Under the pieces are notes generated by a model, which saw only the letters and a program-made list of their open reading frames with translations, was not told the origin of the DNA and ran no database searches. DNA of 64,000 bases, from positions 32,001 through 96,000 of the IMG/VR virus record IMGVR_UViG_3300036792_000267; one strand, written 5' to 3'. A program made the translations under genes and the position numbers. Source of the DNA: a virus. Shown one piece after another: positions 1-64,000 of the stretch. Within the stretch, counting starts at the first letter, position 1, and each line of letters begins with the position of its first letter.

Positions 1-4
1 AGCA

Positions 5-1048
5 GTGACCGCGCCGCGCGAGGTGCTTGACACCCAGCAGTCCCTTTACGCGGCCCTGCAGTACCCGCCGCCCGGCCCGGTCCAGTTCTTCAACGAGCTG
101 TTCGACGGGCTGAAAGACATGATGGGTCGGCGGGACGCCGGCAGGTGGGTGACGGCGAGCTTCATCTCCATGTTCTTCCCGGCCACCAGCGGGGCGGACT
201 TCCTCCAGTGCGTGCGCCGCCCCCTTTACGCTGCCCCCGCCTACCAGGTAGCCGGCGACATCGTGGCTGCGGTGACGGGGATGTACGACAAGACGGCCGA
301 CGAGAGCGGCACCATGCTGCTGGCGGAGGAACTGCCGTCCCCGGCAGGCTTCCTCTGGCTGGATGAGCCGGCTGTCCTGACTGATGCGGGCGGCGTGTCC
401 CTTGCGACGCGGGCCCTGTCCTGGGGCCCTCAGCCTGCACCGTGGGGGAACGGGGAGACCCTGAAAGACGGTATCCGGCTAACTTCGTGGAGCAGTAACC
501 CTGGGGACAGCTACTACCCTGCAGCCGCGAGCGGCGAGCTTCCGCTGGTCTTGCAGCATTCGCAGTTCGTGCCGTTCGGCCAGCAGTTGGTCCGCGCCAC
601 CGGCTCGTTTGAGACGGGCTCGATAACCGTTCACGCCGGCAAGTCCCCGGATGACCTGCTGCACTGGGTGCACACCCTGTGGATGTTCATGGGCACAGAG
701 GTGGTGGCAGCCGAGAGGCCGCATGTTGAGCGGCCTTACCGGCGCCGGGCGCAGCGGGTGGTCGGCAACGAGACGGTGAACGTGGTGCTGCTGCGCCGGG
801 TCCGGCACGGGGGCGCTGAGGTGGTGCACCGGGATATCGACTGGGGCTGCCGGTGGGTGGTTCAGTCTCATTTCCGTCACCTGGAGGACTATTCGGCCAC
901 CGCGGAGCGCCATCACGCGGTATCACTGGGCGGGGACCGCTGCGCTGTCTGCGGTACGCGGATCACGCGGGTGCGGGCGTACGTCAAGGGGCCGGACGGG
1001 CTGCCACTGAAGGCTGTGCCCGAAACTGTTTACAGGGTGGCGAGGTAA
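5..1048 (+). CDS. Conserved actinophage hypothetical protein
   Basis: 347 aa ORF with phage-like codon usage; C-terminal W-x-V-x-x-H-x-R ... YVKGP motif. Confidence 0.6.
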   Translation: MTAPREVLDTQQSLYAALQYPPPGPVQFFNELFDGLKDMMGRRDAGRWVTASFISMFFPATSGADFLQCVRRPLYAAPAYQVAGDIVAAVTGMYDKTADESGTMLLAEELPSPAGFLWLDEPAVLTDAGGVSLATRALSWGPQPAPWGNGETLKDGIRLTSWSSNPGDSYYPAAASGELPLVLQHSQFVPFGQQLVRATGSFETGSITVHAGKSPDDLLHWVHTLWMFMGTEVVAAERPHVERPYRRRAQRVVGNETVNVVLLRRVRHGGAEVVHRDIDWGCRWVVQSHFRHLEDYSATAERHHAVSLGGDRCAVCGTRITRVRAYVKGPDGLPLKAVPETVYRVAR

Positions 1049-1247
1049 ATGTTTCCGCCGGAATTGCAGGTCAAGCAGTTTGTGGCCGAGGTTAACGGGG
1101 CGCATGGCTTCCGCTGGCGCGTGTTTACCACCGGGTCGGATAAGCACTACCTGTTCAGTTGCGTGCAGAACCCTACTTTTTGCCTTCCGGTACTAAAGGC
1201 CGAGCTGAAGCCCGATGTGCGCAGCGCGCTGGCTCACGGGTGGGGTC

Positions 1248-1445
1248 ATGTCGACTGAGGGCGTGCTCGTCGCCGTCATCGCGTGTCCCAAGGACACGTG
1301 CCCGGCTGAGTTCTACGGCACCTGGAAAACGCCGGATGACCTGGAAGAGGACTCGCCTGAGGAGTCCTTGCAGCTGTGCCCTGAATGCGGGTACAAGTTC
1401 ACGGCCGAATGGCCGGGCTACTCGTTTCACACCGAGGCGGGATAG
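1248..1445 (+). CDS. Small Zn-ribbon protein
   Basis: ATG 1248; CPxxxC ... CPECG. Confidence 0.55.
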   Translation: MSTEGVLVAVIACPKDTCPAEFYGTWKTPDDLEEDSPEESLQLCPECGYKFTAEWPGYSFHTEAG

Positions 1446-1486
1446 CCGTAGCAGTCACTGAGTAGGCAACGGACGGGAGAAATCGG

Positions 1487-1897
1487 ATGGGAAGCAACGG
1501 GAAGAGAGCGGCCGGGCTGGCTGGCCTTGGCCTGGCCGGGGTGCTCGCGCTTAGCGCGTGCAACGGCAATTCGGGTACGCCGGCCGCCGCGAGGGTGTCA
1601 GCTGACGCCACCGGGTCGGCCGCTGTCGCCGCCAAGGCGAACCTGGCGGTCATCTCGGCCAAGTGCGGGACCGTGACCGCAGCCGGGCAGATCGCCGCAG
1701 CCAAGGACATGACTTCGAAGGCTGGCCGCCAGGCGTTGTGGGCCAAGTGCGGTGTGCCGAAGGCTAAGCGCTCGCAGGTCGAGACGCAGGCACTGGCGGC
1801 GGCCGAGAAAGCACACCTGGTGTCTGGCGGCCACGCCGCGCGGGTCATCTACTTCGACTCCACCCTGCCCAGCATCATTGAGAAGGCCGAGGCATGA
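1487..1897 (+). CDS. Lipoprotein
   Basis: GGGAG RBS; signal peptide with lipobox LSAC. Confidence 0.7.
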   Translation: MGSNGKRAAGLAGLGLAGVLALSACNGNSGTPAAARVSADATGSAAVAAKANLAVISAKCGTVTAAGQIAAAKDMTSKAGRQALWAKCGVPKAKRSQVETQALAAAEKAHLVSGGHAARVIYFDSTLPSIIEKAEA

Positions 1898-2919
1898 CCG
1901 CGCTGCAGGTGCCCCAGCAGGCGCCTGAGGACGGCCTGCTTTACAAGCTCCGTCATCCGGGCCAGGCCTGGCGCGCTTGGCGCGAGGAGGCGAAGGAGGC
2001 CCGCCAGGCCCTCATCAGGCCCGAGCACAAGCTGCTGACCGGCGAGGACGTCCGGTTCCGGTTCGGGCAGATGACCATCTGGGGCATTGCGGCGGGCTTT
2101 GTCGGCGCGTGTGCCATCGCCGGGGTCTACTTCGCCCTGTTCGAGACTTACTGGCACATGCCGTTCGGCCTGTTCGGCGTTCACGGCGGCGGCTCGCTCA
2201 AGGGCTGGTGGGACAACCTGTTCTCCGGCCCGGTGTGGCCCGCGTTCCGCCATGCCGCGTTCCGCGACATCCCCGAGCCGGTCTTCGCCCTGATGGCGGT
2301 ACAGACCCTGCTGGCCAGGGACAAGTACGAGCCGGTGTCGACGCGGCGGATCATCGTCTCGCCGGTGGTCATCGTCTTCGCTACTTTCGCCCTGGGCGCG
2401 CTGAGCGTCTGGCTGGTCGACTTCGCCTTCCCTGACCTGTGGCACTGGGCAGTGACGGCGCAGGGGCACCCGAGCTGGAGGCTGGACCACACGGCCTGGC
2501 TGGGCCGCTGGAGCCTCGGTGTCCTTATCCCCGGCTTGATCATCAACCGCATCCTGCGGCTGTACTGGGCCCCGGTGGGGGCTACGCTGCAGGGCTACCT
2601 GCTTGACCGGACGATCGACCGCAAGCAGGGCATCGTCCGTGACTGTGGCGTCGAGCCGATGACCGCGGTCGAGTTCGACCGCAAGGGCTGGCACATCATC
2701 CCGTGGATTATCCGGCTGCCGCTGACGCCGCCGGTGATGCGCGAGCGGTTCGCCAAGCTGTGGCGGTCCAACGCCAAGATCAGCGTGCACAACGCTCACG
2801 GGCGGGTCACCGGGTTCATCATTGCCGTGGTGTTCGTGCTGGTTGTCATCGGGTTCATCGGCCACTACCTCATCGGGTCGGCCGGCATCCACGTCCCCTA
2901 CTTCAGCGCGGGAGCCTGA
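1894..2919 (+). CDS. Multi-pass membrane protein
   Basis: Several hydrophobic helices; ATGA overlap with upstream gene. Confidence 0.7.
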   Translation: MTALQVPQQAPEDGLLYKLRHPGQAWRAWREEAKEARQALIRPEHKLLTGEDVRFRFGQMTIWGIAAGFVGACAIAGVYFALFETYWHMPFGLFGVHGGGSLKGWWDNLFSGPVWPAFRHAAFRDIPEPVFALMAVQTLLARDKYEPVSTRRIIVSPVVIVFATFALGALSVWLVDFAFPDLWHWAVTAQGHPSWRLDHTAWLGRWSLGVLIPGLIINRILRLYWAPVGATLQGYLLDRTIDRKQGIVRDCGVEPMTAVEFDRKGWHIIPWIIRLPLTPPVMRERFAKLWRSNAKISVHNAHGRVTGFIIAVVFVLVVIGFIGHYLIGSAGIHVPYFSAGA

Positions 2920-2920
2920 C

Positions 2921-3265
2921 ATGGGCCGGGTTATCGCCGCCCTTGCCGCCCTTGTCATCGTCGTTGGCGGCTTGTACTGGCTCAACAGCGCCGAGACCAC
3001 GAAGAACAACATCACCTGCGTGAAGCAGGCCAGCATCGCGGGCGTCATCAAGTACGAGCTGTGCATCGCCGGGCAGGGCCAGCCGCAGTACGTGCCCTAC
3101 TCGGTGTGGCGCACCGCTAAGGTCGGCGGCTACTACGACGAGGGCACGCACACCGTATACAAGGGCGCCGGCGACGACCCGCATGTCTCGCACGGCATCG
3201 GCGACGACGGTGGTGGTGAGGGTCACGGCGGTGACGGCGGGGGCCACGGAGGCGGCGGGGAGTGA
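2921..3265 (+). CDS. Small membrane-anchored/secreted protein with Gly/His-rich tail
   Basis: ATG 2921 right after upstream stop; N-terminal TM helix. Confidence 0.6.
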   Translation: MGRVIAALAALVIVVGGLYWLNSAETTKNNITCVKQASIAGVIKYELCIAGQGQPQYVPYSVWRTAKVGGYYDEGTHTVYKGAGDDPHVSHGIGDDGGGEGHGGDGGGHGGGGE

Positions 3266-3424
3266 GCTTCTGGGACCTGAAGACCCGGCTGGCGAAAGCT
3301 GGCCGGGTCTCCCTCTGGTTCGAGCCGAGGGACCTGTGGCTCTTCTACTTCCACGGCGAGGACGCAAGCTACGTGGTCATCGTCCCCATGTTCCCCGTCC
3401 GCATCGAGCGCCGTAGCAGTAAGC

Positions 3425-4387
3425 ATGCTGAACCGCATCGAGGTTAGGAACTACCAGAGCCTGCATAGCGCGGACATCCCGCTGGGCTGGTTCACGGTCA
3501 TCACCGGGCCGACCGGGTCGGGCAAGAGCGGGCTGTTCCGCGCGATGATGATGCTCGCGCGCAACGCCCGGGGCACCTCCTACATCACTCACGGCCAGGC
3601 GTCGTGCTCGGTGGCTGCCGGAGACGGCCGGTTCATTGTCCGCCTCACCAGGTCATCGGCGCGGGGCGGGAAGAACGAGTACCGGGTGGCACGGCTGGTT
3701 CCGACTCCGGTCAGGAACGGCGAGGGCTGGACCGCCTGCACGTACACCAAGCTGAACAGCCAGGTCCCCGCGCCGGTGGAAGACTTGCTGCAGCTGTCCG
3801 AGCTGAACTTCGCCAGGCAGCTCCCGCAGGTCCCGTACCTGCTGAGCCTGCCCGGCACGGAGATTGCACGGCGGCTAGGTGATTTGACGAACGTTTCCCT
3901 GGTGCTTGGGGCCGCCGCCGAGGCCGGGCGCCTCCGCAAGCGGGCGGATCGCGAGCTGGAGGACGCCCGTGCCCGGCGTGACGCCCTCATGGCGGAGGCG
4001 CAGGAGTTCGCGGGCATCAGGGAGCGCCGTGCGGCCTGCACAGCGGCCGAGGAGGCCCTTGCGGCGGTTCAGGCCACGGCGGCGCTGGCCGAGCGGCTGC
4101 GTGCCCTGACGGCCCGCCTGGAGGCCGCGGAGGCTGCCGAGGCCGCTGCCCGTGCCGAGGCTGCCTGCCAGGCTCCGCCGTCCCTGGACCGCCTGAACAA
4201 GCTGGTCACTGACTGGGCCCGGCTGCGGCACCTTTCCGGGCAACTGGAGGTGGCGGAGGGGGCAGCAGCCTGGCATGCCGGGCAGGCACAGGCCGCGCTT
4301 GCCGATGAGCGGGCTGCGGAAGAGGCCATTCACGCTGCCCTGGCCGACGCTGGCCAGTGTCCCCTCTGCGGGCAGGCCGTCGCCTAG
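3425..4387 (+). CDS. Rad50/SbcC-like ATPase, N-terminal half
   Basis: IEVRNYQS start, Walker A GPTGSGKS, Q-loop FARQ, coiled coil, ends at zinc hook CPLCGQ. Confidence 0.85.
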   Translation: MLNRIEVRNYQSLHSADIPLGWFTVITGPTGSGKSGLFRAMMMLARNARGTSYITHGQASCSVAAGDGRFIVRLTRSSARGGKNEYRVARLVPTPVRNGEGWTACTYTKLNSQVPAPVEDLLQLSELNFARQLPQVPYLLSLPGTEIARRLGDLTNVSLVLGAAAEAGRLRKRADRELEDARARRDALMAEAQEFAGIRERRAACTAAEEALAAVQATAALAERLRALTARLEAAEAAEAAARAEAACQAPPSLDRLNKLVTDWARLRHLSGQLEVAEGAAAWHAGQAQAALADERAAEEAIHAALADAGQCPLCGQAVA

Positions 4388-4428
4388 CCCCCGATAGCTC
4401 CTGCCGAGGCGACAGGCAGGAGATTCCG

Positions 4429-5436
4429 ATGTCCAATGCGGCCGGGGAAGACCGGAGCAGCTTCCAGTCAGTCCAGTCCTGGGGCGGTAACGCGTTCGCG
4501 TTCGCCAAGGCGACTGAGGGAACGTCCTGGTCAGACCCCACGTTCGCGTCCAACTGGGCGAACGCGGCGAACGAGGGCAAGGTACGCGGGGCCTACCACT
4601 TCTTCCACCCGGCTGACAGCGCGGGCGGCCAGGCGCAGTTCTTCATGTCGGTCGTCAAGGCCCATGGCCTACGGGCTGGGGACGTGCTCATCGCGGACGT
4701 GGAGATCTCCGCCGGCGCGGACGGCATGGAGGGCTACGGCACCGAGGGTGCCGCCCGGCGCTCGCACACCGGGCTGAGGGAGCTTCCCCGCGAGTTCACC
4801 GCGGCGGGCGTGGGCTCGGGCGCGCTGGTGTTCCTGAACGCGGTTCAGGCGGCGGCCGGGCCGCAGGTCAAGGTGCTGCTCTACAGCAGCCTGTTCATGG
4901 CGCAGAACCTGCTTATCCCGTGCGCCTCCTACCCGCTGTTCCTGGCCTACTATGCCGGCAGCCCGGCGCAGAGCGTGGCCCCGTGGAGGTCGTGGACTTT
5001 CTGGCAGAACGGGGCCACGGGCGAGGGCGGCGGTGACCTCGACTACTTCAACGGGGACGAGGCGGCGCTGGTTCACTGGGCTAACCCCGCGCCGTCCCCG
5101 CTGCCGCCGAACTGGGCCTACCCGCCGGTGCGGTCCCTGACGGCCTCTGGCGGCCAGACCAGTGTCAAGCTGGAGTGGACCGCGCCCGCGCCGGTGCCCA
5201 ACCAGCAGCCGATGCCCGGCATCGCGGAGTACGAGATCGCTATCGCCAAGGGCACCTCGATCAACGGGCCGGAGGTCGCGTCCTACCCGCGCTACCTGGC
5301 CAAGGGCGCCAACCCCGAGGTGTGGCAGGGCGGCTCGCTGGCGCGTAAGACGCAGTACACCGCCGGGGTGCGCGCTGTCGGTGCGGGCGGCAGCCACGCG
5401 GGCAGCTGGGCCACGGTGACGTTCAGCACGACATGA
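4429..5436 (+). CDS. GH25 muramidase (endolysin) with C-terminal Fn3-like domain
   Basis: KATEG, GAYHFF, DVE catalytic motif, WTFWQ, DLD; beta-rich C-terminus. Confidence 0.85.
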   Translation: MSNAAGEDRSSFQSVQSWGGNAFAFAKATEGTSWSDPTFASNWANAANEGKVRGAYHFFHPADSAGGQAQFFMSVVKAHGLRAGDVLIADVEISAGADGMEGYGTEGAARRSHTGLRELPREFTAAGVGSGALVFLNAVQAAAGPQVKVLLYSSLFMAQNLLIPCASYPLFLAYYAGSPAQSVAPWRSWTFWQNGATGEGGGDLDYFNGDEAALVHWANPAPSPLPPNWAYPPVRSLTASGGQTSVKLEWTAPAPVPNQQPMPGIAEYEIAIAKGTSINGPEVASYPRYLAKGANPEVWQGGSLARKTQYTAGVRAVGAGGSHAGSWATVTFSTT

Positions 5437-5451
5437 GCCGTAGTACGTGGT

Positions 5452-6429
5452 GTGGCCCTCTATCTGTGCGTTAACGACATCCACGCTCGGCGCCGCCCGC
5501 CGAGCAGCTGCACGGATACGTACTGGCCTGACCTGCTGAAGCTGCTCTACCAGACCGTGGATGTCGCCCGCGAGCGCGAGGTGGCCGCAGTCGTGTGGGC
5601 GGGCGACGTGTTCGACTTCAAGGCACCGTCGCGGACTGACCACGGGCTGATGCAGGAGATTATCGGGGTAATCCAGTCTTACCCGTGCCCGGCATGGATC
5701 TTGCCGGGCAATCATGACATCCAGTTCGACAGGCTGGAGTCCATCGAGATGACGCAGCCGCTGGGCGTGCTGTTCAAGGCTGGTGCCCGGCGGCTGGACG
5801 GCTGGCGTGAAGACGCCCCGCTATACGGCGTGCCCTGGCAGCAGGAATGGTCCCAGGGGACTGTCCGGGCTGCGCTAGCGGACTGGTACGAGTACACGCC
5901 GTTTGAGGCCGCCGGGCCACACCAGCTCGTCGTCACTCACGCCCCGATCTACCCGCCCGGTCAGGAGCCGCGTTACGAGGGGGCTGAGTTCACCCCGGCG
6001 TCCTGGTGGGCGGATGCCCTGGGCAACGAGGGCTGCCTGCTTTACGGGCACATCCACGAGCCGCACGGCGTGTGGCGGCACGAGGGCGTGACGTTCTGCA
6101 ACTTCGGCGCGCTCAGCCGGGGCAGCCTGGACGAGTACAACCGTAGCCGCCAGGTCGGGTGCGCGCTGTGGGACAGCGCGACCGGCGAGTTCGAGTTCGT
6201 GCCGCTCGATGCGAGGCCGGCCGAGGAGGTGTTCCGCCTGCGGCAGCACGAGGAGGCCCAGGCCTCGCACCGCCGGCTTGACCTCTTCCTGTCGGGGGTG
6301 GACGCCGCTACCCTCGGCCTGCTGAACGTGGAGTCCGTAATTGCCCACATACGCGAGGGCGGCCATGACGCCCGCGTGGTGAGCCTGGCCGAGGAACTGC
6401 TCATGGCCCAGCAGGGGGGAACGCGTTGA
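5452..6429 (+). CDS. Mre11/SbcD-like metallophosphoesterase nuclease
   Basis: DIH, GDVFD, GNHD, GHIH, NFGAL motifs. Confidence 0.88.
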   Translation: MALYLCVNDIHARRRPPSSCTDTYWPDLLKLLYQTVDVAREREVAAVVWAGDVFDFKAPSRTDHGLMQEIIGVIQSYPCPAWILPGNHDIQFDRLESIEMTQPLGVLFKAGARRLDGWREDAPLYGVPWQQEWSQGTVRAALADWYEYTPFEAAGPHQLVVTHAPIYPPGQEPRYEGAEFTPASWWADALGNEGCLLYGHIHEPHGVWRHEGVTFCNFGALSRGSLDEYNRSRQVGCALWDSATGEFEFVPLDARPAEEVFRLRQHEEAQASHRRLDLFLSGVDAATLGLLNVESVIAHIREGGHDARVVSLAEELLMAQQGGTR

Positions 6430-6941
6430 ACCGCATGTTCTTGAGGACCGCCGTCGGCTTCGACCTGGACAGCACGCTGTGCGACACGCGGCACCGCTGG
6501 CACCTGTCGCCGATGGCTGACCCGGAGTCAAGCTGGGCCGTGTACTGCGCAGCGCGGACGGGCGACACGCCTATTGCCGGCACCGTGGCTGCGGCCAGGC
6601 TGCATTACCTGTATAACCAGATCCACATCTGGTCAGGCAGTGAGTCGTCATCGGATGCGGTGACCCGCCGGTGGCTGAACCGTCACCGGGTCCCGTTTGA
6701 CGACCTCCGGCAGCGCCCGCTCGGCGACGACCGGCCCAACGCCGAGGTCAAGATCGGCTTCATCGAGGAGCTGCGGGCCCGCGGCATCGAGACGGTGCTG
6801 TACTTCGAGGACATTCCGGACGTGGCCGCGGAGATCCACGAGAAGACCGGCGTTCCCGTCCTGGTCGTCAACCCCTGCTATCCCGAGGACCTGGATAAGT
6901 TCCGGCACGGCGTGCACGACGGCATGGGCGGCGGCTTGTGA
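6426..6941 (+). CDS. HAD-family phosphatase (PNK 3'-phosphatase-like)
   Basis: FDLDSTL motif I, SG, K, FED motif IV. Confidence 0.75.
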   Translation: MNRMFLRTAVGFDLDSTLCDTRHRWHLSPMADPESSWAVYCAARTGDTPIAGTVAAARLHYLYNQIHIWSGSESSSDAVTRRWLNRHRVPFDDLRQRPLGDDRPNAEVKIGFIEELRARGIETVLYFEDIPDVAAEIHEKTGVPVLVVNPCYPEDLDKFRHGVHDGMGGGL

Positions 6942-7165
6942 GCGAGTGCAAGCACGAGATCGAGGAGGTGACCTGCTCGATGTGCCGTCCCAGGCACGCG
7001 ACGCAGGCGAGAGCCACCCGGTCCCCGGCGTTCGGCCCGTGGATTGTCGCCAGCTATGACGGTGAGTGCGCGGGCGGTTGCGGCCAGGGGGTTCGACGGG
7101 GTGACCAGATCCGGTCCGATGGCGCAGGGAACTGGCTATGCACGATCTGCGGGAACGACCAGTGA
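6938..7165 (+). CDS. Small Cys-rich protein
   Basis: CxH, CxxC motifs; GTGA overlaps on both sides. Confidence 0.55.
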   Translation: MSECKHEIEEVTCSMCRPRHATQARATRSPAFGPWIVASYDGECAGGCGQGVRRGDQIRSDGAGNWLCTICGNDQ

Positions 7166-7197
7166 GCGACAACGGGACGCTCCGGCTGAGCTGGTCG
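7162..7197 (+). pseudogene. Orphaned original N-terminus of the exonuclease gene (MSDNGTLRLSWS)
   Basis: Duplicates the DDGALRLSWS segment at 7770-7799 on the far side of the endonuclease gene. Confidence 0.7.
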
Positions 7198-7219
7198 CCG
7201 TGTACCGTACACTCCTGGT

Positions 7220-7792
7220 GTGAAGACTTATGTACCAGGAGTGCCCCGAACTTGCAGTCGCTGCCATAAGTCCGACAGTGAAGTTGAGTTCCCGCCATAC
7301 CGTTCGGCTTACTGCGTTGTTTGCCGACCGCTGGCCAAGCAGGACTGGGCTGTCGGCAGCCGGACGACCATCCGTATTCAGGAGAGTGCTCAGCGGCTGG
7401 CCCGTCATCAGCGCGATCCGGACGGGGAGTGGCGTAAGGAACTGGACAAGCACTTGCGGTCTAAGTTCCATATCACGGTTGACGACTATGACCGGATGTA
7501 TGAAGCTCAGCACGGTCTGTGTGGTATTTGCGGGAAACCAGGTCGCGGGTCTGCCAGATTCGATGGCAGCGAAAGGCGTCTTGCTGTTGACCATGACCGA
7601 CGTTGTTGCCCTGGTGACAAGTCCTGCGGGAAGTGTGTTCGCGGCCTTCTCTGTGGGTCGTGTAACCCTAAGCTCGGTTTTTACGAGCTGTTCGAGAATC
7701 AATGTCAGTCCTGGCGGAACCGCCGTGTTCAAGTGGAGGAGGTGGTGCTAGATGTCCGGAAAGATTGGCGACGACGGAGCCCTGCGGCTTAG
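7220..7792 (+). CDS. Endonuclease VII-family homing endonuclease
   Basis: Q..LCGIC, LAVDHDRRCC, VRGLLCxxCN; lower GC. Confidence 0.85.
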   Translation: MKTYVPGVPRTCSRCHKSDSEVEFPPYRSAYCVVCRPLAKQDWAVGSRTTIRIQESAQRLARHQRDPDGEWRKELDKHLRSKFHITVDDYDRMYEAQHGLCGICGKPGRGSARFDGSERRLAVDHDRRCCPGDKSCGKCVRGLLCGSCNPKLGFYELFENQCQSWRNRRVQVEEVVLDVRKDWRRRSPAA

Positions 7793-8589
7793 TTGGTCCC
7801 GCCTCCGGCTTCATTTAGCATGACGAGTGCCCCGCTAAAGGGGACCTGCTGCGCAAGCACAAGTCGCCGGTGCAGGACGCGCGCAACTACTTTCACGGCA
7901 ACGTGGTTGACCTGGCCATGCGCCGCTGGCTGAGCCAGGAGGACCCGGAGGCCGGGTGGATGGCCGCCCAGGTCGACGCGATCTTCGATGAGTCCATCGG
8001 CATCGCCAGGGACTCTGGTGACGGCATCGTCCGGTGGAAAGGCCCCAACGACAAGAACGAGACCCGCGAGTTCTGCCGCGAGCTGGTGAAGCGGCTGGAG
8101 CCTATCCTGTGCAAGTACGCTATCCCGTTTGAGTGGCAGCCCGCGGAGCGGTTCTCTGTGCCCCTCCGGATCGAGGACCTGAACGGGTCGATGCGCGAGA
8201 TCATCCTCATCGGCGAGATGGACTTGCTGGTGCGTGACCGCGAGGGGCGGTACGCGGTCTGGGACCTGAAGGCGACCAGGGACAACAGCTACTACAAGAA
8301 GGTGCTCGGCCAGCTCGCGTTCTACGCCATCGCCGTGAAGGCGATGAAAGGCCAGTTCCCGGTGATGACGGGACTGATTCAGCCGATGTGCGACCAGCGG
8401 GTGCTCCCGGTCACCGTCGACCATGACGCGGTAGCCCAGATGGCTGGCCGCATTACCAAGGCCGCCCGCGACATCTGGGCCGGCAAGCTCGCCCCAAAAG
8501 CTGACAATGCCGGGTGCGCGTACTGCCCGGTGAAGCACGCCTGCCCCAAGTTCAGCTCCGGCGGCCGGGCAGCCCTGGCTGCGGCGTAG
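7752..8589 (+). CDS. PD-(D/E)xK RecB/Cas4-like exonuclease; needs a 7-nt bypass at 7815-7821
   Basis: Strong SD + ATG 7752; SWS..H-D-E-CP N-terminal motif restored only by hopping CAT TTA G CAT; GEMD, DLK, QLAFY, CAYCPVKHAC. Confidence 0.85.
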
Positions 8590-8597
8590 TACCTGAC

Positions 8598-8849
8598 ATG
8601 GGACTTGAGGAGACGGTAGCCAGGCTGCGCGAGGACGTGACTGCCGCCCAGCGCCAGCACGCCAGCGCAGCGGCGCAGGCAGAACAGGCCGGCGCCCGCG
8701 CTGCCACGGTCCGCGAGGACCTGGAATCCGGGTTCGGCGTGACCACTGTGGAAGCAGCCAAGGCTGAGCTAGCCAGGCTGGAGAGCAAGCTCGCGACCGA
8801 GGCAGCCGAGGTACGGCGGCAGCTCGGCCTGGCAGGAGGGGCAGCATGA
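8598..8849 (+). CDS. Small coiled-coil protein
   Basis: ATG 8598 after CGTAGTA motif; heptad Ala/Glu pattern. Confidence 0.65.
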   Translation: MGLEETVARLREDVTAAQRQHASAAAQAEQAGARAATVREDLESGFGVTTVEAAKAELARLESKLATEAAEVRRQLGLAGGAA

Positions 8850-10015
8850 CCAAAGAAGCAGGGGCTGACTACGGCTCCCTGGAGTTCACCGTCCGGCGGG
8901 CCATGTTCGCCCAGCTGGCGGACTGGGTGATGACCGCCGTCCCGAGCAGCGCCACGCTCCCGGTCAACGGCTGCTTCCAGGTCACCGTGAGCCCTGAGAA
9001 CCTGCGGGTGGCTGCCACCGACCAGGCTAAGGCGGTGCTTGCCGAGATCCCCGCCATCTCCTCGCAGTCGTCCGGGCAGGTCTACCTGCCGGCCAAGAAG
9101 CTGCGGTCGATCCTGAGCGAGGCCCGTGAGGGCGATGTCACCGTGTCGGTCAAGGCCGGCACGGCGGCGGTGACCGCGGGCTCGGCCAGCTGGCAGCTTC
9201 GCCTGCCCAGCCCTGACGGCTACACCGGGATGCCTGACCTGGAGTCGGCCGCGTTCGCCCCGGTCAGCCGGGAGGCCCTGCGCTGGGCGCTCGACACCGT
9301 GCGGCACGCGGTCGGCAAGGACGCCGGCCGTCCGGCGTTCACCCAGGTCCGTATCGCCGAGGCTGCCGGGCAGATGCTCGCTTGCGCGGCTGACGCCAGC
9401 CAGTTCGCTTCCGCGCCGGTGAACGGCTTCCCGCGTGACATGCTCATCCCCGGCGGCGTGCTGGATGACCTGCTTAAGCTGCTGTCCAAGATCCCGGTGG
9501 ACGACATCGAGGTGGCCGAGTCCGGCCCCTACGCGGTGTTCCGGGTCGGCACCGTTACCCTGGCGGCGCTGCGGATGGGCGCCCCGTTCCCGAATGTCGA
9601 CCAGCTGTTCCTTGGTCCGGTCAAGGGCAATGACATGAAGCTGGGCGTCGACAAGGACGAGCTGACCGCCGCGCTGCGCCGGGTCAGGGTCAATGTCGAC
9701 GCCAGCACGTCGGCGGTCGCGCTCATCGCCGACACCGCCCCTGGCGGCCGGGGCCGGCTGACCGTCACCGGCCGGGACAAGGGGGGCAACAGCGCTGAGG
9801 AGGTCATCCCAGCGTCCTGGGCGGGCGAGCAGCACCTCATGGTCGTCAACGCGGTGTTCCTGGCCAGCCTGCTGGCTGCCCACCCGGGCGCCACCTGCGA
9901 GTTCATGGTGGGCAAGGATCGCGGCCGGGTGCGCGCGCCCCTCCTGCTCAGGGACGAGGACAAGCAGGTCACCGGGACCTGCCCGCAAATGCCGCCCGCG
10001 CTCGTGGGCTACTAA
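8846..10015 (+). CDS. dnaN: DNA polymerase III beta sliding clamp
   Basis: 389 aa, three-domain pattern; ATD, LPAKKL, FPNVDQL, VNAVFL. Confidence 0.85.
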   Translation: MTKEAGADYGSLEFTVRRAMFAQLADWVMTAVPSSATLPVNGCFQVTVSPENLRVAATDQAKAVLAEIPAISSQSSGQVYLPAKKLRSILSEAREGDVTVSVKAGTAAVTAGSASWQLRLPSPDGYTGMPDLESAAFAPVSREALRWALDTVRHAVGKDAGRPAFTQVRIAEAAGQMLACAADASQFASAPVNGFPRDMLIPGGVLDDLLKLLSKIPVDDIEVAESGPYAVFRVGTVTLAALRMGAPFPNVDQLFLGPVKGNDMKLGVDKDELTAALRRVRVNVDASTSAVALIADTAPGGRGRLTVTGRDKGGNSAEEVIPASWAGEQHLMVVNAVFLASLLAAHPGATCEFMVGKDRGRVRAPLLLRDEDKQVTGTCPQMPPALVGY

Positions 10016-10030
10016 CAGAGAGGCACCGAG

Positions 10031-10585
10031 ATGCCCAAGTCACTGAAGCAGATGGAAGACGAGGTAGAGGCGTACTGCCGTCAGAAAGGCTGGTACGACC
10101 AGCCGGTCCGGTTTGAGCAGGCGATGGCCCTGCTGCACGAGGAGACGGCGGAGGCCGGCCACGCGTGGCGTGAGTGGGGGCTGGAAGACCACACTCTCGG
10201 GGTGACGGCGGAGAACCCGCGCGGTGGCGGTTACAGCGCCAAGCCCCAGGGCGTCGGCAGCGAGTTCGCTGACGTGCTCATTCGCATGCTGGACGATGAC
10301 CGTCGCTTCGGCCTGATGCTGGCGGAGTACCTGGAGGATGACCCGGAGATCTTCAAGCTTGACGAGGAGTTCCTGGTCAACATCAACACGCTGCACGGCC
10401 TCATCGCTCAGGTGACGACTGCCTGGGCAACCAGTGGCGAGTGCCAGTTCACGGCTTTCGCCGTGGTGCTGTCGTTCCTGCGCCAGCTGGCCCGGCAGTC
10501 GGGTATCAACCTTGTGGCTGAGTATGAGAGAAAGATGGACTATAACCACACTCGCGAATACCGGCACGGGGGCAGGCGGGCTTGA
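10031..10585 (+). CDS. MazG-like NTP pyrophosphohydrolase
   Basis: LLHEETAEA, EFADVLIR, KMDYNHTR-YRHG. Confidence 0.75.
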   Translation: MPKSLKQMEDEVEAYCRQKGWYDQPVRFEQAMALLHEETAEAGHAWREWGLEDHTLGVTAENPRGGGYSAKPQGVGSEFADVLIRMLDDDRRFGLMLAEYLEDDPEIFKLDEEFLVNINTLHGLIAQVTTAWATSGECQFTAFAVVLSFLRQLARQSGINLVAEYERKMDYNHTREYRHGGRRA

Positions 10586-10756
10586 TGGCGGTCACTGTCG
10601 GAACGTTCCGCTTGTCGAGGCAGAGTGTGGCCGTCACTGACGGCAAGCGCCACATCCAGTTCGATACCCCTGCTGACATGGTGGACTGGCTGAACCGTCA
10701 CCCGGAGGTAGTTGCCGACATCTGCCATTTCGACTGGACGACTCAGGCAGTTCTTG

Positions 10757-11410
10757 GTGGCCACTGACCTTGCGGCCCTCGCAACGGCGGTCCGGTCCAC
10801 ACGGCGGGACCTGGACCGCCAGGCGGGGCGTGCCCAGCAGGTGGCCAAGGCCGGCCAGCAGGCTGAGGCGGATATCAAGCGCCATCTGGAACGTGCCGAG
10901 TTGTGCGCCTGCACCGCAGCCCTGCTCACGAGGATCGGCGAGGAGGCGCAGGAGAGCGCCCGCGAGATGTTCGATGACCTGGCCACGCGGGCGCTGCGGG
11001 ACATCTTCGGCGACGAGTTTTCGTTCCGCCTGGTGCCCGGGGAGACTGGCGGCCAGGTGACCCTGGAGCCGGTCATCCGGTCGGAGTACGACGGCGAGGT
11101 CATCGAGACGCCCGTGCTCGAAGCGCGCGGCGGCGGCATGGCGGTGGTCGTCGGGTTTGTGCTGCAACTGGTCATGGTTCTGCTCACCCCGGGCGCGCGC
11201 AAGATCCTGTTCCTTGACGAGACGTTCGCGTTCGTGTCGGAGAGCTACACCGACCGGCTGGCGGAGTTCATCGCCAAGGTCGCTAAGAGCAAGGGCGTGC
11301 AGATTGTGATGATTACCCATGACCGGACGTTCGCGCAGTACGCCGACGTCAAGGTGCGCCTGGTGCTCGGCCCCGGCGGGGTAACCCAGGTCTACGAGGG
11401 GGAGAGCGAG
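10757..11410 (+). CDS. Rad50/SbcC-like ATPase, C-terminal half (formal ORF runs on to 11791)
   Basis: Coiled coil, signature RGGGM, Walker B LFLDE, H-loop ITHD; recognisable domain ends at a TTA overlapping the next ATG. Confidence 0.8.
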
Positions 11411-11412
11411 TT

Positions 11413-14385
11413 ATGCCAGGCCGTAGTCCTGACTCGATCGAGCGGTGGTTGGACGAGAACCTGTTTCGTTTCGATGGTCCCGCCCAGATGCTGGGGACCG
11501 AGCCCAACGCGACGCGCCGGAAGTGGGACCTCACTGACGTGCGGTGGCTGCTCGCCGCGAGCTGGGATTACAGCCAGGCAGCCGGCAACATGGCGATCCC
11601 CGCCCTGTACGACGCGATCCACAAGGCCGGGGTTTACACGCTGGCCGACCGTTTTTACCTTCCCGCCACCCCGCGCGACATGGACCTGCTGGAGCGCGGC
11701 CAGGTGCCGGTGTTCGGCATCGAGTCCAGGCACCAGGCCCGCGACTTCGACGTGCTGGGAACGTCTATCTCGTACACAGTTCTGTTCATGAACTTCTGTA
11801 AGTTCCTGACGATGAGCGGCATCCCGCTGCGCTGGAGGGACCGGAGGGAGAACGCTGCCGACTACCCGATGGTCATGGCTGGCGGCCAGGCCTACTGCGC
11901 GCCGGAGTTCATGGCCCCGGTGGTGGACTGCGTGTGGCTGGGGGAGGCCGAGGACGAAGAGGGCAATCCCGGCATCAGCGCGGTCTGCGAGGCTATCCGC
12001 AAGATGAAGGACGCGGGCTTCTGGCAGAGCGACCGCGAGCTGTGTTACCGGGACCTCGCGCGCACGTTCAACTTCCTGTACTTCCCTCGGTATACGGCGG
12101 TGGACTACCACTACGAGGACCGCGGGCTGCCGGAGCCGACGAAGATGGTGTCCGGTTACCGGAGCACGATCGAGGGTGTCGGGACCACCTTCAAGGCCCG
12201 GCGCGTGGCCAACCTCAACAAGGCTGACCTGATGACGTCAGCGCCGCTGCTGTTCGGCGACCCGGGCATGGGCTCGGGCGACGTGGAGATGCAGCGCGGG
12301 TGCCCAGCCTGGTGCGTGTTCTGCCGGATCGGCTGGGTGACCAAGCCTCCCCGGCAGGAGGACGTTGACCGCACTGTGGCCCGTGCGCTGAAGTGGCGCG
12401 ACAGCATGGGGTCGGTTGACATTTCCCTGGTCGCCCCCGACCCGCCTATGCACACCCAGAAGAAGAAGCTGATCGCCGAGCTGCTGGAGAACGTCACCGG
12501 CCGGGTGGACGCCTCCTCGATGCGGATTGACGACTACCTGTCCGACCCCGACTTCGCGCTGCTGCTGCAGGTTTCCGGGGTCACGGCGCTCACCCTCGGC
12601 CTGGAGGGCAACGCCCAGCACACGCGCGACCTGGCTGGCAAGGGCACGTCCGACGCCGACGTGGAGAAGGTCGTTACCCGGGCGATCCGGGCCGGCGTCC
12701 GCAAGATCAAGCTCTACTTCATCACCAACTGGCCCGGTGAGGAACTGGCCGACGTGATGCGGGTGGTGGAGCTGGGCAAGAAGCTGGCTGACATCCGCAA
12801 CGGGTTCGGCGAGGCCGCGGCCGGCGTGCAGATCATCTTCAGCTGGACCCCGTTGCTCATCGAGGCACAAACCCCGTTGCAGTGGTTTGAGGTCACTCCG
12901 CCCGACTACATGCTGCAGGAGGCCCTGACCGAGCTGCGGGACCACCGGATCTGGATCAAGATCGGATCTAAGGCTAGTCCGCCTAAGCTCGCGTTCTTCC
13001 AGGCGTGCCAGCGGGCCAACCGGGGCGCGGGCGAGGCCATCGTAGACGTCATCGAGCACTACGGCACGGCCAGCTGGGGCGGCTTCCCGAAGGACATGCG
13101 GGAAAGACTCGATGAGTCGATGAAAGTTCACGGGTTCCGCAACGGGCTCGATGACATCTTCGGCGAGCGGTTCTTCGAGGACCGGCTCGGCTGGGAGATG
13201 ATCGACACTGGCGTCAAGCCGTCGCTGATGTGGCGAGCTTACCGGGACATGGTGGAGTTCCTTGAAGGCACTGACGCCGGGACCTACGACGCTGATATCC
13301 CCGAGGGATATCACGGCAACGAGTGGGTGTCGCGCTGCGACCAGCATTGCTCGGGCAACTCGTGCGGGGCGTGTGACAAGCACGACCTGGAGCTGCGCCG
13401 CCAGTACGTGCAGGCCGTCGACCGCGACCTGTCCCGTGAGCCGGTCCGGCCCATCGACCAGGCGACCGTGGCTCAGCGGGTGCGGCTGAAGGTGGAGCGG
13501 CCGGCGAAGTTCCGTTTCGTGTCCGGCACCTCGCTGGAGTACATCATCCGCCGGGCTGGCTACCGGGCCCAGGCTGCCATGGCTGCGCTCGGCAGGCCCG
13601 TGCCAGACATGGCGGTGGAATCGGTGCGGCTGGCGTCGTCCGGCACCTCTTACCGCGAGCGCAGCGCCGGGGTCGACTACGCCGAGTTCGGCCTGACCCG
13701 TGTGGCCGACAACTTCGACATCGGCGAATACCTCATCAAGATGGCCGTGCACATGCATCCGCACTTGCACTGGAGCGGGAACTTCGCGGTGCTCCCGGCC
13801 GCGGCGAGGCTCCCTGCGCGCCCGCAGAGCTTGTGGGAGCTGGAGGTCGCTGACGATCCTGCGGTTCTGGTTAAGCGGCTGCAGCGGTGGGACGAGGCTG
13901 AGTCCGTGCCGGTGCTGGTCCGCGCGGACAGCTTCTACGCCGGCGCGACCGCTGTCGAGGGCGACGCTAAGGAGCACGTCTCGGACTTCTGGCTGGCCCG
14001 TGACGGGCAGCGCACCGTGCTGCGCATGCTGCTCAACGGCAAGCTCGGGCCCTACCAGGCGTACGCGGCGCTGGCCGGCAAGGCCAGCTGGATCGAGGCG
14101 GCGCGCTACACCGCGCAGCGCCTGGAGTTCTTCAGCGGCGGCGGGCAGCCGTGCGAGGGGTGCGGCATGCCGGTGCCGGCGTCCCTGCTCGACGTCCCGT
14201 GGAGCGAGCGGTACTGCCCGCGCTGCGGGGACGCGTCCGAAGGGAAGATAATCGCGGCGCTCGCGGGCGCCGGCGTATTACAGGTACCTGCGTTCGCACC
14301 TGGAGGAACCTGTGCAAGCACCCGGATTCAGCAAGCCGGCTCACGGTTACGGCCAGCCGTTCGGCATCAGCCCGGACACCACTGA
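11413..14385 (+). CDS. Large radical SAM protein, TIGR03960-like with a C-terminal TIGR03936/DUF2344-like region
   Basis: RGCPAWCVFC CxxxCxxC; N-terminal PVFGIES..FDVLG..IPL..R..P.V.AGG pattern; KIKLYF; CxxCGAC linker. Confidence 0.8.
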   Translation: MPGRSPDSIERWLDENLFRFDGPAQMLGTEPNATRRKWDLTDVRWLLAASWDYSQAAGNMAIPALYDAIHKAGVYTLADRFYLPATPRDMDLLERGQVPVFGIESRHQARDFDVLGTSISYTVLFMNFCKFLTMSGIPLRWRDRRENAADYPMVMAGGQAYCAPEFMAPVVDCVWLGEAEDEEGNPGISAVCEAIRKMKDAGFWQSDRELCYRDLARTFNFLYFPRYTAVDYHYEDRGLPEPTKMVSGYRSTIEGVGTTFKARRVANLNKADLMTSAPLLFGDPGMGSGDVEMQRGCPAWCVFCRIGWVTKPPRQEDVDRTVARALKWRDSMGSVDISLVAPDPPMHTQKKKLIAELLENVTGRVDASSMRIDDYLSDPDFALLLQVSGVTALTLGLEGNAQHTRDLAGKGTSDADVEKVVTRAIRAGVRKIKLYFITNWPGEELADVMRVVELGKKLADIRNGFGEAAAGVQIIFSWTPLLIEAQTPLQWFEVTPPDYMLQEALTELRDHRIWIKIGSKASPPKLAFFQACQRANRGAGEAIVDVIEHYGTASWGGFPKDMRERLDESMKVHGFRNGLDDIFGERFFEDRLGWEMIDTGVKPSLMWRAYRDMVEFLEGTDAGTYDADIPEGYHGNEWVSRCDQHCSGNSCGACDKHDLELRRQYVQAVDRDLSREPVRPIDQATVAQRVRLKVERPAKFRFVSGTSLEYIIRRAGYRAQAAMAALGRPVPDMAVESVRLASSGTSYRERSAGVDYAEFGLTRVADNFDIGEYLIKMAVHMHPHLHWSGNFAVLPAAARLPARPQSLWELEVADDPAVLVKRLQRWDEAESVPVLVRADSFYAGATAVEGDAKEHVSDFWLARDGQRTVLRMLLNGKLGPYQAYAALAGKASWIEAARYTAQRLEFFSGGGQPCEGCGMPVPASLLDVPWSERYCPRCGDASEGKIIAALAGAGVLQVPAFAPGGTCASTRIQQAGSRLRPAVRHQPGHH

Positions 14386-14461
14386 CGACAATTGGGCAGG
14401 TGACAGCTTCGCGGTAGTCCCTCCCCCGGAGGTTCTGGAGCCCGTTGAGCAGCCCGCCTGA
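14312..14461 (+). CDS. 49-aa hypothetical peptide
   Basis: GGAGG RBS, GTG 14312, TGA 14459; CGTATTA motif upstream; below the ORF-track cutoff. Confidence 0.5.
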   Translation: MQAPGFSKPAHGYGQPFGISPDTTDDNWAGDSFAVVPPPEVLEPVEQPA

Positions 14462-14678
14462 GCCGCTGGCGGGGGAGAGCGCGCCCTGCCCCTACTGCGG
14501 CGGCACCGCCGAGCTTGAGCAGGATGGCGACGCTACCTACTTCGCCTGCCCGGAGTGCGAGGGCGAGTTCGGCTACCGCAAGGCCGGGAGCGGGGCGTTC
14601 TGCGCAGCGGGCCTGCCTGTCCCCGTTCCCGAGCCGGTGCTCATCGCAACCACCATCACGACGAGGAGGCCTGAATGA
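14445..14678 (+). CDS. Small Zn-ribbon protein
   Basis: CPYCG, CPECE. Confidence 0.55.
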   Translation: MSSPPEPLAGESAPCPYCGGTAELEQDGDATYFACPECEGEFGYRKAGSGAFCAAGLPVPVPEPVLIATTITTRRPE

Positions 14679-15829
14679 GCGAGCCCTTGCAGCTGCAGTA
14701 CCGGCCGCGGACATTCGGTGACGTCGCTGGGCAGAAGCCGACTGTGGCCCTGCTGTACCTGATGTGCAAGCGCGGCACGGTGCCCGGCGGGATGCTCTTC
14801 TACGGCAAGTACGGGTCAGGCAAGACGACCATGGCCCGCATCGTGGCCAAGGCGCTCAACTGCGAGGCCCCGCCCGGGTCGGCCGCCAGCTGGCCGTGCG
14901 GCACCTGCGCGAGCTGCGCCGCGGTCGACAACGACACCAGCCCCGACGTGGAGGAGCTGGACGCGGCCGGCAACGGCACGGTGGCGGAGATCCGCGCTAT
15001 CCGCGAGCGGGCCTACTACGGCGCGGTCGGCGGGAAGTACAAGGTCTACATCATCGATGAGGCGCACGGCTTGTCCGGTGCGGCGTTCGAGTCCATCCTG
15101 AAGATCCTTGAGGAGCCGCCGCCGGGCGTGGTGTTCATCCTGGTCACCACCCAGTTCGAGTCCGTCCCCAAGACGGTGCGCAGCCGGTGCAGCCCGTTCC
15201 GGTTCGACCCGCTGACGGTGCCCGTCATCCGCGACCGGCTGGTGCACATCTGCCAGGCCGAGGGGTTCGCGATCGAGCCCGCGCTGCTGACCGCCATCGC
15301 CGAGGCGAGCGGCGGGGCGCTGCGCGACGCCGTGGTGCGGCTCGGCCAGGTGGCCGGCGTTGGCATCGGCTCCCTGGAGATGTGGCGCGAGCTGACCGGG
15401 GAGACTGACTTCGCGCCCGCGTTGCTGACCGCAGCGGCCGACGGCAACTACGCCGCCATGTACGCCTCGATGGCCAGTGCCCTGGCTTCCTACGGCGACG
15501 CGGGCCACGTGGCCCGCGAGGTGGTGAACTGCCTGGCTGAGCTGCTGGTGCTGTCGTGCGGCGGCGAGGTCTCCTCGCAGGGCGAGGCGCTGGCCGCCCG
15601 GCGCGAGCTGGTCACCCGGCTGGGCGCCCCCCGCGTGCAGGCGGCCATGTCGGTGCTGTGGGACCTGCACGCGCGGGTCCGGGTCGATGACCGCGAGACC
15701 GCGCTCAAGCTTGCCCTGGCCAAGCTCGCCCAGAAGCTCGCCCCGCGCGAGCAGGCCGCGCCGATCGTGGCGGCTGGAGGTGAAAGGGCCTCCGCTGAGT
15801 TCATGAGAGAGGCGCTGGGGTCCGTATGA
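14675..15829 (+). CDS. dnaX: DNA polymerase III gamma/tau clamp loader
   Basis: YRPRTF, GKYGSGKTT, zinc Cys cluster, IIDEAH, SRC, GGALRDA. Confidence 0.92.
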   Translation: MSEPLQLQYRPRTFGDVAGQKPTVALLYLMCKRGTVPGGMLFYGKYGSGKTTMARIVAKALNCEAPPGSAASWPCGTCASCAAVDNDTSPDVEELDAAGNGTVAEIRAIRERAYYGAVGGKYKVYIIDEAHGLSGAAFESILKILEEPPPGVVFILVTTQFESVPKTVRSRCSPFRFDPLTVPVIRDRLVHICQAEGFAIEPALLTAIAEASGGALRDAVVRLGQVAGVGIGSLEMWRELTGETDFAPALLTAAADGNYAAMYASMASALASYGDAGHVAREVVNCLAELLVLSCGGEVSSQGEALAARRELVTRLGAPRVQAAMSVLWDLHARVRVDDRETALKLALAKLAQKLAPREQAAPIVAAGGERASAEFMREALGSV

Positions 15830-16059
15830 GAACAGACCTGTCTGACCGGCATCCGTCCACGCAGCAAGTGGGCCAGTGGCTTACGCCGAATCCCAATCTT
15901 CCGGCAGGTGCTCCCGCTACCGTGGCTGCCGTGATGTGCGACACGCGGGACAGGCTGCTTGAATTGTGCGATGACGGGCCGGAGTTTACCGTGGCCCTGC
16001 GTCACCTGGTCGACGCCAAGGACGCGGCGGTTCGCCAGGCCATCGCTGACGCGAGGTAG
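15826..16059 (+). CDS. Small helical-hairpin phage protein (possibly Acb2/Tad1-like)
   Basis: GPEFTVALRHLVDAKDAAVR pattern. Confidence 0.5.
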   Translation: MRTDLSDRHPSTQQVGQWLTPNPNLPAGAPATVAAVMCDTRDRLLELCDDGPEFTVALRHLVDAKDAAVRQAIADAR

Positions 16060-16061
16060 GC

Positions 16062-16616
16062 GTGGCCCTTCGTTTTGACGAGGAGTGGATGGGCCAGGGG
16101 CAGCTCGACGTGCTGGCGGCCCTGGCTCAGTCCACCAGCCGCCTCGACGGCGAGGCCATCGAGATCGGTACCTGGCAGGGCCGCTCGGCCATCCCTATCG
16201 CCAACGCCATCGCGCCCAAGGTCTTGCACGTCGTGGACCACTGGGAGGGCGACGACCCCGCCGCAGTTGCGCAGGGGCTCGGCATCCCGGCTGAGCTGGT
16301 CAAGCGGGACAACTACGGGATCTTCACCGCCAACGTCGCTGAGGCCACCCAGGGCAACGTGAGTGTCTGGAAGATGGGCTGGCGCGAGTTCGCCGGCCAG
16401 TGGGACCGCCCGATCCGGTTTCTGCACCTGGATGCCACGCATACGACGCGGGAGGTGTCGGAGAACATCGCCGCGCTGCTGCCGCACGCCATGCGCGGGG
16501 CGGTCTTCGCCGGCGACGACTGGAACTGGCCGACGGTCGCGGCCGGGGTGCGCGAGCAGTTCTCCGGCGACAAGATCAACGTCCTGTTCGACAAGCTCTG
16601 GTGGGTCCAGTTGTGA
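16062..16616 (+). CDS. Class I SAM methyltransferase (Methyltransf_24-like)
   Basis: IEIGTWQGRS, VDHW, LHLDATH, GDD. Confidence 0.85.
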   Translation: MALRFDEEWMGQGQLDVLAALAQSTSRLDGEAIEIGTWQGRSAIPIANAIAPKVLHVVDHWEGDDPAAVAQGLGIPAELVKRDNYGIFTANVAEATQGNVSVWKMGWREFAGQWDRPIRFLHLDATHTTREVSENIAALLPHAMRGAVFAGDDWNWPTVAAGVREQFSGDKINVLFDKLWWVQL

Positions 16617-17431
16617 AGATCTGGGATACCTTCATGCTCCGCGACGAGCTGGACATCCTCGAATGCCACCTGCGGGAGTACGAGGACACGGATATCTACC
16701 GGCACATCCTGGTAGAGGCCCCGCTGACGTTCACCGGCCAGCCTAAGCCCCTGTACTACGCGGAGAACAGGGAGCGGTTCGCCCCGTGGGCCGACCGCAT
16801 CACCTACCTGGTGGACAACGAGCTGCCCGAGACGAACGACCCCTGGGCACGGGAACGGCACCAGCGGGATTTCGCCCTGCGCGGCCTTGAGGACTCGGAG
16901 CCCGGCGACGTCCTCATTGTCGCCGACGTGGACGAGCTGCTCTTTCACGAGACCCTGCAGCAGCAGCCAGAGCCGTTTCTCGGCTGCAACCTCCAGTTGC
17001 TGTACGGTGCGGTTGACCGGCTCGGCAACCGGCAGGTGATGGCGTCCCTTGCCCGCCGCGGTGCTGTCCACTCCCTCAACTCGGTGCGGGAGCTGCGGGA
17101 GCGCTACCCCAGGATCGAGCACGCCGGCTGGCACCTGAGCTGGCTCGGCGGGCCGGACGTGATCAGGCGGAAAGTCCAGTCGTTCAGCCATACCGAGGCT
17201 GTGCCGAAGATCTGCGGTGACGGCACCCAGCCAGGTATCGCGTACGAGATGTGGGCGTATGGCTGGGTGAACCCCGGCGGCGAGATGTACCCGGGCACCA
17301 CTGACGTGGACCCGGACGAGACCTGGCCGAAGTGGATCTGGGAGTCCTGGGACCCGGTTAACCGCTGCCGCCGCCCGGAGGGCCCGGCCCCTGACATCTG
17401 GTTCCGCCCGAGGAGGGCCCATGCTGAGTGA
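16613..17431 (+). CDS. GT17-like glycosyltransferase
   Basis: DTFMLRDELDIL, VEA..TFTG.PKPL, ERHQR, DVDE, GWHLSW, SFSH. Confidence 0.8.
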   Translation: MKIWDTFMLRDELDILECHLREYEDTDIYRHILVEAPLTFTGQPKPLYYAENRERFAPWADRITYLVDNELPETNDPWARERHQRDFALRGLEDSEPGDVLIVADVDELLFHETLQQQPEPFLGCNLQLLYGAVDRLGNRQVMASLARRGAVHSLNSVRELRERYPRIEHAGWHLSWLGGPDVIRRKVQSFSHTEAVPKICGDGTQPGIAYEMWAYGWVNPGGEMYPGTTDVDPDETWPKWIWESWDPVNRCRRPEGPAPDIWFRPRRAHAE

Positions 17432-18218
17432 CACCGCGCTGGTCATCACCGCGCACAAGAGACCCGAGTACCTGCGCCGGACGCTTGCGTCGTGGGCGGC
17501 GGCTGACCGCGTGGCGGAGCTGCGCCTGGTCGCCGTCGCGCTCGGCCCCTCGCACCGGCTGGACGACCAGATGGACGTCATCCGCGAGGCCGAGCAGGCC
17601 CTGGGCCGGAGGATCGTGGTCTTCCGCGACAGCCCGGAGGCTCAGCGCAGCCCCGGCATGCACCGCGCGCTCGGTGAGGCCATCGACCGGGTGACCGAGG
17701 ACTTCGCCCCCGAGTTCGTGCTCTGCGGCGAGGAGGACGTCATCGTCTCTGATGACGTGCTGGCGTACATGGCCTGGGCGCAGGTGCAGTACACCGACAG
17801 CATGCTGTGCATCTGCGCGCACAACCGCGGCGGGGCCGGCTGGGACGGGCTGAGCGCGCCGCGCGCCGACCAGGACGCCGACCAGGAGGCGGTCCGGCTG
17901 CTGCCGTACTTCAACCCCTGGGTGTGGTGCATCTGGCGGAACAACTGGAAGGCCGTGCTCCGCCCGGTGTGGGACTGGGACTGCGACAGCGGCGGATCAA
18001 GCGAGTCGGGTTACGACTGGAACATGCAGCGGCTGGCGTCCGTCGGCCCGTGGCAGAACCTGGTGCCGGACGCCGCGCGCAGCCAGACCATCGGCGAGCA
18101 CGCCGGCGTCTACTCCACCCCGGGCATCTTCCCGCTGCAGCAGGCGCAGTCTTTCCGCGGTCACCGCGAGCGCCCGGTGCGCTACCGGCTGGCGGAGAGC
18201 CCGCTTGGCGCTGGTTAG
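17421..18218 (+). CDS. GT-A fold glycosyltransferase
   Basis: ITAHKRPEYL, EEDVIVSDD, IG..GV. Confidence 0.75.
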   Translation: MLSDTALVITAHKRPEYLRRTLASWAAADRVAELRLVAVALGPSHRLDDQMDVIREAEQALGRRIVVFRDSPEAQRSPGMHRALGEAIDRVTEDFAPEFVLCGEEDVIVSDDVLAYMAWAQVQYTDSMLCICAHNRGGAGWDGLSAPRADQDADQEAVRLLPYFNPWVWCIWRNNWKAVLRPVWDWDCDSGGSSESGYDWNMQRLASVGPWQNLVPDAARSQTIGEHAGVYSTPGIFPLQQAQSFRGHRERPVRYRLAESPLGAG

Positions 18219-18391
18219 CGAGAACGACAGCCTGCGGCGGTGGATTGTCTACGTCTACAAGGACGACAGGTGCACGTGCGACTACGCCTGGAAGAGCCTG
18301 GGCAAGGAGTACGGCGTCAGCTACGGCAAAGGCTGGGTCCGCCTGACTACGGCGGCGGACTGCCCACACCACGCCGCCCGATTAAAGGTGC

Positions 18392-18832
18392 GTGGCTAGC
18401 GACTGGGACAAGTTCGACGGGCTGTTCACCTGCCCGAAGAGCGTAGAGGACGGCGACCTGCGCACCGGGTACGAGGAGTTCTACGCGACCGCCCGGCGCG
18501 AGTGCGAGGGCTTGGACATGTCGGTTGCGCAGATCATGCGCACGTCGGTGATGCTCAACTGGTTTTTCAAGCACCAGCAGGTCAGCCGCCGCGGTTACGG
18601 CACTGACGACGGCTACCAGCACCCAGGCCAGGAAAAGGACGCGATTTTGGCCTGGGAGGCCATCGCCAAGACCTGGGACGACGTGCGGATGAAGTCCAAG
18701 CGCGCCGACCCCGGCGGCCTCGCCCCGGAGAAGGTCCGCGATGTCTTCGTGGCCGTGCTGGCGGAGGTGGACGACCCTGGCCTGCGCGCCCTGCTGCAGG
18801 ACAAGTTCGTTGAGGCCCTGAGCGGGGCCTGA
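18392..18832 (+). CDS. Hypothetical protein, possible terminase small subunit
   Basis: Helical 146 aa; first gene after a CCGATT promoter, upstream of TerL. Confidence 0.45.
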   Translation: MASDWDKFDGLFTCPKSVEDGDLRTGYEEFYATARRECEGLDMSVAQIMRTSVMLNWFFKHQQVSRRGYGTDDGYQHPGQEKDAILAWEAIAKTWDDVRMKSKRADPGGLAPEKVRDVFVAVLAEVDDPGLRALLQDKFVEALSGA

Positions 18833-20337
18833 TGGCCGGTGCCCTGGAGTTGCTGGAGGCCGAGCACGATGACCGCGAGGCCCATGACCACCTGCTGCGC
18901 GAGTGCCCGTGGTACCGACACGTGGACAAGGGCGGGCGCGACCACCCTGACCTGCATTGCAGGCCCGGCAACGGTGAGGGCGGCGCGCTAGTCAAGTTCA
19001 CCCCGCGCACGCCGGAGGCGTCCACGGTGGTGAAGCCGACGGTGCCGCCCGGCGGGCCCGGCTTGTTCCACATGAAAGGCCACCACCTGCCGCCGTACAT
19101 CGAGCACCTGTACCCGCACCTGGTGGCCCGCTACGGCAAGCAGGGGGCCTACCGGGTGGCGGTGGGCGTGGTCAAGAAGTGGAAGGAAGGCGTCAACCCG
19201 GGCGGGAAGCATCCGACAAAGACGCACCCGGACGTGCGGGCCGCCGCGCAGAAGAACATTGCTGAGTGGGAGAAGGAGAAGGCCGAGGCGCACCAGCACC
19301 GCGCTGAGCACGTCAAGGCGGCAGCCGGCGGCGTCGTCATCGCGCCGGGCACCCGCCCGCAGTACGGGCTTTACCAGAATCCGGTGCAGTCGATCTCGCC
19401 GAGCCCGCCGCTGCCGCCGGCGGTGGCGCTGCCGACCGCGGCCGAGGTGAAGGCGGTCATCCCGCTGGTGCCCGACTGCAGCCAGAAGGACCTGAGCGAC
19501 ACCGCGAAGAAGTTCCTGGAGCAGGCCGCCTGGAAGCTGAACAAGGACAACCCGCTGGAGGCGCTGAGCGTGATGCGCAGCGCCCAGACGGCCATGTACG
19601 CGGCGCACAAGGCCGACCTGGGGAACATGCTGCCCAGCGCCTACACGGCTAACGTGTTCACCCGCATCCCGCCGGCCGGCCAGTCCTCGGCGACGACGGC
19701 GATGAAGCAGGGCAACGAGCAGACACTCAGGTGGCGGAAAGCGGAGATGGCGCTGGGAGCGCTGTCTGACCGCATCCGCAAGCGCTATTTTCACGGGGTT
19801 TTCAACGGCCCGAGCCAGATGGCCCGGCTAGCGGAGGATGACATGAGCGCACTGGACCGCCTCGCGCTGGCGGTGACCACCGGCAAGGACGTGTCCGAGC
19901 CCACGGAGTCCGACACCTCGGGGGCGACGCCGCTCATCCAGCCGCCGGAGGACCTGCTGAACATTGCCGACCCCGACGCGCAGCGCCAGCTCGCGGCGCT
20001 GCCGGTGCTCGACAAGGACCGGGTGAACGCCTACCTGGCGCGAGCCCGGGACATGCTCCGCACCAACCCGGCGGGGGCAGCGCAGTCGGCGATGCGCGCC
20101 GCCGTGATTGCGAAGGAATCCGGCGCGCACGACCTGGCCCGGCACATCCTGCACCACGTGCGGGCCCTGGCTGACGGCGGCAACGCCACGTCCGCGCCGT
20201 CAGTCGCTGCGCAGATGCGCGCCGGAGGCAAGACGGTCAGCCCGCGTAACAGCCCCGGTCCTGCCAGCGACAACCCGAACGGGCCGGCGAAGCTGTCCGC
20301 GGTGGAGTTCCTGCTGGCCGCGGGGGCGGGCAGGTAG
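18832..20337 (+). CDS. Hypothetical virion/morphogenesis-associated protein
   Basis: 501 aa; LPPYIEH...AVGVVKKW...HPDVRAAA motif. Confidence 0.55.
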   Translation: MAGALELLEAEHDDREAHDHLLRECPWYRHVDKGGRDHPDLHCRPGNGEGGALVKFTPRTPEASTVVKPTVPPGGPGLFHMKGHHLPPYIEHLYPHLVARYGKQGAYRVAVGVVKKWKEGVNPGGKHPTKTHPDVRAAAQKNIAEWEKEKAEAHQHRAEHVKAAAGGVVIAPGTRPQYGLYQNPVQSISPSPPLPPAVALPTAAEVKAVIPLVPDCSQKDLSDTAKKFLEQAAWKLNKDNPLEALSVMRSAQTAMYAAHKADLGNMLPSAYTANVFTRIPPAGQSSATTAMKQGNEQTLRWRKAEMALGALSDRIRKRYFHGVFNGPSQMARLAEDDMSALDRLALAVTTGKDVSEPTESDTSGATPLIQPPEDLLNIADPDAQRQLAALPVLDKDRVNAYLARARDMLRTNPAGAAQSAMRAAVIAKESGAHDLARHILHHVRALADGGNATSAPSVAAQMRAGGKTVSPRNSPGPASDNPNGPAKLSAVEFLLAAGAGR

Positions 20338-20381
20338 GCCGATTACCCGGGCGGAATCCGCTTGCTCCCGGGAGGCACGCA

Positions 20382-21197
20382 GTGTCGCTGGATAAGATCC
20401 TCGCCCTGTCCGGCACTGGCGCCGGGCTGCCGGACCTGGACGCTGAGCTGCTGCTCGCCGTCCAGGCTGCCTCCCGGGAGCTGGCCTTGCTGCTGGCCTC
20501 CGGTGACGACAGCAGCGATGGCGACAAGGGCGGCGGGAACAAGCCCGGCAAGAACGGCGATGACGACGACAGCGGCGATGGCGGCGAGCACACGGGTCAC
20601 GCTACCTACAAGGCGATGGTGAAGCGGAACATCCCGCCGAAGAGGGCCGCCGCCATGTGCGCCAAGTCGGACAAGAACGTCAAGGCCACCCAGCTGGCCG
20701 AGTCCATCTCGGTCATCCTCGCCGGCAAGCCGGGCCAGGACATCGCGCTGGTGACGCTCACCCCGGCCAGCGAGACCGCCGAGGGGCGCAAGAAGGCGGC
20801 CGAGTCGGGGCACGCGCTGCCGGGCGGCAGTTACCCGATCGAGGACAAGAAGCACCTGCACTCGGCTGCGGTGCTGGCCGCCTCCGGGCACGGCGACACC
20901 GGCGCCGCCAAGGCGCTGATCCGCAAGCGGGCGCGCGAGCTGGGCGTGGACGTCAAGACGCTGCCTGGCTTCGGCGGCTCGGACGAGGACAACGAGAAGG
21001 CCGCCGCCTCGATGGTGGCGCTGGCCAAGCAGGCGGGCGGCGGGGTGGCGATGCACCACGCGCCGATGACCGGCACCCACGCGCACGCGCACGCGGTCGG
21101 GGCCACTCATGAGCACGACCACCAGCATTTCGGTGACAACAACCACAGCGGCGGCCCGCTGCACCGGCCGGGCTCTGAGCCGAGAAGGGACTGGTAA
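20382..21197 (+). CDS. Hypothetical protein with ALPGGSYPI (DUF6582-like) domain and His-rich tail
   Basis: GGAGG RBS; SYPIED..HL..A...KRARELG. Confidence 0.6.
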   Translation: MSLDKILALSGTGAGLPDLDAELLLAVQAASRELALLLASGDDSSDGDKGGGNKPGKNGDDDDSGDGGEHTGHATYKAMVKRNIPPKRAAAMCAKSDKNVKATQLAESISVILAGKPGQDIALVTLTPASETAEGRKKAAESGHALPGGSYPIEDKKHLHSAAVLAASGHGDTGAAKALIRKRARELGVDVKTLPGFGGSDEDNEKAAASMVALAKQAGGGVAMHHAPMTGTHAHAHAVGATHEHDHQHFGDNNHSGGPLHRPGSEPRRDW

Positions 21198-21199
21198 CC

Positions 21200-21379
21200 A
21201 TGTTCGCTTGGGTAGGCGCGCTGTTCGCCGCCATCGCCTTCATCCTGTACGCAGCCAAGTCCGGTACCAATGTCCCGTGGACCCCGATGGGCTTCACGAT
21301 CCTCGCCATCCTCTGCCTGCTACTGCACGTGGCGTTCTGGTGGTACCCGGTCGGCCGCCGCCCGGGGCCGCCAGCGTGA
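21200..21379 (+). CDS. Small two-TM membrane protein
   Basis: 59 aa; GTGA overlap with TerL. Confidence 0.55.
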   Translation: MFAWVGALFAAIAFILYAAKSGTNVPWTPMGFTILAILCLLLHVAFWWYPVGRRPGPPA

Positions 21380-23343
21380 CCTCGGCCGGCGCTGCCGCCG
21401 CGGCCCTGCTCGGGTCGGCCGGCGGCACGGGGACGTCGGCGGGCGGGACCGGCATCTTCGAGGAGGAGCCGGTCCCGCTCGACGTGTTCGTACGGGACCG
21501 CGACTACCTGGCCAACCCGCCGCTGAGCGAGGTCCAGTACGAGGCGGTGCGGCACGCTGAGCGGGTCTACTACCTGGCCACCTACGACCTGCTCAGCCAG
21601 AGCGCCGACAAGCGGGTGCGGGACTACTGGAGCCAGCCGACGCGGATGGTCAACTTCCTCGAACTCGAATGGGGCAAGGGCGGCGGCAAGGACCACACCT
21701 GCCGGATGATTGCCATGCGGGTGTGCTACCTGCTGCTGTGCCTGAAATCCCCGCAGGACTACTACCAGATGCCTGAGCAGGACAGCATTCACGTTCTCAA
21801 CGTCGCGTCGTCCTCCAAGCAGGCCCAGCGCGCGTTTTTCGCCCCGATGCGCCGCGCCGTGCAGCGGCCCGGCTGCTGGTTTCAGCGCAAGGCGGGAATC
21901 GACATCCTCGACGCCGCCGAGCGGCAGCGCCGCGGTGCCCGCGGCGACCGGACCGTCACCCTGCTGGACACCATCCGGTTCGAGCACAATATTGAGGCCG
22001 TCTCCGGGCACAGCGACGCCGACAGCCAGGAGGGGCTCAACCTGATTCTCGGCATCGCCGACGAGATCGACGCGTTCCGGTCGGCGGCGGAACTGGCGAA
22101 GAACGCGGGCGCCAAGCAGCGCGAGTCCTCCAGCTCGGCCGAGGCGATCCTCGACATGATTCGCACAAGTGCGACCACAAGGTTTCCGGAAACCTTCAAG
22201 AACGTGCACATCTCCTATCCCAGGTATCTGGGCAGCACCATCCAGCAGCTGGTTGCCAGGGGGAAGGCAGACAACGAGGCTCGCGGGAACAAGAGCCGCT
22301 ACTACGTGTCCGGCCCGCTGGCCACCTGGGAGGCGAACCCTCGTATCAAGGGCAAGGAGTCGTTCGCGGAGGACTACCTGAAGGACCCCGCCATGGCGGA
22401 GGCCAAGTACGAGTGCAAGCCGCGGCGCGCGGTCAACCCGTACTTCGCCAACGAGGAAGCCATCCGCGACTGCCTCACCGAGTACGCCCAGCCGCCCCTG
22501 GCAGTGAGCTACATCCGCGAGGGCGCGTCGTGGAAGCCGGTCTACACGTTCAGCTCCGAGTGCTACCCGGTGAAAGGCGCCTTGTACGCCATGCACGCCG
22601 ACCTGGCGGCCACCGGCGACCGGGCCGGCATCACCCTCGCCCACGTCAAGCGCTGGCAGGACCACGCGCTGACCGGGTACGACGAGGACGGGCTGGAGAT
22701 CAAGGTCGCTGAGCGCCGCCCGGTGGTGAAAGTGGACTTCACCATCAGCTACGAGGCCGACGCCGGGGCCCGCCCGCCGATGGAGATCCAGATCCGGTGG
22801 GCCCGCATGCTGTGCCTGGAACTGCGCCGGATGGGATTCCCGGTGACGTTCTTCTCCTTCGACCAGTGGCAGTCGAAAGACTCGATGCAGATCCTGGAAT
22901 CGCACGGCATCGAGACCGACCGCTTCTCCACCGACGTGTCCGAGGAGGGCTGGCGCACCCTGCGCGACGTTATGTACGAGGGGCGCCTGGAGATGCCCGC
23001 CCGCGAGCTGACGGTCATCGAGCTGCTGGGCTTGAGCCGCTTGCCAAATGGCAAGATCGACCACCTGGGCGACAGCTCCAAGGACGAGGCCGACAGCCTG
23101 GCGGGCGCGGTCTCCGGGGCGCTGCGCATCGGCGGCATGGAGGACGCCAGCGGCAAGCGGGCCTACCCTGGCCAGATCTCGTTCTACGGGCCGGCGGCCG
23201 AGATTCCCTTCCCCGCGGGAATGCCGGCGGCCATGTCGGTGCTCGGGCCTGACCAGTTCATGCCGCCCGACCGGCCTGGCATGGAGTACGGCAGCAGCTA
23301 CCTGGACGACTGGGGCTCGGTCAGCGGGGACTACCTGCAGTAA
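21376..23343 (+). CDS. terL: Terminase large subunit
   Basis: Walker A GKGGGKD, Walker B GIADEID, ISYPR coupling motif, nuclease HADLA, FDQWQS, SKDEAD. Confidence 0.9.
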   Translation: MTSAGAAAAALLGSAGGTGTSAGGTGIFEEEPVPLDVFVRDRDYLANPPLSEVQYEAVRHAERVYYLATYDLLSQSADKRVRDYWSQPTRMVNFLELEWGKGGGKDHTCRMIAMRVCYLLLCLKSPQDYYQMPEQDSIHVLNVASSSKQAQRAFFAPMRRAVQRPGCWFQRKAGIDILDAAERQRRGARGDRTVTLLDTIRFEHNIEAVSGHSDADSQEGLNLILGIADEIDAFRSAAELAKNAGAKQRESSSSAEAILDMIRTSATTRFPETFKNVHISYPRYLGSTIQQLVARGKADNEARGNKSRYYVSGPLATWEANPRIKGKESFAEDYLKDPAMAEAKYECKPRRAVNPYFANEEAIRDCLTEYAQPPLAVSYIREGASWKPVYTFSSECYPVKGALYAMHADLAATGDRAGITLAHVKRWQDHALTGYDEDGLEIKVAERRPVVKVDFTISYEADAGARPPMEIQIRWARMLCLELRRMGFPVTFFSFDQWQSKDSMQILESHGIETDRFSTDVSEEGWRTLRDVMYEGRLEMPARELTVIELLGLSRLPNGKIDHLGDSSKDEADSLAGAVSGALRIGGMEDASGKRAYPGQISFYGPAAEIPFPAGMPAAMSVLGPDQFMPPDRPGMEYGSSYLDDWGSVSGDYLQ

Positions 23344-23354
23344 GCTGCGGTGGC

Positions 23355-23579
23355 GTGTGGCCGCGCCGTAAGCCGTTCCGTCTCCTGTGCCCGTTCTGCG
23401 GTTCCCCGTTCTTCTGGGTGCGCGCCGGGCTGGTGCGCTACCGTAACAGGCTGCCGGTCATCACCTCGCTGAACGGGGCGGGCCTGGAGTGCGCCGATTG
23501 CGGACTGGTGACCGACTACCAGGATTTCGTGGACCAGCACCGCGGCTGGCTGGTGCCCCGGCGCAAGGTCCGGTCGTGA
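23355..23579 (+). CDS. Small Zn-ribbon protein
   Basis: CPFCG, CADCG. Confidence 0.5.
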   Translation: MWPRRKPFRLLCPFCGSPFFWVRAGLVRYRNRLPVITSLNGAGLECADCGLVTDYQDFVDQHRGWLVPRRKVRS

Positions 23580-23836
23580 GCGTCCCGTTCGAGATTTTGA
23601 TGGAGTACGCGGCCAGCCTCACCGAGGACGACCTGAAAGAGCCGATGGGCCAGCTGGCCGCCCGCGCCGGCACGATGCCCGAGCGCCTGGCCGACGCCAT
23701 GGTGGCCGTTAAGGTGGCGCGGGCCACGCCGCTGTCCATCCGGGCGACCATGCACCCGGCGGTGCGCAGGGCGGTGGACGCCGATCGCGGCGGGGTGGCG
23801 AGCGGGGCGCTGACCAGCTTCTTCGAGCCTGAGTAG
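23576..23836 (+). CDS. Hypothetical protein
   Basis: GTGA overlap; phage-like codon usage. Confidence 0.5.
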   Translation: MSVPFEILMEYAASLTEDDLKEPMGQLAARAGTMPERLADAMVAVKVARATPLSIRATMHPAVRRAVDADRGGVASGALTSFFEPE

Positions 23837-23854
23837 GAACCCCGCGGATATGGC

Positions 23855-23884
23855 TTGACACGAGTCAAGCAGAGGTAGTACGAT
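23855..23884 (+). promoter_or_regulatory. Sigma70/HrdB-type promoter for the tRNA cluster
   Basis: TTGACA-N18-TACGAT. Confidence 0.7.
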
Positions 23885-24143
23885 AGAGATCCAGGTCCCG
23901 GTAGACCTTAAATGCCCGCGAGATGGGACACTCTCCGGGGGGAGCGCAGGCCCCCCACCGATAAAACAGGTTGCGGGCCACAGGGCGCGCAGGCAAGCTA
24001 GGAGTCATGGTGAACAGGTCATCGAGTAAGCAGCAGGCGCGAGGGTGGTACGTCCACCCGTTCGCAGCCATGCCGCTGCCCGAAGACAACTGCACCATCA
24101 CCCGCGAGGTGGTCCCTGGATAGGACTCAGCATCCTGTTGCAG

Positions 24144-24178
24144 GAGCCGCCCCCCGGATACCGGCAGGGGCGGTTTTT
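24144..24178 (+). terminator. Terminator/attenuator-like hairpin ahead of the first tRNA
   Basis: GCCGCCCC...GGGGCGGT followed by a T run. Confidence 0.55.
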
Positions 24179-24196
24179 AGTTGGACAACTCAACAT

Positions 24197-24270
24197 AGGG
24201 GTGTAGCTCAGTAGGTCAGAGCAGCGGTCTCCAAAACCGTGTGCCGCGGGTTCGAATCCCTCCTCCCCTG
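24197..24270 (+). tRNA. tRNA-Trp(CCA)
   Basis: Cloverleaf; loop CT CCA AA. Confidence 0.9.
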
Positions 24271-24566
24271 CGACCGTCAGCAACGGCGAGAGCCTGAGCA
24301 GGCGCATGTCAACCGCATATTGACACTTCCACAGCGTGAGCATCTGCGGCGGGCGCCAACCCGCCGCAAGTTTCGGCGTGGTGAAAGACAATGCAGCTAC
24401 TCCCGGGGAGCAGCAGCCGTTAAAGGCTGGGGTCGCCGCAAGGCGGTCCTGTACCGGGCACCGTGCCAGTTTGAAAGCTTGCCGTGCCGTCATCAGGCGG
24501 AGTACACGGCAGCCAAGCGTGACGGCCGGGGCCGCGTTCACACCGTGGTCTCGCCGTCGCGCCTAT

Positions 24567-24639
24567 GGGGTCTTAGCTCAGCTGGAAGAGCATCTGCTCG
24601 GCAGACAGAAGGTCACGGGTTCAAGTCCCGTAGGCTCCA
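24567..24639 (+). tRNA. tRNA-Ala(GGC)
   Basis: G3:U70; loop TC GGC AG (C33). Confidence 0.8.
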
Positions 24640-24775
24640 CTGGACCGGATGGCAAGTCTGTCGCCATGTGTAGAGGGCCGTGACGGGTACCTCAGCGGCG
24701 GTTATACCGAAAGCCGGGTGTCTCCGGTGGCAAAGCGGCAGGTTTCGCGGGACATCTCCGTCATCCGGTTCTCCT

Positions 24776-24848
24776 GGGGCTTTAGCGCAGCTGGTAGCGC
24801 GCTGCATTCGCACCGCAGAGGCCGCGGGTTCGACTCCCGCAAGCTCCA
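24776..24848 (+). tRNA. tRNA-Ala(CGC)
   Basis: G3:U70; loop TT CGC AC. Confidence 0.88.
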
Positions 24849-25124
24849 CGTGGCGGACCGTGGCACGGCATCCGCAGCAGGGCCGATCACCCTGTGCACA
24901 GGTAACCGGCCTTGAATGCCCGGCGCGAGTCCAAGCGTCCGGGGCGGAGGCACCCGCCACTCCAATTCCCGGTGAGTAAGCCGTGGCAGGCTGAGGGGCC
25001 GGGGCAATGCGGAACAAGGCACGTGCTGGTCTGCCCCGTCGGTTCCAACCTCCGGGCCTGCTGGCCAAGGTCGCCTCGCCAGGCGGCTGATGCGGCGATG
25101 CAGGACCATGACGACCAGATTCAA

Positions 25125-25198
25125 CTAGCTATGGCGCAGCTTGGTAGCGCATCGCGTTCGGGACGCGAGGGCCGCAGGTTCAAATCCTGCTAGCCAGA
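25125..25198 (+). tRNA. tRNA-Pro(CGG)
   Basis: Loop TT CGG GA. Confidence 0.88.
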
Positions 25199-25199
25199 C

Positions 25200-25274
25200 T
25201 GGGGTGTAGGGAAGATTGGTCATCCCGCCTGCCTTGGGTGCAGGAGATCGCCGGTCCGAGTCCGGTCACCCCGA
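25200..25274 (+). tRNA. tRNA-Pro(TGG)
   Basis: Loop CT TGG GT; T-loop TCCGAGT. Confidence 0.82.
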
Positions 25275-25320
25275 CCCGTGTGAGTCAACCGACACACGTA
25301 AATCCCCATCGGTTGAGCCT

Positions 25321-25394
25321 GGGGCCTTAGCTCAGTTGGTAAGAGCGTCTGGTTGAAACCCGGAAGGTCGGTGCGTCGAGTGCACCAGGTCCCA
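25321..25394 (+). tRNA. tRNA-Phe(GAA)
   Basis: Loop TT GAA AC; atypical T-loop GTCGAGT. Confidence 0.82.
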
Positions 25395-25408
25395 CGCAGT
25401 AACACAAT

Positions 25409-25481
25409 GGGGATGTGGCCGAGCGGCTACAGGCTCCTGCCCTCCAAGCAGGCTACGCGGGTTCGATTCCCGTCATCCCCT
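25409..25481 (+). tRNA. tRNA-Gly(TCC)
   Basis: Loop CC TCC AA (C33); U73. Confidence 0.82.
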
Positions 25482-25588
25482 CTGGTACGGGCCAGACTCA
25501 TAATCTGGTTGCGTGCAAGCGGCTGTCGCGCCGCGGCCGGGCCGCCTGACGGGGGGCGACACCTTCGTCAGGGGCGCCGGTTGTTTAC

Positions 25589-25661
25589 GTGCCGCTAACT
25601 CAATTGGCAGAGTACCGTCCTCTTAAGTCGGGAGTTGGGGGTTCAAGTCCCTCGCGGCGCA
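25589..25661 (+). tRNA. tRNA-Lys(CTT)
   Basis: Loop CT CTT AA. Confidence 0.88.
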
Positions 25662-25744
25662 CTGGAGGCGGTCCGGAGACCGCGCCCGTGGCTGACAACG
25701 ACGTACAGGTCTCCTGCTGTCAGCGGGCCCGCCTCCAGCTTTTC

Positions 25745-25820
25745 GGGCGAGTAGCAGAACCGGCATATGCGGCGGCCTCAAAACCCGTGTCTCCTGCGGG
25801 TTCAAGTCCCGCCTCGCCCA
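25745..25820 (+). tRNA. tRNA-Leu(CAA)
   Basis: Loop CT CAA AA; short variable arm. Confidence 0.82.
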
Positions 25821-25917
25821 CGCGGCTGGCAAGGCCGTTCTGCGAATCCTTGCCCGGTCCCCTCTGCGGGAGGAACAGGTCCGTCAATCCGGGGTCAGCA
25901 AAGAGCCTCGGCAACTA

Positions 25918-25989
25918 TGGAGTATGGGGTAATCGGCAGCCCGGCAGATTCTGGCTCTGTCAGTCTTGGTTCGAGTCCAGGTACTCCAG
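25918..25989 (+). tRNA. tRNA-Gln(CTG)
   Basis: Loop TT CTG GC. Confidence 0.9.
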
Positions 25990-26108
25990 CGAGAGCAGCA
26001 GGTCAAGGTGCATCTCGATCTCGTCATTGGTGATGAGGCTGACAGCCAGGTCGATGAAGTCAAGTTCGTCCATACTCATTAAGTTCGCGAGCAGGCCGAA
26101 CTGTGAGG

Positions 26109-26654
26109 TCAGTCAGGAACGTAGAGGTGGTGCGGGAGGATGTTCAGCGTGTAAGTCCCGTCGAACCGCGGCATGCTGCCGGCCAGCTCCCCCAGGTGCC
26201 AGTAGACGTGGACCGCTAGGTGCTCCCACACGGCCCCGCCGGTCAGCAGGGACACCGGCACCCCGGCAGGCGCGGGAGCGTCCCACTGGCTGAGGTCGAA
26301 CTCGTCCAGTACCCGCAGCGCCTTGGTGACCGTCTGGCAGAACACGCGCAGCAGGACCACCTTCGGGAACGTCTCCCGGTCGACGCTGGCTGCCTTGCTG
26401 ACGGCACTGGGCTCGGCCAGGTTTGTCTCGTTGAACACCTGGTGGACCGAGCGGCTGAGGACCGTCCGCCGCCCGTCGAGCCACGAGCTGAACAGGTCAG
26501 CCACGCAGGCCAGGTGCCCGATCGTCCAGGCAGCGGAGAACCCGGTCGGGAGTTCTTCGAAGAACTCGTCGTTACTGACCGGCTCCAGGCCGAGTAGCAG
26601 TATGTTGCCGCTGCGGTCGATCTGCCGCGCGACGACTTGCTTAGCAGTAGTCAT
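26109..26654 (-). CDS. DinB/YfiT-like protein
   Basis: SAAWTIGHLA and HVYWHLGEL His motifs; CGTAGTA motif 5 nt upstream of ATG. Confidence 0.8.
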   Translation of the reverse strand: MTTAKQVVARQIDRSGNILLLGLEPVSNDEFFEELPTGFSAAWTIGHLACVADLFSSWLDGRRTVLSRSVHQVFNETNLAEPSAVSKAASVDRETFPKVVLLRVFCQTVTKALRVLDEFDLSQWDAPAPAGVPVSLLTGGAVWEHLAVHVYWHLGELAGSMPRFDGTYTLNILPHHLYVPD

Positions 26655-26665
26655 GCTTTTACTAC

Positions 26666-26739
26666 GCCCCGGTAGCTCAGCCGGAAGATGCGCTCGCTTC
26701 GTAAGCGAGAGGTCCCCAGTTCAACTCTGGGTCGGGGCT
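26666..26739 (+). tRNA. tRNA-Thr(CGT)
   Basis: Loop TT CGT AA. Confidence 0.85.
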
Positions 26740-26859
26740 CGGTCAGGCTGAGGCAGGGGAGGCCCTTCACCGGGTCGCACTAGGTTGCCCGCAGCCCAGT
26801 AGCTTGGGCACGGGAGAAGGATGCCGGGCAGCACGGCCCGGGTGTAGGCCTGACAACAA

Positions 26860-26943
26860 GCCCGAATGCTGCAATCGGTAGACTGACCCGCTTGAGGAGT
26901 GGGTGTCCTTCGGGGCGTGCGGGTTCGAGTCCCGCTTCGGGCA
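26860..26943 (+). tRNA. tRNA-Leu(GAG)
   Basis: Loop TT GAG GA; long variable arm. Confidence 0.88.
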
Positions 26944-27040
26944 CCTGGGGGAGATCCGGTGTAGCGCACCGGCTGGGGGCCAGGGCCCCTGGTAGTTCAA
27001 AAGTCGCTGACAGCCCTGGCAGAAAGAACACCCCCTCTAC

Positions 27041-27113
27041 GCCGGCTTAGCTCATCGGGCAGAGCGCCCGCCTTGTAAGCGGAAGGTGACCCGTTCGAGT
27101 CGGGTAGCCGGCT
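27041..27113 (+). tRNA. tRNA-Thr(TGT)
   Basis: Loop CT TGT AA. Confidence 0.88.
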
Positions 27114-27213
27114 CGGAGGCTGCATGCAAGGTACGGCGCGCTAACGCGCGGGACAGCGCAGGAACCCGAGTACCGTCGTAAACCGACTGTCCTTGCAGCC
27201 TCCTTCAGCTCGC

Positions 27214-27287
27214 TCCGGGGTGGGTTGTGCGGCATCCCGTCTTGACTTTGGATCAAGGGCACGCCAGTTCGATTCTGGCCCCCGGAA
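27214..27287 (+). tRNA. tRNA-Gln(TTG)
   Basis: Loop CT TTG GA; divergent D arm. Confidence 0.78.
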
Positions 27288-27296
27288 CAAGCACAT

Positions 27297-27370
27297 GCCC
27301 CGGTAGCTCAGTTGGCGAGAGCGTTTCCCTGGTACGGAGGAGGTCCCGCGTTCGATTCGCGGTCGGGGCT
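27297..27370 (+). tRNA. tRNA-Thr(GGT)
   Basis: Loop CT GGT AC. Confidence 0.88.
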
Positions 27371-27381
27371 CGCAAGATCAT

Positions 27382-27454
27382 GCCGACGTGGTGCAGCTGG
27401 TGGCACATCGCCTTGCCAAGGCGGAGGTCGCGGGTTCGAATCCCGTCGTCGGCT
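27382..27454 (+). tRNA. tRNA-Gly(GCC)
   Basis: Loop TT GCC AA. Confidence 0.88.
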
Positions 27455-27590
27455 CGTGTACCCCGCCGTGGCCACCGGGTAAGGGGGTTCAGCACATGCC
27501 CGGGTCGCGCCCGGCACGGTGGCACGGCTGCCCTGGCAGCCTGCTCTCCTGACGACAGGGGACAAGGGGGCTCAGCCCTCCCAGGGACGC

Positions 27591-27674
27591 GGGCGGGTGG
27601 CGGAATAGGCAGACGCGCACGGTCCAGGCCCGTGTATCCCGCAGGATGTGAGGGTTCAAGTCCCTCCTCGCCCA
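27591..27674 (+). tRNA. tRNA-Leu(CAG)
   Basis: Loop TC CAG GC (C33); long variable arm. Confidence 0.86.
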
Positions 27675-27765
27675 CTTTCGGGTCCGCTCCCGTGGCCCGG
27701 GGGCGTCGCGCATCGCGCCGCGGCGGTTCCAGTCCTCCTGCTAGCGGAGGGCGAACGGGAGGCCC

Positions 27766-27856
27766 GGAGGGATGGCACGAGTGGCTTAAGGCGCTGTCCT
27801 GCTAAGGCAGAGGGTCTGCGAGAGCGGCCCCGCGGGTTCGAATCCCGCTCCCTCCG
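27766..27856 (+). tRNA. tRNA-Ser(GCT)
   Basis: Loop CT GCT AA; long variable arm. Confidence 0.88.
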
Positions 27857-27941
27857 CTTCTGTACCGGATACCAGCCAAGTCCGTTAGGTGGTGACGCAG
27901 GTACAGCGCCCGCGGGAGACGGCAATCCTTGGCGGGCACCT

Positions 27942-28027
27942 GGAGGGTTCGCCTAGTCCGGCCTATGGCGCTGCGTCGGAAGCGCAGTTGGTTAACAGCC
28001 TCGCGAGTTCGAATCTCGCACCCTCTG
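27942..28027 (+). tRNA. tRNA-Ser(GGA)
   Basis: Loop TC GGA AG (C33). Confidence 0.85.
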
Positions 28028-28031
28028 CCCC

Positions 28032-28122
28032 GGAGAGGTAAATCGAGTTGGCCTACCGATCGCGGTCCCGAAAACCGTCAGGGGGTTCGTCCCCCGTGTG
28101 AGTTCGAGTCTCACCCTCTCTG
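28032..28122 (+). tRNA. tRNA-Ser(CGA)
   Basis: Loop CC CGA AA (C33); long variable arm. Confidence 0.82.
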
Positions 28123-28315
28123 CGCATGGCTTGAGGCGGTACCCGCGGGCCGCTGCAGGTACCGCCTCCGTAATCGCCAGGCGAATGAATCTGCTCGGAT
28201 TCAGCTTCGAGACCAGACTCGGTGCCTTGCAGGCGGCTGTTACCGCCTGCACCCGAAAGCATACATACGGTTACGATCTTGAGCAAGCGGCGAAATAGCT
28301 CAAGATGTCTGGCAC

Positions 28316-28388
28316 GGGCGGGCAGCTCGATGGTTCGAGCAGCTTCCTGATACGGAGAAGGTTGGAGGTTCAAGTCCTCCTCCGCCCA
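28316..28388 (+). tRNA. tRNA-Ile(GAT)
   Basis: Loop CT GAT AC; C at position 8. Confidence 0.82.
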
Positions 28389-28399
28389 CGTACGACCGG

Positions 28400-28473
28400 A
28401 GGCCGGTAGCTCAGCTGGTCAGAGCGACACGCTTATAACGTGTGCGTCAGGAGTTCAAGCCTCCTCCGGCCTA
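28400..28473 (+). tRNA. tRNA-Ile(TAT)
   Basis: Loop CT TAT AA. Confidence 0.85.
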
Positions 28474-28476
28474 CGA

Positions 28477-28552
28477 CGCGGGGTAGCTCAGTTGGCAGAG
28501 CAGCCGGCCCATAACCGGAAGGTCGCGGGTCCGAGTCCCGTCCTCGCTACCA
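28477..28552 (+). tRNA. tRNA-Met(CAT)
   Basis: Loop CC CAT AA (C33); 1:72 mismatch; encoded CCA. Confidence 0.82.
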
Positions 28553-28553
28553 C

Positions 28554-28627
28554 GGGCCGCTAGCTCAACAGCGAAGAGCAGTTGCCTTTTAAGCTTCAGG
28601 TTCCGGGTTCGAGCCCCGGGCGGCCCA
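28554..28627 (+). tRNA. tRNA-Lys(TTT)
   Basis: Loop CT TTT AA. Confidence 0.85.
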
Positions 28628-28778
28628 CTAGCCTGGTTCCTGTGAAGACTCTGGCCTGGCTCCTCGATGAAGCCCTGGACCGGCTCCCGTGCCGCGAGGA
28701 CGGCCGGTGGCGCTGGTACGGCGAGTGGGGCTGCCGACTGGAGAACAGGTTTCCTGTCCTGCGCGAGTGGATGTACGA

Positions 28779-28852
28779 GCGCCGGTAGCTCAGCCGGATA
28801 GAGCGGCTTCCTTCTAAGAAGACGGCCGGGGGTTCGAATCCCTCCCGGCGCG
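28779..28852 (+). tRNA. tRNA-Arg(TCT)
   Basis: Loop CT TCT AA. Confidence 0.88.
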
Positions 28853-28863
28853 CGCATGAACAT

Positions 28864-28941
28864 GGTCTTGCAGAGCAGTCCGGAGTGCTCGCCTGCCCCT
28901 CAAGCAGGAGATCGTCGGTTCGAATCCGTCCAGGACCACCA
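28864..28941 (+). tRNA. tRNA-Glu(CTC)
   Basis: Loop CC CTC AA (C33); C8; encoded CCA. Confidence 0.8.
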
Positions 28942-28942
28942 A

Positions 28943-29016
28943 GCCCCCGTCGACTAGCGGCCTAAGTTACCGCCCCTTCAAGGCGGCGGACACCGGTTCG
29001 AATCCGGTTGGGGGCA
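28943..29016 (+). tRNA. tRNA-Glu(TTC)
   Basis: Loop CC TTC AA (C33). Confidence 0.85.
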
Positions 29017-29050
29017 CGTGGGCATCAGGATTTATCCTGGTGTCCTTCGA

Positions 29051-29126
29051 CGCGGAGTAGGGGAGTTCGGTCGTCCCCGCGGCGCCCATAACGCCGAGAT
29101 CGCGGGTCCGAATCCCGCCTCCGCCA
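29051..29126 (+). tRNA. tRNA-Met(CAT), initiator-like
   Basis: C1:C72 mismatch; loop CC CAT AA (C33). Confidence 0.82.
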
Positions 29127-29230
29127 CGGGAAGGAACTGCCCAGCTCCCTTGCATCCGGATGCATCGGCACGCGCGGCTGGCGTTCCGGCACAGCGGCCC
29201 GGCCCCGGTCGTTCCCAAACGGGGCCTCTA

Positions 29231-29303
29231 TCCGGTGTGGCGCAATCGGCAGCGCAACTGACTGTTAATCAGAGGGTTCCCGGTCCGAGTCCGGGCACCG
29301 GAG
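29231..29303 (+). tRNA. tRNA-Asn(GTT)
   Basis: Loop CT GTT AA. Confidence 0.88.
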
Positions 29304-29412
29304 CGCGTGGGCCTGGGGCCTGCGGGATACAGCCTGGTCCGCGGCCGGGCCCGGGTCCCGTTGGGCGGAGAAGCAGCCATACCCAGGGAAGCGGGGGTGC
29401 CCCGCACATCAT

Positions 29413-29487
29413 GGTGACGTAACTCAGCATGGCCAGAGTGCTGCCTTGTCACGGCAGAAGTCGCGGGTTCAAATCCCGTCGTTACCG
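29413..29487 (+). tRNA. tRNA-Asp(GTC)
   Basis: Loop TT GTC AC. Confidence 0.9.
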
Positions 29488-29831
29488 CGTGCCCCGTCGT
29501 CGCACGATGACCGTGCAGGCCAGGGCGAACAGCGCTAGCAGGCCGATGACTGGCCATGTTAGCCAGTGCAGCCCGGCCGCCTTCAGCAGGTCATCAAGGA
29601 TGAAGCCGAGCGCGACGCCGACCAGGATGAACAGCATCGTTAGCCGAGCCCGGCGCGACGCCGCCGCTCGGCGTGCTCGAAGTCACGGATGCGCCGGATG
29701 GCGAGGTGGCCGCCGAACTTGAGGCCGGTCGCGATGCCAGCGCCGAAGACGGCTAGCAGCAAGATGAAAGTGCCCACGTGATTAAACGGTACGTCACCCC
29801 CTGGTCTCTTTACCAGGGGCAAGCAAGACAT

Positions 29832-29905
29832 GGCCGTGTAGCTCAGCAGGCTAGAGCGTTTCCATGACACGGAAGAGGTCCCTGGTTCAAGTCCAGGTAC
29901 GGCCA
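29832..29905 (+). tRNA. tRNA-Val(GAC)
   Basis: Loop AT GAC AC. Confidence 0.88.
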
Positions 29906-29906
29906 C

Positions 29907-29979
29907 GCGCGCGTAGCTCAACGGATAGAGCTGCAGTCTACGGAACTGTGTGTTGGAGGTTCGAGTCCTCTCGTGCGCA
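29907..29979 (+). tRNA. tRNA-Arg(ACG)
   Basis: Loop CT ACG GA. Confidence 0.9.
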
Positions 29980-30039
29980 CTGGACGGCAGGTGAGCAGGC
30001 TGACACCGCCTTCGGGCTCAGCCCCCTGCCGTCTTTCAA

Positions 30040-30113
30040 GTCCGGTTAGCTCAGCCTGGGAGAGCGCTGCCTCCACACGGCAGGCGTCGGGGGTTCAAAT
30101 CCCTCACTGGACA
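30040..30113 (+). tRNA. tRNA-Val(CAC)
   Basis: Loop TC CAC AC (C33). Confidence 0.85.
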
Positions 30114-30114
30114 C

Positions 30115-30190
30115 GGTGGGATTTGCCGTCGAGGGAAGGCGCAGGGTTGTGGTCCCTGCAAGGCGGGTCCGACTCCCGTATCTCACCCCA
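30115..30190 (+). tRNA. tRNA-His(GTG)
   Basis: Loop TT GTG GT; G-1; encoded CCA. Confidence 0.82.
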
Positions 30191-30191
30191 A

Positions 30192-30271
30192 AGCGACAGT
30201 GGGCGGCGGCACGCCCAGCGGCCTGTAAAGCCGTGGCCTTGGCAGACCTGGGTCGGCACCAGGTGTCGCTA
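30192..30271 (+). tRNA. tRNA-Tyr(GTA), atypical
   Basis: Loop CT GTA AA; intact acceptor stem; aberrant D and T loops. Confidence 0.7.
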
Positions 30272-30364
30272 CGTTAAGGTTTTCCCGAGAAAAGGAGAGC
30301 CTATGCCCAGGTACACGATTCCCTGCGTCGCCCACTGTGAAAGCGGGGCATTAACGCAGGTCTT

Positions 30365-30438
30365 GCGCTCGTAGCTCAGTGGACAGAGCACCGGCTTCCG
30401 GAGCCGGGTTGTCGGAGGTTCGAGTCCTCTCGGGCGCG
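30365..30438 (+). tRNA. tRNA-Arg(CCG)
   Basis: Loop TT CCG GA. Confidence 0.9.
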
Positions 30439-30442
30439 CTAT

Positions 30443-30519
30443 GGCGGTATGGCCGAGTGCGGTTCAGGCACACGTCTGCAAAACGTGGTACCCGGGTTCG
30501 ACCCCCGGTACCGCCTCCA
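30443..30519 (+). tRNA. tRNA-Cys(GCA)
   Basis: Loop CT GCA AA; U73; encoded CCA. Confidence 0.88.
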
Positions 30520-30520
30520 T

Positions 30521-30594
30521 GACCCTGTAGCTCAGCTGGACAGAGCTGCTTCCCCCTAAGGAGCGAGTCGCTGGTTCGAGTCCAGCCAGGGCCA
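30521..30594 (+). tRNA. tRNA-Arg(CCT)
   Basis: Loop CC CCT AA (C33). Confidence 0.82.
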
Positions 30595-30903
30595 CGTACG
30601 CCGGTGCTCACGCTGTGGCAGTTCCGAGGTCCAATTACTCCCCGTCGTCCCCTGGGACTGGCGGGGATTTTCCTTGTGCTTATGGTGTAAGGCAGGAGGC
30701 CGGGTACGTGACTCGGCTTCGCGGATCGAGAACGGAACCGGCCTCCTGCCCCATCAGAGTACATTCGCCTCATTGTCCCGGTTCATCCCGTAGCCCGGGT
30801 TTGGTCACGGTTCAGTTAACTTGTGGCAAGAAACACGGTTCCTGCGCCATAGTGGACTGTTTCCCCGCGGTCAGCGCGGGGGTTGGAGTGAGGGGAACGC
30901 TCT

Positions 30904-31848
30904 ATGAAGTTTGGCAGGCGGCTTGCTGCCGCCGTAGTTGTGCCTTTTCTCGCGCTGGGGGGCGGCCTGGCCGCTGCCGGGGTCGCGAGCGCCGCGCCCG
31001 TCCCGACCGGCTACACGGCCTGGATCGGCCATGACCAGGTTGAGGTTTCCAGCCTCGGGGTGAACGCCGCCGCTGCCGTCAACGCCGCCGGCACGCTGAG
31101 CCTGACGGTGGGCTCGCCGAGCGCGAGCACCTACGCCCAGGCCGTGGTTGACCTTCCGGCAGGTAGCGTCCTGTCGCACTTCGCGCCGGAGTTCGTGACC
31201 GACAACTACAACGCGGGCTCCCCGCGGTGGGTCATCGAGTTGGCCAACGGCAAGAACCTGTTCGGCTACCCGGCGCAGGAGGGCGGCCAGTGGGAGGAGA
31301 GCTGGAGCGGCGCCCCGCACCTTTACACCAGCTACAACCAGGCGGTGACTGACGCCGGCGGGTACGGCCAGGTGGTGAAGAGCGCGTTCATCGTGGCGGA
31401 CGGCGACCAGGCGCCGGGCACAACCGACACCATCTCGCATGTCAGCTACGGCGGCACGGACCTGACGGTGAAGCCGGTTTACGCGCCGGTGCCGCGCCTG
31501 TCCCACGGCCACGCGGTGGCCACTGCGGCGACGAGCGAGGAAGTGCTGTTCACCCTGTCCGGGGCCCCGAGCTGGGTCCGGTTCTACATCGTGGGGCCGG
31601 GAGCCATCAACGGTCACGTCGGCTGGGTGAACGCCCAGCTCGGGGTGAACATCGGCTACTACTTCGGCCTTGAGGCGCACCACGGCTACGCGGTCTACTA
31701 CCAGCCGGTGGTTGCCCAGGGCAGCGCGGTGCCGGTCCCCGGTTCGCACATGGGCTACGTGTACTTCGTCAGCGGCGCCAACGTCGGCGCGACTGCGGCT
31801 TACACCGGCCCGTCCTCGATCGCCGGGATGTACCGCCTGGCTGCGTAG
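30904..31848 (+). CDS. Secreted beta-rich protein
   Basis: Sec signal peptide ending ASA-AP. Confidence 0.7.
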   Translation: MKFGRRLAAAVVVPFLALGGGLAAAGVASAAPVPTGYTAWIGHDQVEVSSLGVNAAAAVNAAGTLSLTVGSPSASTYAQAVVDLPAGSVLSHFAPEFVTDNYNAGSPRWVIELANGKNLFGYPAQEGGQWEESWSGAPHLYTSYNQAVTDAGGYGQVVKSAFIVADGDQAPGTTDTISHVSYGGTDLTVKPVYAPVPRLSHGHAVATAATSEEVLFTLSGAPSWVRFYIVGPGAINGHVGWVNAQLGVNIGYYFGLEAHHGYAVYYQPVVAQGSAVPVPGSHMGYVYFVSGANVGATAAYTGPSSIAGMYRLAA

Positions 31849-31877
31849 CAGGAGACCCACAACCGCATAAACAACCA

Positions 31878-31915
31878 GCAGAGCCCCCGGCCCACCCCCG
31901 GGGGCTCTGCGTTTT
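31878..31915 (+). terminator. Intrinsic terminator
   Basis: GCAGAGCCCCCGG / CCGGGGGCTCTGC hairpin + GTTTT. Confidence 0.8.
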
Positions 31916-31929
31916 CCGATTGCCCGTGC

Positions 31930-32229
31930 ATGCGCCTTCAGGGAATGTGGCACGAGTTCATGGCCGACGCCGGCAATGCGCCGGGCCAGCAGCAGGGAGA
32001 CGTCATCGTCACCCTGATGGAGCCGGTCGGCGGGGTTCAGGAGGTCACCGTGCCGAGTGGTGACGTGACCGTCGCGGCCGAGGCCGGCAACCTCATCGGC
32101 GTGCAGCTCAAGACCCCGGACGGGCGGCACCTGTTCATCAGTGCCGCCAACCTCGCCGGGATGATCGACGCCCCGGCCAGCGAGGACAAGGACAAGCCCG
32201 CACGGCCCCCCAGGCAGCCAGGGAAGTAA
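31930..32229 (+). CDS. Hypothetical protein
   Basis: CCGATT-N8-ATG; 99 aa. Confidence 0.6.
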   Translation: MRLQGMWHEFMADAGNAPGQQQGDVIVTLMEPVGGVQEVTVPSGDVTVAAEAGNLIGVQLKTPDGRHLFISAANLAGMIDAPASEDKDKPARPPRQPGK

Positions 32230-32248
32230 GCCCCCCGATTAAGGGGTC

Positions 32249-33853
32249 ATGACTACACCAGGCGGCGGCCAGGGCTCCTACAGCGCCAGCGTGCAGCCGC
32301 CTGGTGGCATGGGGGTCAGCAGCCAGGGTTACGGCCAGGAGGGCTACGTCCTTCAGGATGAGCAGTCGCTCGTCCGGCCGCCTGACGAGGCGCTTAACTT
32401 CGCCACCGGCGTCCCGTATTTTCTACCCTTCGCAACCCCGTACCGGGATTCGTGGGAAGTCTTCCGCGACGACCCGGTGTCGATCCGCCAGCTGGTCACC
32501 ATGCGCCGCCGCGACGGCCAGGCCAGGGCGCTGTACCGGCTGCTGACCAAGCCCCTGCTGAGCGCGATGAAGAACGCCGACGTGGTGCCTGCCGACGGCG
32601 TGGTGGGCGGGGTCGAGGAAGCGCAGTTCTGCAAGGACCTGCTGTTCGCGCCGCGGGCGCAGGGCGGGATGACGCACAGCTTCGACAAGTTCGTCAAGCA
32701 GATGCTGCTCGCGCTGTTCAACGGGTTCAGCGCCTGGGAGATGGTCTACTGGCGGCCGAAGACGGGGCCGAACAAGGGCAAGTGGACGCTGCGGAAGATC
32801 GACTGGCGGCCGAGTGAGACGCTGACGTTCCTCCTTGACGGCCAGGGCGAGTTCAACGGCTTCCGGCAGCGCACGTTCTTCCAGGGCCGCACCATTGACG
32901 TCAAGATCGAGAAAGAAACTGCGCTGTACTACGCGCACGAGGAAGCCGAACGCCCGTTCTACGGCGTATCGATGTTCGAAAGCGCCTTTTACCACTACGA
33001 CAAGAAGGAAAAGCTCTACTATATCGCGCACCTGGCTGCGCAAAGGGCCGCCGTGGGACTGCGCGTGGGCACGATGGTGCCGAATGCCGCAGCGGAAGAC
33101 AAGAACAACTTCATCCGCGCGCTTGCTCAGCTGGGGCTCGCGCAGTACATCGCGCTGCCCACCGCCGACTGGACGGTGCAGACGCTCAACGAGGCTGCGG
33201 CCCGCTTTGACTTCCTCGGGTTGATCAACCACCACAATTCGCAGATGTCAAAGAGCGTTCTCGCTCAGTGGTTCGACAATGAGCAGGGCGGCGGCCAGGG
33301 GGATAGCACACTGGTCGACTTCGGGAAGCAAGACGACGTGACCTATTTCCTCATGCTGGAAGGCATCCTGGAGGAAATGGCACAGGTCGTCACCGACCAC
33401 ATCTTCCCGCGCTTTGTCGACTGGAATTTCGGGTCGGGCAAGTACCCGCAGTTCAAGTGGGGCCCGCTGACCGAGGAGGCCAAGAGCGCGATCAAGGACG
33501 CGTTCCTCCAGCTGGCCGTTGCCGGCCAGCAGGCGAACGTCACGCCGGAGTTCATGCTGGCGCTGGAGCAGCGGGAGGCCACTGACTTCGGGTTCGACAT
33601 CGACTACGACAAGATCAAGGCCGAGCGCGAGAAGCAGCAGAAGCAGCTGCTTGACCAGCAGAAGAAGCAGGCGCAGCAGGCCCAGCAGCAGGCGCAGAAC
33701 CCGGTGCAGGCTGGGAAGGGCGGGTCGCAGCAGCAGCCGGTGGTGCACATCAAGGTGCCGGTCGGCTCGCAGACCTCGGCCACCGGCACGTCGGCGTCCT
33801 CTGGCGGCAGCGCGGTTGGCCAGACCACCAAGGGGAACGGGCTGGGCGGGTGA
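32249..33853 (+). CDS. Portal protein (Mu gp29/DUF935-like)
   Basis: GFSAWEMVY, PFYGVS, V.WNFG..YP.F; position in head module. Confidence 0.85.
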   Translation: MTTPGGGQGSYSASVQPPGGMGVSSQGYGQEGYVLQDEQSLVRPPDEALNFATGVPYFLPFATPYRDSWEVFRDDPVSIRQLVTMRRRDGQARALYRLLTKPLLSAMKNADVVPADGVVGGVEEAQFCKDLLFAPRAQGGMTHSFDKFVKQMLLALFNGFSAWEMVYWRPKTGPNKGKWTLRKIDWRPSETLTFLLDGQGEFNGFRQRTFFQGRTIDVKIEKETALYYAHEEAERPFYGVSMFESAFYHYDKKEKLYYIAHLAAQRAAVGLRVGTMVPNAAAEDKNNFIRALAQLGLAQYIALPTADWTVQTLNEAAARFDFLGLINHHNSQMSKSVLAQWFDNEQGGGQGDSTLVDFGKQDDVTYFLMLEGILEEMAQVVTDHIFPRFVDWNFGSGKYPQFKWGPLTEEAKSAIKDAFLQLAVAGQQANVTPEFMLALEQREATDFGFDIDYDKIKAEREKQQKQLLDQQKKQAQQAQQQAQNPVQAGKGGSQQQPVVHIKVPVGSQTSATGTSASSGGSAVGQTTKGNGLGG

Positions 33854-34155
33854 GCGCGCACGATGCCATGGTGGCGCTCGCCCGCGACCTTATCGAGGAG
33901 ATTGCCGCCGGGCGCGCGGTCGAGCTGGCGGCCGGCATGGGGGTTCCCGGCCAGCCAGCCGCCCCCGACCCGTCGCTGCTGCCGAAGACCGCGCCGACGG
34001 GAGCCGCCGCCGTGTACCCGCAGCTCGGCCAGGCCCTGGTGACCCGGCCGGGCGACACCATCTCCGGGCTCGCCTACACGCACCTCACGCCTAACCCGCC
34101 ACCCGGTCAGCCCGGTCAGCCGCCGCGACCGGGGCAGCCGATTGCCGGGCAGTGA
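33850..34155 (+). CDS. Pro-rich hypothetical protein
   Basis: GTGA-coupled to portal. Confidence 0.55.
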   Translation: MSAHDAMVALARDLIEEIAAGRAVELAAGMGVPGQPAAPDPSLLPKTAPTGAAAVYPQLGQALVTRPGDTISGLAYTHLTPNPPPGQPGQPPRPGQPIAGQ

Positions 34156-34631
34156 GCGACGCCCGGCAGATGCAACAGACCGCCCCGTACCCTGATGAGC
34201 TGGCCTGCCTGGTTGAGTGCTTGTGCTACCGACGGCACCTGGGCTGGAGCGTGTGGCTGGAAGACGACTGCGTACGCGACCCGGCCTCAACGCACAGGGG
34301 GGAGTCGCGTGGCCTGACGCTGGTGGTGCAGCGGTGCGGGCCCAACACTTACCACCCCGAGCACATGATGACGGTTAACCACTACTTCCCGGTGCCACCC
34401 GCCTCTTACAAGCTCGCGTCGTGGCAGAGGTGGCTGTTCGACCGGCTGGGTGACGTGGACACCCATGAGCGCATGGAGGACTTCGCGGTTGCCGACCACC
34501 CTGGCAGCGCGAACATGACTCGTCCGTACAAGCCCAACCACGGCCCAGGTGAAGACCCGTATCGCGTGTGCGAGTTCACCACTGACGAGGCGCGGCGCAC
34601 GTCGTTCCGCGGGGACCTGAACCCCGAGTAG
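34152..34631 (+). CDS. Hypothetical protein
   Basis: GTGA-coupled, 159 aa. Confidence 0.55.
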   Translation: MSDARQMQQTAPYPDELACLVECLCYRRHLGWSVWLEDDCVRDPASTHRGESRGLTLVVQRCGPNTYHPEHMMTVNHYFPVPPASYKLASWQRWLFDRLGDVDTHERMEDFAVADHPGSANMTRPYKPNHGPGEDPYRVCEFTTDEARRTSFRGDLNPE

Positions 34632-34632
34632 C

Positions 34633-35640
34633 GTGGCCTCGCTCGGGCAGGAGCTTGCCTCCGCTGTCCGCCAGTCGGTTGCCGAGGCGGCCGGCTACCT
34701 GGCGCTGGTCACCCGCAACAACCCCACGGGGACGGCCGAGGACCTGCTGCGCCGGCCTGACACTGACGCGGTGCTGCAGCAGGCCCTGGACGAGGCACGG
34801 GAGTCGGCCAGGGAAGTAGTCCAGCAGGCGTGGTACTCCGCAGGGGGCGTGACCGGCGAAGACGAGACGCTGGGTCACCTGCTGGACGATATCGGCCGGA
34901 TTTTCGGGAACCTAGCCCACCTGCGCGGCCTGGTACGGCACGCGCACGCGTCGGTTCCCCGGCGCCCGTTCACCCGCGGCGTGCACGCTCCAGGCGAGCA
35001 CCCGGACCAGCGCGCGGCCGAGGAGCGCGGTGACGCGGTGCGGGACGCGCTGCTTAACTGGGGCCGCCAGGCCGCGCTCCGTGCCCGGATGGCGGCGCAC
35101 ATGGCCGAGGGCACTGGGGCTGCCGCCGCGGTCCTGGCTGACGCGATCGAGCGCGAAGCCCAGGGGGAAAAGCTGCGCAAGCGGTGGCGGGCGCATACTG
35201 AGAGCCCGACATGCTGTCACTGGTGCCGCAAGCTGAACGGGGTGACGATTGGCCTGCGCGAGAGTTTCGCCCCGTTCCTGGGCGGCCCGGCCGTCATGCC
35301 GCAGTCGCGGCAGCGCCACGTGGCCTCCCCGGCCGGGGAGCGGAGGTACGGGCTGCCGGCAGGCGCCAGGATCGTCCTCACGCACCCGCCGCGCCCGTAC
35401 CACGGTAGGCTTCAGGGGCCGTTGCTCCATCCTTTCTGCAGGTGCTGGCTGGAAATCGTACGTACTGGCGACAAAGGTGACGTATCTCCTGATAGCGGGC
35501 CGGCCTCGGCCGGGTTCATCTCCGCGGATGACGTACGGGACATGCCCGAAGACGAGTACCAGGCCGACCTCGCGTTCATGGAGGCTGCCGTCCACGAGCT
35601 TGACCAAATGCTGAAAAGACTGGCTGAGGGCGGTGGCTGA
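34633..35640 (+). CDS. MuF/SPP1 gp7-like minor head protein
   Basis: KRW..TCCHWCRKLNG ... PLLHPFCRC. Confidence 0.75.
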   Translation: MASLGQELASAVRQSVAEAAGYLALVTRNNPTGTAEDLLRRPDTDAVLQQALDEARESAREVVQQAWYSAGGVTGEDETLGHLLDDIGRIFGNLAHLRGLVRHAHASVPRRPFTRGVHAPGEHPDQRAAEERGDAVRDALLNWGRQAALRARMAAHMAEGTGAAAAVLADAIEREAQGEKLRKRWRAHTESPTCCHWCRKLNGVTIGLRESFAPFLGGPAVMPQSRQRHVASPAGERRYGLPAGARIVLTHPPRPYHGRLQGPLLHPFCRCWLEIVRTGDKGDVSPDSGPASAGFISADDVRDMPEDEYQADLAFMEAAVHELDQMLKRLAEGGG

Positions 35641-35866
35641 CAAGACACGCCAGTGGTTCGCGGACAGCAACGTCTCCTATGCCCTCGGGGTTCTCGCCTT
35701 GTTCGAGCACGCCCGCGAGCACCGGGTGCACTACATCTACGGGCCGCTCGACCTTCACTCCATGACCGACGGCGGGCTGACGGTCTCCGGCACCGAGCAA
35801 GAGCTTGAGCAGGCTGCCGCGGTGCTTGGCAACGTGCCCGGCCTGGTGGAGTACCAGCCCGATTAG
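35633..35866 (+). CDS. Hypothetical protein
   Basis: 77 aa, coupled to upstream gene. Confidence 0.5.
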   Translation: MADKTRQWFADSNVSYALGVLALFEHAREHRVHYIYGPLDLHSMTDGGLTVSGTEQELEQAAAVLGNVPGLVEYQPD

Positions 35867-35872
35867 CCGCAT

Positions 35873-36214
35873 GTGAGCGAATGGACGACCCGCGGCGAAG
35901 GCGAGTGGGCGGTGCGCGAGGAGCCTGCACCGGAAGAGGAAAGCAGCCCCCAGGCCGGCGCTGGCCCGGAGACTGCTGACATTGACGAGGACGCGGCCCC
36001 TGACGCTGACGGGTTACGAGGCGAAGGCGCGCGGGTCCTGGTTAACGAGCAGCCAGAACGTGGTTTCGCTGGCGGTTACCTCGGCTGGCTTGCTTCCGAT
36101 CCCTGTGCCGTTAGGGCCGCCGCCGTTTGCGAAGGACTTGTCCACTTGCCGTTCTCCTGCCGTAGAAATTTGCACGGTTCGCTGCAACGGAACTTATCCT
36201 GCACAGAACGCTAG
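35873..36214 (+). CDS. Acidic hypothetical protein running into a TTA-rich segment (true end uncertain)
   Basis: CCGATT-N8-GTG; codon usage changes at GGG TTA 36011. Confidence 0.45.
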   Translation: MSEWTTRGEGEWAVREEPAPEEESSPQAGAGPETADIDEDAAPDADGLRGEGARVLVNEQPERGFAGGYLGWLASDPCAVRAAAVCEGLVHLPFSCRRNLHGSLQRNLSCTER

Positions 36215-36233
36215 ACCCAAGTCAAGAGGAAGC

Positions 36234-36458
36234 ATGATCGCCAAGCTGAACGGGGACGTGCCGGGGGAAATCGCCGAGATCGCCGGGCATCTGCAGGCAG
36301 CCGGGCTGGATGACGCGGCGGCCAGGGTGCGCGAGGCCGCGGAGCTGGCCGGCACTGACCCCGGGCAGGCGCAGGACATCCTGCGGGAAGCCTCTGACGC
36401 CCTCATGGCGCAGGTGCCCGCCTACAGCCACCGGCGCAAGGTCCCTTCATCCGATTAG
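36234..36458 (+). CDS. Small helical hypothetical protein
   Basis: AGAGGA RBS + ATG 36234. Confidence 0.55.
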   Translation: MIAKLNGDVPGEIAEIAGHLQAAGLDDAAARVREAAELAGTDPGQAQDILREASDALMAQVPAYSHRRKVPSSD

Positions 36459-36464
36459 GGGTGC

Positions 36465-37583
36465 ATGGCCGATGACCTGCGCTACATCGTGCCGGCCCCC
36501 GGTGGCGACACCTACGAGCCGGTCGCCGACGTCCCGGTAGCCCTCGCCCGTTCCCGCCGGGTCCAGGGGAAGCTGTTCGAGAAGCACATTCTCAACAAGG
36601 GCCCGCTGCTGCACCCGAAAACCGGCAAGGTCATCAACGTCGATGACGCGTTCGTCGCGACGATGCAGGCCAACTTCACCAAGGGCTACTGCGACATCGT
36701 GCAGCTCCCGCTCGCCAACGACCAGAACGAGCACGTGGAGGGCCCGGCCGCCAACCTGGGCGAGGTGGTCGGCATCAAGGAGCGCGGTGGCAAGGTCTAC
36801 GCGCTGGTAGACGCCCGCCAGGACGCCGACAAGTTCGGCAAGACCTACCTGGGCGCGAGCGCGTTCCTGTCGACCAACTACACCGACTCGGCCACCGGCA
36901 ACAAGGTGGGGCCGACGCTGCTTCACGTGGCGGTCACCAACCGGCCTTACGTCACCGGACTGGACGACTACAAGGAAGTCCTGGCCGCGTCAGCCGATAG
37001 CACGGGAGAAGTCGTCGTACTCACAGCCGTGCCGGAGGAAACCGTGCCGATGACCAGGGAAGAGCTGCTTGCCGCTCTGAAGAACGAGCACGGCATCGAC
37101 GTTGCCGCCCTGCAGGCGTCCGCTGCCGCGCCGCCCGCGCCGGACACCGCCGGGCTGACCGCCTCGGTGGTCCAGGCGCTGAAGGACGGCGGGTACGTGT
37201 CGCTGACCGTCGACCCGGGCCAGGTGAGCCTGGGCGACGTGACCGCCGCGGTGGTGGAGCTGGCCGCCGACAACAAGGGCCTGCGCGGCGAGGTGGACGA
37301 GCTGAAGCTGGCTGCCGCCACGACCGAGGTGGACAGCTACATCGGTACCGGGCGGCTGCTCCCGAAGGCGAAGAACGTGGCCATCCAGATGGCGCTGTCC
37401 AACCGCGACGGGCTGGACGCCATCCTCGCCCCCGCTGACCGCCCGTACGTGAAGCTCGACCAGCAGGTGGGGCTGTCCGGCCCGGACGGCGAGCAGCGGC
37501 AGGAGCAGGACATCGACGCCGAGGTGATGCGCCTGGCGGCGCAGCACAAGGAGTTCTTCACGCCGGACGGCACCCGGAACTAG
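36465..37583 (+). CDS. Capsid maturation protease-scaffold (Mu I-like) with nested scaffold start at 37044/37050
   Basis: YLGASAFL, LLHVAVTNRPYV; coiled-coil C-terminus; internal CCGATA, GGAGG and in-frame start. Confidence 0.8.
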   Translation: MADDLRYIVPAPGGDTYEPVADVPVALARSRRVQGKLFEKHILNKGPLLHPKTGKVINVDDAFVATMQANFTKGYCDIVQLPLANDQNEHVEGPAANLGEVVGIKERGGKVYALVDARQDADKFGKTYLGASAFLSTNYTDSATGNKVGPTLLHVAVTNRPYVTGLDDYKEVLAASADSTGEVVVLTAVPEETVPMTREELLAALKNEHGIDVAALQASAAAPPAPDTAGLTASVVQALKDGGYVSLTVDPGQVSLGDVTAAVVELAADNKGLRGEVDELKLAAATTEVDSYIGTGRLLPKAKNVAIQMALSNRDGLDAILAPADRPYVKLDQQVGLSGPDGEQRQEQDIDAEVMRLAAQHKEFFTPDGTRN

Positions 37584-37613
37584 CCGGGTTTTTCACCACG
37601 AGGAGCGCGGCAG

Positions 37614-38303
37614 ATGCCATCCAACGACTCGTTCGAGTTTGACTACCCGCCGGGTTACGTCAAGCCGACGCACGAGTACGGCCAGGGGTTCGGCGACGAG
37701 TTCCATGCTGAGGCGGTACAGGAACTCCTACTCAGCTATGCCGGGTTCACCCAGCGCGGTGTCACCCTGGCAGCCGGGCAGGGCGTACTGCCGACGGGCA
37801 CGATCATCGCCCGGCACACCGCCTCGGGGAAGTACTTCTCCTACCAGGCGGGCGCGACTGACGGGCGTCAGGTCCCGGTCGGCGTGCTGCGCGACGGGCG
37901 CGACACCGGCGGCCCCGGCGCGGCGAGCCTGTCGGCCTACAACTCCGGCACCAACGGGGTGAACCCGGACGCCATCACGCTGGTCGGCGGCGCGGTCATC
38001 TTCCCGGCGAGCCCGGGAGGCAAGACGGCCACTGACGCGCTCGGCAACATGGTCATCCGCGGCATCCTCAACGGCAACGTGGTCTCCGGCACCGACACGA
38101 CCAACATCATCAACGGCAGCGGGCTGGGCTCCGGCGCCGGCCAGGCGATGGTGCTGCTCGGCGCGCGCTACGTGCCCTACGGCGGCGCGGTCTCCGGCGC
38201 TTCCCTGGGTGCCCCGTTCCCTGGCGGCCCGATGGACGGCGTTCCCCCGTCGAACGCGGGCGTGGTGCCGACCGGCGTCGGGACCAACGCCTTCATCTTC
38301 TAG
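37614..38303 (+). CDS. Head decoration protein
   Basis: GVTLAAGQGVLPTGT...GKY..Y..GATDG....GVL. Confidence 0.75.
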   Translation: MPSNDSFEFDYPPGYVKPTHEYGQGFGDEFHAEAVQELLLSYAGFTQRGVTLAAGQGVLPTGTIIARHTASGKYFSYQAGATDGRQVPVGVLRDGRDTGGPGAASLSAYNSGTNGVNPDAITLVGGAVIFPASPGGKTATDALGNMVIRGILNGNVVSGTDTTNIINGSGLGSGAGQAMVLLGARYVPYGGAVSGASLGAPFPGGPMDGVPPSNAGVVPTGVGTNAFIF

Positions 38304-38361
38304 TTCGGAAGGCCTGCTGCCCCGGCAGCAGGCCTCTCGCGTGCCAGCCGATAGCGACGGC

Positions 38362-38691
38362 GTGTGGGTAACCCGGGCAGACCTCAGGGCGCTGGAGCAG
38401 CGCCTTGACCAGAGGCTGTCTCAGATCGACGCCAAACTAGGAGCAGTCATGGCATCGCAGGACGACATCGACGCGGCGGTTGCGCAGATCAACACCACCA
38501 TGGGTGACCTGCAGGCGCAGTCGGCCGCCATTGGCACCGACGTGACCAACATCCAGGCCGCGCTGGCGGCCCTCCCGCAGAACGTGGACACCTCGGCCCT
38601 CAACGCCGCGGTTGCCTCGCTCGCGCAGAACCAGGCGAGCCTCGACTCGGCTGTGGGCGGCCTCAACAACGTGCTCCCGCCTGCCCCGTGA
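38362..38691 (+). CDS. Coiled-coil hypothetical protein
   Basis: CCGATA-N8-GTG; heptad repeats. Confidence 0.6.
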   Translation: MWVTRADLRALEQRLDQRLSQIDAKLGAVMASQDDIDAAVAQINTTMGDLQAQSAAIGTDVTNIQAALAALPQNVDTSALNAAVASLAQNQASLDSAVGGLNNVLPPAP

Positions 38692-38762
38692 TACTGCCAG
38701 CTGCGTAGTAAGCTGCCGTCGCCAGGCCCCCGGGACGCCCGTCCGCTGGGGGCCTGGTCCTT

Positions 38763-39470
38763 TTAGGCGGCGGCCTCTAGCGCCATCCGGGCCTGGTGCC
38801 GCTCTATGTAGTCGGCTGCAGCCCGTAGCAAGTCGGGGTCGTCGTTGAACATGCCGAGAGCGACGTTGAGGTTCCGGCGGATTAGCCCGCGTAGGCATTT
38901 CCCGCAGCTCCGGTCACCGGGACAGCAACTGCGGTCGTGATCGACGGCGAGGGGGTAAACCTTGCCGGTGCGCTTGCTGACCGAGGTCTCAGGTCGGCCG
39001 CTGATCTCGCAGACGCCGGCCTGCTCAGCTAGTTTTTGGTCGTACCAGCCTGGCGGAAGGCTGTAGACACGATCTCGGTTCTTGGCCCCTTCGCCGTTTG
39101 CGCTGAGGCAGTCCCAGCATTTCCGGCGGTTCTGGTGAGTGGGGTTCACTCTGCAGGTGGCGCAGAGTTTCCCTTGCGCCCGGCAAGCTCCGCACTCGTT
39201 GCGCTCCTTGTCGCCGGGGCTCTTATCTCGCCCGCAGGTAACGCACTTGATTCGGCAGGCCGGGCAACGTTGAGCCTTTGCTCGGTTGTTGCCGCGGTAG
39301 GGCTGGCCGCATGATTCGCAGGGGCGTTCAGCTGTGGCGTATCCGCTGCGCTTACGGACTTTGGCGGCGGCGCACAGGGAGCAGTACGAGCTGAGGGCTC
39401 CTGATGGATAGCGGTGCCGTGGCCGCGTTTTGCAGGTCGGGCAGATGGGTTCGTTTCCGGAGACATTCAC
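38763..39470 (-). CDS. Endonuclease VII-family homing endonuclease with N-terminal Cys repeats
   Basis: LAVDHDRSCCPGDRSCGKCLRGL..N.ALG.F.DDP.LLR.A..Y. Confidence 0.85.
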   Translation of the reverse strand: MNVSGNEPICPTCKTRPRHRYPSGALSSYCSLCAAAKVRKRSGYATAERPCESCGQPYRGNNRAKAQRCPACRIKCVTCGRDKSPGDKERNECGACRAQGKLCATCRVNPTHQNRRKCWDCLSANGEGAKNRDRVYSLPPGWYDQKLAEQAGVCEISGRPETSVSKRTGKVYPLAVDHDRSCCPGDRSCGKCLRGLIRRNLNVALGMFNDDPDLLRAAADYIERHQARMALEAAA

Positions 39471-39637
39471 ATTCTCTACTACGTCTGGCCGACTTACCGA
39501 TTAGACGGGGCAAGCGCTCAGGCGTTAGGCCAGCCAGGTGGCTCCTCTACGAGGGAGCGGCGCAGGCCGGGCTCGGAACTTCGGGTCGCTGTGGAACTTA
39601 ACAGCACCTGCCGGCAATGGTCGGCTGACCGGAGGAG

Positions 39638-40883
39638 GTGAGCCCGATCCCTGACATCAGTCTTTTGGAGCCCGTAGTGCTCCGAGGGGTCGTTTTAAGT
39701 TGAGAAGTTTGTAACGCCAGAAACGTTGCTGCTGCTCAACCGCCTGGACCAGACCCCGTGGCCCTTCCCGTCCGCCACCTGGGACGTGGTGAAGGGATCG
39801 AGAGCGGTCGCCAAGCCGAACGTGCCCAACTCTGAGGCGCACATCATCTCCCGGCTCGGCAGGAGCCAGGAAAGCGCGAGCTTCATCTACTTGCGCGAGA
39901 AGAAGGTCTTTGAGCCGACCACGCTGCACTGGCTGCGGACGCCGGGCGAGATCGCCCGCATCAACGCCGAGCGCGCGGTGCTGAGGGAGATCAACGACCT
40001 CAACCAGCGGTTCGACAACTTCGCCGAGTGGAGCGCCTGGCAAGCGCTGGGCGGCGCGATCCAGTACAACTACGGCGACGTCCAGGCCCTGGTGGACTAC
40101 AAGTTCCCGCGCAGCCACTTCGTCACCCCGGCCACGCCGTGGGTCACTAACACCGCGCTCGGCTACTACACCACCGGCGGCGCCACCGCGGCCGGCGCGG
40201 GAACCAACAGCGGCCAGCCGGGCCAGCCGACCACCCTGGGCCAGGCCCAGACCTCGCTGACCGCGGCCGGCGGCACCATCACCTACGCGACCCCGGTGTC
40301 GATCATCGAAGACGTGCGGTCGTGGAAGCGGCTGCTGGCCGTGCACGGCCGGGTGCCGGCGAAGGAAGTTTTCGCCACCAGCGTCACCATGGCCGGCCTG
40401 ATGGAAGCGTGGGTGTCCGCCACGCAGGCGTCTACCGTGTCGATCCCGGCGACCATGATGAGCGACCGGATGAAGGACGAATTTTACTCGACCGGCATCA
40501 TGACCGGCTTCATGGGCCTCGTCTGGACCACGGTGGAGCAGGTCTTCGAGTCCGACCTCGGCAACCTGACCTTCTTCGTGCCGGATGGCATGATCTACCT
40601 GGGCAACTACACCGACCAGCGGCCAGTGGAGGTCCTGGTCGGCCCGACTGCCGACGACGAGGCCCCCGAAGGTTTTACCGGAAAATATGCCAAGACCTGG
40701 AAGGAGAAGGACCCGTCCGCTCGTCAGTACCTGTTGGAGTGGCACATGCTCCCGATCATCACCAGGCCTGAGCAGATGCTGGTAGCCACCAACGTCATCT
40801 CTGCGGGCGGCAGCGTCACCGTCCCGGCCGGCTACTACAACGGCGGGGCCGGCACTGGCGGAAGCAACGCGCCGGTCGACTAG
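39638..40883 (+). CDS. Major capsid protein; needs a 7-nt bypass at 39695-39701; start GTG 39638 or ATC 39647
   Basis: Lambda E-like pattern, follows decoration gene; N-terminal PDISLLEPVVLRGVV joins EKFVTPETL only by hopping GTT TTA A GTT. Confidence 0.85.
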
Positions 40884-40918
40884 CCTTGGCAGCAGCTCTC
40901 GCCGGAGCTGAGTTATAA

Positions 40919-40959
40919 GCAGAACGACCCTCGGGGACATAAACCGGGGGTCGTTCTGC
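40919..40959 (+). terminator. Hairpin terminator after major capsid gene
   Basis: GCAGAACGACCCTCGG / CCGGGGGTCGTTCTGC. Confidence 0.75.
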
Positions 40960-41119
40960 GTCCAGGCGTAGTAGTTACCGTGCCGTGGCACGAGGCCCAC
41001 CCCCTCGGACCCGGCACTGGCGACGAGGGAGGGCCGGGAGCACCGCTGGCCATTGCCTGGGTCTTGGCAGAGCCGCTGCCGTCCCTCCCGACTCGCGGGC
41101 AGCCGCCGATTGCCCCGGC

Positions 41120-41839
41120 ATGGCAGGACTGAGCGGCGAGCAGGCCGTTATCGACGTGGTGGCCGTGTCTGAGCGGCTGTGCCCGAGCACGGTCAGCTCC
41201 AACGAAACAGCCTCAAGATTGGAACTGCCGCCCGAAGCTCCAACAGAGATTGAGGCTCCCTGCGCGCTCGGGCACCCCAACCCGCCCGGTTCCCGGTTCT
41301 GCGGGGCGTGCGGGCTCCCGGCCGGCGCGGCCATTCCGGTGCGCGGCGAGCCCGTGCAGCCTAAGCCCGCCGGCATGCTGACCCCGGCCGAATTGGCTGA
41401 GCGGGAACGCCAGCACGCGGAGGCGGTCGCCGCCGCCGCCCGGTTCGAAAACGCGCCCCAGCAGTTCGTGCCGGCTGAGGGCGAGGCCGTGCTCATTCAC
41501 TTCGTGGCCGACGGGCTGACCGCGTTCGGCAGGCAGTGGTACCGCGGCCAGGAGCTGGCGATCGGCCCGGACCACCCGCGCTGGCCCGAGGCCCGGGGGT
41601 GGGTCACCCTGGACAAGTACGGGCAGATCGATCGATGGGGAGAGCAGAAGTTCGACTTCGGCCCGTGGCCCGGCCGCAAGAGCTACACCGATGCGGCGGG
41701 GTCGTTTGAGCAGCTGCGCAGCACTGACGCGGCGGGCAACAAGGTCACCTTCGCCGGCCCGTCTGAAGAGCAGCTGCGCGCCGCTGACGAGGCTGAGCGC
41801 AGGCGCGGCCGGGCAGTTCCCGCTCCGGCGATGATGTGA
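41120..41839 (+). CDS. Hypothetical protein with Zn-ribbon
   Basis: CCGATT-N8-ATG; C..GH.N....RFCGACG. Confidence 0.6.
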   Translation: MAGLSGEQAVIDVVAVSERLCPSTVSSNETASRLELPPEAPTEIEAPCALGHPNPPGSRFCGACGLPAGAAIPVRGEPVQPKPAGMLTPAELAERERQHAEAVAAAARFENAPQQFVPAEGEAVLIHFVADGLTAFGRQWYRGQELAIGPDHPRWPEARGWVTLDKYGQIDRWGEQKFDFGPWPGRKSYTDAAGSFEQLRSTDAAGNKVTFAGPSEEQLRAADEAERRRGRAVPAPAMM

Positions 41840-41845
41840 GGCACC

Positions 41846-42190
41846 GTGACGTTCCCCGTAGGGCTGACCACGATCGAGGTCACTGGCCAGAACCTCCGCG
41901 ACTTCGGCGGCGGCTCGCTGTCCGGCACCGTAATTTTCACCGCCAGCGAGCCAGTCGCCGATCCGGCCGCTGAGGTGCTGCTGTTCGGCTCGGCTGCGTC
42001 CCAGGTGGTGGACGGGGTGCTGACGCCGGTCACGATCCCGACGACTGACTGCGTGTCGCCCGCCTTCACCTACACCATCTCGATGAAGCTGGACGAGCCC
42101 GACGCCAGCCCGTCGCCGTGGGCCGGGGTGTCCATCCCGCACACGCTGGGCGCGAGCGTCGACCTGGCCCAGCTGCTGGTGTCTGCATGA
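41846..42190 (+). CDS. Beta-rich structural protein
   Basis: G.V.FT...YTI pattern typical of actinophage minor tail N-terminal domains. Confidence 0.5.
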   Translation: MTFPVGLTTIEVTGQNLRDFGGGSLSGTVIFTASEPVADPAAEVLLFGSAASQVVDGVLTPVTIPTTDCVSPAFTYTISMKLDEPDASPSPWAGVSIPHTLGASVDLAQLLVSA

Positions 42191-42765
42191 CCTGGCCCGT
42201 GCCCACCCCGGCGGAGCTGGCGAAGTACACCGGCCGGCCGCTGACCAGCTACACGAACTACGTCAACTCGGCGCTGCTGCAGGCGACCATGATGTTCACC
42301 ATCCTGGCCGAGCGGGGCGCCGACGACTACGCCGGGATGCAGCCAGACTTCCAGCAGCTCGCCAACATGGGCGTCATGGCGATGGCCGACTACCTGTACC
42401 TGCGCTGGCCTTACCAGCAGGTGATTGCCAGCCCGCTGCAGTCCGAGAACATCGGGTCTTACGAGTACAGCAAGCCGGTCGCTGAGCAGGCGCGCAACGC
42501 GCAGGCCATAGAGGTCACCGCCGAGCGCACCGGCGTGGACATGTTCGACCTGGCGGTGCGGCGGCTCGCCAGGCGCCAGGCGATGAACGGCGTCTTCTAC
42601 GGCCAGCTAACGGGTTTCGAGCATTACGGGCGCGACGACCTCGCCTACGTCAAGTTCGACCCGGAGGAAGGCCGCATGGTGCTTGTCGGGCCTGCAGATA
42701 GAGATCAGATTGATGTTCAATTCTTCTCAGTCTCAGCCGAGATGTTTCCAGCAGATCCATCATAA
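42187..42765 (+). CDS. Head-tail adaptor
   Basis: SENIGSYEYSK motif; position. Confidence 0.75.
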   Translation: MTWPVPTPAELAKYTGRPLTSYTNYVNSALLQATMMFTILAERGADDYAGMQPDFQQLANMGVMAMADYLYLRWPYQQVIASPLQSENIGSYEYSKPVAEQARNAQAIEVTAERTGVDMFDLAVRRLARRQAMNGVFYGQLTGFEHYGRDDLAYVKFDPEEGRMVLVGPADRDQIDVQFFSVSAEMFPADPS

Positions 42766-42791
42766 CTAGCTGGACATGCTATTGTCGGTAC

Positions 42792-43481
42792 ATGGGGCGT
42801 GTGCCGACGAGGTTCGTTGAGGTAGGCCAGCGGTTTGGCCGGGGTACGGTCATCGACTCGGACGTGCGAGTTCCTTATGAGGCCCCGTCCGGATACAGCA
42901 AGAACTGGCGGTGCGCTCGGCTCCGGTGCGATTGTGGAACCGAGTACGTGGCCCAGATGGGCGCATTGTTCCGGGGTAAGCGCATCTCGTGCGGGTGCGC
43001 TCGGCGCAAGCAGCGCGACCCGGAGGCCGTGGCTCGACAACGCGCCACGCTTGAAGCACGGGGCAAGGTCACTGAGCATCCGCTCTACAGCACCTGGGCC
43101 AACATGATGCGGCGCTGCTACAAGGAGGCCAACGGCCAGTACCCCAACTACGGTGCGCGGGGCATCAAGGTTCATGAGTCGTGGCATGACAGTCGGACTT
43201 TCGTAGGCGACATCGATCGTCTGCTTGGCCCGCGCCCGAAGGGTTGCACGCTTGACCGGAAGGACAACGACGGCAACTACGAGCCGGGCAACGTGCAGTG
43301 GAGTACCGGCCCCGCGCAAAGCCGCAACACGCGCCGGGCGCTGACAGGCTCGGTCCGCTACCGGGGCAAGGGCCGGTGGGGGTTCCGCTTGAGTGCAGGC
43401 GGCTACTTTTCTGAGGCGGAAGCTTTGGCTGCCCAACGGCTAGCTATTGAGGCGCTGACCGAAGCCGGAGTGCTCCGTTAG
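42792..43481 (+). CDS. HNH homing endonuclease
   Basis: CDCG, SCGC, W.NM.RRC, YGARGI, LDRKDNDGNYEPGNVQW. Confidence 0.88.
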   Translation: MGRVPTRFVEVGQRFGRGTVIDSDVRVPYEAPSGYSKNWRCARLRCDCGTEYVAQMGALFRGKRISCGCARRKQRDPEAVARQRATLEARGKVTEHPLYSTWANMMRRCYKEANGQYPNYGARGIKVHESWHDSRTFVGDIDRLLGPRPKGCTLDRKDNDGNYEPGNVQWSTGPAQSRNTRRALTGSVRYRGKGRWGFRLSAGGYFSEAEALAAQRLAIEALTEAGVLR

Positions 43482-43539
43482 CCTGTCCCCAGGTTGTGGA
43501 CAGGCTTGTGGACAACCGGGCTGAGGCGTAACAGGGAGT

Positions 43540-43986
43540 ATGGCTGAATCCCGTCGTCGTCTGCTGGTCACCGGGTCACAGGACTGGGACGATTTCGCCA
43601 CCGTCCGGCGCGTGCTGAAGAAGCTGTGGGACTATGACCCGGATATCCTGCTGGTCAGCGGCGCGTGCCCGCGCGGGGCGGACCTGATGTGCGAGACGGT
43701 TTGGGACGAGTACCTGGGCGGCGGCGTAGAGCGCCACCCGGCGGACTGGTACCCGGACGGCCGGTACGACAACAGGGCCGGCATCCGCCGCAACGAGGAG
43801 ATGGTGCGCCTGGGCGTGTGGGGGTGCGTCGCCTTCGGGCGGTCCTGCGAGCGCGTCGCGTGCCGGGGGAAGCTCGCTGATGAGAAGTGGCCTTTCCACG
43901 TTACGCACGGCACGGAGCATTGCTCGCGCTACGCTGAGGCTCATGGCATTCCGGTGAAGAGGTTCACTCCGATCCTGGCGGTATGA
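43540..43986 (+). CDS. SLOG-family (DUF2493/YspA-like) protein
   Basis: LVTGSQDW, SGACPRGAD, HPADW, AGIRRN.EM. Confidence 0.8.
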   Translation: MAESRRRLLVTGSQDWDDFATVRRVLKKLWDYDPDILLVSGACPRGADLMCETVWDEYLGGGVERHPADWYPDGRYDNRAGIRRNEEMVRLGVWGCVAFGRSCERVACRGKLADEKWPFHVTHGTEHCSRYAEAHGIPVKRFTPILAV

Positions 43987-44132
43987 ATGGTCCGGTGCAC
44001 GAGCGCGTTACGATTCAGGACGTCTGGGCCTTTATTGCCCCTGCAGGTTGGGCTACCCAGTGGTACTGGCCAGAGGGGGTTCACGGCAAGGTGTGGAACT
44101 TCTTTCACGGGCGCGGCTGGCAGGTGGTGTGA
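43983..44132 (+). CDS. 49-aa Trp-rich peptide
   Basis: CCGATC-N8-ATG; ATGA overlap. Confidence 0.45.
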   Translation: MNGPVHERVTIQDVWAFIAPAGWATQWYWPEGVHGKVWNFFHGRGWQVV

Positions 44133-44268
44133 TGGTTCACCGGGGAATCCCCGAGCACGGCTCCTGGTGGCGGCTCGGCCGCGACATGCTGTGGCTGGCC
44201 GTTCTCGCCGGGGCCGGCTCCGTGGTGTTCATCCTCGGTGACCTGGTGATCTACGGCCGGGTGAACTG

Positions 44269-44583
44269 GTGACCAGGTACAGGGACCCGCTCCCGCCGGG
44301 AGTGCGGCAGAAGGTCGCGAAGATGTCGCTGGTGCTGCAGTACGCCGACGGCTATATCGCGGTCGTGCAGGGCGAGGACCTGTACGCCACGGCGACATTC
44401 CCGCTTGCCCTCGGGCCTGACGCCGAGGTGCAGGTCATCCGTGAGCTGTCTCTGGTGCCCTCGGTCTTCGAGACCAGGAAGCTGGTGCTGGAGGTCGACC
44501 TGGTGCCCGGCAAGCCGAGCCGTCCTGCCCTGCGCATGCAGTGCGCCTTTACCGACGAGGACCCGCCGATTCCCAGTGCGTGA
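44269..44583 (+). CDS. Hypothetical protein
   Basis: GTGA-coupled. Confidence 0.5.
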   Translation: MTRYRDPLPPGVRQKVAKMSLVLQYADGYIAVVQGEDLYATATFPLALGPDAEVQVIRELSLVPSVFETRKLVLEVDLVPGKPSRPALRMQCAFTDEDPPIPSA

Positions 44584-45074
44584 CCACGCCGCAGCCTTAC
44601 CAGCCGTTCGCGCCTGGCCAGGGCATGCGGATCTTCTACAGCAGCACCTGCCAGGTGCTCCGCTCCAACTCCTCGCTCGACGTCGGCGGCGGCATGTCGT
44701 TCACCTGGGACCCGGTAACCGACGTGGTGGACCGTTACCTGAACACGCCGGGGATGCTGCAGTGCCGCCTTGACCTGACCTTCCTGCGGCCGGGCAAGGA
44801 CCAGCCCGCGCCCATCGTGGCCGGCCGCGCCCCGGACCGGGTGGGCGTCTGCTACTTCGACCTGGTGCCCGACGCCGAGGGCGCGTCGCAGGTGCGGGCC
44901 GGCGACCGCCTGCGGTGCGTGAGCGGCCCCATCTTCGGCACGTTCGAGATCCGGCTCATCCCCGACGTCGCGCAGTCCCTCATCGGCGCGCACCACATCG
45001 AGGTACAGGTTGTCGAGGTCAGCCAGATGCTCAAGCCGGGCACCTCGCCGACGCCCTTCGGGTCACCGGAGTGA
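44580..45074 (+). CDS. Head-tail joining (stopper) protein
   Basis: CCGATT-N8-GTG; VRAGDRL, HHIEVQVVEV. Confidence 0.7.
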   Translation: MTTPQPYQPFAPGQGMRIFYSSTCQVLRSNSSLDVGGGMSFTWDPVTDVVDRYLNTPGMLQCRLDLTFLRPGKDQPAPIVAGRAPDRVGVCYFDLVPDAEGASQVRAGDRLRCVSGPIFGTFEIRLIPDVAQSLIGAHHIEVQVVEVSQMLKPGTSPTPFGSPE

Positions 45075-45237
45075 GGAGGATCGACATGCGCTGGGGCGTG
45101 CACTGGGGGAAGCGCAAGGAGAACGGCGTCTGGCGGGCGTCAGTGCCACGTCGGCGCTTCATGTTTCGCGGGCACGACTCGCTGTTCATCGCGGCAGGCT
45201 GCTGGCGGCTGCGCCTGATGAAGCCGGGGTGGTGCCC

Positions 45238-45594
45238 GTGAGCGCGCCGTGGTGGCACCCGGAAGCCAACCCGCTGCGCGACATTCAAGAGGTTGCGCGT
45301 GAGCTGGAGCGGCAGTACGCGTCTGGTTTTAGTGCGCCGCAGCCTATGGGACTCCCTGAGCCCGTAGTGGTGGTAGCACCGCGCTTCAAGGAGGCGCTGA
45401 CGTGGGCGTGCCGGGAAAGGCTGGCGCGGAGGCGGTGGCACTGGGCCCGGCTGCCGGAGGAGCTGTACGGCCTGCTCGGCGGCACCGTCGTACTGGTCAA
45501 CAGCTCCAGGCTGGCGGGCGACCCGGGTGAGTGGTTCTCGGTGATGCAGGTCCTCGGCCGGACGGGCACGGTTATCCGGCAGGAAGTTACCTGA
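45238..45594 (+). CDS. Hypothetical protein
   Basis: GTG 45238; NPLRDIQ motif. Confidence 0.45.
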   Translation: MSAPWWHPEANPLRDIQEVARELERQYASGFSAPQPMGLPEPVVVVAPRFKEALTWACRERLARRRWHWARLPEELYGLLGGTVVLVNSSRLAGDPGEWFSVMQVLGRTGTVIRQEVT

Positions 45595-46019
45595 TGGCTG
45601 AGTATTTCGTGGTCTACCTGAACGGCGCGGGCGACGAGCTGGACCGGCTGGCCCGCGGCCCCGACGCGCAGACCATCGCGCGCATGGAGGCGGCGCTCAT
45701 GCTGGGCTACGCCATCACCGAGGGGCGGGTGCACGTCATCACCGGCGACCTGCTCGCCTCCGGCCACCCGGCCTCCAGCTTCGACAAGTACACCTGGTCA
45801 GGCGAGATCGACTACGACCGCTACCCGGGCATCTTCGAGCTGGCGCGCGGCGACGTCGCGACGAAGTACCACCCCTATCCGGGCAGGCACTACTTCTTCG
45901 ACCCGGGCGGGCACGAGTTCGAGAAGGGCGTGCGGCAGGCGTTCTGGGACTGGGTGACGGACGACAAGGGCGGCAAGGCTCCCGACGGCGGCCTGCCGTG
46001 GAAGTCCGGCGGCGATTAG
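45594..46019 (+). CDS. HK97 gp10-like tail completion protein
   Basis: VHVITGDLLASG motif. Confidence 0.7.
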   Translation: MAEYFVVYLNGAGDELDRLARGPDAQTIARMEAALMLGYAITEGRVHVITGDLLASGHPASSFDKYTWSGEIDYDRYPGIFELARGDVATKYHPYPGRHYFFDPGGHEFEKGVRQAFWDWVTDDKGGKAPDGGLPWKSGGD

Positions 46020-46025
46020 CTGTGC

Positions 46026-46547
46026 ATGGATGACGTGGCGACCGGGAGTGTCAAGTACCTGTCCGGGTTCGCCGACGTCACCGCGCTGCTCGGCTCCTAC
46101 CCGCTGACCGACCCGCCCGGGTTCGCGGGCAAGCCCTGGCTGTTCAGCGACATGAACCAGGGCGTGCTCAAAGTCATGGAGGGCTCCTCGGCCGCGGCAG
46201 TGGTGTGCGCCGACTTCGGCGGCTGGGAGGTGCCGGTGCCCGGGTCCAGCGCCCGGTACCGGCGGCTGCGCGTGGATATCTGGATTGACCCGCAGCGCGA
46301 CGCCGGCATGAACGTCGCCGAGTCCTCCTCCGTGACCGCCAACCGCGGCCTGGCGGTGTTCAACGCCCTTCAGTACCGCCTCCACCGCCTTGACCCGGAC
46401 GCGGTGGTGTGGGGCGACCTGGTGACGGTTGGCTGCCAGCTGCTCACTGAGCCCGTCTTCCAGCCCATCGCCGACGGCGACTACCTGCTGCGCGGGACCG
46501 CCTACTACGGCGTGGAGTACAGCGGCTGGAGCGACGCGGCCGAATAG
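46026..46547 (+). CDS. Putative tail terminator
   Basis: Position; RLRVDIW pattern. Confidence 0.6.
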   Translation: MDDVATGSVKYLSGFADVTALLGSYPLTDPPGFAGKPWLFSDMNQGVLKVMEGSSAAAVVCADFGGWEVPVPGSSARYRRLRVDIWIDPQRDAGMNVAESSSVTANRGLAVFNALQYRLHRLDPDAVVWGDLVTVGCQLLTEPVFQPIADGDYLLRGTAYYGVEYSGWSDAAE

Positions 46548-46616
46548 TTACCCAGGGTCGCGTCATTACCGCCGGCGCGGCGCGTGCAGTCACCGTAACC
46601 GCGAGGGGGAGGGCCC

Positions 46617-47834
46617 GTGCCAGCCGACCGGCCGTTGAAAATCCTGCTGAAGTCCCCGTTTAGCCAGTTTTCGGGGTACGGCATGGACGGCTTCAGCCTC
46701 GCCCGCGCGCTGCACCGCTGGGGGTGCGACGTCTACCTGCAGCCGACCTGGCTGGACGTGCCGGTCCCGCGCGATCTGCTGCCGCTGTTCGCCAAGGAGC
46801 TGCGCGCCCCGTTTGACCTGCTCATCAACCACTGGGACCCAAGCCACCTGTTCATCACCCCTGAGGCCCGCCAGTGCGCCCGGGTGGCCGTGGCCTGGAC
46901 CATGTGGGAGTTCGCCGGCGGGCCAGGGAAGAACGGCAAGGGTGTGTCCGGCCTGGTGCCGCACTGCGAGGCGCGCTCCACCCTGCGCAAGCGGCTCAAG
47001 TGGTTTGACCTGGTGCTCGGCTACGACCCGGTGAGCCTGGAGGCGATTGAGCCCTACATCCCGCCGAAGGTGCACAGCGGCGTGCTGCAGGGCGGCTACG
47101 ACGCCGGGGAGTGGAAGAAAACCGAGCGCGACTGGTTCAGCGAGCGGTTCGGGTTCATCATGCACGGGGCACTCAACGACCGCAAGCAGCCGTGGACGGC
47201 GATCGAGGCTTTCCAGGCGCTGAAGTTCGAGAAGGGCGCGGACTTCGAGGGGGCGACGCTGGCCCTGCACACCAGCGCGCCGGGCAAGCTGTGGCCCGAG
47301 CTGAACGAGCCGTTCAAGGCCACCAAGATCCGCGTGTTCGTGGACGCGTTCGACCGGCCCACGCTGGACGACTTCTACGCCGCCGGGCACTGCCTGCTCG
47401 CGCCGTCCCGCGGCGAGGGCAAGAACCTGCCCGCCCTGGAGTTCATGACGACTGGCGGGGTGGTGGCGGCCACCGACTTCGGCGGCCACAAGCAGTGGCT
47501 GAACGCCGACTACGCCTACCCGCTGGGCTATGACCTGAAGCCGACGTTCGATGACAAGCCCTGGGGCGCGCACGACGCCCGGGTGAGCGTGGAGCACCTG
47601 AAAGAGGTCATCTGGCACATCTACACCCACCGGGCCGAGGCCAGGCAGAAGGCCGAGCTGGCGTCCCGGGTCATCCCGCAGATGTGCGACTGGTCGGTAG
47701 TGGCGGAGAGCCTGTTCCGGCGCATCGGCGACCAGGTGGCCGGACCGGGGCCGGAGGTGGCCGCCCAGGCGTTCGCCTGCCGTCGCGAGCCGGAGCCCGG
47801 CCCGTCGGCTGCCATGCCCGGCTGGCACCAGTGA
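46617..47834 (+). CDS. GT-B (GT4-like) glycosyltransferase
   Basis: SGYG, TMWE, RK, PSRGEGKNLPALEFMTTG. Confidence 0.88.
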   Translation: MPADRPLKILLKSPFSQFSGYGMDGFSLARALHRWGCDVYLQPTWLDVPVPRDLLPLFAKELRAPFDLLINHWDPSHLFITPEARQCARVAVAWTMWEFAGGPGKNGKGVSGLVPHCEARSTLRKRLKWFDLVLGYDPVSLEAIEPYIPPKVHSGVLQGGYDAGEWKKTERDWFSERFGFIMHGALNDRKQPWTAIEAFQALKFEKGADFEGATLALHTSAPGKLWPELNEPFKATKIRVFVDAFDRPTLDDFYAAGHCLLAPSRGEGKNLPALEFMTTGGVVAATDFGGHKQWLNADYAYPLGYDLKPTFDDKPWGAHDARVSVEHLKEVIWHIYTHRAEARQKAELASRVIPQMCDWSVVAESLFRRIGDQVAGPGPEVAAQAFACRREPEPGPSAAMPGWHQ

Positions 47835-48097
47835 CCGCCGTGGAGGAGATCGAGGTCCGCTGCCCGGTCCCGGTGCAATTGCCGAACGGGCACAGCCTGC
47901 CCGGCAGGCTGCTGATGAAGCTGCTGGTACGGGGCGAGTTCCCGTCGTTCGTGCACCCGGACAACCTTATTGAGCTGGCTTGCGACGAGTGCCGGGTGCA
48001 GTTGCGCAAGCGGGGTGTCAGCGTGAACCGGGTGCTGCACAGGTACGACCTCGCCGGGCAGCTTGTGGAGACACTGACTGACGGCGAGGTGATTTGA
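47831..48097 (+). CDS. Small hypothetical protein
   Basis: GTGA-coupled; RCP...CDEC. Confidence 0.55.
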   Translation: MTAVEEIEVRCPVPVQLPNGHSLPGRLLMKLLVRGEFPSFVHPDNLIELACDECRVQLRKRGVSVNRVLHRYDLAGQLVETLTDGEVI

Positions 48098-48125
48098 ATG
48101 TAGCCTCACGACCGGAGGCGATTTA

Positions 48126-48584
48126 ATGAACGACCGGAGACTAAGGCTCGCTGACGAGGCCTCGGAAACCAGGCCGGAGGCCCTGCCCATCAAGCAGGTC
48201 AAGTGCCGGGCGGGCCACCACAAGTTCGCGATGGACGACTGGGAGCCGCCAGCTGCCATCCCCCGCGGGGTGAGCGTGATGTTCGCCAGCGAGGGCCGGT
48301 ACAAGCTGATGGAGCCGTGCCTGTCCTGCATGGCGGCGACCCGGGTGACTTACACGCACCCTGGCGGCGGCATCGACGGGTTCCTGAAATCCGGCATCGT
48401 CTACGGCTCCAACTGGGTGCGGATGGCCATGAGCCAGCCGCGCGGCCGGCGGGTCATGCGCGATGAGCGCTGCCGCCGCGGGGCGGCGCAGTTGCGGGAC
48501 TTCATCGGCCGGGCTGTCACGGACCTGGCTGAGCCTGATGACCCGCGGTCCGCGGTCGCCCCGGTGCAGTTCAGGAGCGTCTAG
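48126..48584 (+). CDS. Hypothetical protein
   Basis: GGAGG RBS; CRAGHH...CLSC. Confidence 0.55.
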   Translation: MNDRRLRLADEASETRPEALPIKQVKCRAGHHKFAMDDWEPPAAIPRGVSVMFASEGRYKLMEPCLSCMAATRVTYTHPGGGIDGFLKSGIVYGSNWVRMAMSQPRGRRVMRDERCRRGAAQLRDFIGRAVTDLAEPDDPRSAVAPVQFRSV

Positions 48585-49069
48585 TGCAGACGGTCGAGGT
48601 CAAGCTCTGGGACGACCTGCATCACCGGCAGGACAGGGAGAAGGTCCCCGCTGAGGTCCAGGTAGAACTGACGTACAGGACCGAGAAGGTTTCTAAGTGC
48701 GTCCGGCTGGACCTGACTGCCGCGCACGGTGATGAGCTGGCTAAGCTGCTCGCCCCCTACCTGGCGGCTGGCCAGTCCCCCGAGGCCGAGGACAGCGCGC
48801 GCGAGGTAAAAAGCGGCGGCAAGATCCGTCGCGGCCCTCCGGGCGGCCCTGGCGGGTCGGCGGCGCGGAAGTGGCGCGAGAACCTGCGCGCGTGGTCGGA
48901 CGGCCTGGGGCTGGTCAACCGGGATGACCCGGGCTACCCTGCCTGGCAGACCACTAGCGGCAAGCACTACTACCCGGCTGACCTGGAGGACGCGTTCATC
49001 CTGCACAAGGACGGGCACGAGGAAGAGGCGCTGGCGCTGGTCGCGAAGTTCAAGCCGCAGGCCGCTTAG
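48584..49069 (+). CDS. lsr2: Lsr2-like nucleoid-associated protein
   Basis: V.L.DDL, LDLT..H...L...LAPYLAAG dimerisation domain; LRAW C-terminal domain (divergent). Confidence 0.65.
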   Translation: MQTVEVKLWDDLHHRQDREKVPAEVQVELTYRTEKVSKCVRLDLTAAHGDELAKLLAPYLAAGQSPEAEDSAREVKSGGKIRRGPPGGPGGSAARKWRENLRAWSDGLGLVNRDDPGYPAWQTTSGKHYYPADLEDAFILHKDGHEEEALALVAKFKPQAA

Positions 49070-49315
49070 TTGGGCGGGATGCGGTTCATGCCCGCGGGAG
49101 TGCACCGCGAGCGGCAGGGCGATGACTGGTACGTCATCTGGCTGGGCCCGGCCCGCGCCGAGGGCAGCATCGTCATCGGCCGGACTAAGCGGCTGAGACG
49201 GCACCTGTGGCACCGCTGCTTCCCTGAGTCAGGTGCCGCCTGCCGGGAAGTGAAAGGGCACGTAGCCGGCATCGAGTGGCTGCTGGAGGTGCACAGGCAG
49301 TCCGATTAGGCGGGC

Positions 49316-49906
49316 GTGCACTACCGAGCCGTGCCCGGCTGGCCAGCGCCCATTGTGGTAGCCCGGCCACGGCCAGGGGACTTCTGCTGCGTCCCCGTCA
49401 GCGGCCCGGTGGGCCTCGGCATCACCGTCGGCCAGTGGCTGGACGGCGACGCGTTCCAGTTCTACGACCACACCGAGATCTACATCGGCAAGGCGGATGC
49501 CGCCGGGCCCTACGGTTACACGGTCAGCGCCTACCCGGACGGCCACGGCAAGCGGCCCCTGCCCTGCCCGTCGTGGCAGCTGCCCGGCTCGCTGTGGTCA
49601 TCCGGGCTGGTCGACCTGACCGGCGCGCAGCGGACCGGCATCACCGCCTGGGCGATGGCGCACCAGGACACCACCTACTCGTTCCTGGACTACGGCGCGC
49701 TGGCGCTGCACGCGCTGCACGTCCCGGCCCCTGGCCTGCGCGAGTTCATAAAAAGCACCGGGCACATGATTTGCGGCCAGTGGACGGACGCGGGCTACCG
49801 CTTTGGCGGCGAGGTGCAGCTTTTCGATGACAAGCGCTGGGAGGGCTACGTCAAGCCAGGCGATTTGGCCAAGCTCCTGCAAGCCCGGCTCGTCCAGGCG
49901 GCTTAG
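49316..49906 (+). CDS. Permuted papain-like (YaeF/NlpC-P60) amidase
   Basis: PGD, H..IYIG, Y...MICGQ, KPGDL. Confidence 0.7.
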   Translation: MHYRAVPGWPAPIVVARPRPGDFCCVPVSGPVGLGITVGQWLDGDAFQFYDHTEIYIGKADAAGPYGYTVSAYPDGHGKRPLPCPSWQLPGSLWSSGLVDLTGAQRTGITAWAMAHQDTTYSFLDYGALALHALHVPAPGLREFIKSTGHMICGQWTDAGYRFGGEVQLFDDKRWEGYVKPGDLAKLLQARLVQAA

Positions 49907-49986
49907 CGGTTTCCCCTGCGGCCTCCGTGATCTTGGTGTTACCGTCGCGGAACCCGCACCTGACGCCAGCATGCCCGGGAGATGCC

Positions 49987-50535
49987 ATGTACGCACTGCC
50001 CCCCGCCACCGTTACCGTGCACCCCGGCGACACGCTGTCAGCCATCGCCGGCCGCGCCTGCGGCGACCCGGCCGACTACCTCGCCCTGGCCTACAACAAC
50101 GACGTGGCCAACCCTGACCTCATCTACGCCGGGCAGGTTTTCCAGGTGGCCTGCCAGGCCGCCGCCCAGGCCATCGCCGACCGCTATAACCTGCTCGGCA
50201 GTGCCCCGCAGCCTGTCCACTACGCGTCGCAGCCCAGCCAGGCACCGCAGCAGCCCGTGTCCCAGCCTGTGGTGACCTCGGTGTCCGGCACCATCGGCTC
50301 CAGCTCGATGCAGTCGTGCATCATCGCCCGCGAGTCCGGCGGCAACGCGCAGGCCGTGAACCCGTCTTCTGGCGCCGGGGGCCTCTACCAGTTCCTGCCG
50401 TCCACCTGGCAGGCTCTCGGGCACAGCGGCCTGCCCGAGAATGCTTCTGTCGCCGAGCAGAACCAGGCGTACGCGCAGGAGGTCGCGCAGGACGGCTACA
50501 GCGCGTGGACCGCGTACGACGGATGCACCCCTTGA
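49987..50535 (+). CDS. LysM + Rpf-like lytic transglycosylase
   Basis: VHPGDTLSAIA..NPDLIYAGQ; CIIARESGGN..GGLYQFLPSTW..A...EQ. Confidence 0.85.
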   Translation: MYALPPATVTVHPGDTLSAIAGRACGDPADYLALAYNNDVANPDLIYAGQVFQVACQAAAQAIADRYNLLGSAPQPVHYASQPSQAPQQPVSQPVVTSVSGTIGSSSMQSCIIARESGGNAQAVNPSSGAGGLYQFLPSTWQALGHSGLPENASVAEQNQAYAQEVAQDGYSAWTAYDGCTP

Positions 50536-50554
50536 CGTTTGCTAAACTGGAGGC

Positions 50555-51088
50555 GTGAGCAAGAGACTTCCCCCGCTTCCGGTAGGCGAGCGCTTCGGGC
50601 GCTGGACGGTGGCTGGCGAATCCTTCATGAAGGACGCCGGCCACCGTGCTGTCCCCTGTGCCTGTGCGTGCGGTACACGCCAGGATGTCCTCGTATTCAG
50701 CCTGCGTAACGGCACGTCCCAGAGCTGTGGCTGCCTCAAGCGTGAACAGGTGGCGACCCTGGCTCAGCGCACGCTCACGACTCACGGGCGTGCGGGTGGC
50801 GGCGGGGACCCGCTTTACCGGCTGTGGCGGAGGATCAACCGGCGGTGCTATGACCCGAACTCCACGCAGTACCGCTGGTACGGGGCCCGGGGCATCAGTG
50901 TGTGGGAGCCGTGGCGGCATGACGCCGGGGCGTTCATCGCATACATCGAACAGCACCTCGGCCCGCGTCCGGCAGGCATGTCGCTCGACCGTGAGGACAA
51001 CGACGGGAACTACGAGCCTGGCAACCTGCGCTGGGCTACTCAGTACGAACAGGTGCACAACAGCCGGAGAGTATTGAAGGCGGGTTAA
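50555..51088 (+). CDS. HNH homing endonuclease
   Basis: CACG, SCGC, YGARGI, SLDREDNDGNYEPGNLRWAT. Confidence 0.88.
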   Translation: MSKRLPPLPVGERFGRWTVAGESFMKDAGHRAVPCACACGTRQDVLVFSLRNGTSQSCGCLKREQVATLAQRTLTTHGRAGGGGDPLYRLWRRINRRCYDPNSTQYRWYGARGISVWEPWRHDAGAFIAYIEQHLGPRPAGMSLDREDNDGNYEPGNLRWATQYEQVHNSRRVLKAG

Positions 51089-51152
51089 GCACCCTCCGAT
51101 TGGAAGGGCGAGCCAGGAGTTTGGCTCGCCCTTCACCATGTCTGGAGGCAGC

Positions 51153-51950
51153 ATGCCACGGCAGGCAGGTAAGTACGGACGACTCCCCCCTGACCCCGGC
51201 CGCCGCCGGCTGACCCTGGAGAAGTACCTGGACTCGCGGGTCCAGCTGTCCCGGTCCGGGCTGCCCCCGGTGCCGCTGGCCGCTGACGTCGACCGCGCCA
51301 GCGCGGTGCAGGACTGGCCGGTGTACCTCAACAACGATCTGGGCGATTGCACGATCGCGGCGATCGGCCACATGTACGGCGCGTGGACCGAGTACGCGTC
51401 CAGGGCTGAGGCACTGTTCGCCGACGACCAGATTCAGGCGGTGTACTCGCGCGTCGGCGGTTACGTGCCCGGCGACCCGTCGACTGACAACGGGTGCGTC
51501 ATGCAGGACGTGCTCGCCGACCAGCAGTCCAACGGCATCACCGACCAGGCCGGCAAGCTTCACCAGGTGGCGGGCTACGCGGCGTTCGGCAACCCGGCTG
51601 ACGAGGTACTGCTCGGGCAGGTGCTCGACGTCTTCGGCACCGTGTACGTCGGCATCAACGTCCAGCAGCAGATGGAGACCGAGTTCGCCGGCCAGCAGCC
51701 GTGGACCTGGGACCCGGCCGCGGACACCATCGGCGGCCACGCTATCTGCCTGCAGCGCCGCCTCGGCAGCGGGAACGCGCCGCTTGAGTACGTCACCTGG
51801 GGCGCTCTCCAGCCGGCCACCACCAGCTTCCAGGCGAACGCCGCCGAAGAGGCGTGGGCGGTGGTGACGCAGGACTGGCTGCAGGCCAACGGCACCACCG
51901 TGGAGGGCCTGGACCTGCAGCAGCTGCTCGCGGACATGAGGCACGTCTGA
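51153..51950 (+). CDS. Papain-like cysteine peptidase
   Basis: NDLGDCTIAA, GGHAI, VTWG. Confidence 0.7.
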   Translation: MPRQAGKYGRLPPDPGRRRLTLEKYLDSRVQLSRSGLPPVPLAADVDRASAVQDWPVYLNNDLGDCTIAAIGHMYGAWTEYASRAEALFADDQIQAVYSRVGGYVPGDPSTDNGCVMQDVLADQQSNGITDQAGKLHQVAGYAAFGNPADEVLLGQVLDVFGTVYVGINVQQQMETEFAGQQPWTWDPAADTIGGHAICLQRRLGSGNAPLEYVTWGALQPATTSFQANAAEEAWAVVTQDWLQANGTTVEGLDLQQLLADMRHV

Positions 51951-51953
51951 GTC

Positions 51954-52481
51954 GTGAACGCGACCGCCATCGCCATCCTGGGCGTCGTGGGCGCGCTGCT
52001 GGGCGGCGGTGGCGCAGTCCTGGGCGTCCTCTACGCCAGGGCGCGCAACGCACGAGACGACCTGAAGGCGGAGGTCAAGGCGGCGGAGGCTGCCAAGGCC
52101 GAGCGGGACGCGACGCACGTACTCGCGCAGTCGGCGTATGCCCTGGCCGAAGCGGGACGCACGGAAGCCCGCGGGCTTCGCTCGGAGGTGACAGCTCAAG
52201 ACTCCCGGCTGGCCATCTTGGAATCCAAGATGGACGTCTTTTGGAGAAATGTGGCTTTCGACGTGAGCAAGATTCTGCACAGCCCGCACCCGGGGTGGGA
52301 AGAGCTGGATGCCCTGCTGGAGAAGTTCCAGGCTCGCGACATCACTGACCTGGAAATGGCCGACTTGGAGACCCAGCTGCGGGACATGGTTGAGGGCCGG
52401 TGGGTGCCGACCGAGGTAACGCGCGCGGACCAGGTGGCCGCGAGCCTGCTACTGCGGGCGATTGAGCAGACGAGGGTGTGA
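51954..52481 (+). CDS. Membrane-anchored coiled-coil protein (possible lysis accessory)
   Basis: N-terminal TM helix then coiled coil. Confidence 0.55.
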   Translation: MNATAIAILGVVGALLGGGGAVLGVLYARARNARDDLKAEVKAAEAAKAERDATHVLAQSAYALAEAGRTEARGLRSEVTAQDSRLAILESKMDVFWRNVAFDVSKILHSPHPGWEELDALLEKFQARDITDLEMADLETQLRDMVEGRWVPTEVTRADQVAASLLLRAIEQTRV

Positions 52482-52823
52482 GTGATGCCTGAAGCTGCCG
52501 CGCACAAGCTGCAAGACGTGGTTGACGACATAACCGGGTACAAGCGCCGGACCAGGTGGTGGAGGTGGGGCACGGCCCTGGTCGCCGTGGCCGCCGTCCT
52601 GCTGTACGTCCGGGTGCACCAGAGCCAGATAGACAACTGCGTAGCCGGCAACCAGACCAAGGTCCAGCAGGCGCAGTTGTGGGACACGCTGTTCGACCTG
52701 GCGGCCAAGGGGAGCACCGGGCCGCCGAGCGCGCAGACGCAGAAGCTGACGTCGGAGTTCCTGGGCGACGTCAAGGCTACTTACGCGCCTGTCGACTGCG
52801 CCGCGCGCTACCCGTTCTGGTGA
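52482..52823 (+). CDS. Single-TM membrane protein
   Basis: TM helix; two Cys. Confidence 0.55.
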   Translation: MMPEAAAHKLQDVVDDITGYKRRTRWWRWGTALVAVAAVLLYVRVHQSQIDNCVAGNQTKVQQAQLWDTLFDLAAKGSTGPPSAQTQKLTSEFLGDVKATYAPVDCAARYPFW

Positions 52824-52857
52824 CAGCGCTCTGTTGTCCTTTCCGCGTATTAAAGGT

Positions 52858-53427
52858 ATGGGCAAAAGACTCGACATACCCGTAGGCACGAGATTCGGGA
52901 AGCTGGAAGTCATCGGAGAGGGCGAGCCGAAGGCGTACGGGAAGGACCGGCCGAGCCGCACACTGCGGTGCCGGTGCGAATGCGGGAACGTGGTGGACGT
53001 TACCGTGCGCAAGTTGGTGCACTTGGGCCAGATCTCGTGTAGTCGGTCGTGCGGTAACACCAAGCACGGGCTCGCGCGGCGCAGTACCAGGGACCCTATC
53101 TATAACTGCTGGCAGAGCATCTGGGCACGGACGAACAACCCGAAGGCGACCGGCTACAAGTACTGGGGCGGGCGCGGCATCAGGATGCACGAGCCCTGGA
53201 AAGACCCGGCAGTGTTCAAGGCCGAGGTGGAGGCCGAGATCGGCTTGCGCCCGAGCCAGGACATGAGCGTGGAGCGCATCGACGTTAACGGGCACTACGT
53301 GCCAGGGAACATTATGTGGCTGCCTAAGTCGAAGCAGCCCCTGAGCCGACGTCCTGTCTACAACAGCACGGACGTGGAGGCGATGCTGGCCGCGCACCAC
53401 TGTGCGTGCTGCTCGCGCACCCCTTAA
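52858..53427 (+). CDS. HNH homing endonuclease
   Basis: CRCECG, WGGRGI, SVERIDVNGHYVPGNIMW. Confidence 0.88.
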   Translation: MGKRLDIPVGTRFGKLEVIGEGEPKAYGKDRPSRTLRCRCECGNVVDVTVRKLVHLGQISCSRSCGNTKHGLARRSTRDPIYNCWQSIWARTNNPKATGYKYWGGRGIRMHEPWKDPAVFKAEVEAEIGLRPSQDMSVERIDVNGHYVPGNIMWLPKSKQPLSRRPVYNSTDVEAMLAAHHCACCSRTP

Positions 53428-53484
53428 AAGCACAACCGATTAAACCTCCCGAAGGCGCAACCGGCCATCGGGAGGTCTGTCGTT

Positions 53485-54144
53485 ATGCCGACTGCCAGCA
53501 ACACTTATGCCGGCACCCCGTTCGAGGGCTTTTCGCTGAGCCACGCCGCGATTCTCAACGGCTCTACCGGAGCTGAAGGTGCCACTGTCTACGGCGTGCG
53601 GAACGGCACGATCTCGACGGACCAGGGCAACTTCGAAAACACCGGCGACGACGTCGTGTTGTCCGAACACTTCTGGATAAATTTTGCGAATGTGACCATT
53701 GAAGAGGGTTATATCCCCTTCAGCACGATCGCCTACATCACCGGCACGACGGTCACCAGCTCCGGCGCAGCGGGCGCGGACTACTACGCCATCCCGCTGT
53801 GGACCCTGGCAAGCATGAACCAGGTGACCCAGCCGCTGGCTATCCGCGTGCCGTCCAAGGACGCCGGCGGACAGATCCGGACGCTGGACTTCATCCTGTA
53901 CCGCGTACAGTTCCAGCCGTTCAACTTCACCGGCCCGAGCTACAAGACGGGCCTGAGCTGCAGCATCGCGGGCCGCGCGCTGTTCAGCACTGTCAACGAG
54001 GTCGGCGCGTCGCTGCCTGCCGCTTACGGCGGCACCTCCGGCTCGGCCGGCACCGCCATCGGCCGCCTCGTGTCCCTGCCGGGCACTGAGACGGGCGCGT
54101 TCGTGCCGGAGCCGTTCGGGGCCGGCGGCGGGACGGTGGTCTGA
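53485..54144 (+). CDS. Major tail (tube) protein
   Basis: 219 aa beta-rich; upstream of TAC and tape measure. Confidence 0.75.
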   Translation: MPTASNTYAGTPFEGFSLSHAAILNGSTGAEGATVYGVRNGTISTDQGNFENTGDDVVLSEHFWINFANVTIEEGYIPFSTIAYITGTTVTSSGAAGADYYAIPLWTLASMNQVTQPLAIRVPSKDAGGQIRTLDFILYRVQFQPFNFTGPSYKTGLSCSIAGRALFSTVNEVGASLPAAYGGTSGSAGTAIGRLVSLPGTETGAFVPEPFGAGGGTVV

Positions 54145-54146
54145 CC

Positions 54147-54359
54147 GTGGCAGGCAGGCACCGCAGGAAGGGCGAGGACAAGGCCGCCGAGCCCCTGCCG
54201 GGCACGGCGGCCATGGGCCAGGGCCAGCCAGAGGCCGGGGTGGAAGCCCCGGACGAGGACATGCCCGAGCAGCCGGACAACGTGGTGACCGGCGGCGAGG
54301 CTCTGGAAGAGCAGCAGCGCAACCCCGACCTGGACGACAACAGCGGAGCCCGCCCGTAG
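54147..54359 (+). CDS. Small acidic hypothetical protein
   Basis: 70 aa directly after tail tube gene. Confidence 0.45.
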   Translation: MAGRHRRKGEDKAAEPLPGTAAMGQGQPEAGVEAPDEDMPEQPDNVVTGGEALEEQQRNPDLDDNSGARP

Positions 54360-54493
54360 CTGCGTAAGCTGGCTGTTGGCTGAGGAAGGCCGAGAACGGC
54401 GCGCTTGGGCACAGGGGAGACCCTGAAGCGCGCCGTTCGCATGTCCGCCGATTGTCCCGGCATCAGCCCCGAGAGTCCCTGAGAGGACCCGTT

Positions 54494-55506
54494 ATGCCGG
54501 ATAACAGTGAACTGGATCGTATCGATCCACAGCCGGAGACGTGCAAGCTGTCCACCGGCTTCGAGGTCGACATCGTGCGGATGCGCACCCGCCAGTTCTT
54601 CCGCTTGCTGCGCGTGCTGACCCACGGGGCAGGCCCCGCGCTCACCCAGTCCGGGCTCGACTTCGCGGCCGGAGGCGAGGAGTTCACCCAGAAGCTGCTC
54701 ATGCTCGTGGTGATGTCCATCCCCGACGCCGAGCAGGAGGCCATCGGCTTCCTGGCGTCAATGTGCCGGCCGTCCGGCATCACGGACAAGGCTGCCTCCC
54801 AGCTGACCAAGCAGGAAAACGAGGCCAACCAGGCGCTGTGGACCCGGTTCAACGAGGAGCTGCACAACCCTGACCTGGAGGACACCCTCGACCTGGTTGA
54901 GATTATCGTCCGGCAGGAGTCGCCTGAGCTGCAGGCCCTGGGGAAAAAACTCCAGCGGACGTTCAAGATCTTCCAGGCGACGGGCCAGGACAGGGAGGCC
55001 CCGGAGCCGGAGGCGAGCCCGCAGGAGATCAACTCGCCGGAGCGTTCGCCTCAGCTTTCGACGTCCTCAGCCACGAGTACGGGTGGACCGACGAGTACGT
55101 CCTCGACCTCCCGGTCTGCCGGCTCCGGCAGTGCCTCGAAGCGGCGGGCGCACGCCGGAAGCGAGAGCAGCTAAGCCGCCTGCGGCTGGCCGAATGGCAG
55201 GTGAAGATGGTGTGCCAGTTCATCGGCGCGCAGGCCATGGTGGACACCAAGGCGCACGGCGGCAAGAACCCGCTGGTGGAGCTGGCCGCATCCATCGACA
55301 TCTTCGGCGGCAAGTCCCCCGAGGAGCAGGAGCTTGACCGCATTCGCGGGCCGAAGGTGGCCGACTCGGTTGAGGACGACCCGCGGTTCGGCAAGGTGGC
55401 CGCCGACCCCGACGCCGGCGTGGAGGCCGCGAATGCGAGCGGTTCGTATGAGGCTTTCATGGCCATGATGGGCGGACCGCCGCCTATGCCGGGCCGCGGG
55501 GGGTGA
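54494..55506 (+). CDS. Tail assembly chaperone G (54494-55174) and GT via -1 frameshift
   Basis: GGGGAAAAAAC at 54940-54950; -1 frame open to 55506 with HEYGWTDEYVLDLP motif. Confidence 0.8.
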
Positions 55507-55528
55507 GGGCGTGGGCGTAGTAGTCAGC

Positions 55529-56230
55529 ATGGTACGTAATTCATCAATGCTGTCCGACGAGTCTTGGCTGCGCGAGCGCTACCTCGTTGACGAACTGTCC
55601 ACCACCGCCATTGCGGCGCTGGCCAACTGCTCTCAGGCCACGGTGTGCAACCGGCTGGCCGGGTACGGAATCCCGCGGCGTCCCCGAGGTCGCTTTACGC
55701 AGAGCCGGATCGACGCTGACGGCCGAGAGTGCACGGCTTGCGGTGACTACAAAGCGTGGAACGAGTACTCGCCTAGCAAGCCGACGCAGCCAGGCGGCCG
55801 GTACTCCGTCTGCAAGGTCTGCTGGAACGGCACGCGCGGTGGCGGCCCCGGTAACCGGAATGGCGAGTACCGTGCGTGGGCACTCAAGCGCATGGGCATC
55901 ACGCAAGCCGAGTACGACTGGCTGCTAGCCCTGCAGAAGGGCGTGTGCGCTCTCCATGGTGGCCCGGAGACTAGGAAGGGTGCGCTGTACCTTTCCGTCG
56001 ACCACGACCACAACTGCTGTCCGCCGGTAAAGGTCGGGCAGACCCGGTGCTGCAAGAAGTGCATCCGCGGCCTGCTCTGCCACGACTGCAACCACATGGT
56101 CGGCCTAGCTGAGAAGCTAGGTCAGGCGTGGCGGTTCCCTGATTACCTGGGCTCGCGCCCCTTCATGGGGAAGGGGGTGGTGCTCATGACGCCTTATTCT
56201 GAGCCTCTGAGCCACAGTTGTGGCTTATGA
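55529..56230 (+). CDS. Endonuclease VII-family homing endonuclease with N-terminal HTH
   Basis: WLRERY..LST..IA, LSVDHDHNCC, IRGLLCHDCN. Confidence 0.85.
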   Translation: MVRNSSMLSDESWLRERYLVDELSTTAIAALANCSQATVCNRLAGYGIPRRPRGRFTQSRIDADGRECTACGDYKAWNEYSPSKPTQPGGRYSVCKVCWNGTRGGGPGNRNGEYRAWALKRMGITQAEYDWLLALQKGVCALHGGPETRKGALYLSVDHDHNCCPPVKVGQTRCCKKCIRGLLCHDCNHMVGLAEKLGQAWRFPDYLGSRPFMGKGVVLMTPYSEPLSHSCGL

Positions 56231-59200
56231 GGGACCAGAATACTGGTTAGATCGCTTTGGTATGTAATTTACAAGGCGATCGGTTTAACATTCAGGTGAC
56301 TTCGGCGACCTGATGCGGGACGCGGCGCAGGCTAAGGCCGCGCTGCAGGGGATGGGCGATGCGGCCAAGGCGGAGACCGCGGCCGAGGTGGCGGGCGCGA
56401 CCCAGGCCGCCGCCGCGCGCGGCAAGGGCATCACGTCCATCCAGCAGGAGACGCAGGCCCTTAACCAGCTCGCCAACGCCGCCAAGCAGACCAACGTCCA
56501 GCTGCTCTACGGCGGCCGGAATGACATGACCCAGCACCTGAGCGACCTGGCTCAGGAGCTGAACTACACCACCTTGCTCAACCGGCAGAAGTGGCTCGGC
56601 TTCTCCTCCGTCCAGCAGGCCATGTCGTACCGCCAGCAGATGTATAACCTGGCGCTGCTGGAGAACAAAGCGCACTTCGCCGGCTACCTGACCGCGGACC
56701 AGTACCTGGGCTTCCTGCAGCGCGAGACCGCCCAGACCGCGGCGCTGTCGGCCGCCATCCGCGACCGCAGCGCGGCCATCGGCGCCGAGACCCAGATGCT
56801 GCTCGCGCACGCCAACGCGCTGCAGGGCACCCACGCGACGGCAGGCAGCCTGGGCGAGGGCCTGAGCACGGTCAACGCCTACAACGTGGCGCTGGTCGGG
56901 CTGCCGGACACGGTGGTCACCAAGGCCGTCCTTGATGACAGCCAGGCGATGTCGCAGCTGGCTGCCTACCGCGCGGCGCTGACCTCGCTTCCCAACGCGG
57001 AGACCACCGACATCACCTCGGTTGCCACCCGGCTGGGCGGCGTCCCGCTGACGGGCGCGCGCCAGGCGGTGCCGGTCAGCGTCCGCCCCGAGATCGACTA
57101 CGCCGCGATCAACAAGATGCTGTCCCAGGCGGTCGCCGGGGCGCACCCGGAGGCGCTGCGCGCGCCGCTGGCCATCACCGGGTCGGGAGCGGCGGATTCC
57201 GCGCTGTCGGCCACGGCGGATTCCGCGCTGTCGGCCACGGCGGACGACGCCGGCGCGCTGTCGGCGTCCATGTCCGAGCTGAGCGACAAGGCGGCCATTT
57301 CCGCCGAGGCAATCAGCAAGTTCCAGGACTCCCTCGCGCTGGCCGCGGTCGACGCCCGCGCGCTGGAGCAGGGACTCGGGCGCCTGTCGGCCGCCGAGCA
57401 GCTGCTGTCTGAGGTTAACGCCCAGTTCGTGCCGCAGAAAGGCCGCAAGAAGGCGGCGGCTGCCGACCCGGCGCAGAACCTCGCTGACCTGTACGGGCTG
57501 CAGGACGTCGCCGGCGCGCTGCGCGAGGGCGCGATCTCCGACGCGCCGCGCGGCTACCCGCTGTCCGCCCCGGGCATGAAGATCATCCCGCCGACGCAGG
57601 CGGGAGAAGAAGACCTGTGGTCGGGGCTGTCCAAGTACATGCAGGGCGGCAAGGCCGCGGGGACTGCCACCGAGAAGGTTGCCGTCGAGGGCGGCCAGGA
57701 GGCCGAGGCGACCCTCGACAAGATCGCCGTCCAGATGGAGTGGCTGGACCATGAGGATGCCAAGCCGAAGCTAGAGCTGGAAGGCGGCCAGGAGGCGCTA
57801 GACGACGCCTACCACCTGGACGGCGTACTCGTCGGCCTGACTTACGAGCGCGCGGAGCCGGAAGTCGCCCTGCAAGGCGGAGCCGAGGCGCTGGGAGAAG
57901 TCACCGCCCTGGACGAGGGGCTGCACGAGATCCCGCACGAGACTGACACCGTCCTGGTGGTCGAGTCCTCCGGGGCCTCCAGCGAGGTCCGCGATTACAG
58001 CCGCGACATTGAGGACATCGAGCGTGAGGTGGGCACTCGCGCCGACTTCGAGGACACCGAGGCGGAGAGCGGGCTGTCGCGCTGGCTGACCGCCCTGGCT
58101 GCGGCGGTCCAGCACAAGTACGACTTCTACGCCAGCTTCAACGACGACGCGGCCAAGGCCGAGCTGGCCGGGTGGATCAGCGAGCTTGAGGCGGCACGCG
58201 CCGAGGAGAACCGCATCACCGCCGGCATGGGCGGTGCCTCCGGTGGCGGTGGCGGCGGAGGGCCGCCTGTTCCCCCTGCTGCCGCCGGCGACGCGCCCAA
58301 CCCGGATGACCGGGCGATGTGGGAGGCCGTCGCCGCCGAGATGGCCAAGGTAGACGCCCTCTTCAAGAACACCGGCCGTGACGCCGCTGCCGCCGGGGCC
58401 GCCGCGTCCAAGGCCGGCCGGGACGGCGCGCAGGCGGTCACCTCGATGGTGCTGCCGCTGACCAACGGCGCGCGCGGCTGGTTCGGCCTGCTCACCCAGG
58501 TCAACCTGTTCGGCGGCCTGCTGCCCGGCATCCTGGGCCACACCACGGCCCTGCACTTCGTCCTTGACGCGATCATCGAGACGATCGCCATCCTGCTGCC
58601 GGCCATCGTCACCATGGCAGCCGGGCTGACCGCGTTCGGCATCGCTGGCTACGACGCCGGCAAGGCGGTCTACGAGCGCCTGACGGCGATTCACACCGCG
58701 GCCGACGCCACCGGCCAGTCCATCCCGCCGCTGACCGGGAACCTGGAGAAGCTGCACGACACGGTGCGCCCGCAGGTCTGGCAGTTGTATGGCGACGCCA
58801 TCACCGTCGCGGGGGCGAAGTCCGGGCTCTTCAACCAGCTGGCCATCCAGACCGGGAACGTGGTCGACCGGCTGGCCGCGCGGCTGACGGTGGACCTGGT
58901 GCAGGGTGGCCAGGGGCTGAAGACGTTCCTGTCGGTCGGCGCGGAGAACCTGGCCAAGCTCGGCACCATCTTCGACAACCTCGGCAAGGCCCTGATGGCG
59001 TTCATCAAGGTCACCGAGGACACCCACATTGACCAGATTTTCCTGGCCATCTTCGTGGCGCTGTCCCAGTTCCTGGTGCTCATCACCAAGCTGCCCACCC
59101 CGTTGCTCGCCGCCGTGGTCGCGCTGCACGCGTTCTGGCTGTGGGGCGGCCTGCTGGCCACCGTGGTCCTGCAGATGCTCAACCCGCTGCGCTCGCTGGC

Positions 59201-62200
59201 ACTGGCGCTGGGCGCGGTCGACGCCGCCTCAGTGAACGGCGGCCTGGCCAGCCTGACCAAGGACGCGTCGGCCTGGCAGCGGCTGAAGGCCGGCCTGACC
59301 GACATCGCAGCCGGGTTCGGCGCACTGCCGGCCCGGTTCAGCCTGAGCAGCAAGGCGGCCGGCGAAGCTGAAGTCGCCTTCGATGACATGGGCAACGCGC
59401 TGGTGGCTACTGACGCGGAGATGGCGGCCGGCGCCACGTCCGGCGGCGGCCTGCTCTCGGTGCTCGGGCGGCTCGTCCCGGCCGGCGGCGCTGCCGCCGG
59501 GGCTGCCGCGCTGCTGGGCAGCGCGCTGGCCGCCGCCTACGTCTACCTGGCGCTGCTGCCCGACGCGACCCAGAAGTGGATCAACTCCCTCAACCAGACG
59601 CTGGCTAAGACCACCGCGTTCACTGTGGTCTCCGCGACGGTCGGTGACCTGGCGGCGGTCACCCAGCAACTGGCAAAGGCCCAGGCCGACGGGACAGGCA
59701 ACGCCTCTGAGCTGGCCGGGGCGCAGCGCGGCCTGTCCAGTGACCTGTCCAACGAGCTGGGGCACGTCGGGGCGGTGTCCAAGGCTTACGGCACCGACTT
59801 CCTGGGCGCGCTGGAGCTGCTGAACGCGGCCGGGGTGAAGACCTCCGACATCTTCTCCGCCCAGGGCAAGGCCTGGGAGGCGGACCTGCAGCAGGTCCAG
59901 GGCCTGGTGCAGGGCTACAAGGCGATGGGCCAGGGGCTGTCCGCGCTGCAGCAGGACGTCTCGGTCCAGCTGGTGACCACCAGCGACCAGGTAACCGCCA
60001 TGGGCAACCTGAACAAGGCCTGGGACGCCTGGACCAAGACCGTCGGCGGGGCCCCCAGCACGTTCATCGCCCTGGCCCAGGGCTTCGCCACGTTCAACAC
60101 GGATGCCGCGGCGGCCGGGGCCGCTATGACCGGGCTGAACGCGCCCAGCCTCACCCTGCAGAGCGACTTCCAGTCCAACTACAACAACGTCCAGGCGTTT
60201 TTCGACGCGTTCCGCAACGACCAGGCGCTCACCGGGGCGGGCGACTTCACCAAGTTCGTCAAGGACGCGGTAGCCAGCCTCATCCCGATGGCGGGTGGCT
60301 CCAAGGAGGCCGCCGCCCAGATCTCCGCCCTCGCCCAGGAGGCCGGCGGGCCGGCCACGACCAACATCAAGACGCTGCAGCAGTGGGTCGGCAACATCAA
60401 GGACCCGCTGCTGCAGATGTATAAGGCCAGCAATGACGCAGCGATCGGGGCCTCAAGCCTGAGCCAGGACGCGGCCCGGCTGACCTCCACCCTGCAGCAG
60501 CAGCTCAACCCGGCCATGGCATCGGCCATCTTCAACGCCCACGGCGGCCAGGCCGTCTTCAACGCGTTCGCCGACGCCCTGGCCAAGGGCGGGCCGAGCA
60601 GCGGCGCGACCATCACCGCGGCGCACAACGTGGCCCGCGAGCTGCTGGCGGTGTCCGGCTCCAGCGCTAACGCCAAGGCGAACTTCGTCGGGTTCACCGA
60701 GGCGATGGGGCTGAGCGCCAAGCAGGCTAACGCCCTGTGGGCCCAGGTCACCAAGATCCCGGCCAACGCCAGGACCACCTACACCCTGGACGCGGAGCAG
60801 GCGCTGCAGAAGGCGGAAAAGCTCTCCGCGGAGCTGCCGCACCTGACCGGCCAGAAGAAGCTCCAGGTTGAGGCAGAGGTCAAGGACCTGCAGTTGCAGG
60901 CCATGAACGACAAGCTCAAGGCCGCCAAGGGGGACGTCAGCGACCTCAACAACGCGAGCCTGAGCAAGCTGCGCGGCCAGCTCGCGTCCACCGCCGGCTC
61001 TGCGGCCGACCTCGTCAAGCCCGGCGAAGTCGACACCATCCTCAAGTCGTTCAAGGACGGCACGTTCTACGAGGTCACGTTCCTGGCGTGGATTCCGCAG
61101 GTCCAGCGCGCCCTGAACGTGGTGAACCACGATGTCGGGCAGTTTTTCGCTCATGACATCCCGGTGGCGTTCGGCGTCACCAGCCACGCCTTCGAGGCGG
61201 CGTGGGACGGGATGGTCAACTGGTTCACCCAGTCGGTGCCGCACGGGCTGGAGACGGCCTGGGGCACCGTGTCGTCGTTCTTCGACAAGGCGTTCACCCA
61301 CGACATCCCCGCGGCGTGGGACTCCGCCTGGGGCACCCTGGTCTCCCCGGTCACTCACGCGTTCGATGACGTGAAAACCTGGGTCTCCTCCAATTTCGAC
61401 ACCTGGTGGAAGACCCATGGCCAGGGCGTCATGGCCATCTGGGACACCTTGTGGGGGGAGATCTCCGGGGCGGCCATCAAGGCGTTCGACCTGGTAGAGA
61501 CCGGGGCCACCGGCTTCCGGCACGTCCTCACCGCCATCTTCACCAGCGGCCCCGTCAAGCAGGTCTGGTCCGGGTTCTCCGGTGCAGCCGCCGACACCTG
61601 GCATTTCATCGAGTCCCTGGCCACTGCCGCCTGGCAGATGGCGGTCGCCGGCGCGCGGGCCACCTGGAACGAGGTCGCCGCGCTAGGCAAGGCGGCCTGG
61701 GACCTGGTGGTCGCGGCGGCCAGGGCTGCCTGGGACATCATCTGGGCCCTGATCGGCGCCGAGGTCAAGTCCGCGGCAGCCATCGCGACCGCGTCGTTCA
61801 AGGTGCTGTGGGACCAGGTGGTCGCGCTGGCCAAGGTCGGCTGGGACACCATCGTCCTGATCATCAACGAGGTCATTGACCTCTTCACCGGGCACTGGGC
61901 CACGGCGTGGAAGGACCTGCAGGCGTACGGCATCCAGGTGTGGAACGCCGTCAAGACAGCCGGCATCCAGACGTGGAACGCGATCTCGACTGCGGCGACC
62001 CAGGTGTGGAACGCGATCTGGAACGCCGTCAAGACGGCTGCCACCCAGACCTGGAACGCGTTCAAGACCGGCGGCCAGCAGGCGTGGTCCGCGATCTGGC
62101 ACTCGCTGCAGGCCACGTTCATCAACCCGCTGGCGGCTTTCTTCACCTCCACCGTGCCCAAGTGGTGGGACAGCTTCGCGAACTTCGCGTCCTCTACCTG

Positions 62201-64000
62201 GACCAAGGTGTGGTCCGGCTTCCAGAAGAACGTCCTGCAGCCGATCGAGGGCTTCTTCACCTCGACACTGCCCAACGCCATGTGGAACTCCCTCAAGGGC
62301 GGGATTGACCACGTAATCTCCGGGCTGAACACGGTCATCGGCTGGATCAACGCGGTGACTTCGGTCGTGGGCGTGCACATCTCCCCGATCTCGATGCTCG
62401 CGGCCGGCGGCGTGGCCCCGCAGCGGATGGCGCACGGCAGCGTGCCGGGGACGGGCGACGAGGACGGCACGCACATCATCGCGATGGGCGGGGAGTACAT
62501 CCTGCGCAAGCCCGCCAGGATGGCCCTGCAGGCCGCCTACGGGCCCCAGTTCCTCGATGAGCTGAACCAGGCGGACTCCTGGCTGGGCTCGGGCTCGCGC
62601 GGCAGCACGGCCACCCAGCAGCGCCGTCCGGGCCGGTACGCGTCCGGTGGCATCCCGGTCATCTCCGACATCGGCAACTGGCTGGGCGACGCGGGCAGCG
62701 CCGTCGCCGGGGCCGCCTCCTCCGTCTGGCACGGCGTCGCCGACGCGGCCGGCGAGGTCGCCAAGTTCGGGGAGAAGGCCGTCTTCGACGCCATGTGGTC
62801 GGTCTCCGGCGCCCCGGCGGAGAAGGCGATGGAGGCGCTGGGCACGCCCGGTGACATGGGCGCGGCGTGGCTGCAGACCATCCACAACGGGGTGGAGAAC
62901 TACGTCACCGCCCAGACCGCCAAGGCGCAGGCGTCCAGCAAGTCGACCGGCTCCATCACCGGCGCCGGGGTGTCCAACTCCTCGGCCTACGCGGCCCTGC
63001 AGTCGGCGGCGGCCAAGAAGGGCTGGACCGGGGCCCAGTGGGCCGCGCTCAACGACGTGGAGATGGCCGAGGCAGGCTACAGCCTCACCGCCACCAACCC
63101 GAGCAGCGGCGCGTACGGCATGGCCCAGTTTATTAACGGACCGGGAGAGTACGCACAGTACGGCGGTAATTCGACAACAGCAGCGGGACAAGCGGTAGCG
63201 ATGGTAAATTACATCGCACAAAGATACGGAAATCCAGAGAGCGCATGGGCTCATGAGGTCGCGTACCACTGGTATGCCGCAGGCGGGCCGGTCATCGACG
63301 CCATCCGCGCCGTCACCGGCAACGTCAACGAGCAGGAGGCGATGGCCCTCGGCTCGTGGCTGCTGACCAGGATGAACCCGGCGGGTACCGCGCCGCACTA
63401 CAGCGAGTCCGGGGCCTGGCTGATTAACACCGCCAAGAACAAGGCCGTCACCCAGACGCAGGCGCTCAACGCCAACAACGCTGCCCGGTACCTCGCGCCG
63501 TACTACGCCAAGGCCATCCTCGGGTCCACCCCGGCGTCGTGGAAGGCGACCCCGGCGACCGCCGCACTCAAGGCCGACGCCGCCGTGGCCGCCGCTACCG
63601 GCACGCACTGGTCCACCCCGTCGGCCGCCACCCTCGCAGCCGGGTGGAACGCCGTGTCGACCGACCTGGGCCCGGCCGTCAAGCAGGTCACAGCGGCGGC
63701 CAGCACCAGTGACACCGCCGCCTACCAGGCTGCTGCCGCGCAGCTGTACCCCGACTGGGAGGGCGCGCTCAACCCCTGGAAGACGCTGAGCGCGCTCCAC
63801 CAGCCCAAGGGCGTATCGGCCCCGGACTGGGCGTCGTGGCTGGCCCAGCGCGCCGTCATCGCCAACCGGGTGAGCGTGGCCGGCAGCTACGTCGCGCCGC
63901 TGTTCGATGACCTGAAAGTCAACCCGCAGGAGCTGACCGCGGCCATGTGGTCGCACACCGACTCCAGCGTGCGGCGCTGGCAGGCGGCGATGGACGTGGC
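56220..64000 (+). CDS. Tape measure protein (partial, >2500 aa) with lytic transglycosylase domain; 5' end needs two bypasses
   Basis: Ala/Trp periodic repeats; SLT motif E-AGY...NPSSGAYGMAQF near 63060-63130; frame apparently open from 56298 to window end. Confidence 0.9.
57192..57239 (+). repeat. 24-nt tandem duplication in tape measure gene
   Basis: GCGGATTCCGCGCTGTCGGCCACG twice, in frame. Confidence 0.8.

Follow-up and report, generated by a model that had tools for sequence, protein, structure and literature searches.

How is the tail tape measure protein of an uncultured soil phage begun when the codons for its first residues are spread over three reading frames? We addressed this question in the window, a 64,000-nt stretch (positions 32,001 to 96,000 of IMG/VR record IMGVR_UViG_3300036792_000267) of a 151-kb phage whose capsid and tail proteins share ∼50% identity with those of Microbacterium phage Magritte. 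All features of the tape measure locus described below lie on the plus strand. The tape measure body (56298..64000; D-F-G-D-L, then M(56313)-R-D onward) continues past the window to position 96589 of G000 and comprises 2758 aa counted from ATG 56313. It matches PHROGs 4200, 1272, and 58 (E 1e-20 to 1e-13) and also contains a transglycosylase-like part. A tail assembly chaperone PHROG match at 54452-55171 lies ahead of the gene, and the gene order around it, following the tail chaperone G and G/T genes, is kept in relatives. Family match and position both identify the interrupted gene as the tail tape measure protein gene. We consider it likely that this gene starts at GTG 56220 and that its first 22 residues are drawn from three frames by two programmed bypasses.

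Layout of the interrupted gene start

GTG 56220 opens coding segment 1 (56220..56246), which reads GTG GCT TAT GAG GGA CCA GAA TAC TGG, encodes M-A-Y-E-G-P-E-Y-W, and ends in take-off codon A, TGG 56244-56246. It is followed by gap A (56247..56260; 14 nt, TTAGATCGCTTTGG), which begins with the TTA that would occupy the A site and ends with landing codon TGG 56258-56260; the +1 frame at this point reads TAG, and the unhopped frame ends at TAA 56265-56267. Coding segment 2 (56261..56284) then reads TAT GTA ATT TAC AAG GCG ATC GGT after the landing TGG, encodes Y-V-I-Y-K-A-I-G, and ends in take-off codon B, GGT 56282-56284. Gap B (56285..56297; 13 nt, TTAACATTCAGGT) has the same arrangement, with its putative A-site TTA at 56285 and landing codon GGT 56295-56297; here the +1 frame reads TAA and the unhopped frame ends at TGA 56297-56299. 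After the landing GGT, segment 3 (GAC TTC GGC GAC CTG ATG(56313) CGG GAC) is the long frame itself. No ATG, GTG, or TTG lies 5′ of TAT 56261 in the frame of segment 2, and no start codon precedes ATG 56313 in that of segment 3. The first-pass annotation gave these coordinates, with displacements of 14 and 13 nt, correctly throughout.

The codon before each TTA recurs exactly as the last codon of its insert (TGG in gap A, GGT in gap B). TTA is the rarest sense codon of the phage (8 of 33,254 codons in 131 confident ORFs), and TTA 56247 and TTA 56285 are 38 nt apart. Because the rarest codon thus occurs twice within 38 nt, each time with an exact codon repeat at the insert end, chance is not a credible explanation for the layout. 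The phage encodes 37 tRNAs and none for UUA (no tRNA-Leu(UAA)), and five relatives likewise encode no UUA tRNA. The inserts were recovered independently: a 579-nt contig (depth 154) from an assembly of the probable source run covers 56198-56776 with zero differences, and a contig from a separate study carries both inserts at identical lengths.

Upstream of the gene, the SD-like AAGGGGGTGG (56171..56180), which the first-pass annotation had assigned to ATG 56186, lies 5 nt before that codon, and the same GG(A/G)GGTG motif is found 3–9 nt 5′ of the tape measure start in uninterrupted relatives. ATG 56186 shares its frame with an Endonuclease VII ORF (55511-56230), and the leader mini-ORF that it opens (MTPYSEPLSHSCGL, 56186..56230) is the in-frame tail of that ORF. 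The mini-ORF ends GGC TTA TGA (56222-56230), which places its stop, TGA 56228-56230, 8 nt past GTG 56220. GTG 56220 itself has no SD of its own in the window sequence. Two relatives, L008 and L025, keep the mini-ORF though the nuclease is deleted, while in L023 and L064 the equivalent stop overlaps the tape measure start as GTGA or ATGA. Such stop-start overlaps are the classical arrangement for termination-reinitiation coupling, and we infer that the mini-ORF delivers ribosomes to GTG 56220 by this route.

Comparison with interrupted and uninterrupted relatives

Nine relatives are uninterrupted at this site (L007, L009/L015, L010, L013, L016, L021, L022, L065, and L066). They encode MAYEGPEYWYVIYKAIGDFGDL-MRD in one frame with an SD 3–9 nt upstream, the peptide being M-A-Y-E-G-P-E-Y-W-Y-V-I-Y-K-A-I-G-D-F-G-D-L-M-R-D. 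Gap A is absent from them, the peptide of segment 1 forms their N-terminus, and gene callers start two of them at MAYEG. When the inserts were removed in silico, frame and peptide were restored exactly in 21 of 21 aligned loci, and M-A/S-Y-E-G is kept as the N-terminus in all aligned alleles. L064, read outside the 21-locus alignment, encodes the same peptide up to D-L; there Lys replaces the Met that matches ATG 56313, and the first start codon in that frame comes 32 codons later. This comparison strongly supports the two obligatory serial hops (TGG to TGG and GGT to GGT) put forward in the first-pass annotation, whose own refuting condition, homologues lacking WYVIYKAIGDF, does not hold because the homologues carry that segment in a single frame.

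The substitution pattern at these codons indicates that purifying selection acts on all three segments in the insert-bearing lineages. Over 21 codons, pN/pS was 0.095 in 12 insert-bearing alleles, 0.087 within the double-insert clade, and 0.20 in seven uninterrupted alleles, while shifted-frame controls gave 2.9 and 1.2. Variable sites at codon positions 1/2/3 numbered 8/5/30. In the double-insert clade, third positions account for six of the eight variable coding sites, and the gap-B spacer varies at four of its five positions. Part of this selection signal could have been inherited through repeated gene conversion from uninterrupted alleles.

The relatives also form an allelic series. Inserts at the tape measure start measure 14, 13, 13, 13, 10, 10, 10, 4, 4, and 4 nt and fall at six codons, and each type found there has TTA as its first codon. 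The window and L003 share a gap A of 14 nt; L008 and L025 have a 13-nt version (TTAGATCGCCTGG) that retains the landing TGG. Gap B occurs as TTAACATCCAGGC in L008, TTAATCCCCAGGT in L025, and TTAACAACCAGGT in run X5; its ends are fixed, and its landing codon is GGT or GGC (GGT/GGC in L008), both of which are decoded by tRNA-Gly(GCC). In these sister alleles the TTA and the landing codon are thus conserved while spacers and length vary, and every insert of at least 7 nt at the tape measure start ends in a cognate landing codon. Three short insert types (AAG followed by TTAG, GTT followed by TTAG, and the TT break in G004) contain no matching landing codon, as seen in the 4-nt TTAG inserts of L012, L019, L023, and L064, so re-pairing is not a universal rule in the family. 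Two further candidate rules were rejected. An early stop after TTA in the unhopped frame does not hold, the frame staying open for more than 21 codons in L008, L025, L011, L012, and L019; TTAA or TTAG, which puts a stop in the +1 frame, amounts to no more than a trend, seen in 7 of about 9 independent events.

Searches for further relatives added little. Among 50,697 cultured phage records, nucleotide and protein searches with the junction and the first 400 residues returned only Rhodococcus phage Endonuclease VII genes; a scan of GTDB genomes found no relative; a second viral-contig scan with alignment returned the same 11 loci; and a large-database protein search yielded four further proteins only, one of them without DNA. 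Within the phage genome, 7-nt inserts interrupt the major capsid gene (GTT followed by TTAAGTT) and an exonuclease gene (CAT followed by TTAGCAT), and both are missing from five relatives, which read straight through. These two sites are the extent of homologue comparison beyond the tape measure gene. The first-pass annotation supposed that serial hops would sharpen a UUA-dependent response and keep the protein scarce; a capsid insert of the same design argues against scarcity as a general purpose. A GC3-based genome census of in-frame TTA was noisy from antisense frames. In a loose genome scan for a codon, TTA, a gap, a matching codon, and a long open frame, TTA was not above other trinucleotides, and genome-wide candidates therefore need homologue comparison.

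A hairpin is predicted at 56250..56281, with a stem of 10 bp and a loop of 12 nt. Its 5′ arm (56250-56259) lies within gap A, and its 3′ arm (56272-56281) is formed by (TA)C AAG GCG ATC, the codons immediately 5′ of take-off B. The fold has z values of −3.0 in the window and −4.8 in L003. At 56256:56275 the window has a U-G pair, where L003 has U-A and L008 and L025 have C-G; drawn from four sequences, this pattern is suggestive only. Because single-insert relatives show no significant RNA structure (z −0.3 to −0.8), the predicted hairpin appears specific to the double-insert clade. An outer pairing in the window fold, between take-off A and the TTA of site B, was rejected as it is not conserved in L008 and L025.

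Proposed decoding and rival explanations

We propose that ribosomes load at the SD at 56171-56180, translate the tail of the nuclease ORF, stop at TGA 56228, and would then restart at GTG 56220. After M-A-Y-E-G-P-E-Y-W, UGG would occupy the P site and UUA the A site. A plain +1 slip at site A would be unproductive because the overlapping +1 codon is the stop UAG. In the stalled ribosome, peptidyl-tRNA(Trp) would unpair, the mRNA would slide by 14 nt, and the tRNA would re-pair at UGG 56258, so that decoding would resume with Y-V-I-Y-K-A-I-G. Hop B would proceed likewise at GGU 56282 and UUA 56285 (+1 codon UAA), with a 13-nt slide to GGU 56295, and would continue with D-F-G-D-L-M-R-D into the 2758-aa body. 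Ribosomes that decode the UUA of site A or site B would terminate after 6 or 4 more codons, respectively. The predicted junction peptides are AYEGPEYWYVIYK and AIGDFGDLMR, each spanning one junction. The stalling, the sliding, their efficiency, and the GTG restart are what we infer from the layout. The first take-off comes after only 9 residues and the second after 17; peptidyl-tRNA drop-off is frequent at a nascent length of ∼9 residues. With only 9 and 17 residues made, no nascent-peptide signal like that of gene 60 can act.

An alternative that we regard as unlikely is that the N-terminal extension is dead, that translation starts at ATG 56313, and that the inserts are scars of the nuclease cassette tolerated in an untranslated leader. 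ATG 56313 is kept in 21 of 22 loci and has AGGTGA 13 nt upstream, the ORF listing of the window begins the tape measure ORF there, and the G+C content of 56220-56300 is just 38–50%. The spacing of 13 nt, however, falls outside the 3–9 nt found at clear starts of this gene, and a pN/pS of 0.09 in the three segments, with variation at third positions, is unlike decay or a DNA-only constraint. Nor are the inserts ever random in their first and, where at least 7 nt long, last codons. In L064, moreover, an internal start cannot explain the conserved segment because the Met is replaced there by Lys. A shorter protein from an internal start at ATG 56313 could coexist with the bypass product or dominate. 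It seems improbable to us that the ribosome frameshifts in place of hopping. Gap A would then be crossed by a −1 or +2 shift and gap B by a +1 shift, perhaps once UUA had been read as Leu, which would add 4–5 residues per site. The −1 and +2 frames across gap A are stop-free in the window, and the 4-nt insert of L017 (TAT followed by TTAC) is equally compatible with a +1 shift and a hop. One fixed frameshift is nevertheless excluded because the 14-nt gap A of the window and the 13-nt gap A of its sister alleles L008 and L025 would need opposite shifts at one site. At both sites a TAG or TAA right after the take-off codon closes the +1 frame, the slippery site (sequence or heptamer) and fixed shift direction of programmed −1/+1 frameshifting are absent here, and the landing codons are retained amid freely varying spacers.

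We think it very improbable that a third, imperfect Gly hop, also raised in the first-pass annotation, takes the ribosome from a start at ATG 56186 and GGC 56222 over TTATGAG to GGA 56232, giving a protein that begins MTPYSEPLSHSCG-PEYW. The SD is placed for ATG 56186, while GTG 56220 is without one, and the same layout in L019 forms a perfect GGC-to-GGC pair. Against this, GGC TTA is an automatic by-product of the conserved xTG GCT TAY, the landing GGA in the window is not cognate to tRNA-Gly(GCC), and M-A/S-Y-E-G is the N-terminus that all alleles keep. The short distance from mini-ORF stop to GTG, together with the GTGA and ATGA overlaps of L023 and L064, represents the usual coupling, which makes the third hop unnecessary and leaves ATG 56186 as part of the nuclease ORF tail. 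Least probable of all, in our judgment, is removal of the blocks before translation, whether by an RNA mini-intron or editing of unknown kind or by their loss from part of the DNA population. Nothing direct speaks for removal beyond the location of the blocks in and beside the predicted hairpin, and we know of no removal mechanism for blocks of 4–14 nt. The depth-154 DNA contig shows no block-free form, though contigs drop rare variants, and a TTA after the take-off codon combined with a closing cognate codon follows a translational logic. Two serial UUA-triggered bypasses, of the type proposed for the phiHau3 terminase and here in a new gene, are the best reading of the locus.

The probable nuclease cassette and known bypassing systems

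The Endonuclease VII family gene (55511..56230, 239 aa) is flanked by the tail chaperone G/T genes on one side and the tape measure gene on the other; its product matches Pfam PF02945 (E 6e-12, 45.7 bits versus a cut-off of 23.6), and the genome holds three PF02945 genes. It is likely the free-standing homing-type nuclease of a cassette. L003/L004, L012, and L019 have a full nuclease gene at this position, L008, L025, and probably L017/L018 have a C-terminal remnant, and L064 has a nuclease gene end at its contig edge. All uninterrupted relatives are without a nuclease gene at this position. A nuclease gene or remnant lies upstream in nine of nine judgeable insert-bearing lineages, and an insert is carried by 2 of 11 nuclease-free lineages (Fisher p 3e-4, with phylogeny not corrected for). 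L012 and L019 have tape measure bodies that are 99–100% identical, yet identity falls to 69% between their nuclease cassettes, and the two inserts fall at different codons. Four Endonuclease VII genes in relatives adjoin an unbroken neighbor. These patterns suggest that the inserts are part of a mobile cassette consisting of an Endonuclease VII-type gene, the leader, and the start of the tape measure gene in recoded form. By analogy with the 50-nt gap of T4 gene 60 and MobA, the inserts probably break the nuclease's own target site.

To our knowledge, T4 gene 60 is the one well-proven case of programmed translational bypassing in bacteria, and proposals of UUA-led hopping have so far been confined to a few terminase genes of Streptomyces phages. 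Coding gaps of the phiHau3 terminase type were reportedly described by Smith et al. in 2013. UUA-led gaps are found in the large terminase of Streptomyces phage phiHau3 (g6/7/8), StrepC.1, and S. catenulae prophages (PMC10732093), and UUA-dependent bypass, seen in 3 of 100 terminase genes, has been partly tested (Antonov et al. 2023, PMC10732093). The phiHau3 terminase carries two 10-nt UUA-led inserts, a junction peptide was detected by mass spectrometry in E. coli, and a stop put in the +1 frame of a reporter raised recoding (PMC10732093). The locus described here resembles phiHau3 in its two short, UUA-led, frame-breaking inserts in one essential late gene, which are absent from homologues whose flanks abut, with a cognate landing codon at the 3′ end of each. 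Further likenesses are an unhopped frame that ends soon after UUA, a stem-loop 5′ of a take-off site, a +1-frame stop (engineered in the phiHau3 reporter, natural TAG/TAA here), and the proposed mechanism, in which the ribosome stalls at a hungry UUA and the peptidyl-tRNA re-pairs further downstream. The locus differs in affecting the tape measure gene instead of the terminase gene, in having gaps of 14 and 13 nt rather than 10 or 7, and in the closeness of its sites, 8 codons apart within the first 17 codons. The large allelic series, with at least 10 insert types at six codons, and the clear link to a neighboring nuclease gene also set it apart; PMC10732093 describes no such link for phiHau3.

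According to the part of bioRxiv 10.1101/2022.08.31.505936 that cites Bonocora et al. 2011, the T4 gene 60 bypass lies within the MobA homing-endonuclease element, and relatives in which the nuclease is lost or truncated keep the gap. Similar features are seen here, in that the gap co-occurs with a free-standing nuclease gene and, in the putative cassette, with recoded sequence of the target gene, near-identical phages occur with and without the element, and L008, L025, L005, and L006 have lost or truncated the nuclease yet keep the gap. Take-off and landing codons also match (Gly at site B), with a presumably slow codon in the A site. Bypassing of the gene 60 type is marked by a stop after take-off, a 50-nt gap, a take-off stem-loop, and a nascent-peptide signal; here the gap is 13–14 nt, the A-site codon is UUA, and a nascent-peptide signal is impossible. 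MobA is an HNH enzyme, in contrast to the Endonuclease VII family nuclease of this locus, where the element lies between genes and does not split its target. Hungry codons in E. coli are likewise hopped over at a low level (Gallant and Lindsley; Weiss et al. 1987, as summarized in PMC10732093), in short moves from one codon to a matching one downstream when the A-site codon is slow, but as rare errors in artificial constructs rather than a layout selected in an essential gene. The byps of Magnusiomyces capitatus mitochondrial genes, bypassed inserts mentioned in PMC10732093, are also short, many per genome and several per gene, and probably spread as mobile DNA; they differ in being 27–55 nt long, in a eukaryotic organelle, and free of a UUA rule or a linked nuclease gene.

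The locus adds the tape measure gene to UUA-dependent bypass and provides a natural mutational series, with gaps of 14 and 13 nt, synonymous landing swaps, free spacers, six codons, and matched empty-site relatives. This series can define the rules of short-range hopping without constructs and supplies ready-made reporter designs. For annotation, it means that gene callers split such genes or start them too late. By joining the hungry-codon trigger of phiHau3 with a nuclease cassette of the gene 60/MobA type, it connects previously separate literatures, and a phiHau3-type trigger inside such a cassette points to selfish-DNA immunity marks, not regulators, as the origin of the gaps. We tentatively suggest, at slightly less than even confidence, that UUA-led mini-gaps are self-immunity marks of free-standing Endonuclease VII/HNH homing cassettes in a large group of uncultured high-G+C soil phages, that hopping over 7–14 nt is efficient enough to supply even the major capsid protein, and that the gap A hairpin drives hop B. 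If so, the hairpin, with its 5′ arm contributed by gap A in this allele, would fold again once the ribosome has passed and so promote the second hop, and the mini-gaps would be “translational introns,” by which a selfish nuclease disrupts its target in essential genes and leaves the protein unharmed.

Gene order and two inserts at the tape measure start

The window spans positions 32001–96000 of its source record (IMG/VR virus; 151,377 bp, direct terminal repeats, G+C 68%) and places a conserved major-tail-like gene (53485–54144) ahead of a tail assembly chaperone (54452–55174) whose frameshift extension lies in the 54897/55201 frames, followed by an Endonuclease VII family gene (55511–56230, PF02945) and a tape measure gene (2758 aa) listed as an ORF from ATG 56313. 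The nearest cultured phage is Microbacterium phage Magritte, whose capsid and tail proteins are only ~50% identical. An HNH endonuclease gene (52834–53427; PHROG 374, E 4e-35) directly 5' of the major-tail-like gene has no counterpart in any related locus compared.

Direct reading showed every codon and coordinate in the first-pass annotation to be correct. The first segment reads M-A-Y-E-G-P-E-Y-W from GTG 56220 to TGG 56244 and is followed by TTA, with an unhopped stop at TAA 56265. TGG recurs at 56258 and opens the second segment, Y-V-I-Y-K-A-I-G, which ends at GGT 56282, again before TTA (unhopped stop TGA 56297), and GGT recurs at 56295 ahead of the third, D-F-G-D-L-M-R-D, whose Met is at 56313. 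The frame of the second segment contains no canonical start codon, nor does that of the third before ATG 56313. Compared with relatives that encode this region in one frame, the window carries exactly two insertions, TTAGATCGCTTTGG after TGG (gap A) and TTAACATTCAGGT after GGT (gap B). The inserts are not assembly errors, because an independently assembled contig at depth 154, probably from the source run, matches 56198–56776 with zero differences, and both are present at unchanged lengths in a contig that comes from another study.

Across 56220–56300 the G+C content of the window dips to 38–50%. Only 7 of the first 16 cassette-borne sense codons of the tape measure gene (56223–56284) have G or C at the third position (the low-GC3 codons being TAT, GGA, CCA, GAA, TAT, GTA and ATT), compared with 12–14 of 16 equivalent positions in the uninterrupted loci L010 and L013, as counted by eye from the alignment. 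Such a composition suggests that this stretch is foreign, or that mRNA which is slow or unstructured is favored at the hop sites.

The N-terminal extension and its conservation

We collected 22 distinct loci from scans of viral and metagenome contigs plus one protein search. Nine (L007, L009/L015, L010, L013, L016, L021, L022, L065 and L066) encode M-A-Y-E-G-P-E-Y-W-Y-V-I-Y-K-A-I-G-D-F-G-D-L-M-R-D in one open frame, including the W-Y-V-I-Y-K-A-I-G-D-F segment that the first-pass annotation had singled out for comparison among homologues. In all nine, a GG(A/G)GGTGA Shine-Dalgarno motif lies 3–9 nt 5' of the frame, which in L065 begins 12 nt past the chaperone gene stop. These single frames behind a Shine-Dalgarno motif indicate that the tape measure protein of this family starts at M-A-Y-E-G, not at M-R-D. 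Once the inserts were excised, frame and peptide were recovered in 21 of 21 aligned loci; L064, read separately from this alignment, has the identical peptide as far as D-L.

Computed on the 21 codons of the spliced extension, pN/pS was 0.095 for the 12 insert-bearing alleles, 0.087 for the clade sharing both inserts by descent and 0.20 for seven of the nine uninterrupted alleles, while wrong-frame controls on the same spliced sequences gave 2.9 and 1.2. Variable sites were distributed 8/5/30 over codon positions 1/2/3. Of 63 coding sites in the double-insert clade, only 8 are variable (six of them third positions), against 4 of 5 positions of the gap B spacer. Consistent with this, the allele from sequencing run X5 of another study shows three synonymous differences across its coding segments plus two within the spacer. 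The low pN/pS, third-position variation and variable spacer argue that the three segments, each in its own physical frame, are all maintained as protein-coding. Internal initiation could not explain this conservation in L064, since Lys there replaces Met 56313 and the next start in that frame lies 32 codons downstream; initiation at 56313 may nonetheless coexist with bypassing.

Bypassing, frameshifting and initiation

Gap A is 14 nt long in the window and L003 and 13 nt in L008 and L025, with the landing TGG immediately 5' of TAC in all four; no single frameshift fits this site, as sister phages would require opposite shifts. The +1-frame codon right after each take-off codon (the codon preceding an insert) is TAG or TAA, and neither insert site has a slippery sequence. 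These features make programmed frameshifting unlikely. The landing codon of gap B is GGC in L008 and GGT in the three other alleles, both read by tRNA-Gly(GCC). Because the length of gap A changes, the landing codons are cognate, +1 stops are present and slippery sequences are absent, the data best fit peptidyl-tRNA re-pairing at a matching codon, i.e., bypassing, at both gaps. Comparison with relatives thus lends good support to the two proposed hops, TGG to TGG and GGT to GGT.

TTA opens every insert type found at this gene start, whether of 14, 13 or 10 nt or one of the three 4-nt kinds; the insertion points follow codons Y8, W9, V11, K14, G17 and G20. It is the rarest sense codon in the genome, occurring 8 times among the 33,254 codons of 131 confident ORFs. 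The 37 tRNA genes at 24197–30595 cover all 20 amino acids, including tRNAs for AUA, AGA, AGG and UUG; neither a tRNA for UUA nor a Leu-UAG tRNA was found among them or in the tRNA clusters of five relatives. The 10-nt insert of L011, TTAACCTGGC, follows GGT at a different codon, after D-F-G. A 4-nt TTAG insert lies within a shared 10-mer, TTAGGCCATT, after AAG in L012 (3430–3475) and, together with an additional Ala codon, after GTT in L019 (690–740), L023 (1300–1355) and L064 (80–200). In these four, TAG precedes the resume point and does not match the take-off codon; lacking a landing codon match, the TTAG inserts and the TT break of relatives could not be explained by re-pairing.

Positions 56250–56259 within gap A pair with 56272–56281, the codons right before the second take-off site, in a 10-bp stem (window z = −3.0, L003 z = −4.8). 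At one position of the stem the window has a U-G pair, L003 U-A and L008/L025 C-G. No comparable fold was found in single-insert relatives. The predicted hairpin is similar by position to the 5' stem-loops proposed for Streptomyces phage phiHau3 and T4 gene 60 and, like them, could fold again in the wake of a sliding ribosome; as only four sequences have it, this role is a lead.

GTG 56220 has no Shine-Dalgarno sequence of its own. The strong one at 56171–56180 belongs to ATG 56186, which shares its frame with the nuclease ORF; this frame stops at TGA 56228–56230, 8 nt past the GTG. The nuclease tail and this motif are kept in L008 and L025 despite deletion of the nuclease, and in L023 and L064 the end of the equivalent mini-ORF overlaps the tape measure start as GTGA or ATGA. 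The simplest reading would be a start at GTG by termination-reinitiation. A third hop, GGC to GGA from ATG 56186, had also been suggested; it is possible but not required, and neither it nor a regulatory purpose of serial hops is supported.

Association with nuclease genes

The window, L003/L004, L012 and L019 each have an Endonuclease VII gene 5' of the tape measure gene, and L064 has one at the edge of its contig; in L008, L025 and probably L017/L018 a remnant occupies this position. All of them carry inserts. L011, also with an insert, has an HNH gene (PF01844; L011:3183–3935) rather than Endonuclease VII directly 5'. Among 11 nuclease-free lineages, only L005 and L006 have an insert (Fisher p 3e-4 for the association, lineages counted without phylogenetic correction). 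Between L012 and L019, identity is 99–100% across 700 nt of tape measure body and 93% in the small upstream ORF, but it drops to only 69% in the nuclease cassettes; the first codons carry many synonymous differences, and TTAG follows a different codon in each locus. Near-identical bodies with divergent cassettes and inserts argue that insert and recoded 5' end move together with the nuclease gene.

Exactly three Endonuclease VII genes occur in the genome, and next to every one of them is a TTA-insert gene (tape measure, capsid and exonuclease). The link is not absolute, because four Endonuclease VII genes in the related genomes G002, G003 and G005 have unbroken neighbors.

In the major capsid gene, which adjoins an Endonuclease VII gene (38763–39470, minus strand), a 7-nt TTAAGTT follows GTT (39692–39701, break at 39695); five related genomes lack it and read L-R-G-V-V-E-K-F-V-T-P-E uninterrupted. 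A PD-(D/E)XK exonuclease gene, directly 3' of an Endonuclease VII gene (7220–7792), has a 7-nt TTAGCAT after CAT (7812–7821, break at 7815) that is missing from five relatives; DNA similarity to four of them starts right after the insert. In G004 (L067, G004:10000–13200, reverse strand, about 1200–1230), an Endonuclease VII gene lies just after the tape measure gene, and the gene following it reads ATG ACC CAA TGG CGT TAC TAC TT/AGC AAC, a 2-nt break (slash) creating TTA; G005 has a nuclease at the same place and an unbroken neighbor gene. At the G002 capsid start (L054, G002:101501–104948), an Endonuclease VII gene is adjacent and the insert absent; instead, the first 16 capsid codons include unusual A/T-ending ones (ATA, CTA twice, GTA twice, GGA), which may reflect target-site immunity by synonymous recoding.

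An association of this kind between nuclease and insert has been described for MobA and the gap in T4 gene 60, including relatives that retain the gap and have lost the nuclease (bioRxiv 10.1101/2022.08.31.505936). We found no literature report of UUA-led gaps interrupting a tape measure gene, nor of such gaps being linked to a nuclease cassette. In phiHau3 and two prophages, 10- and 7-nt UUA-led terminase inserts have been proposed to be bypassed, with partial experimental support (PMC10732093). The double insert in the tape measure gene is a variant of a form of recoding that is known but barely documented.
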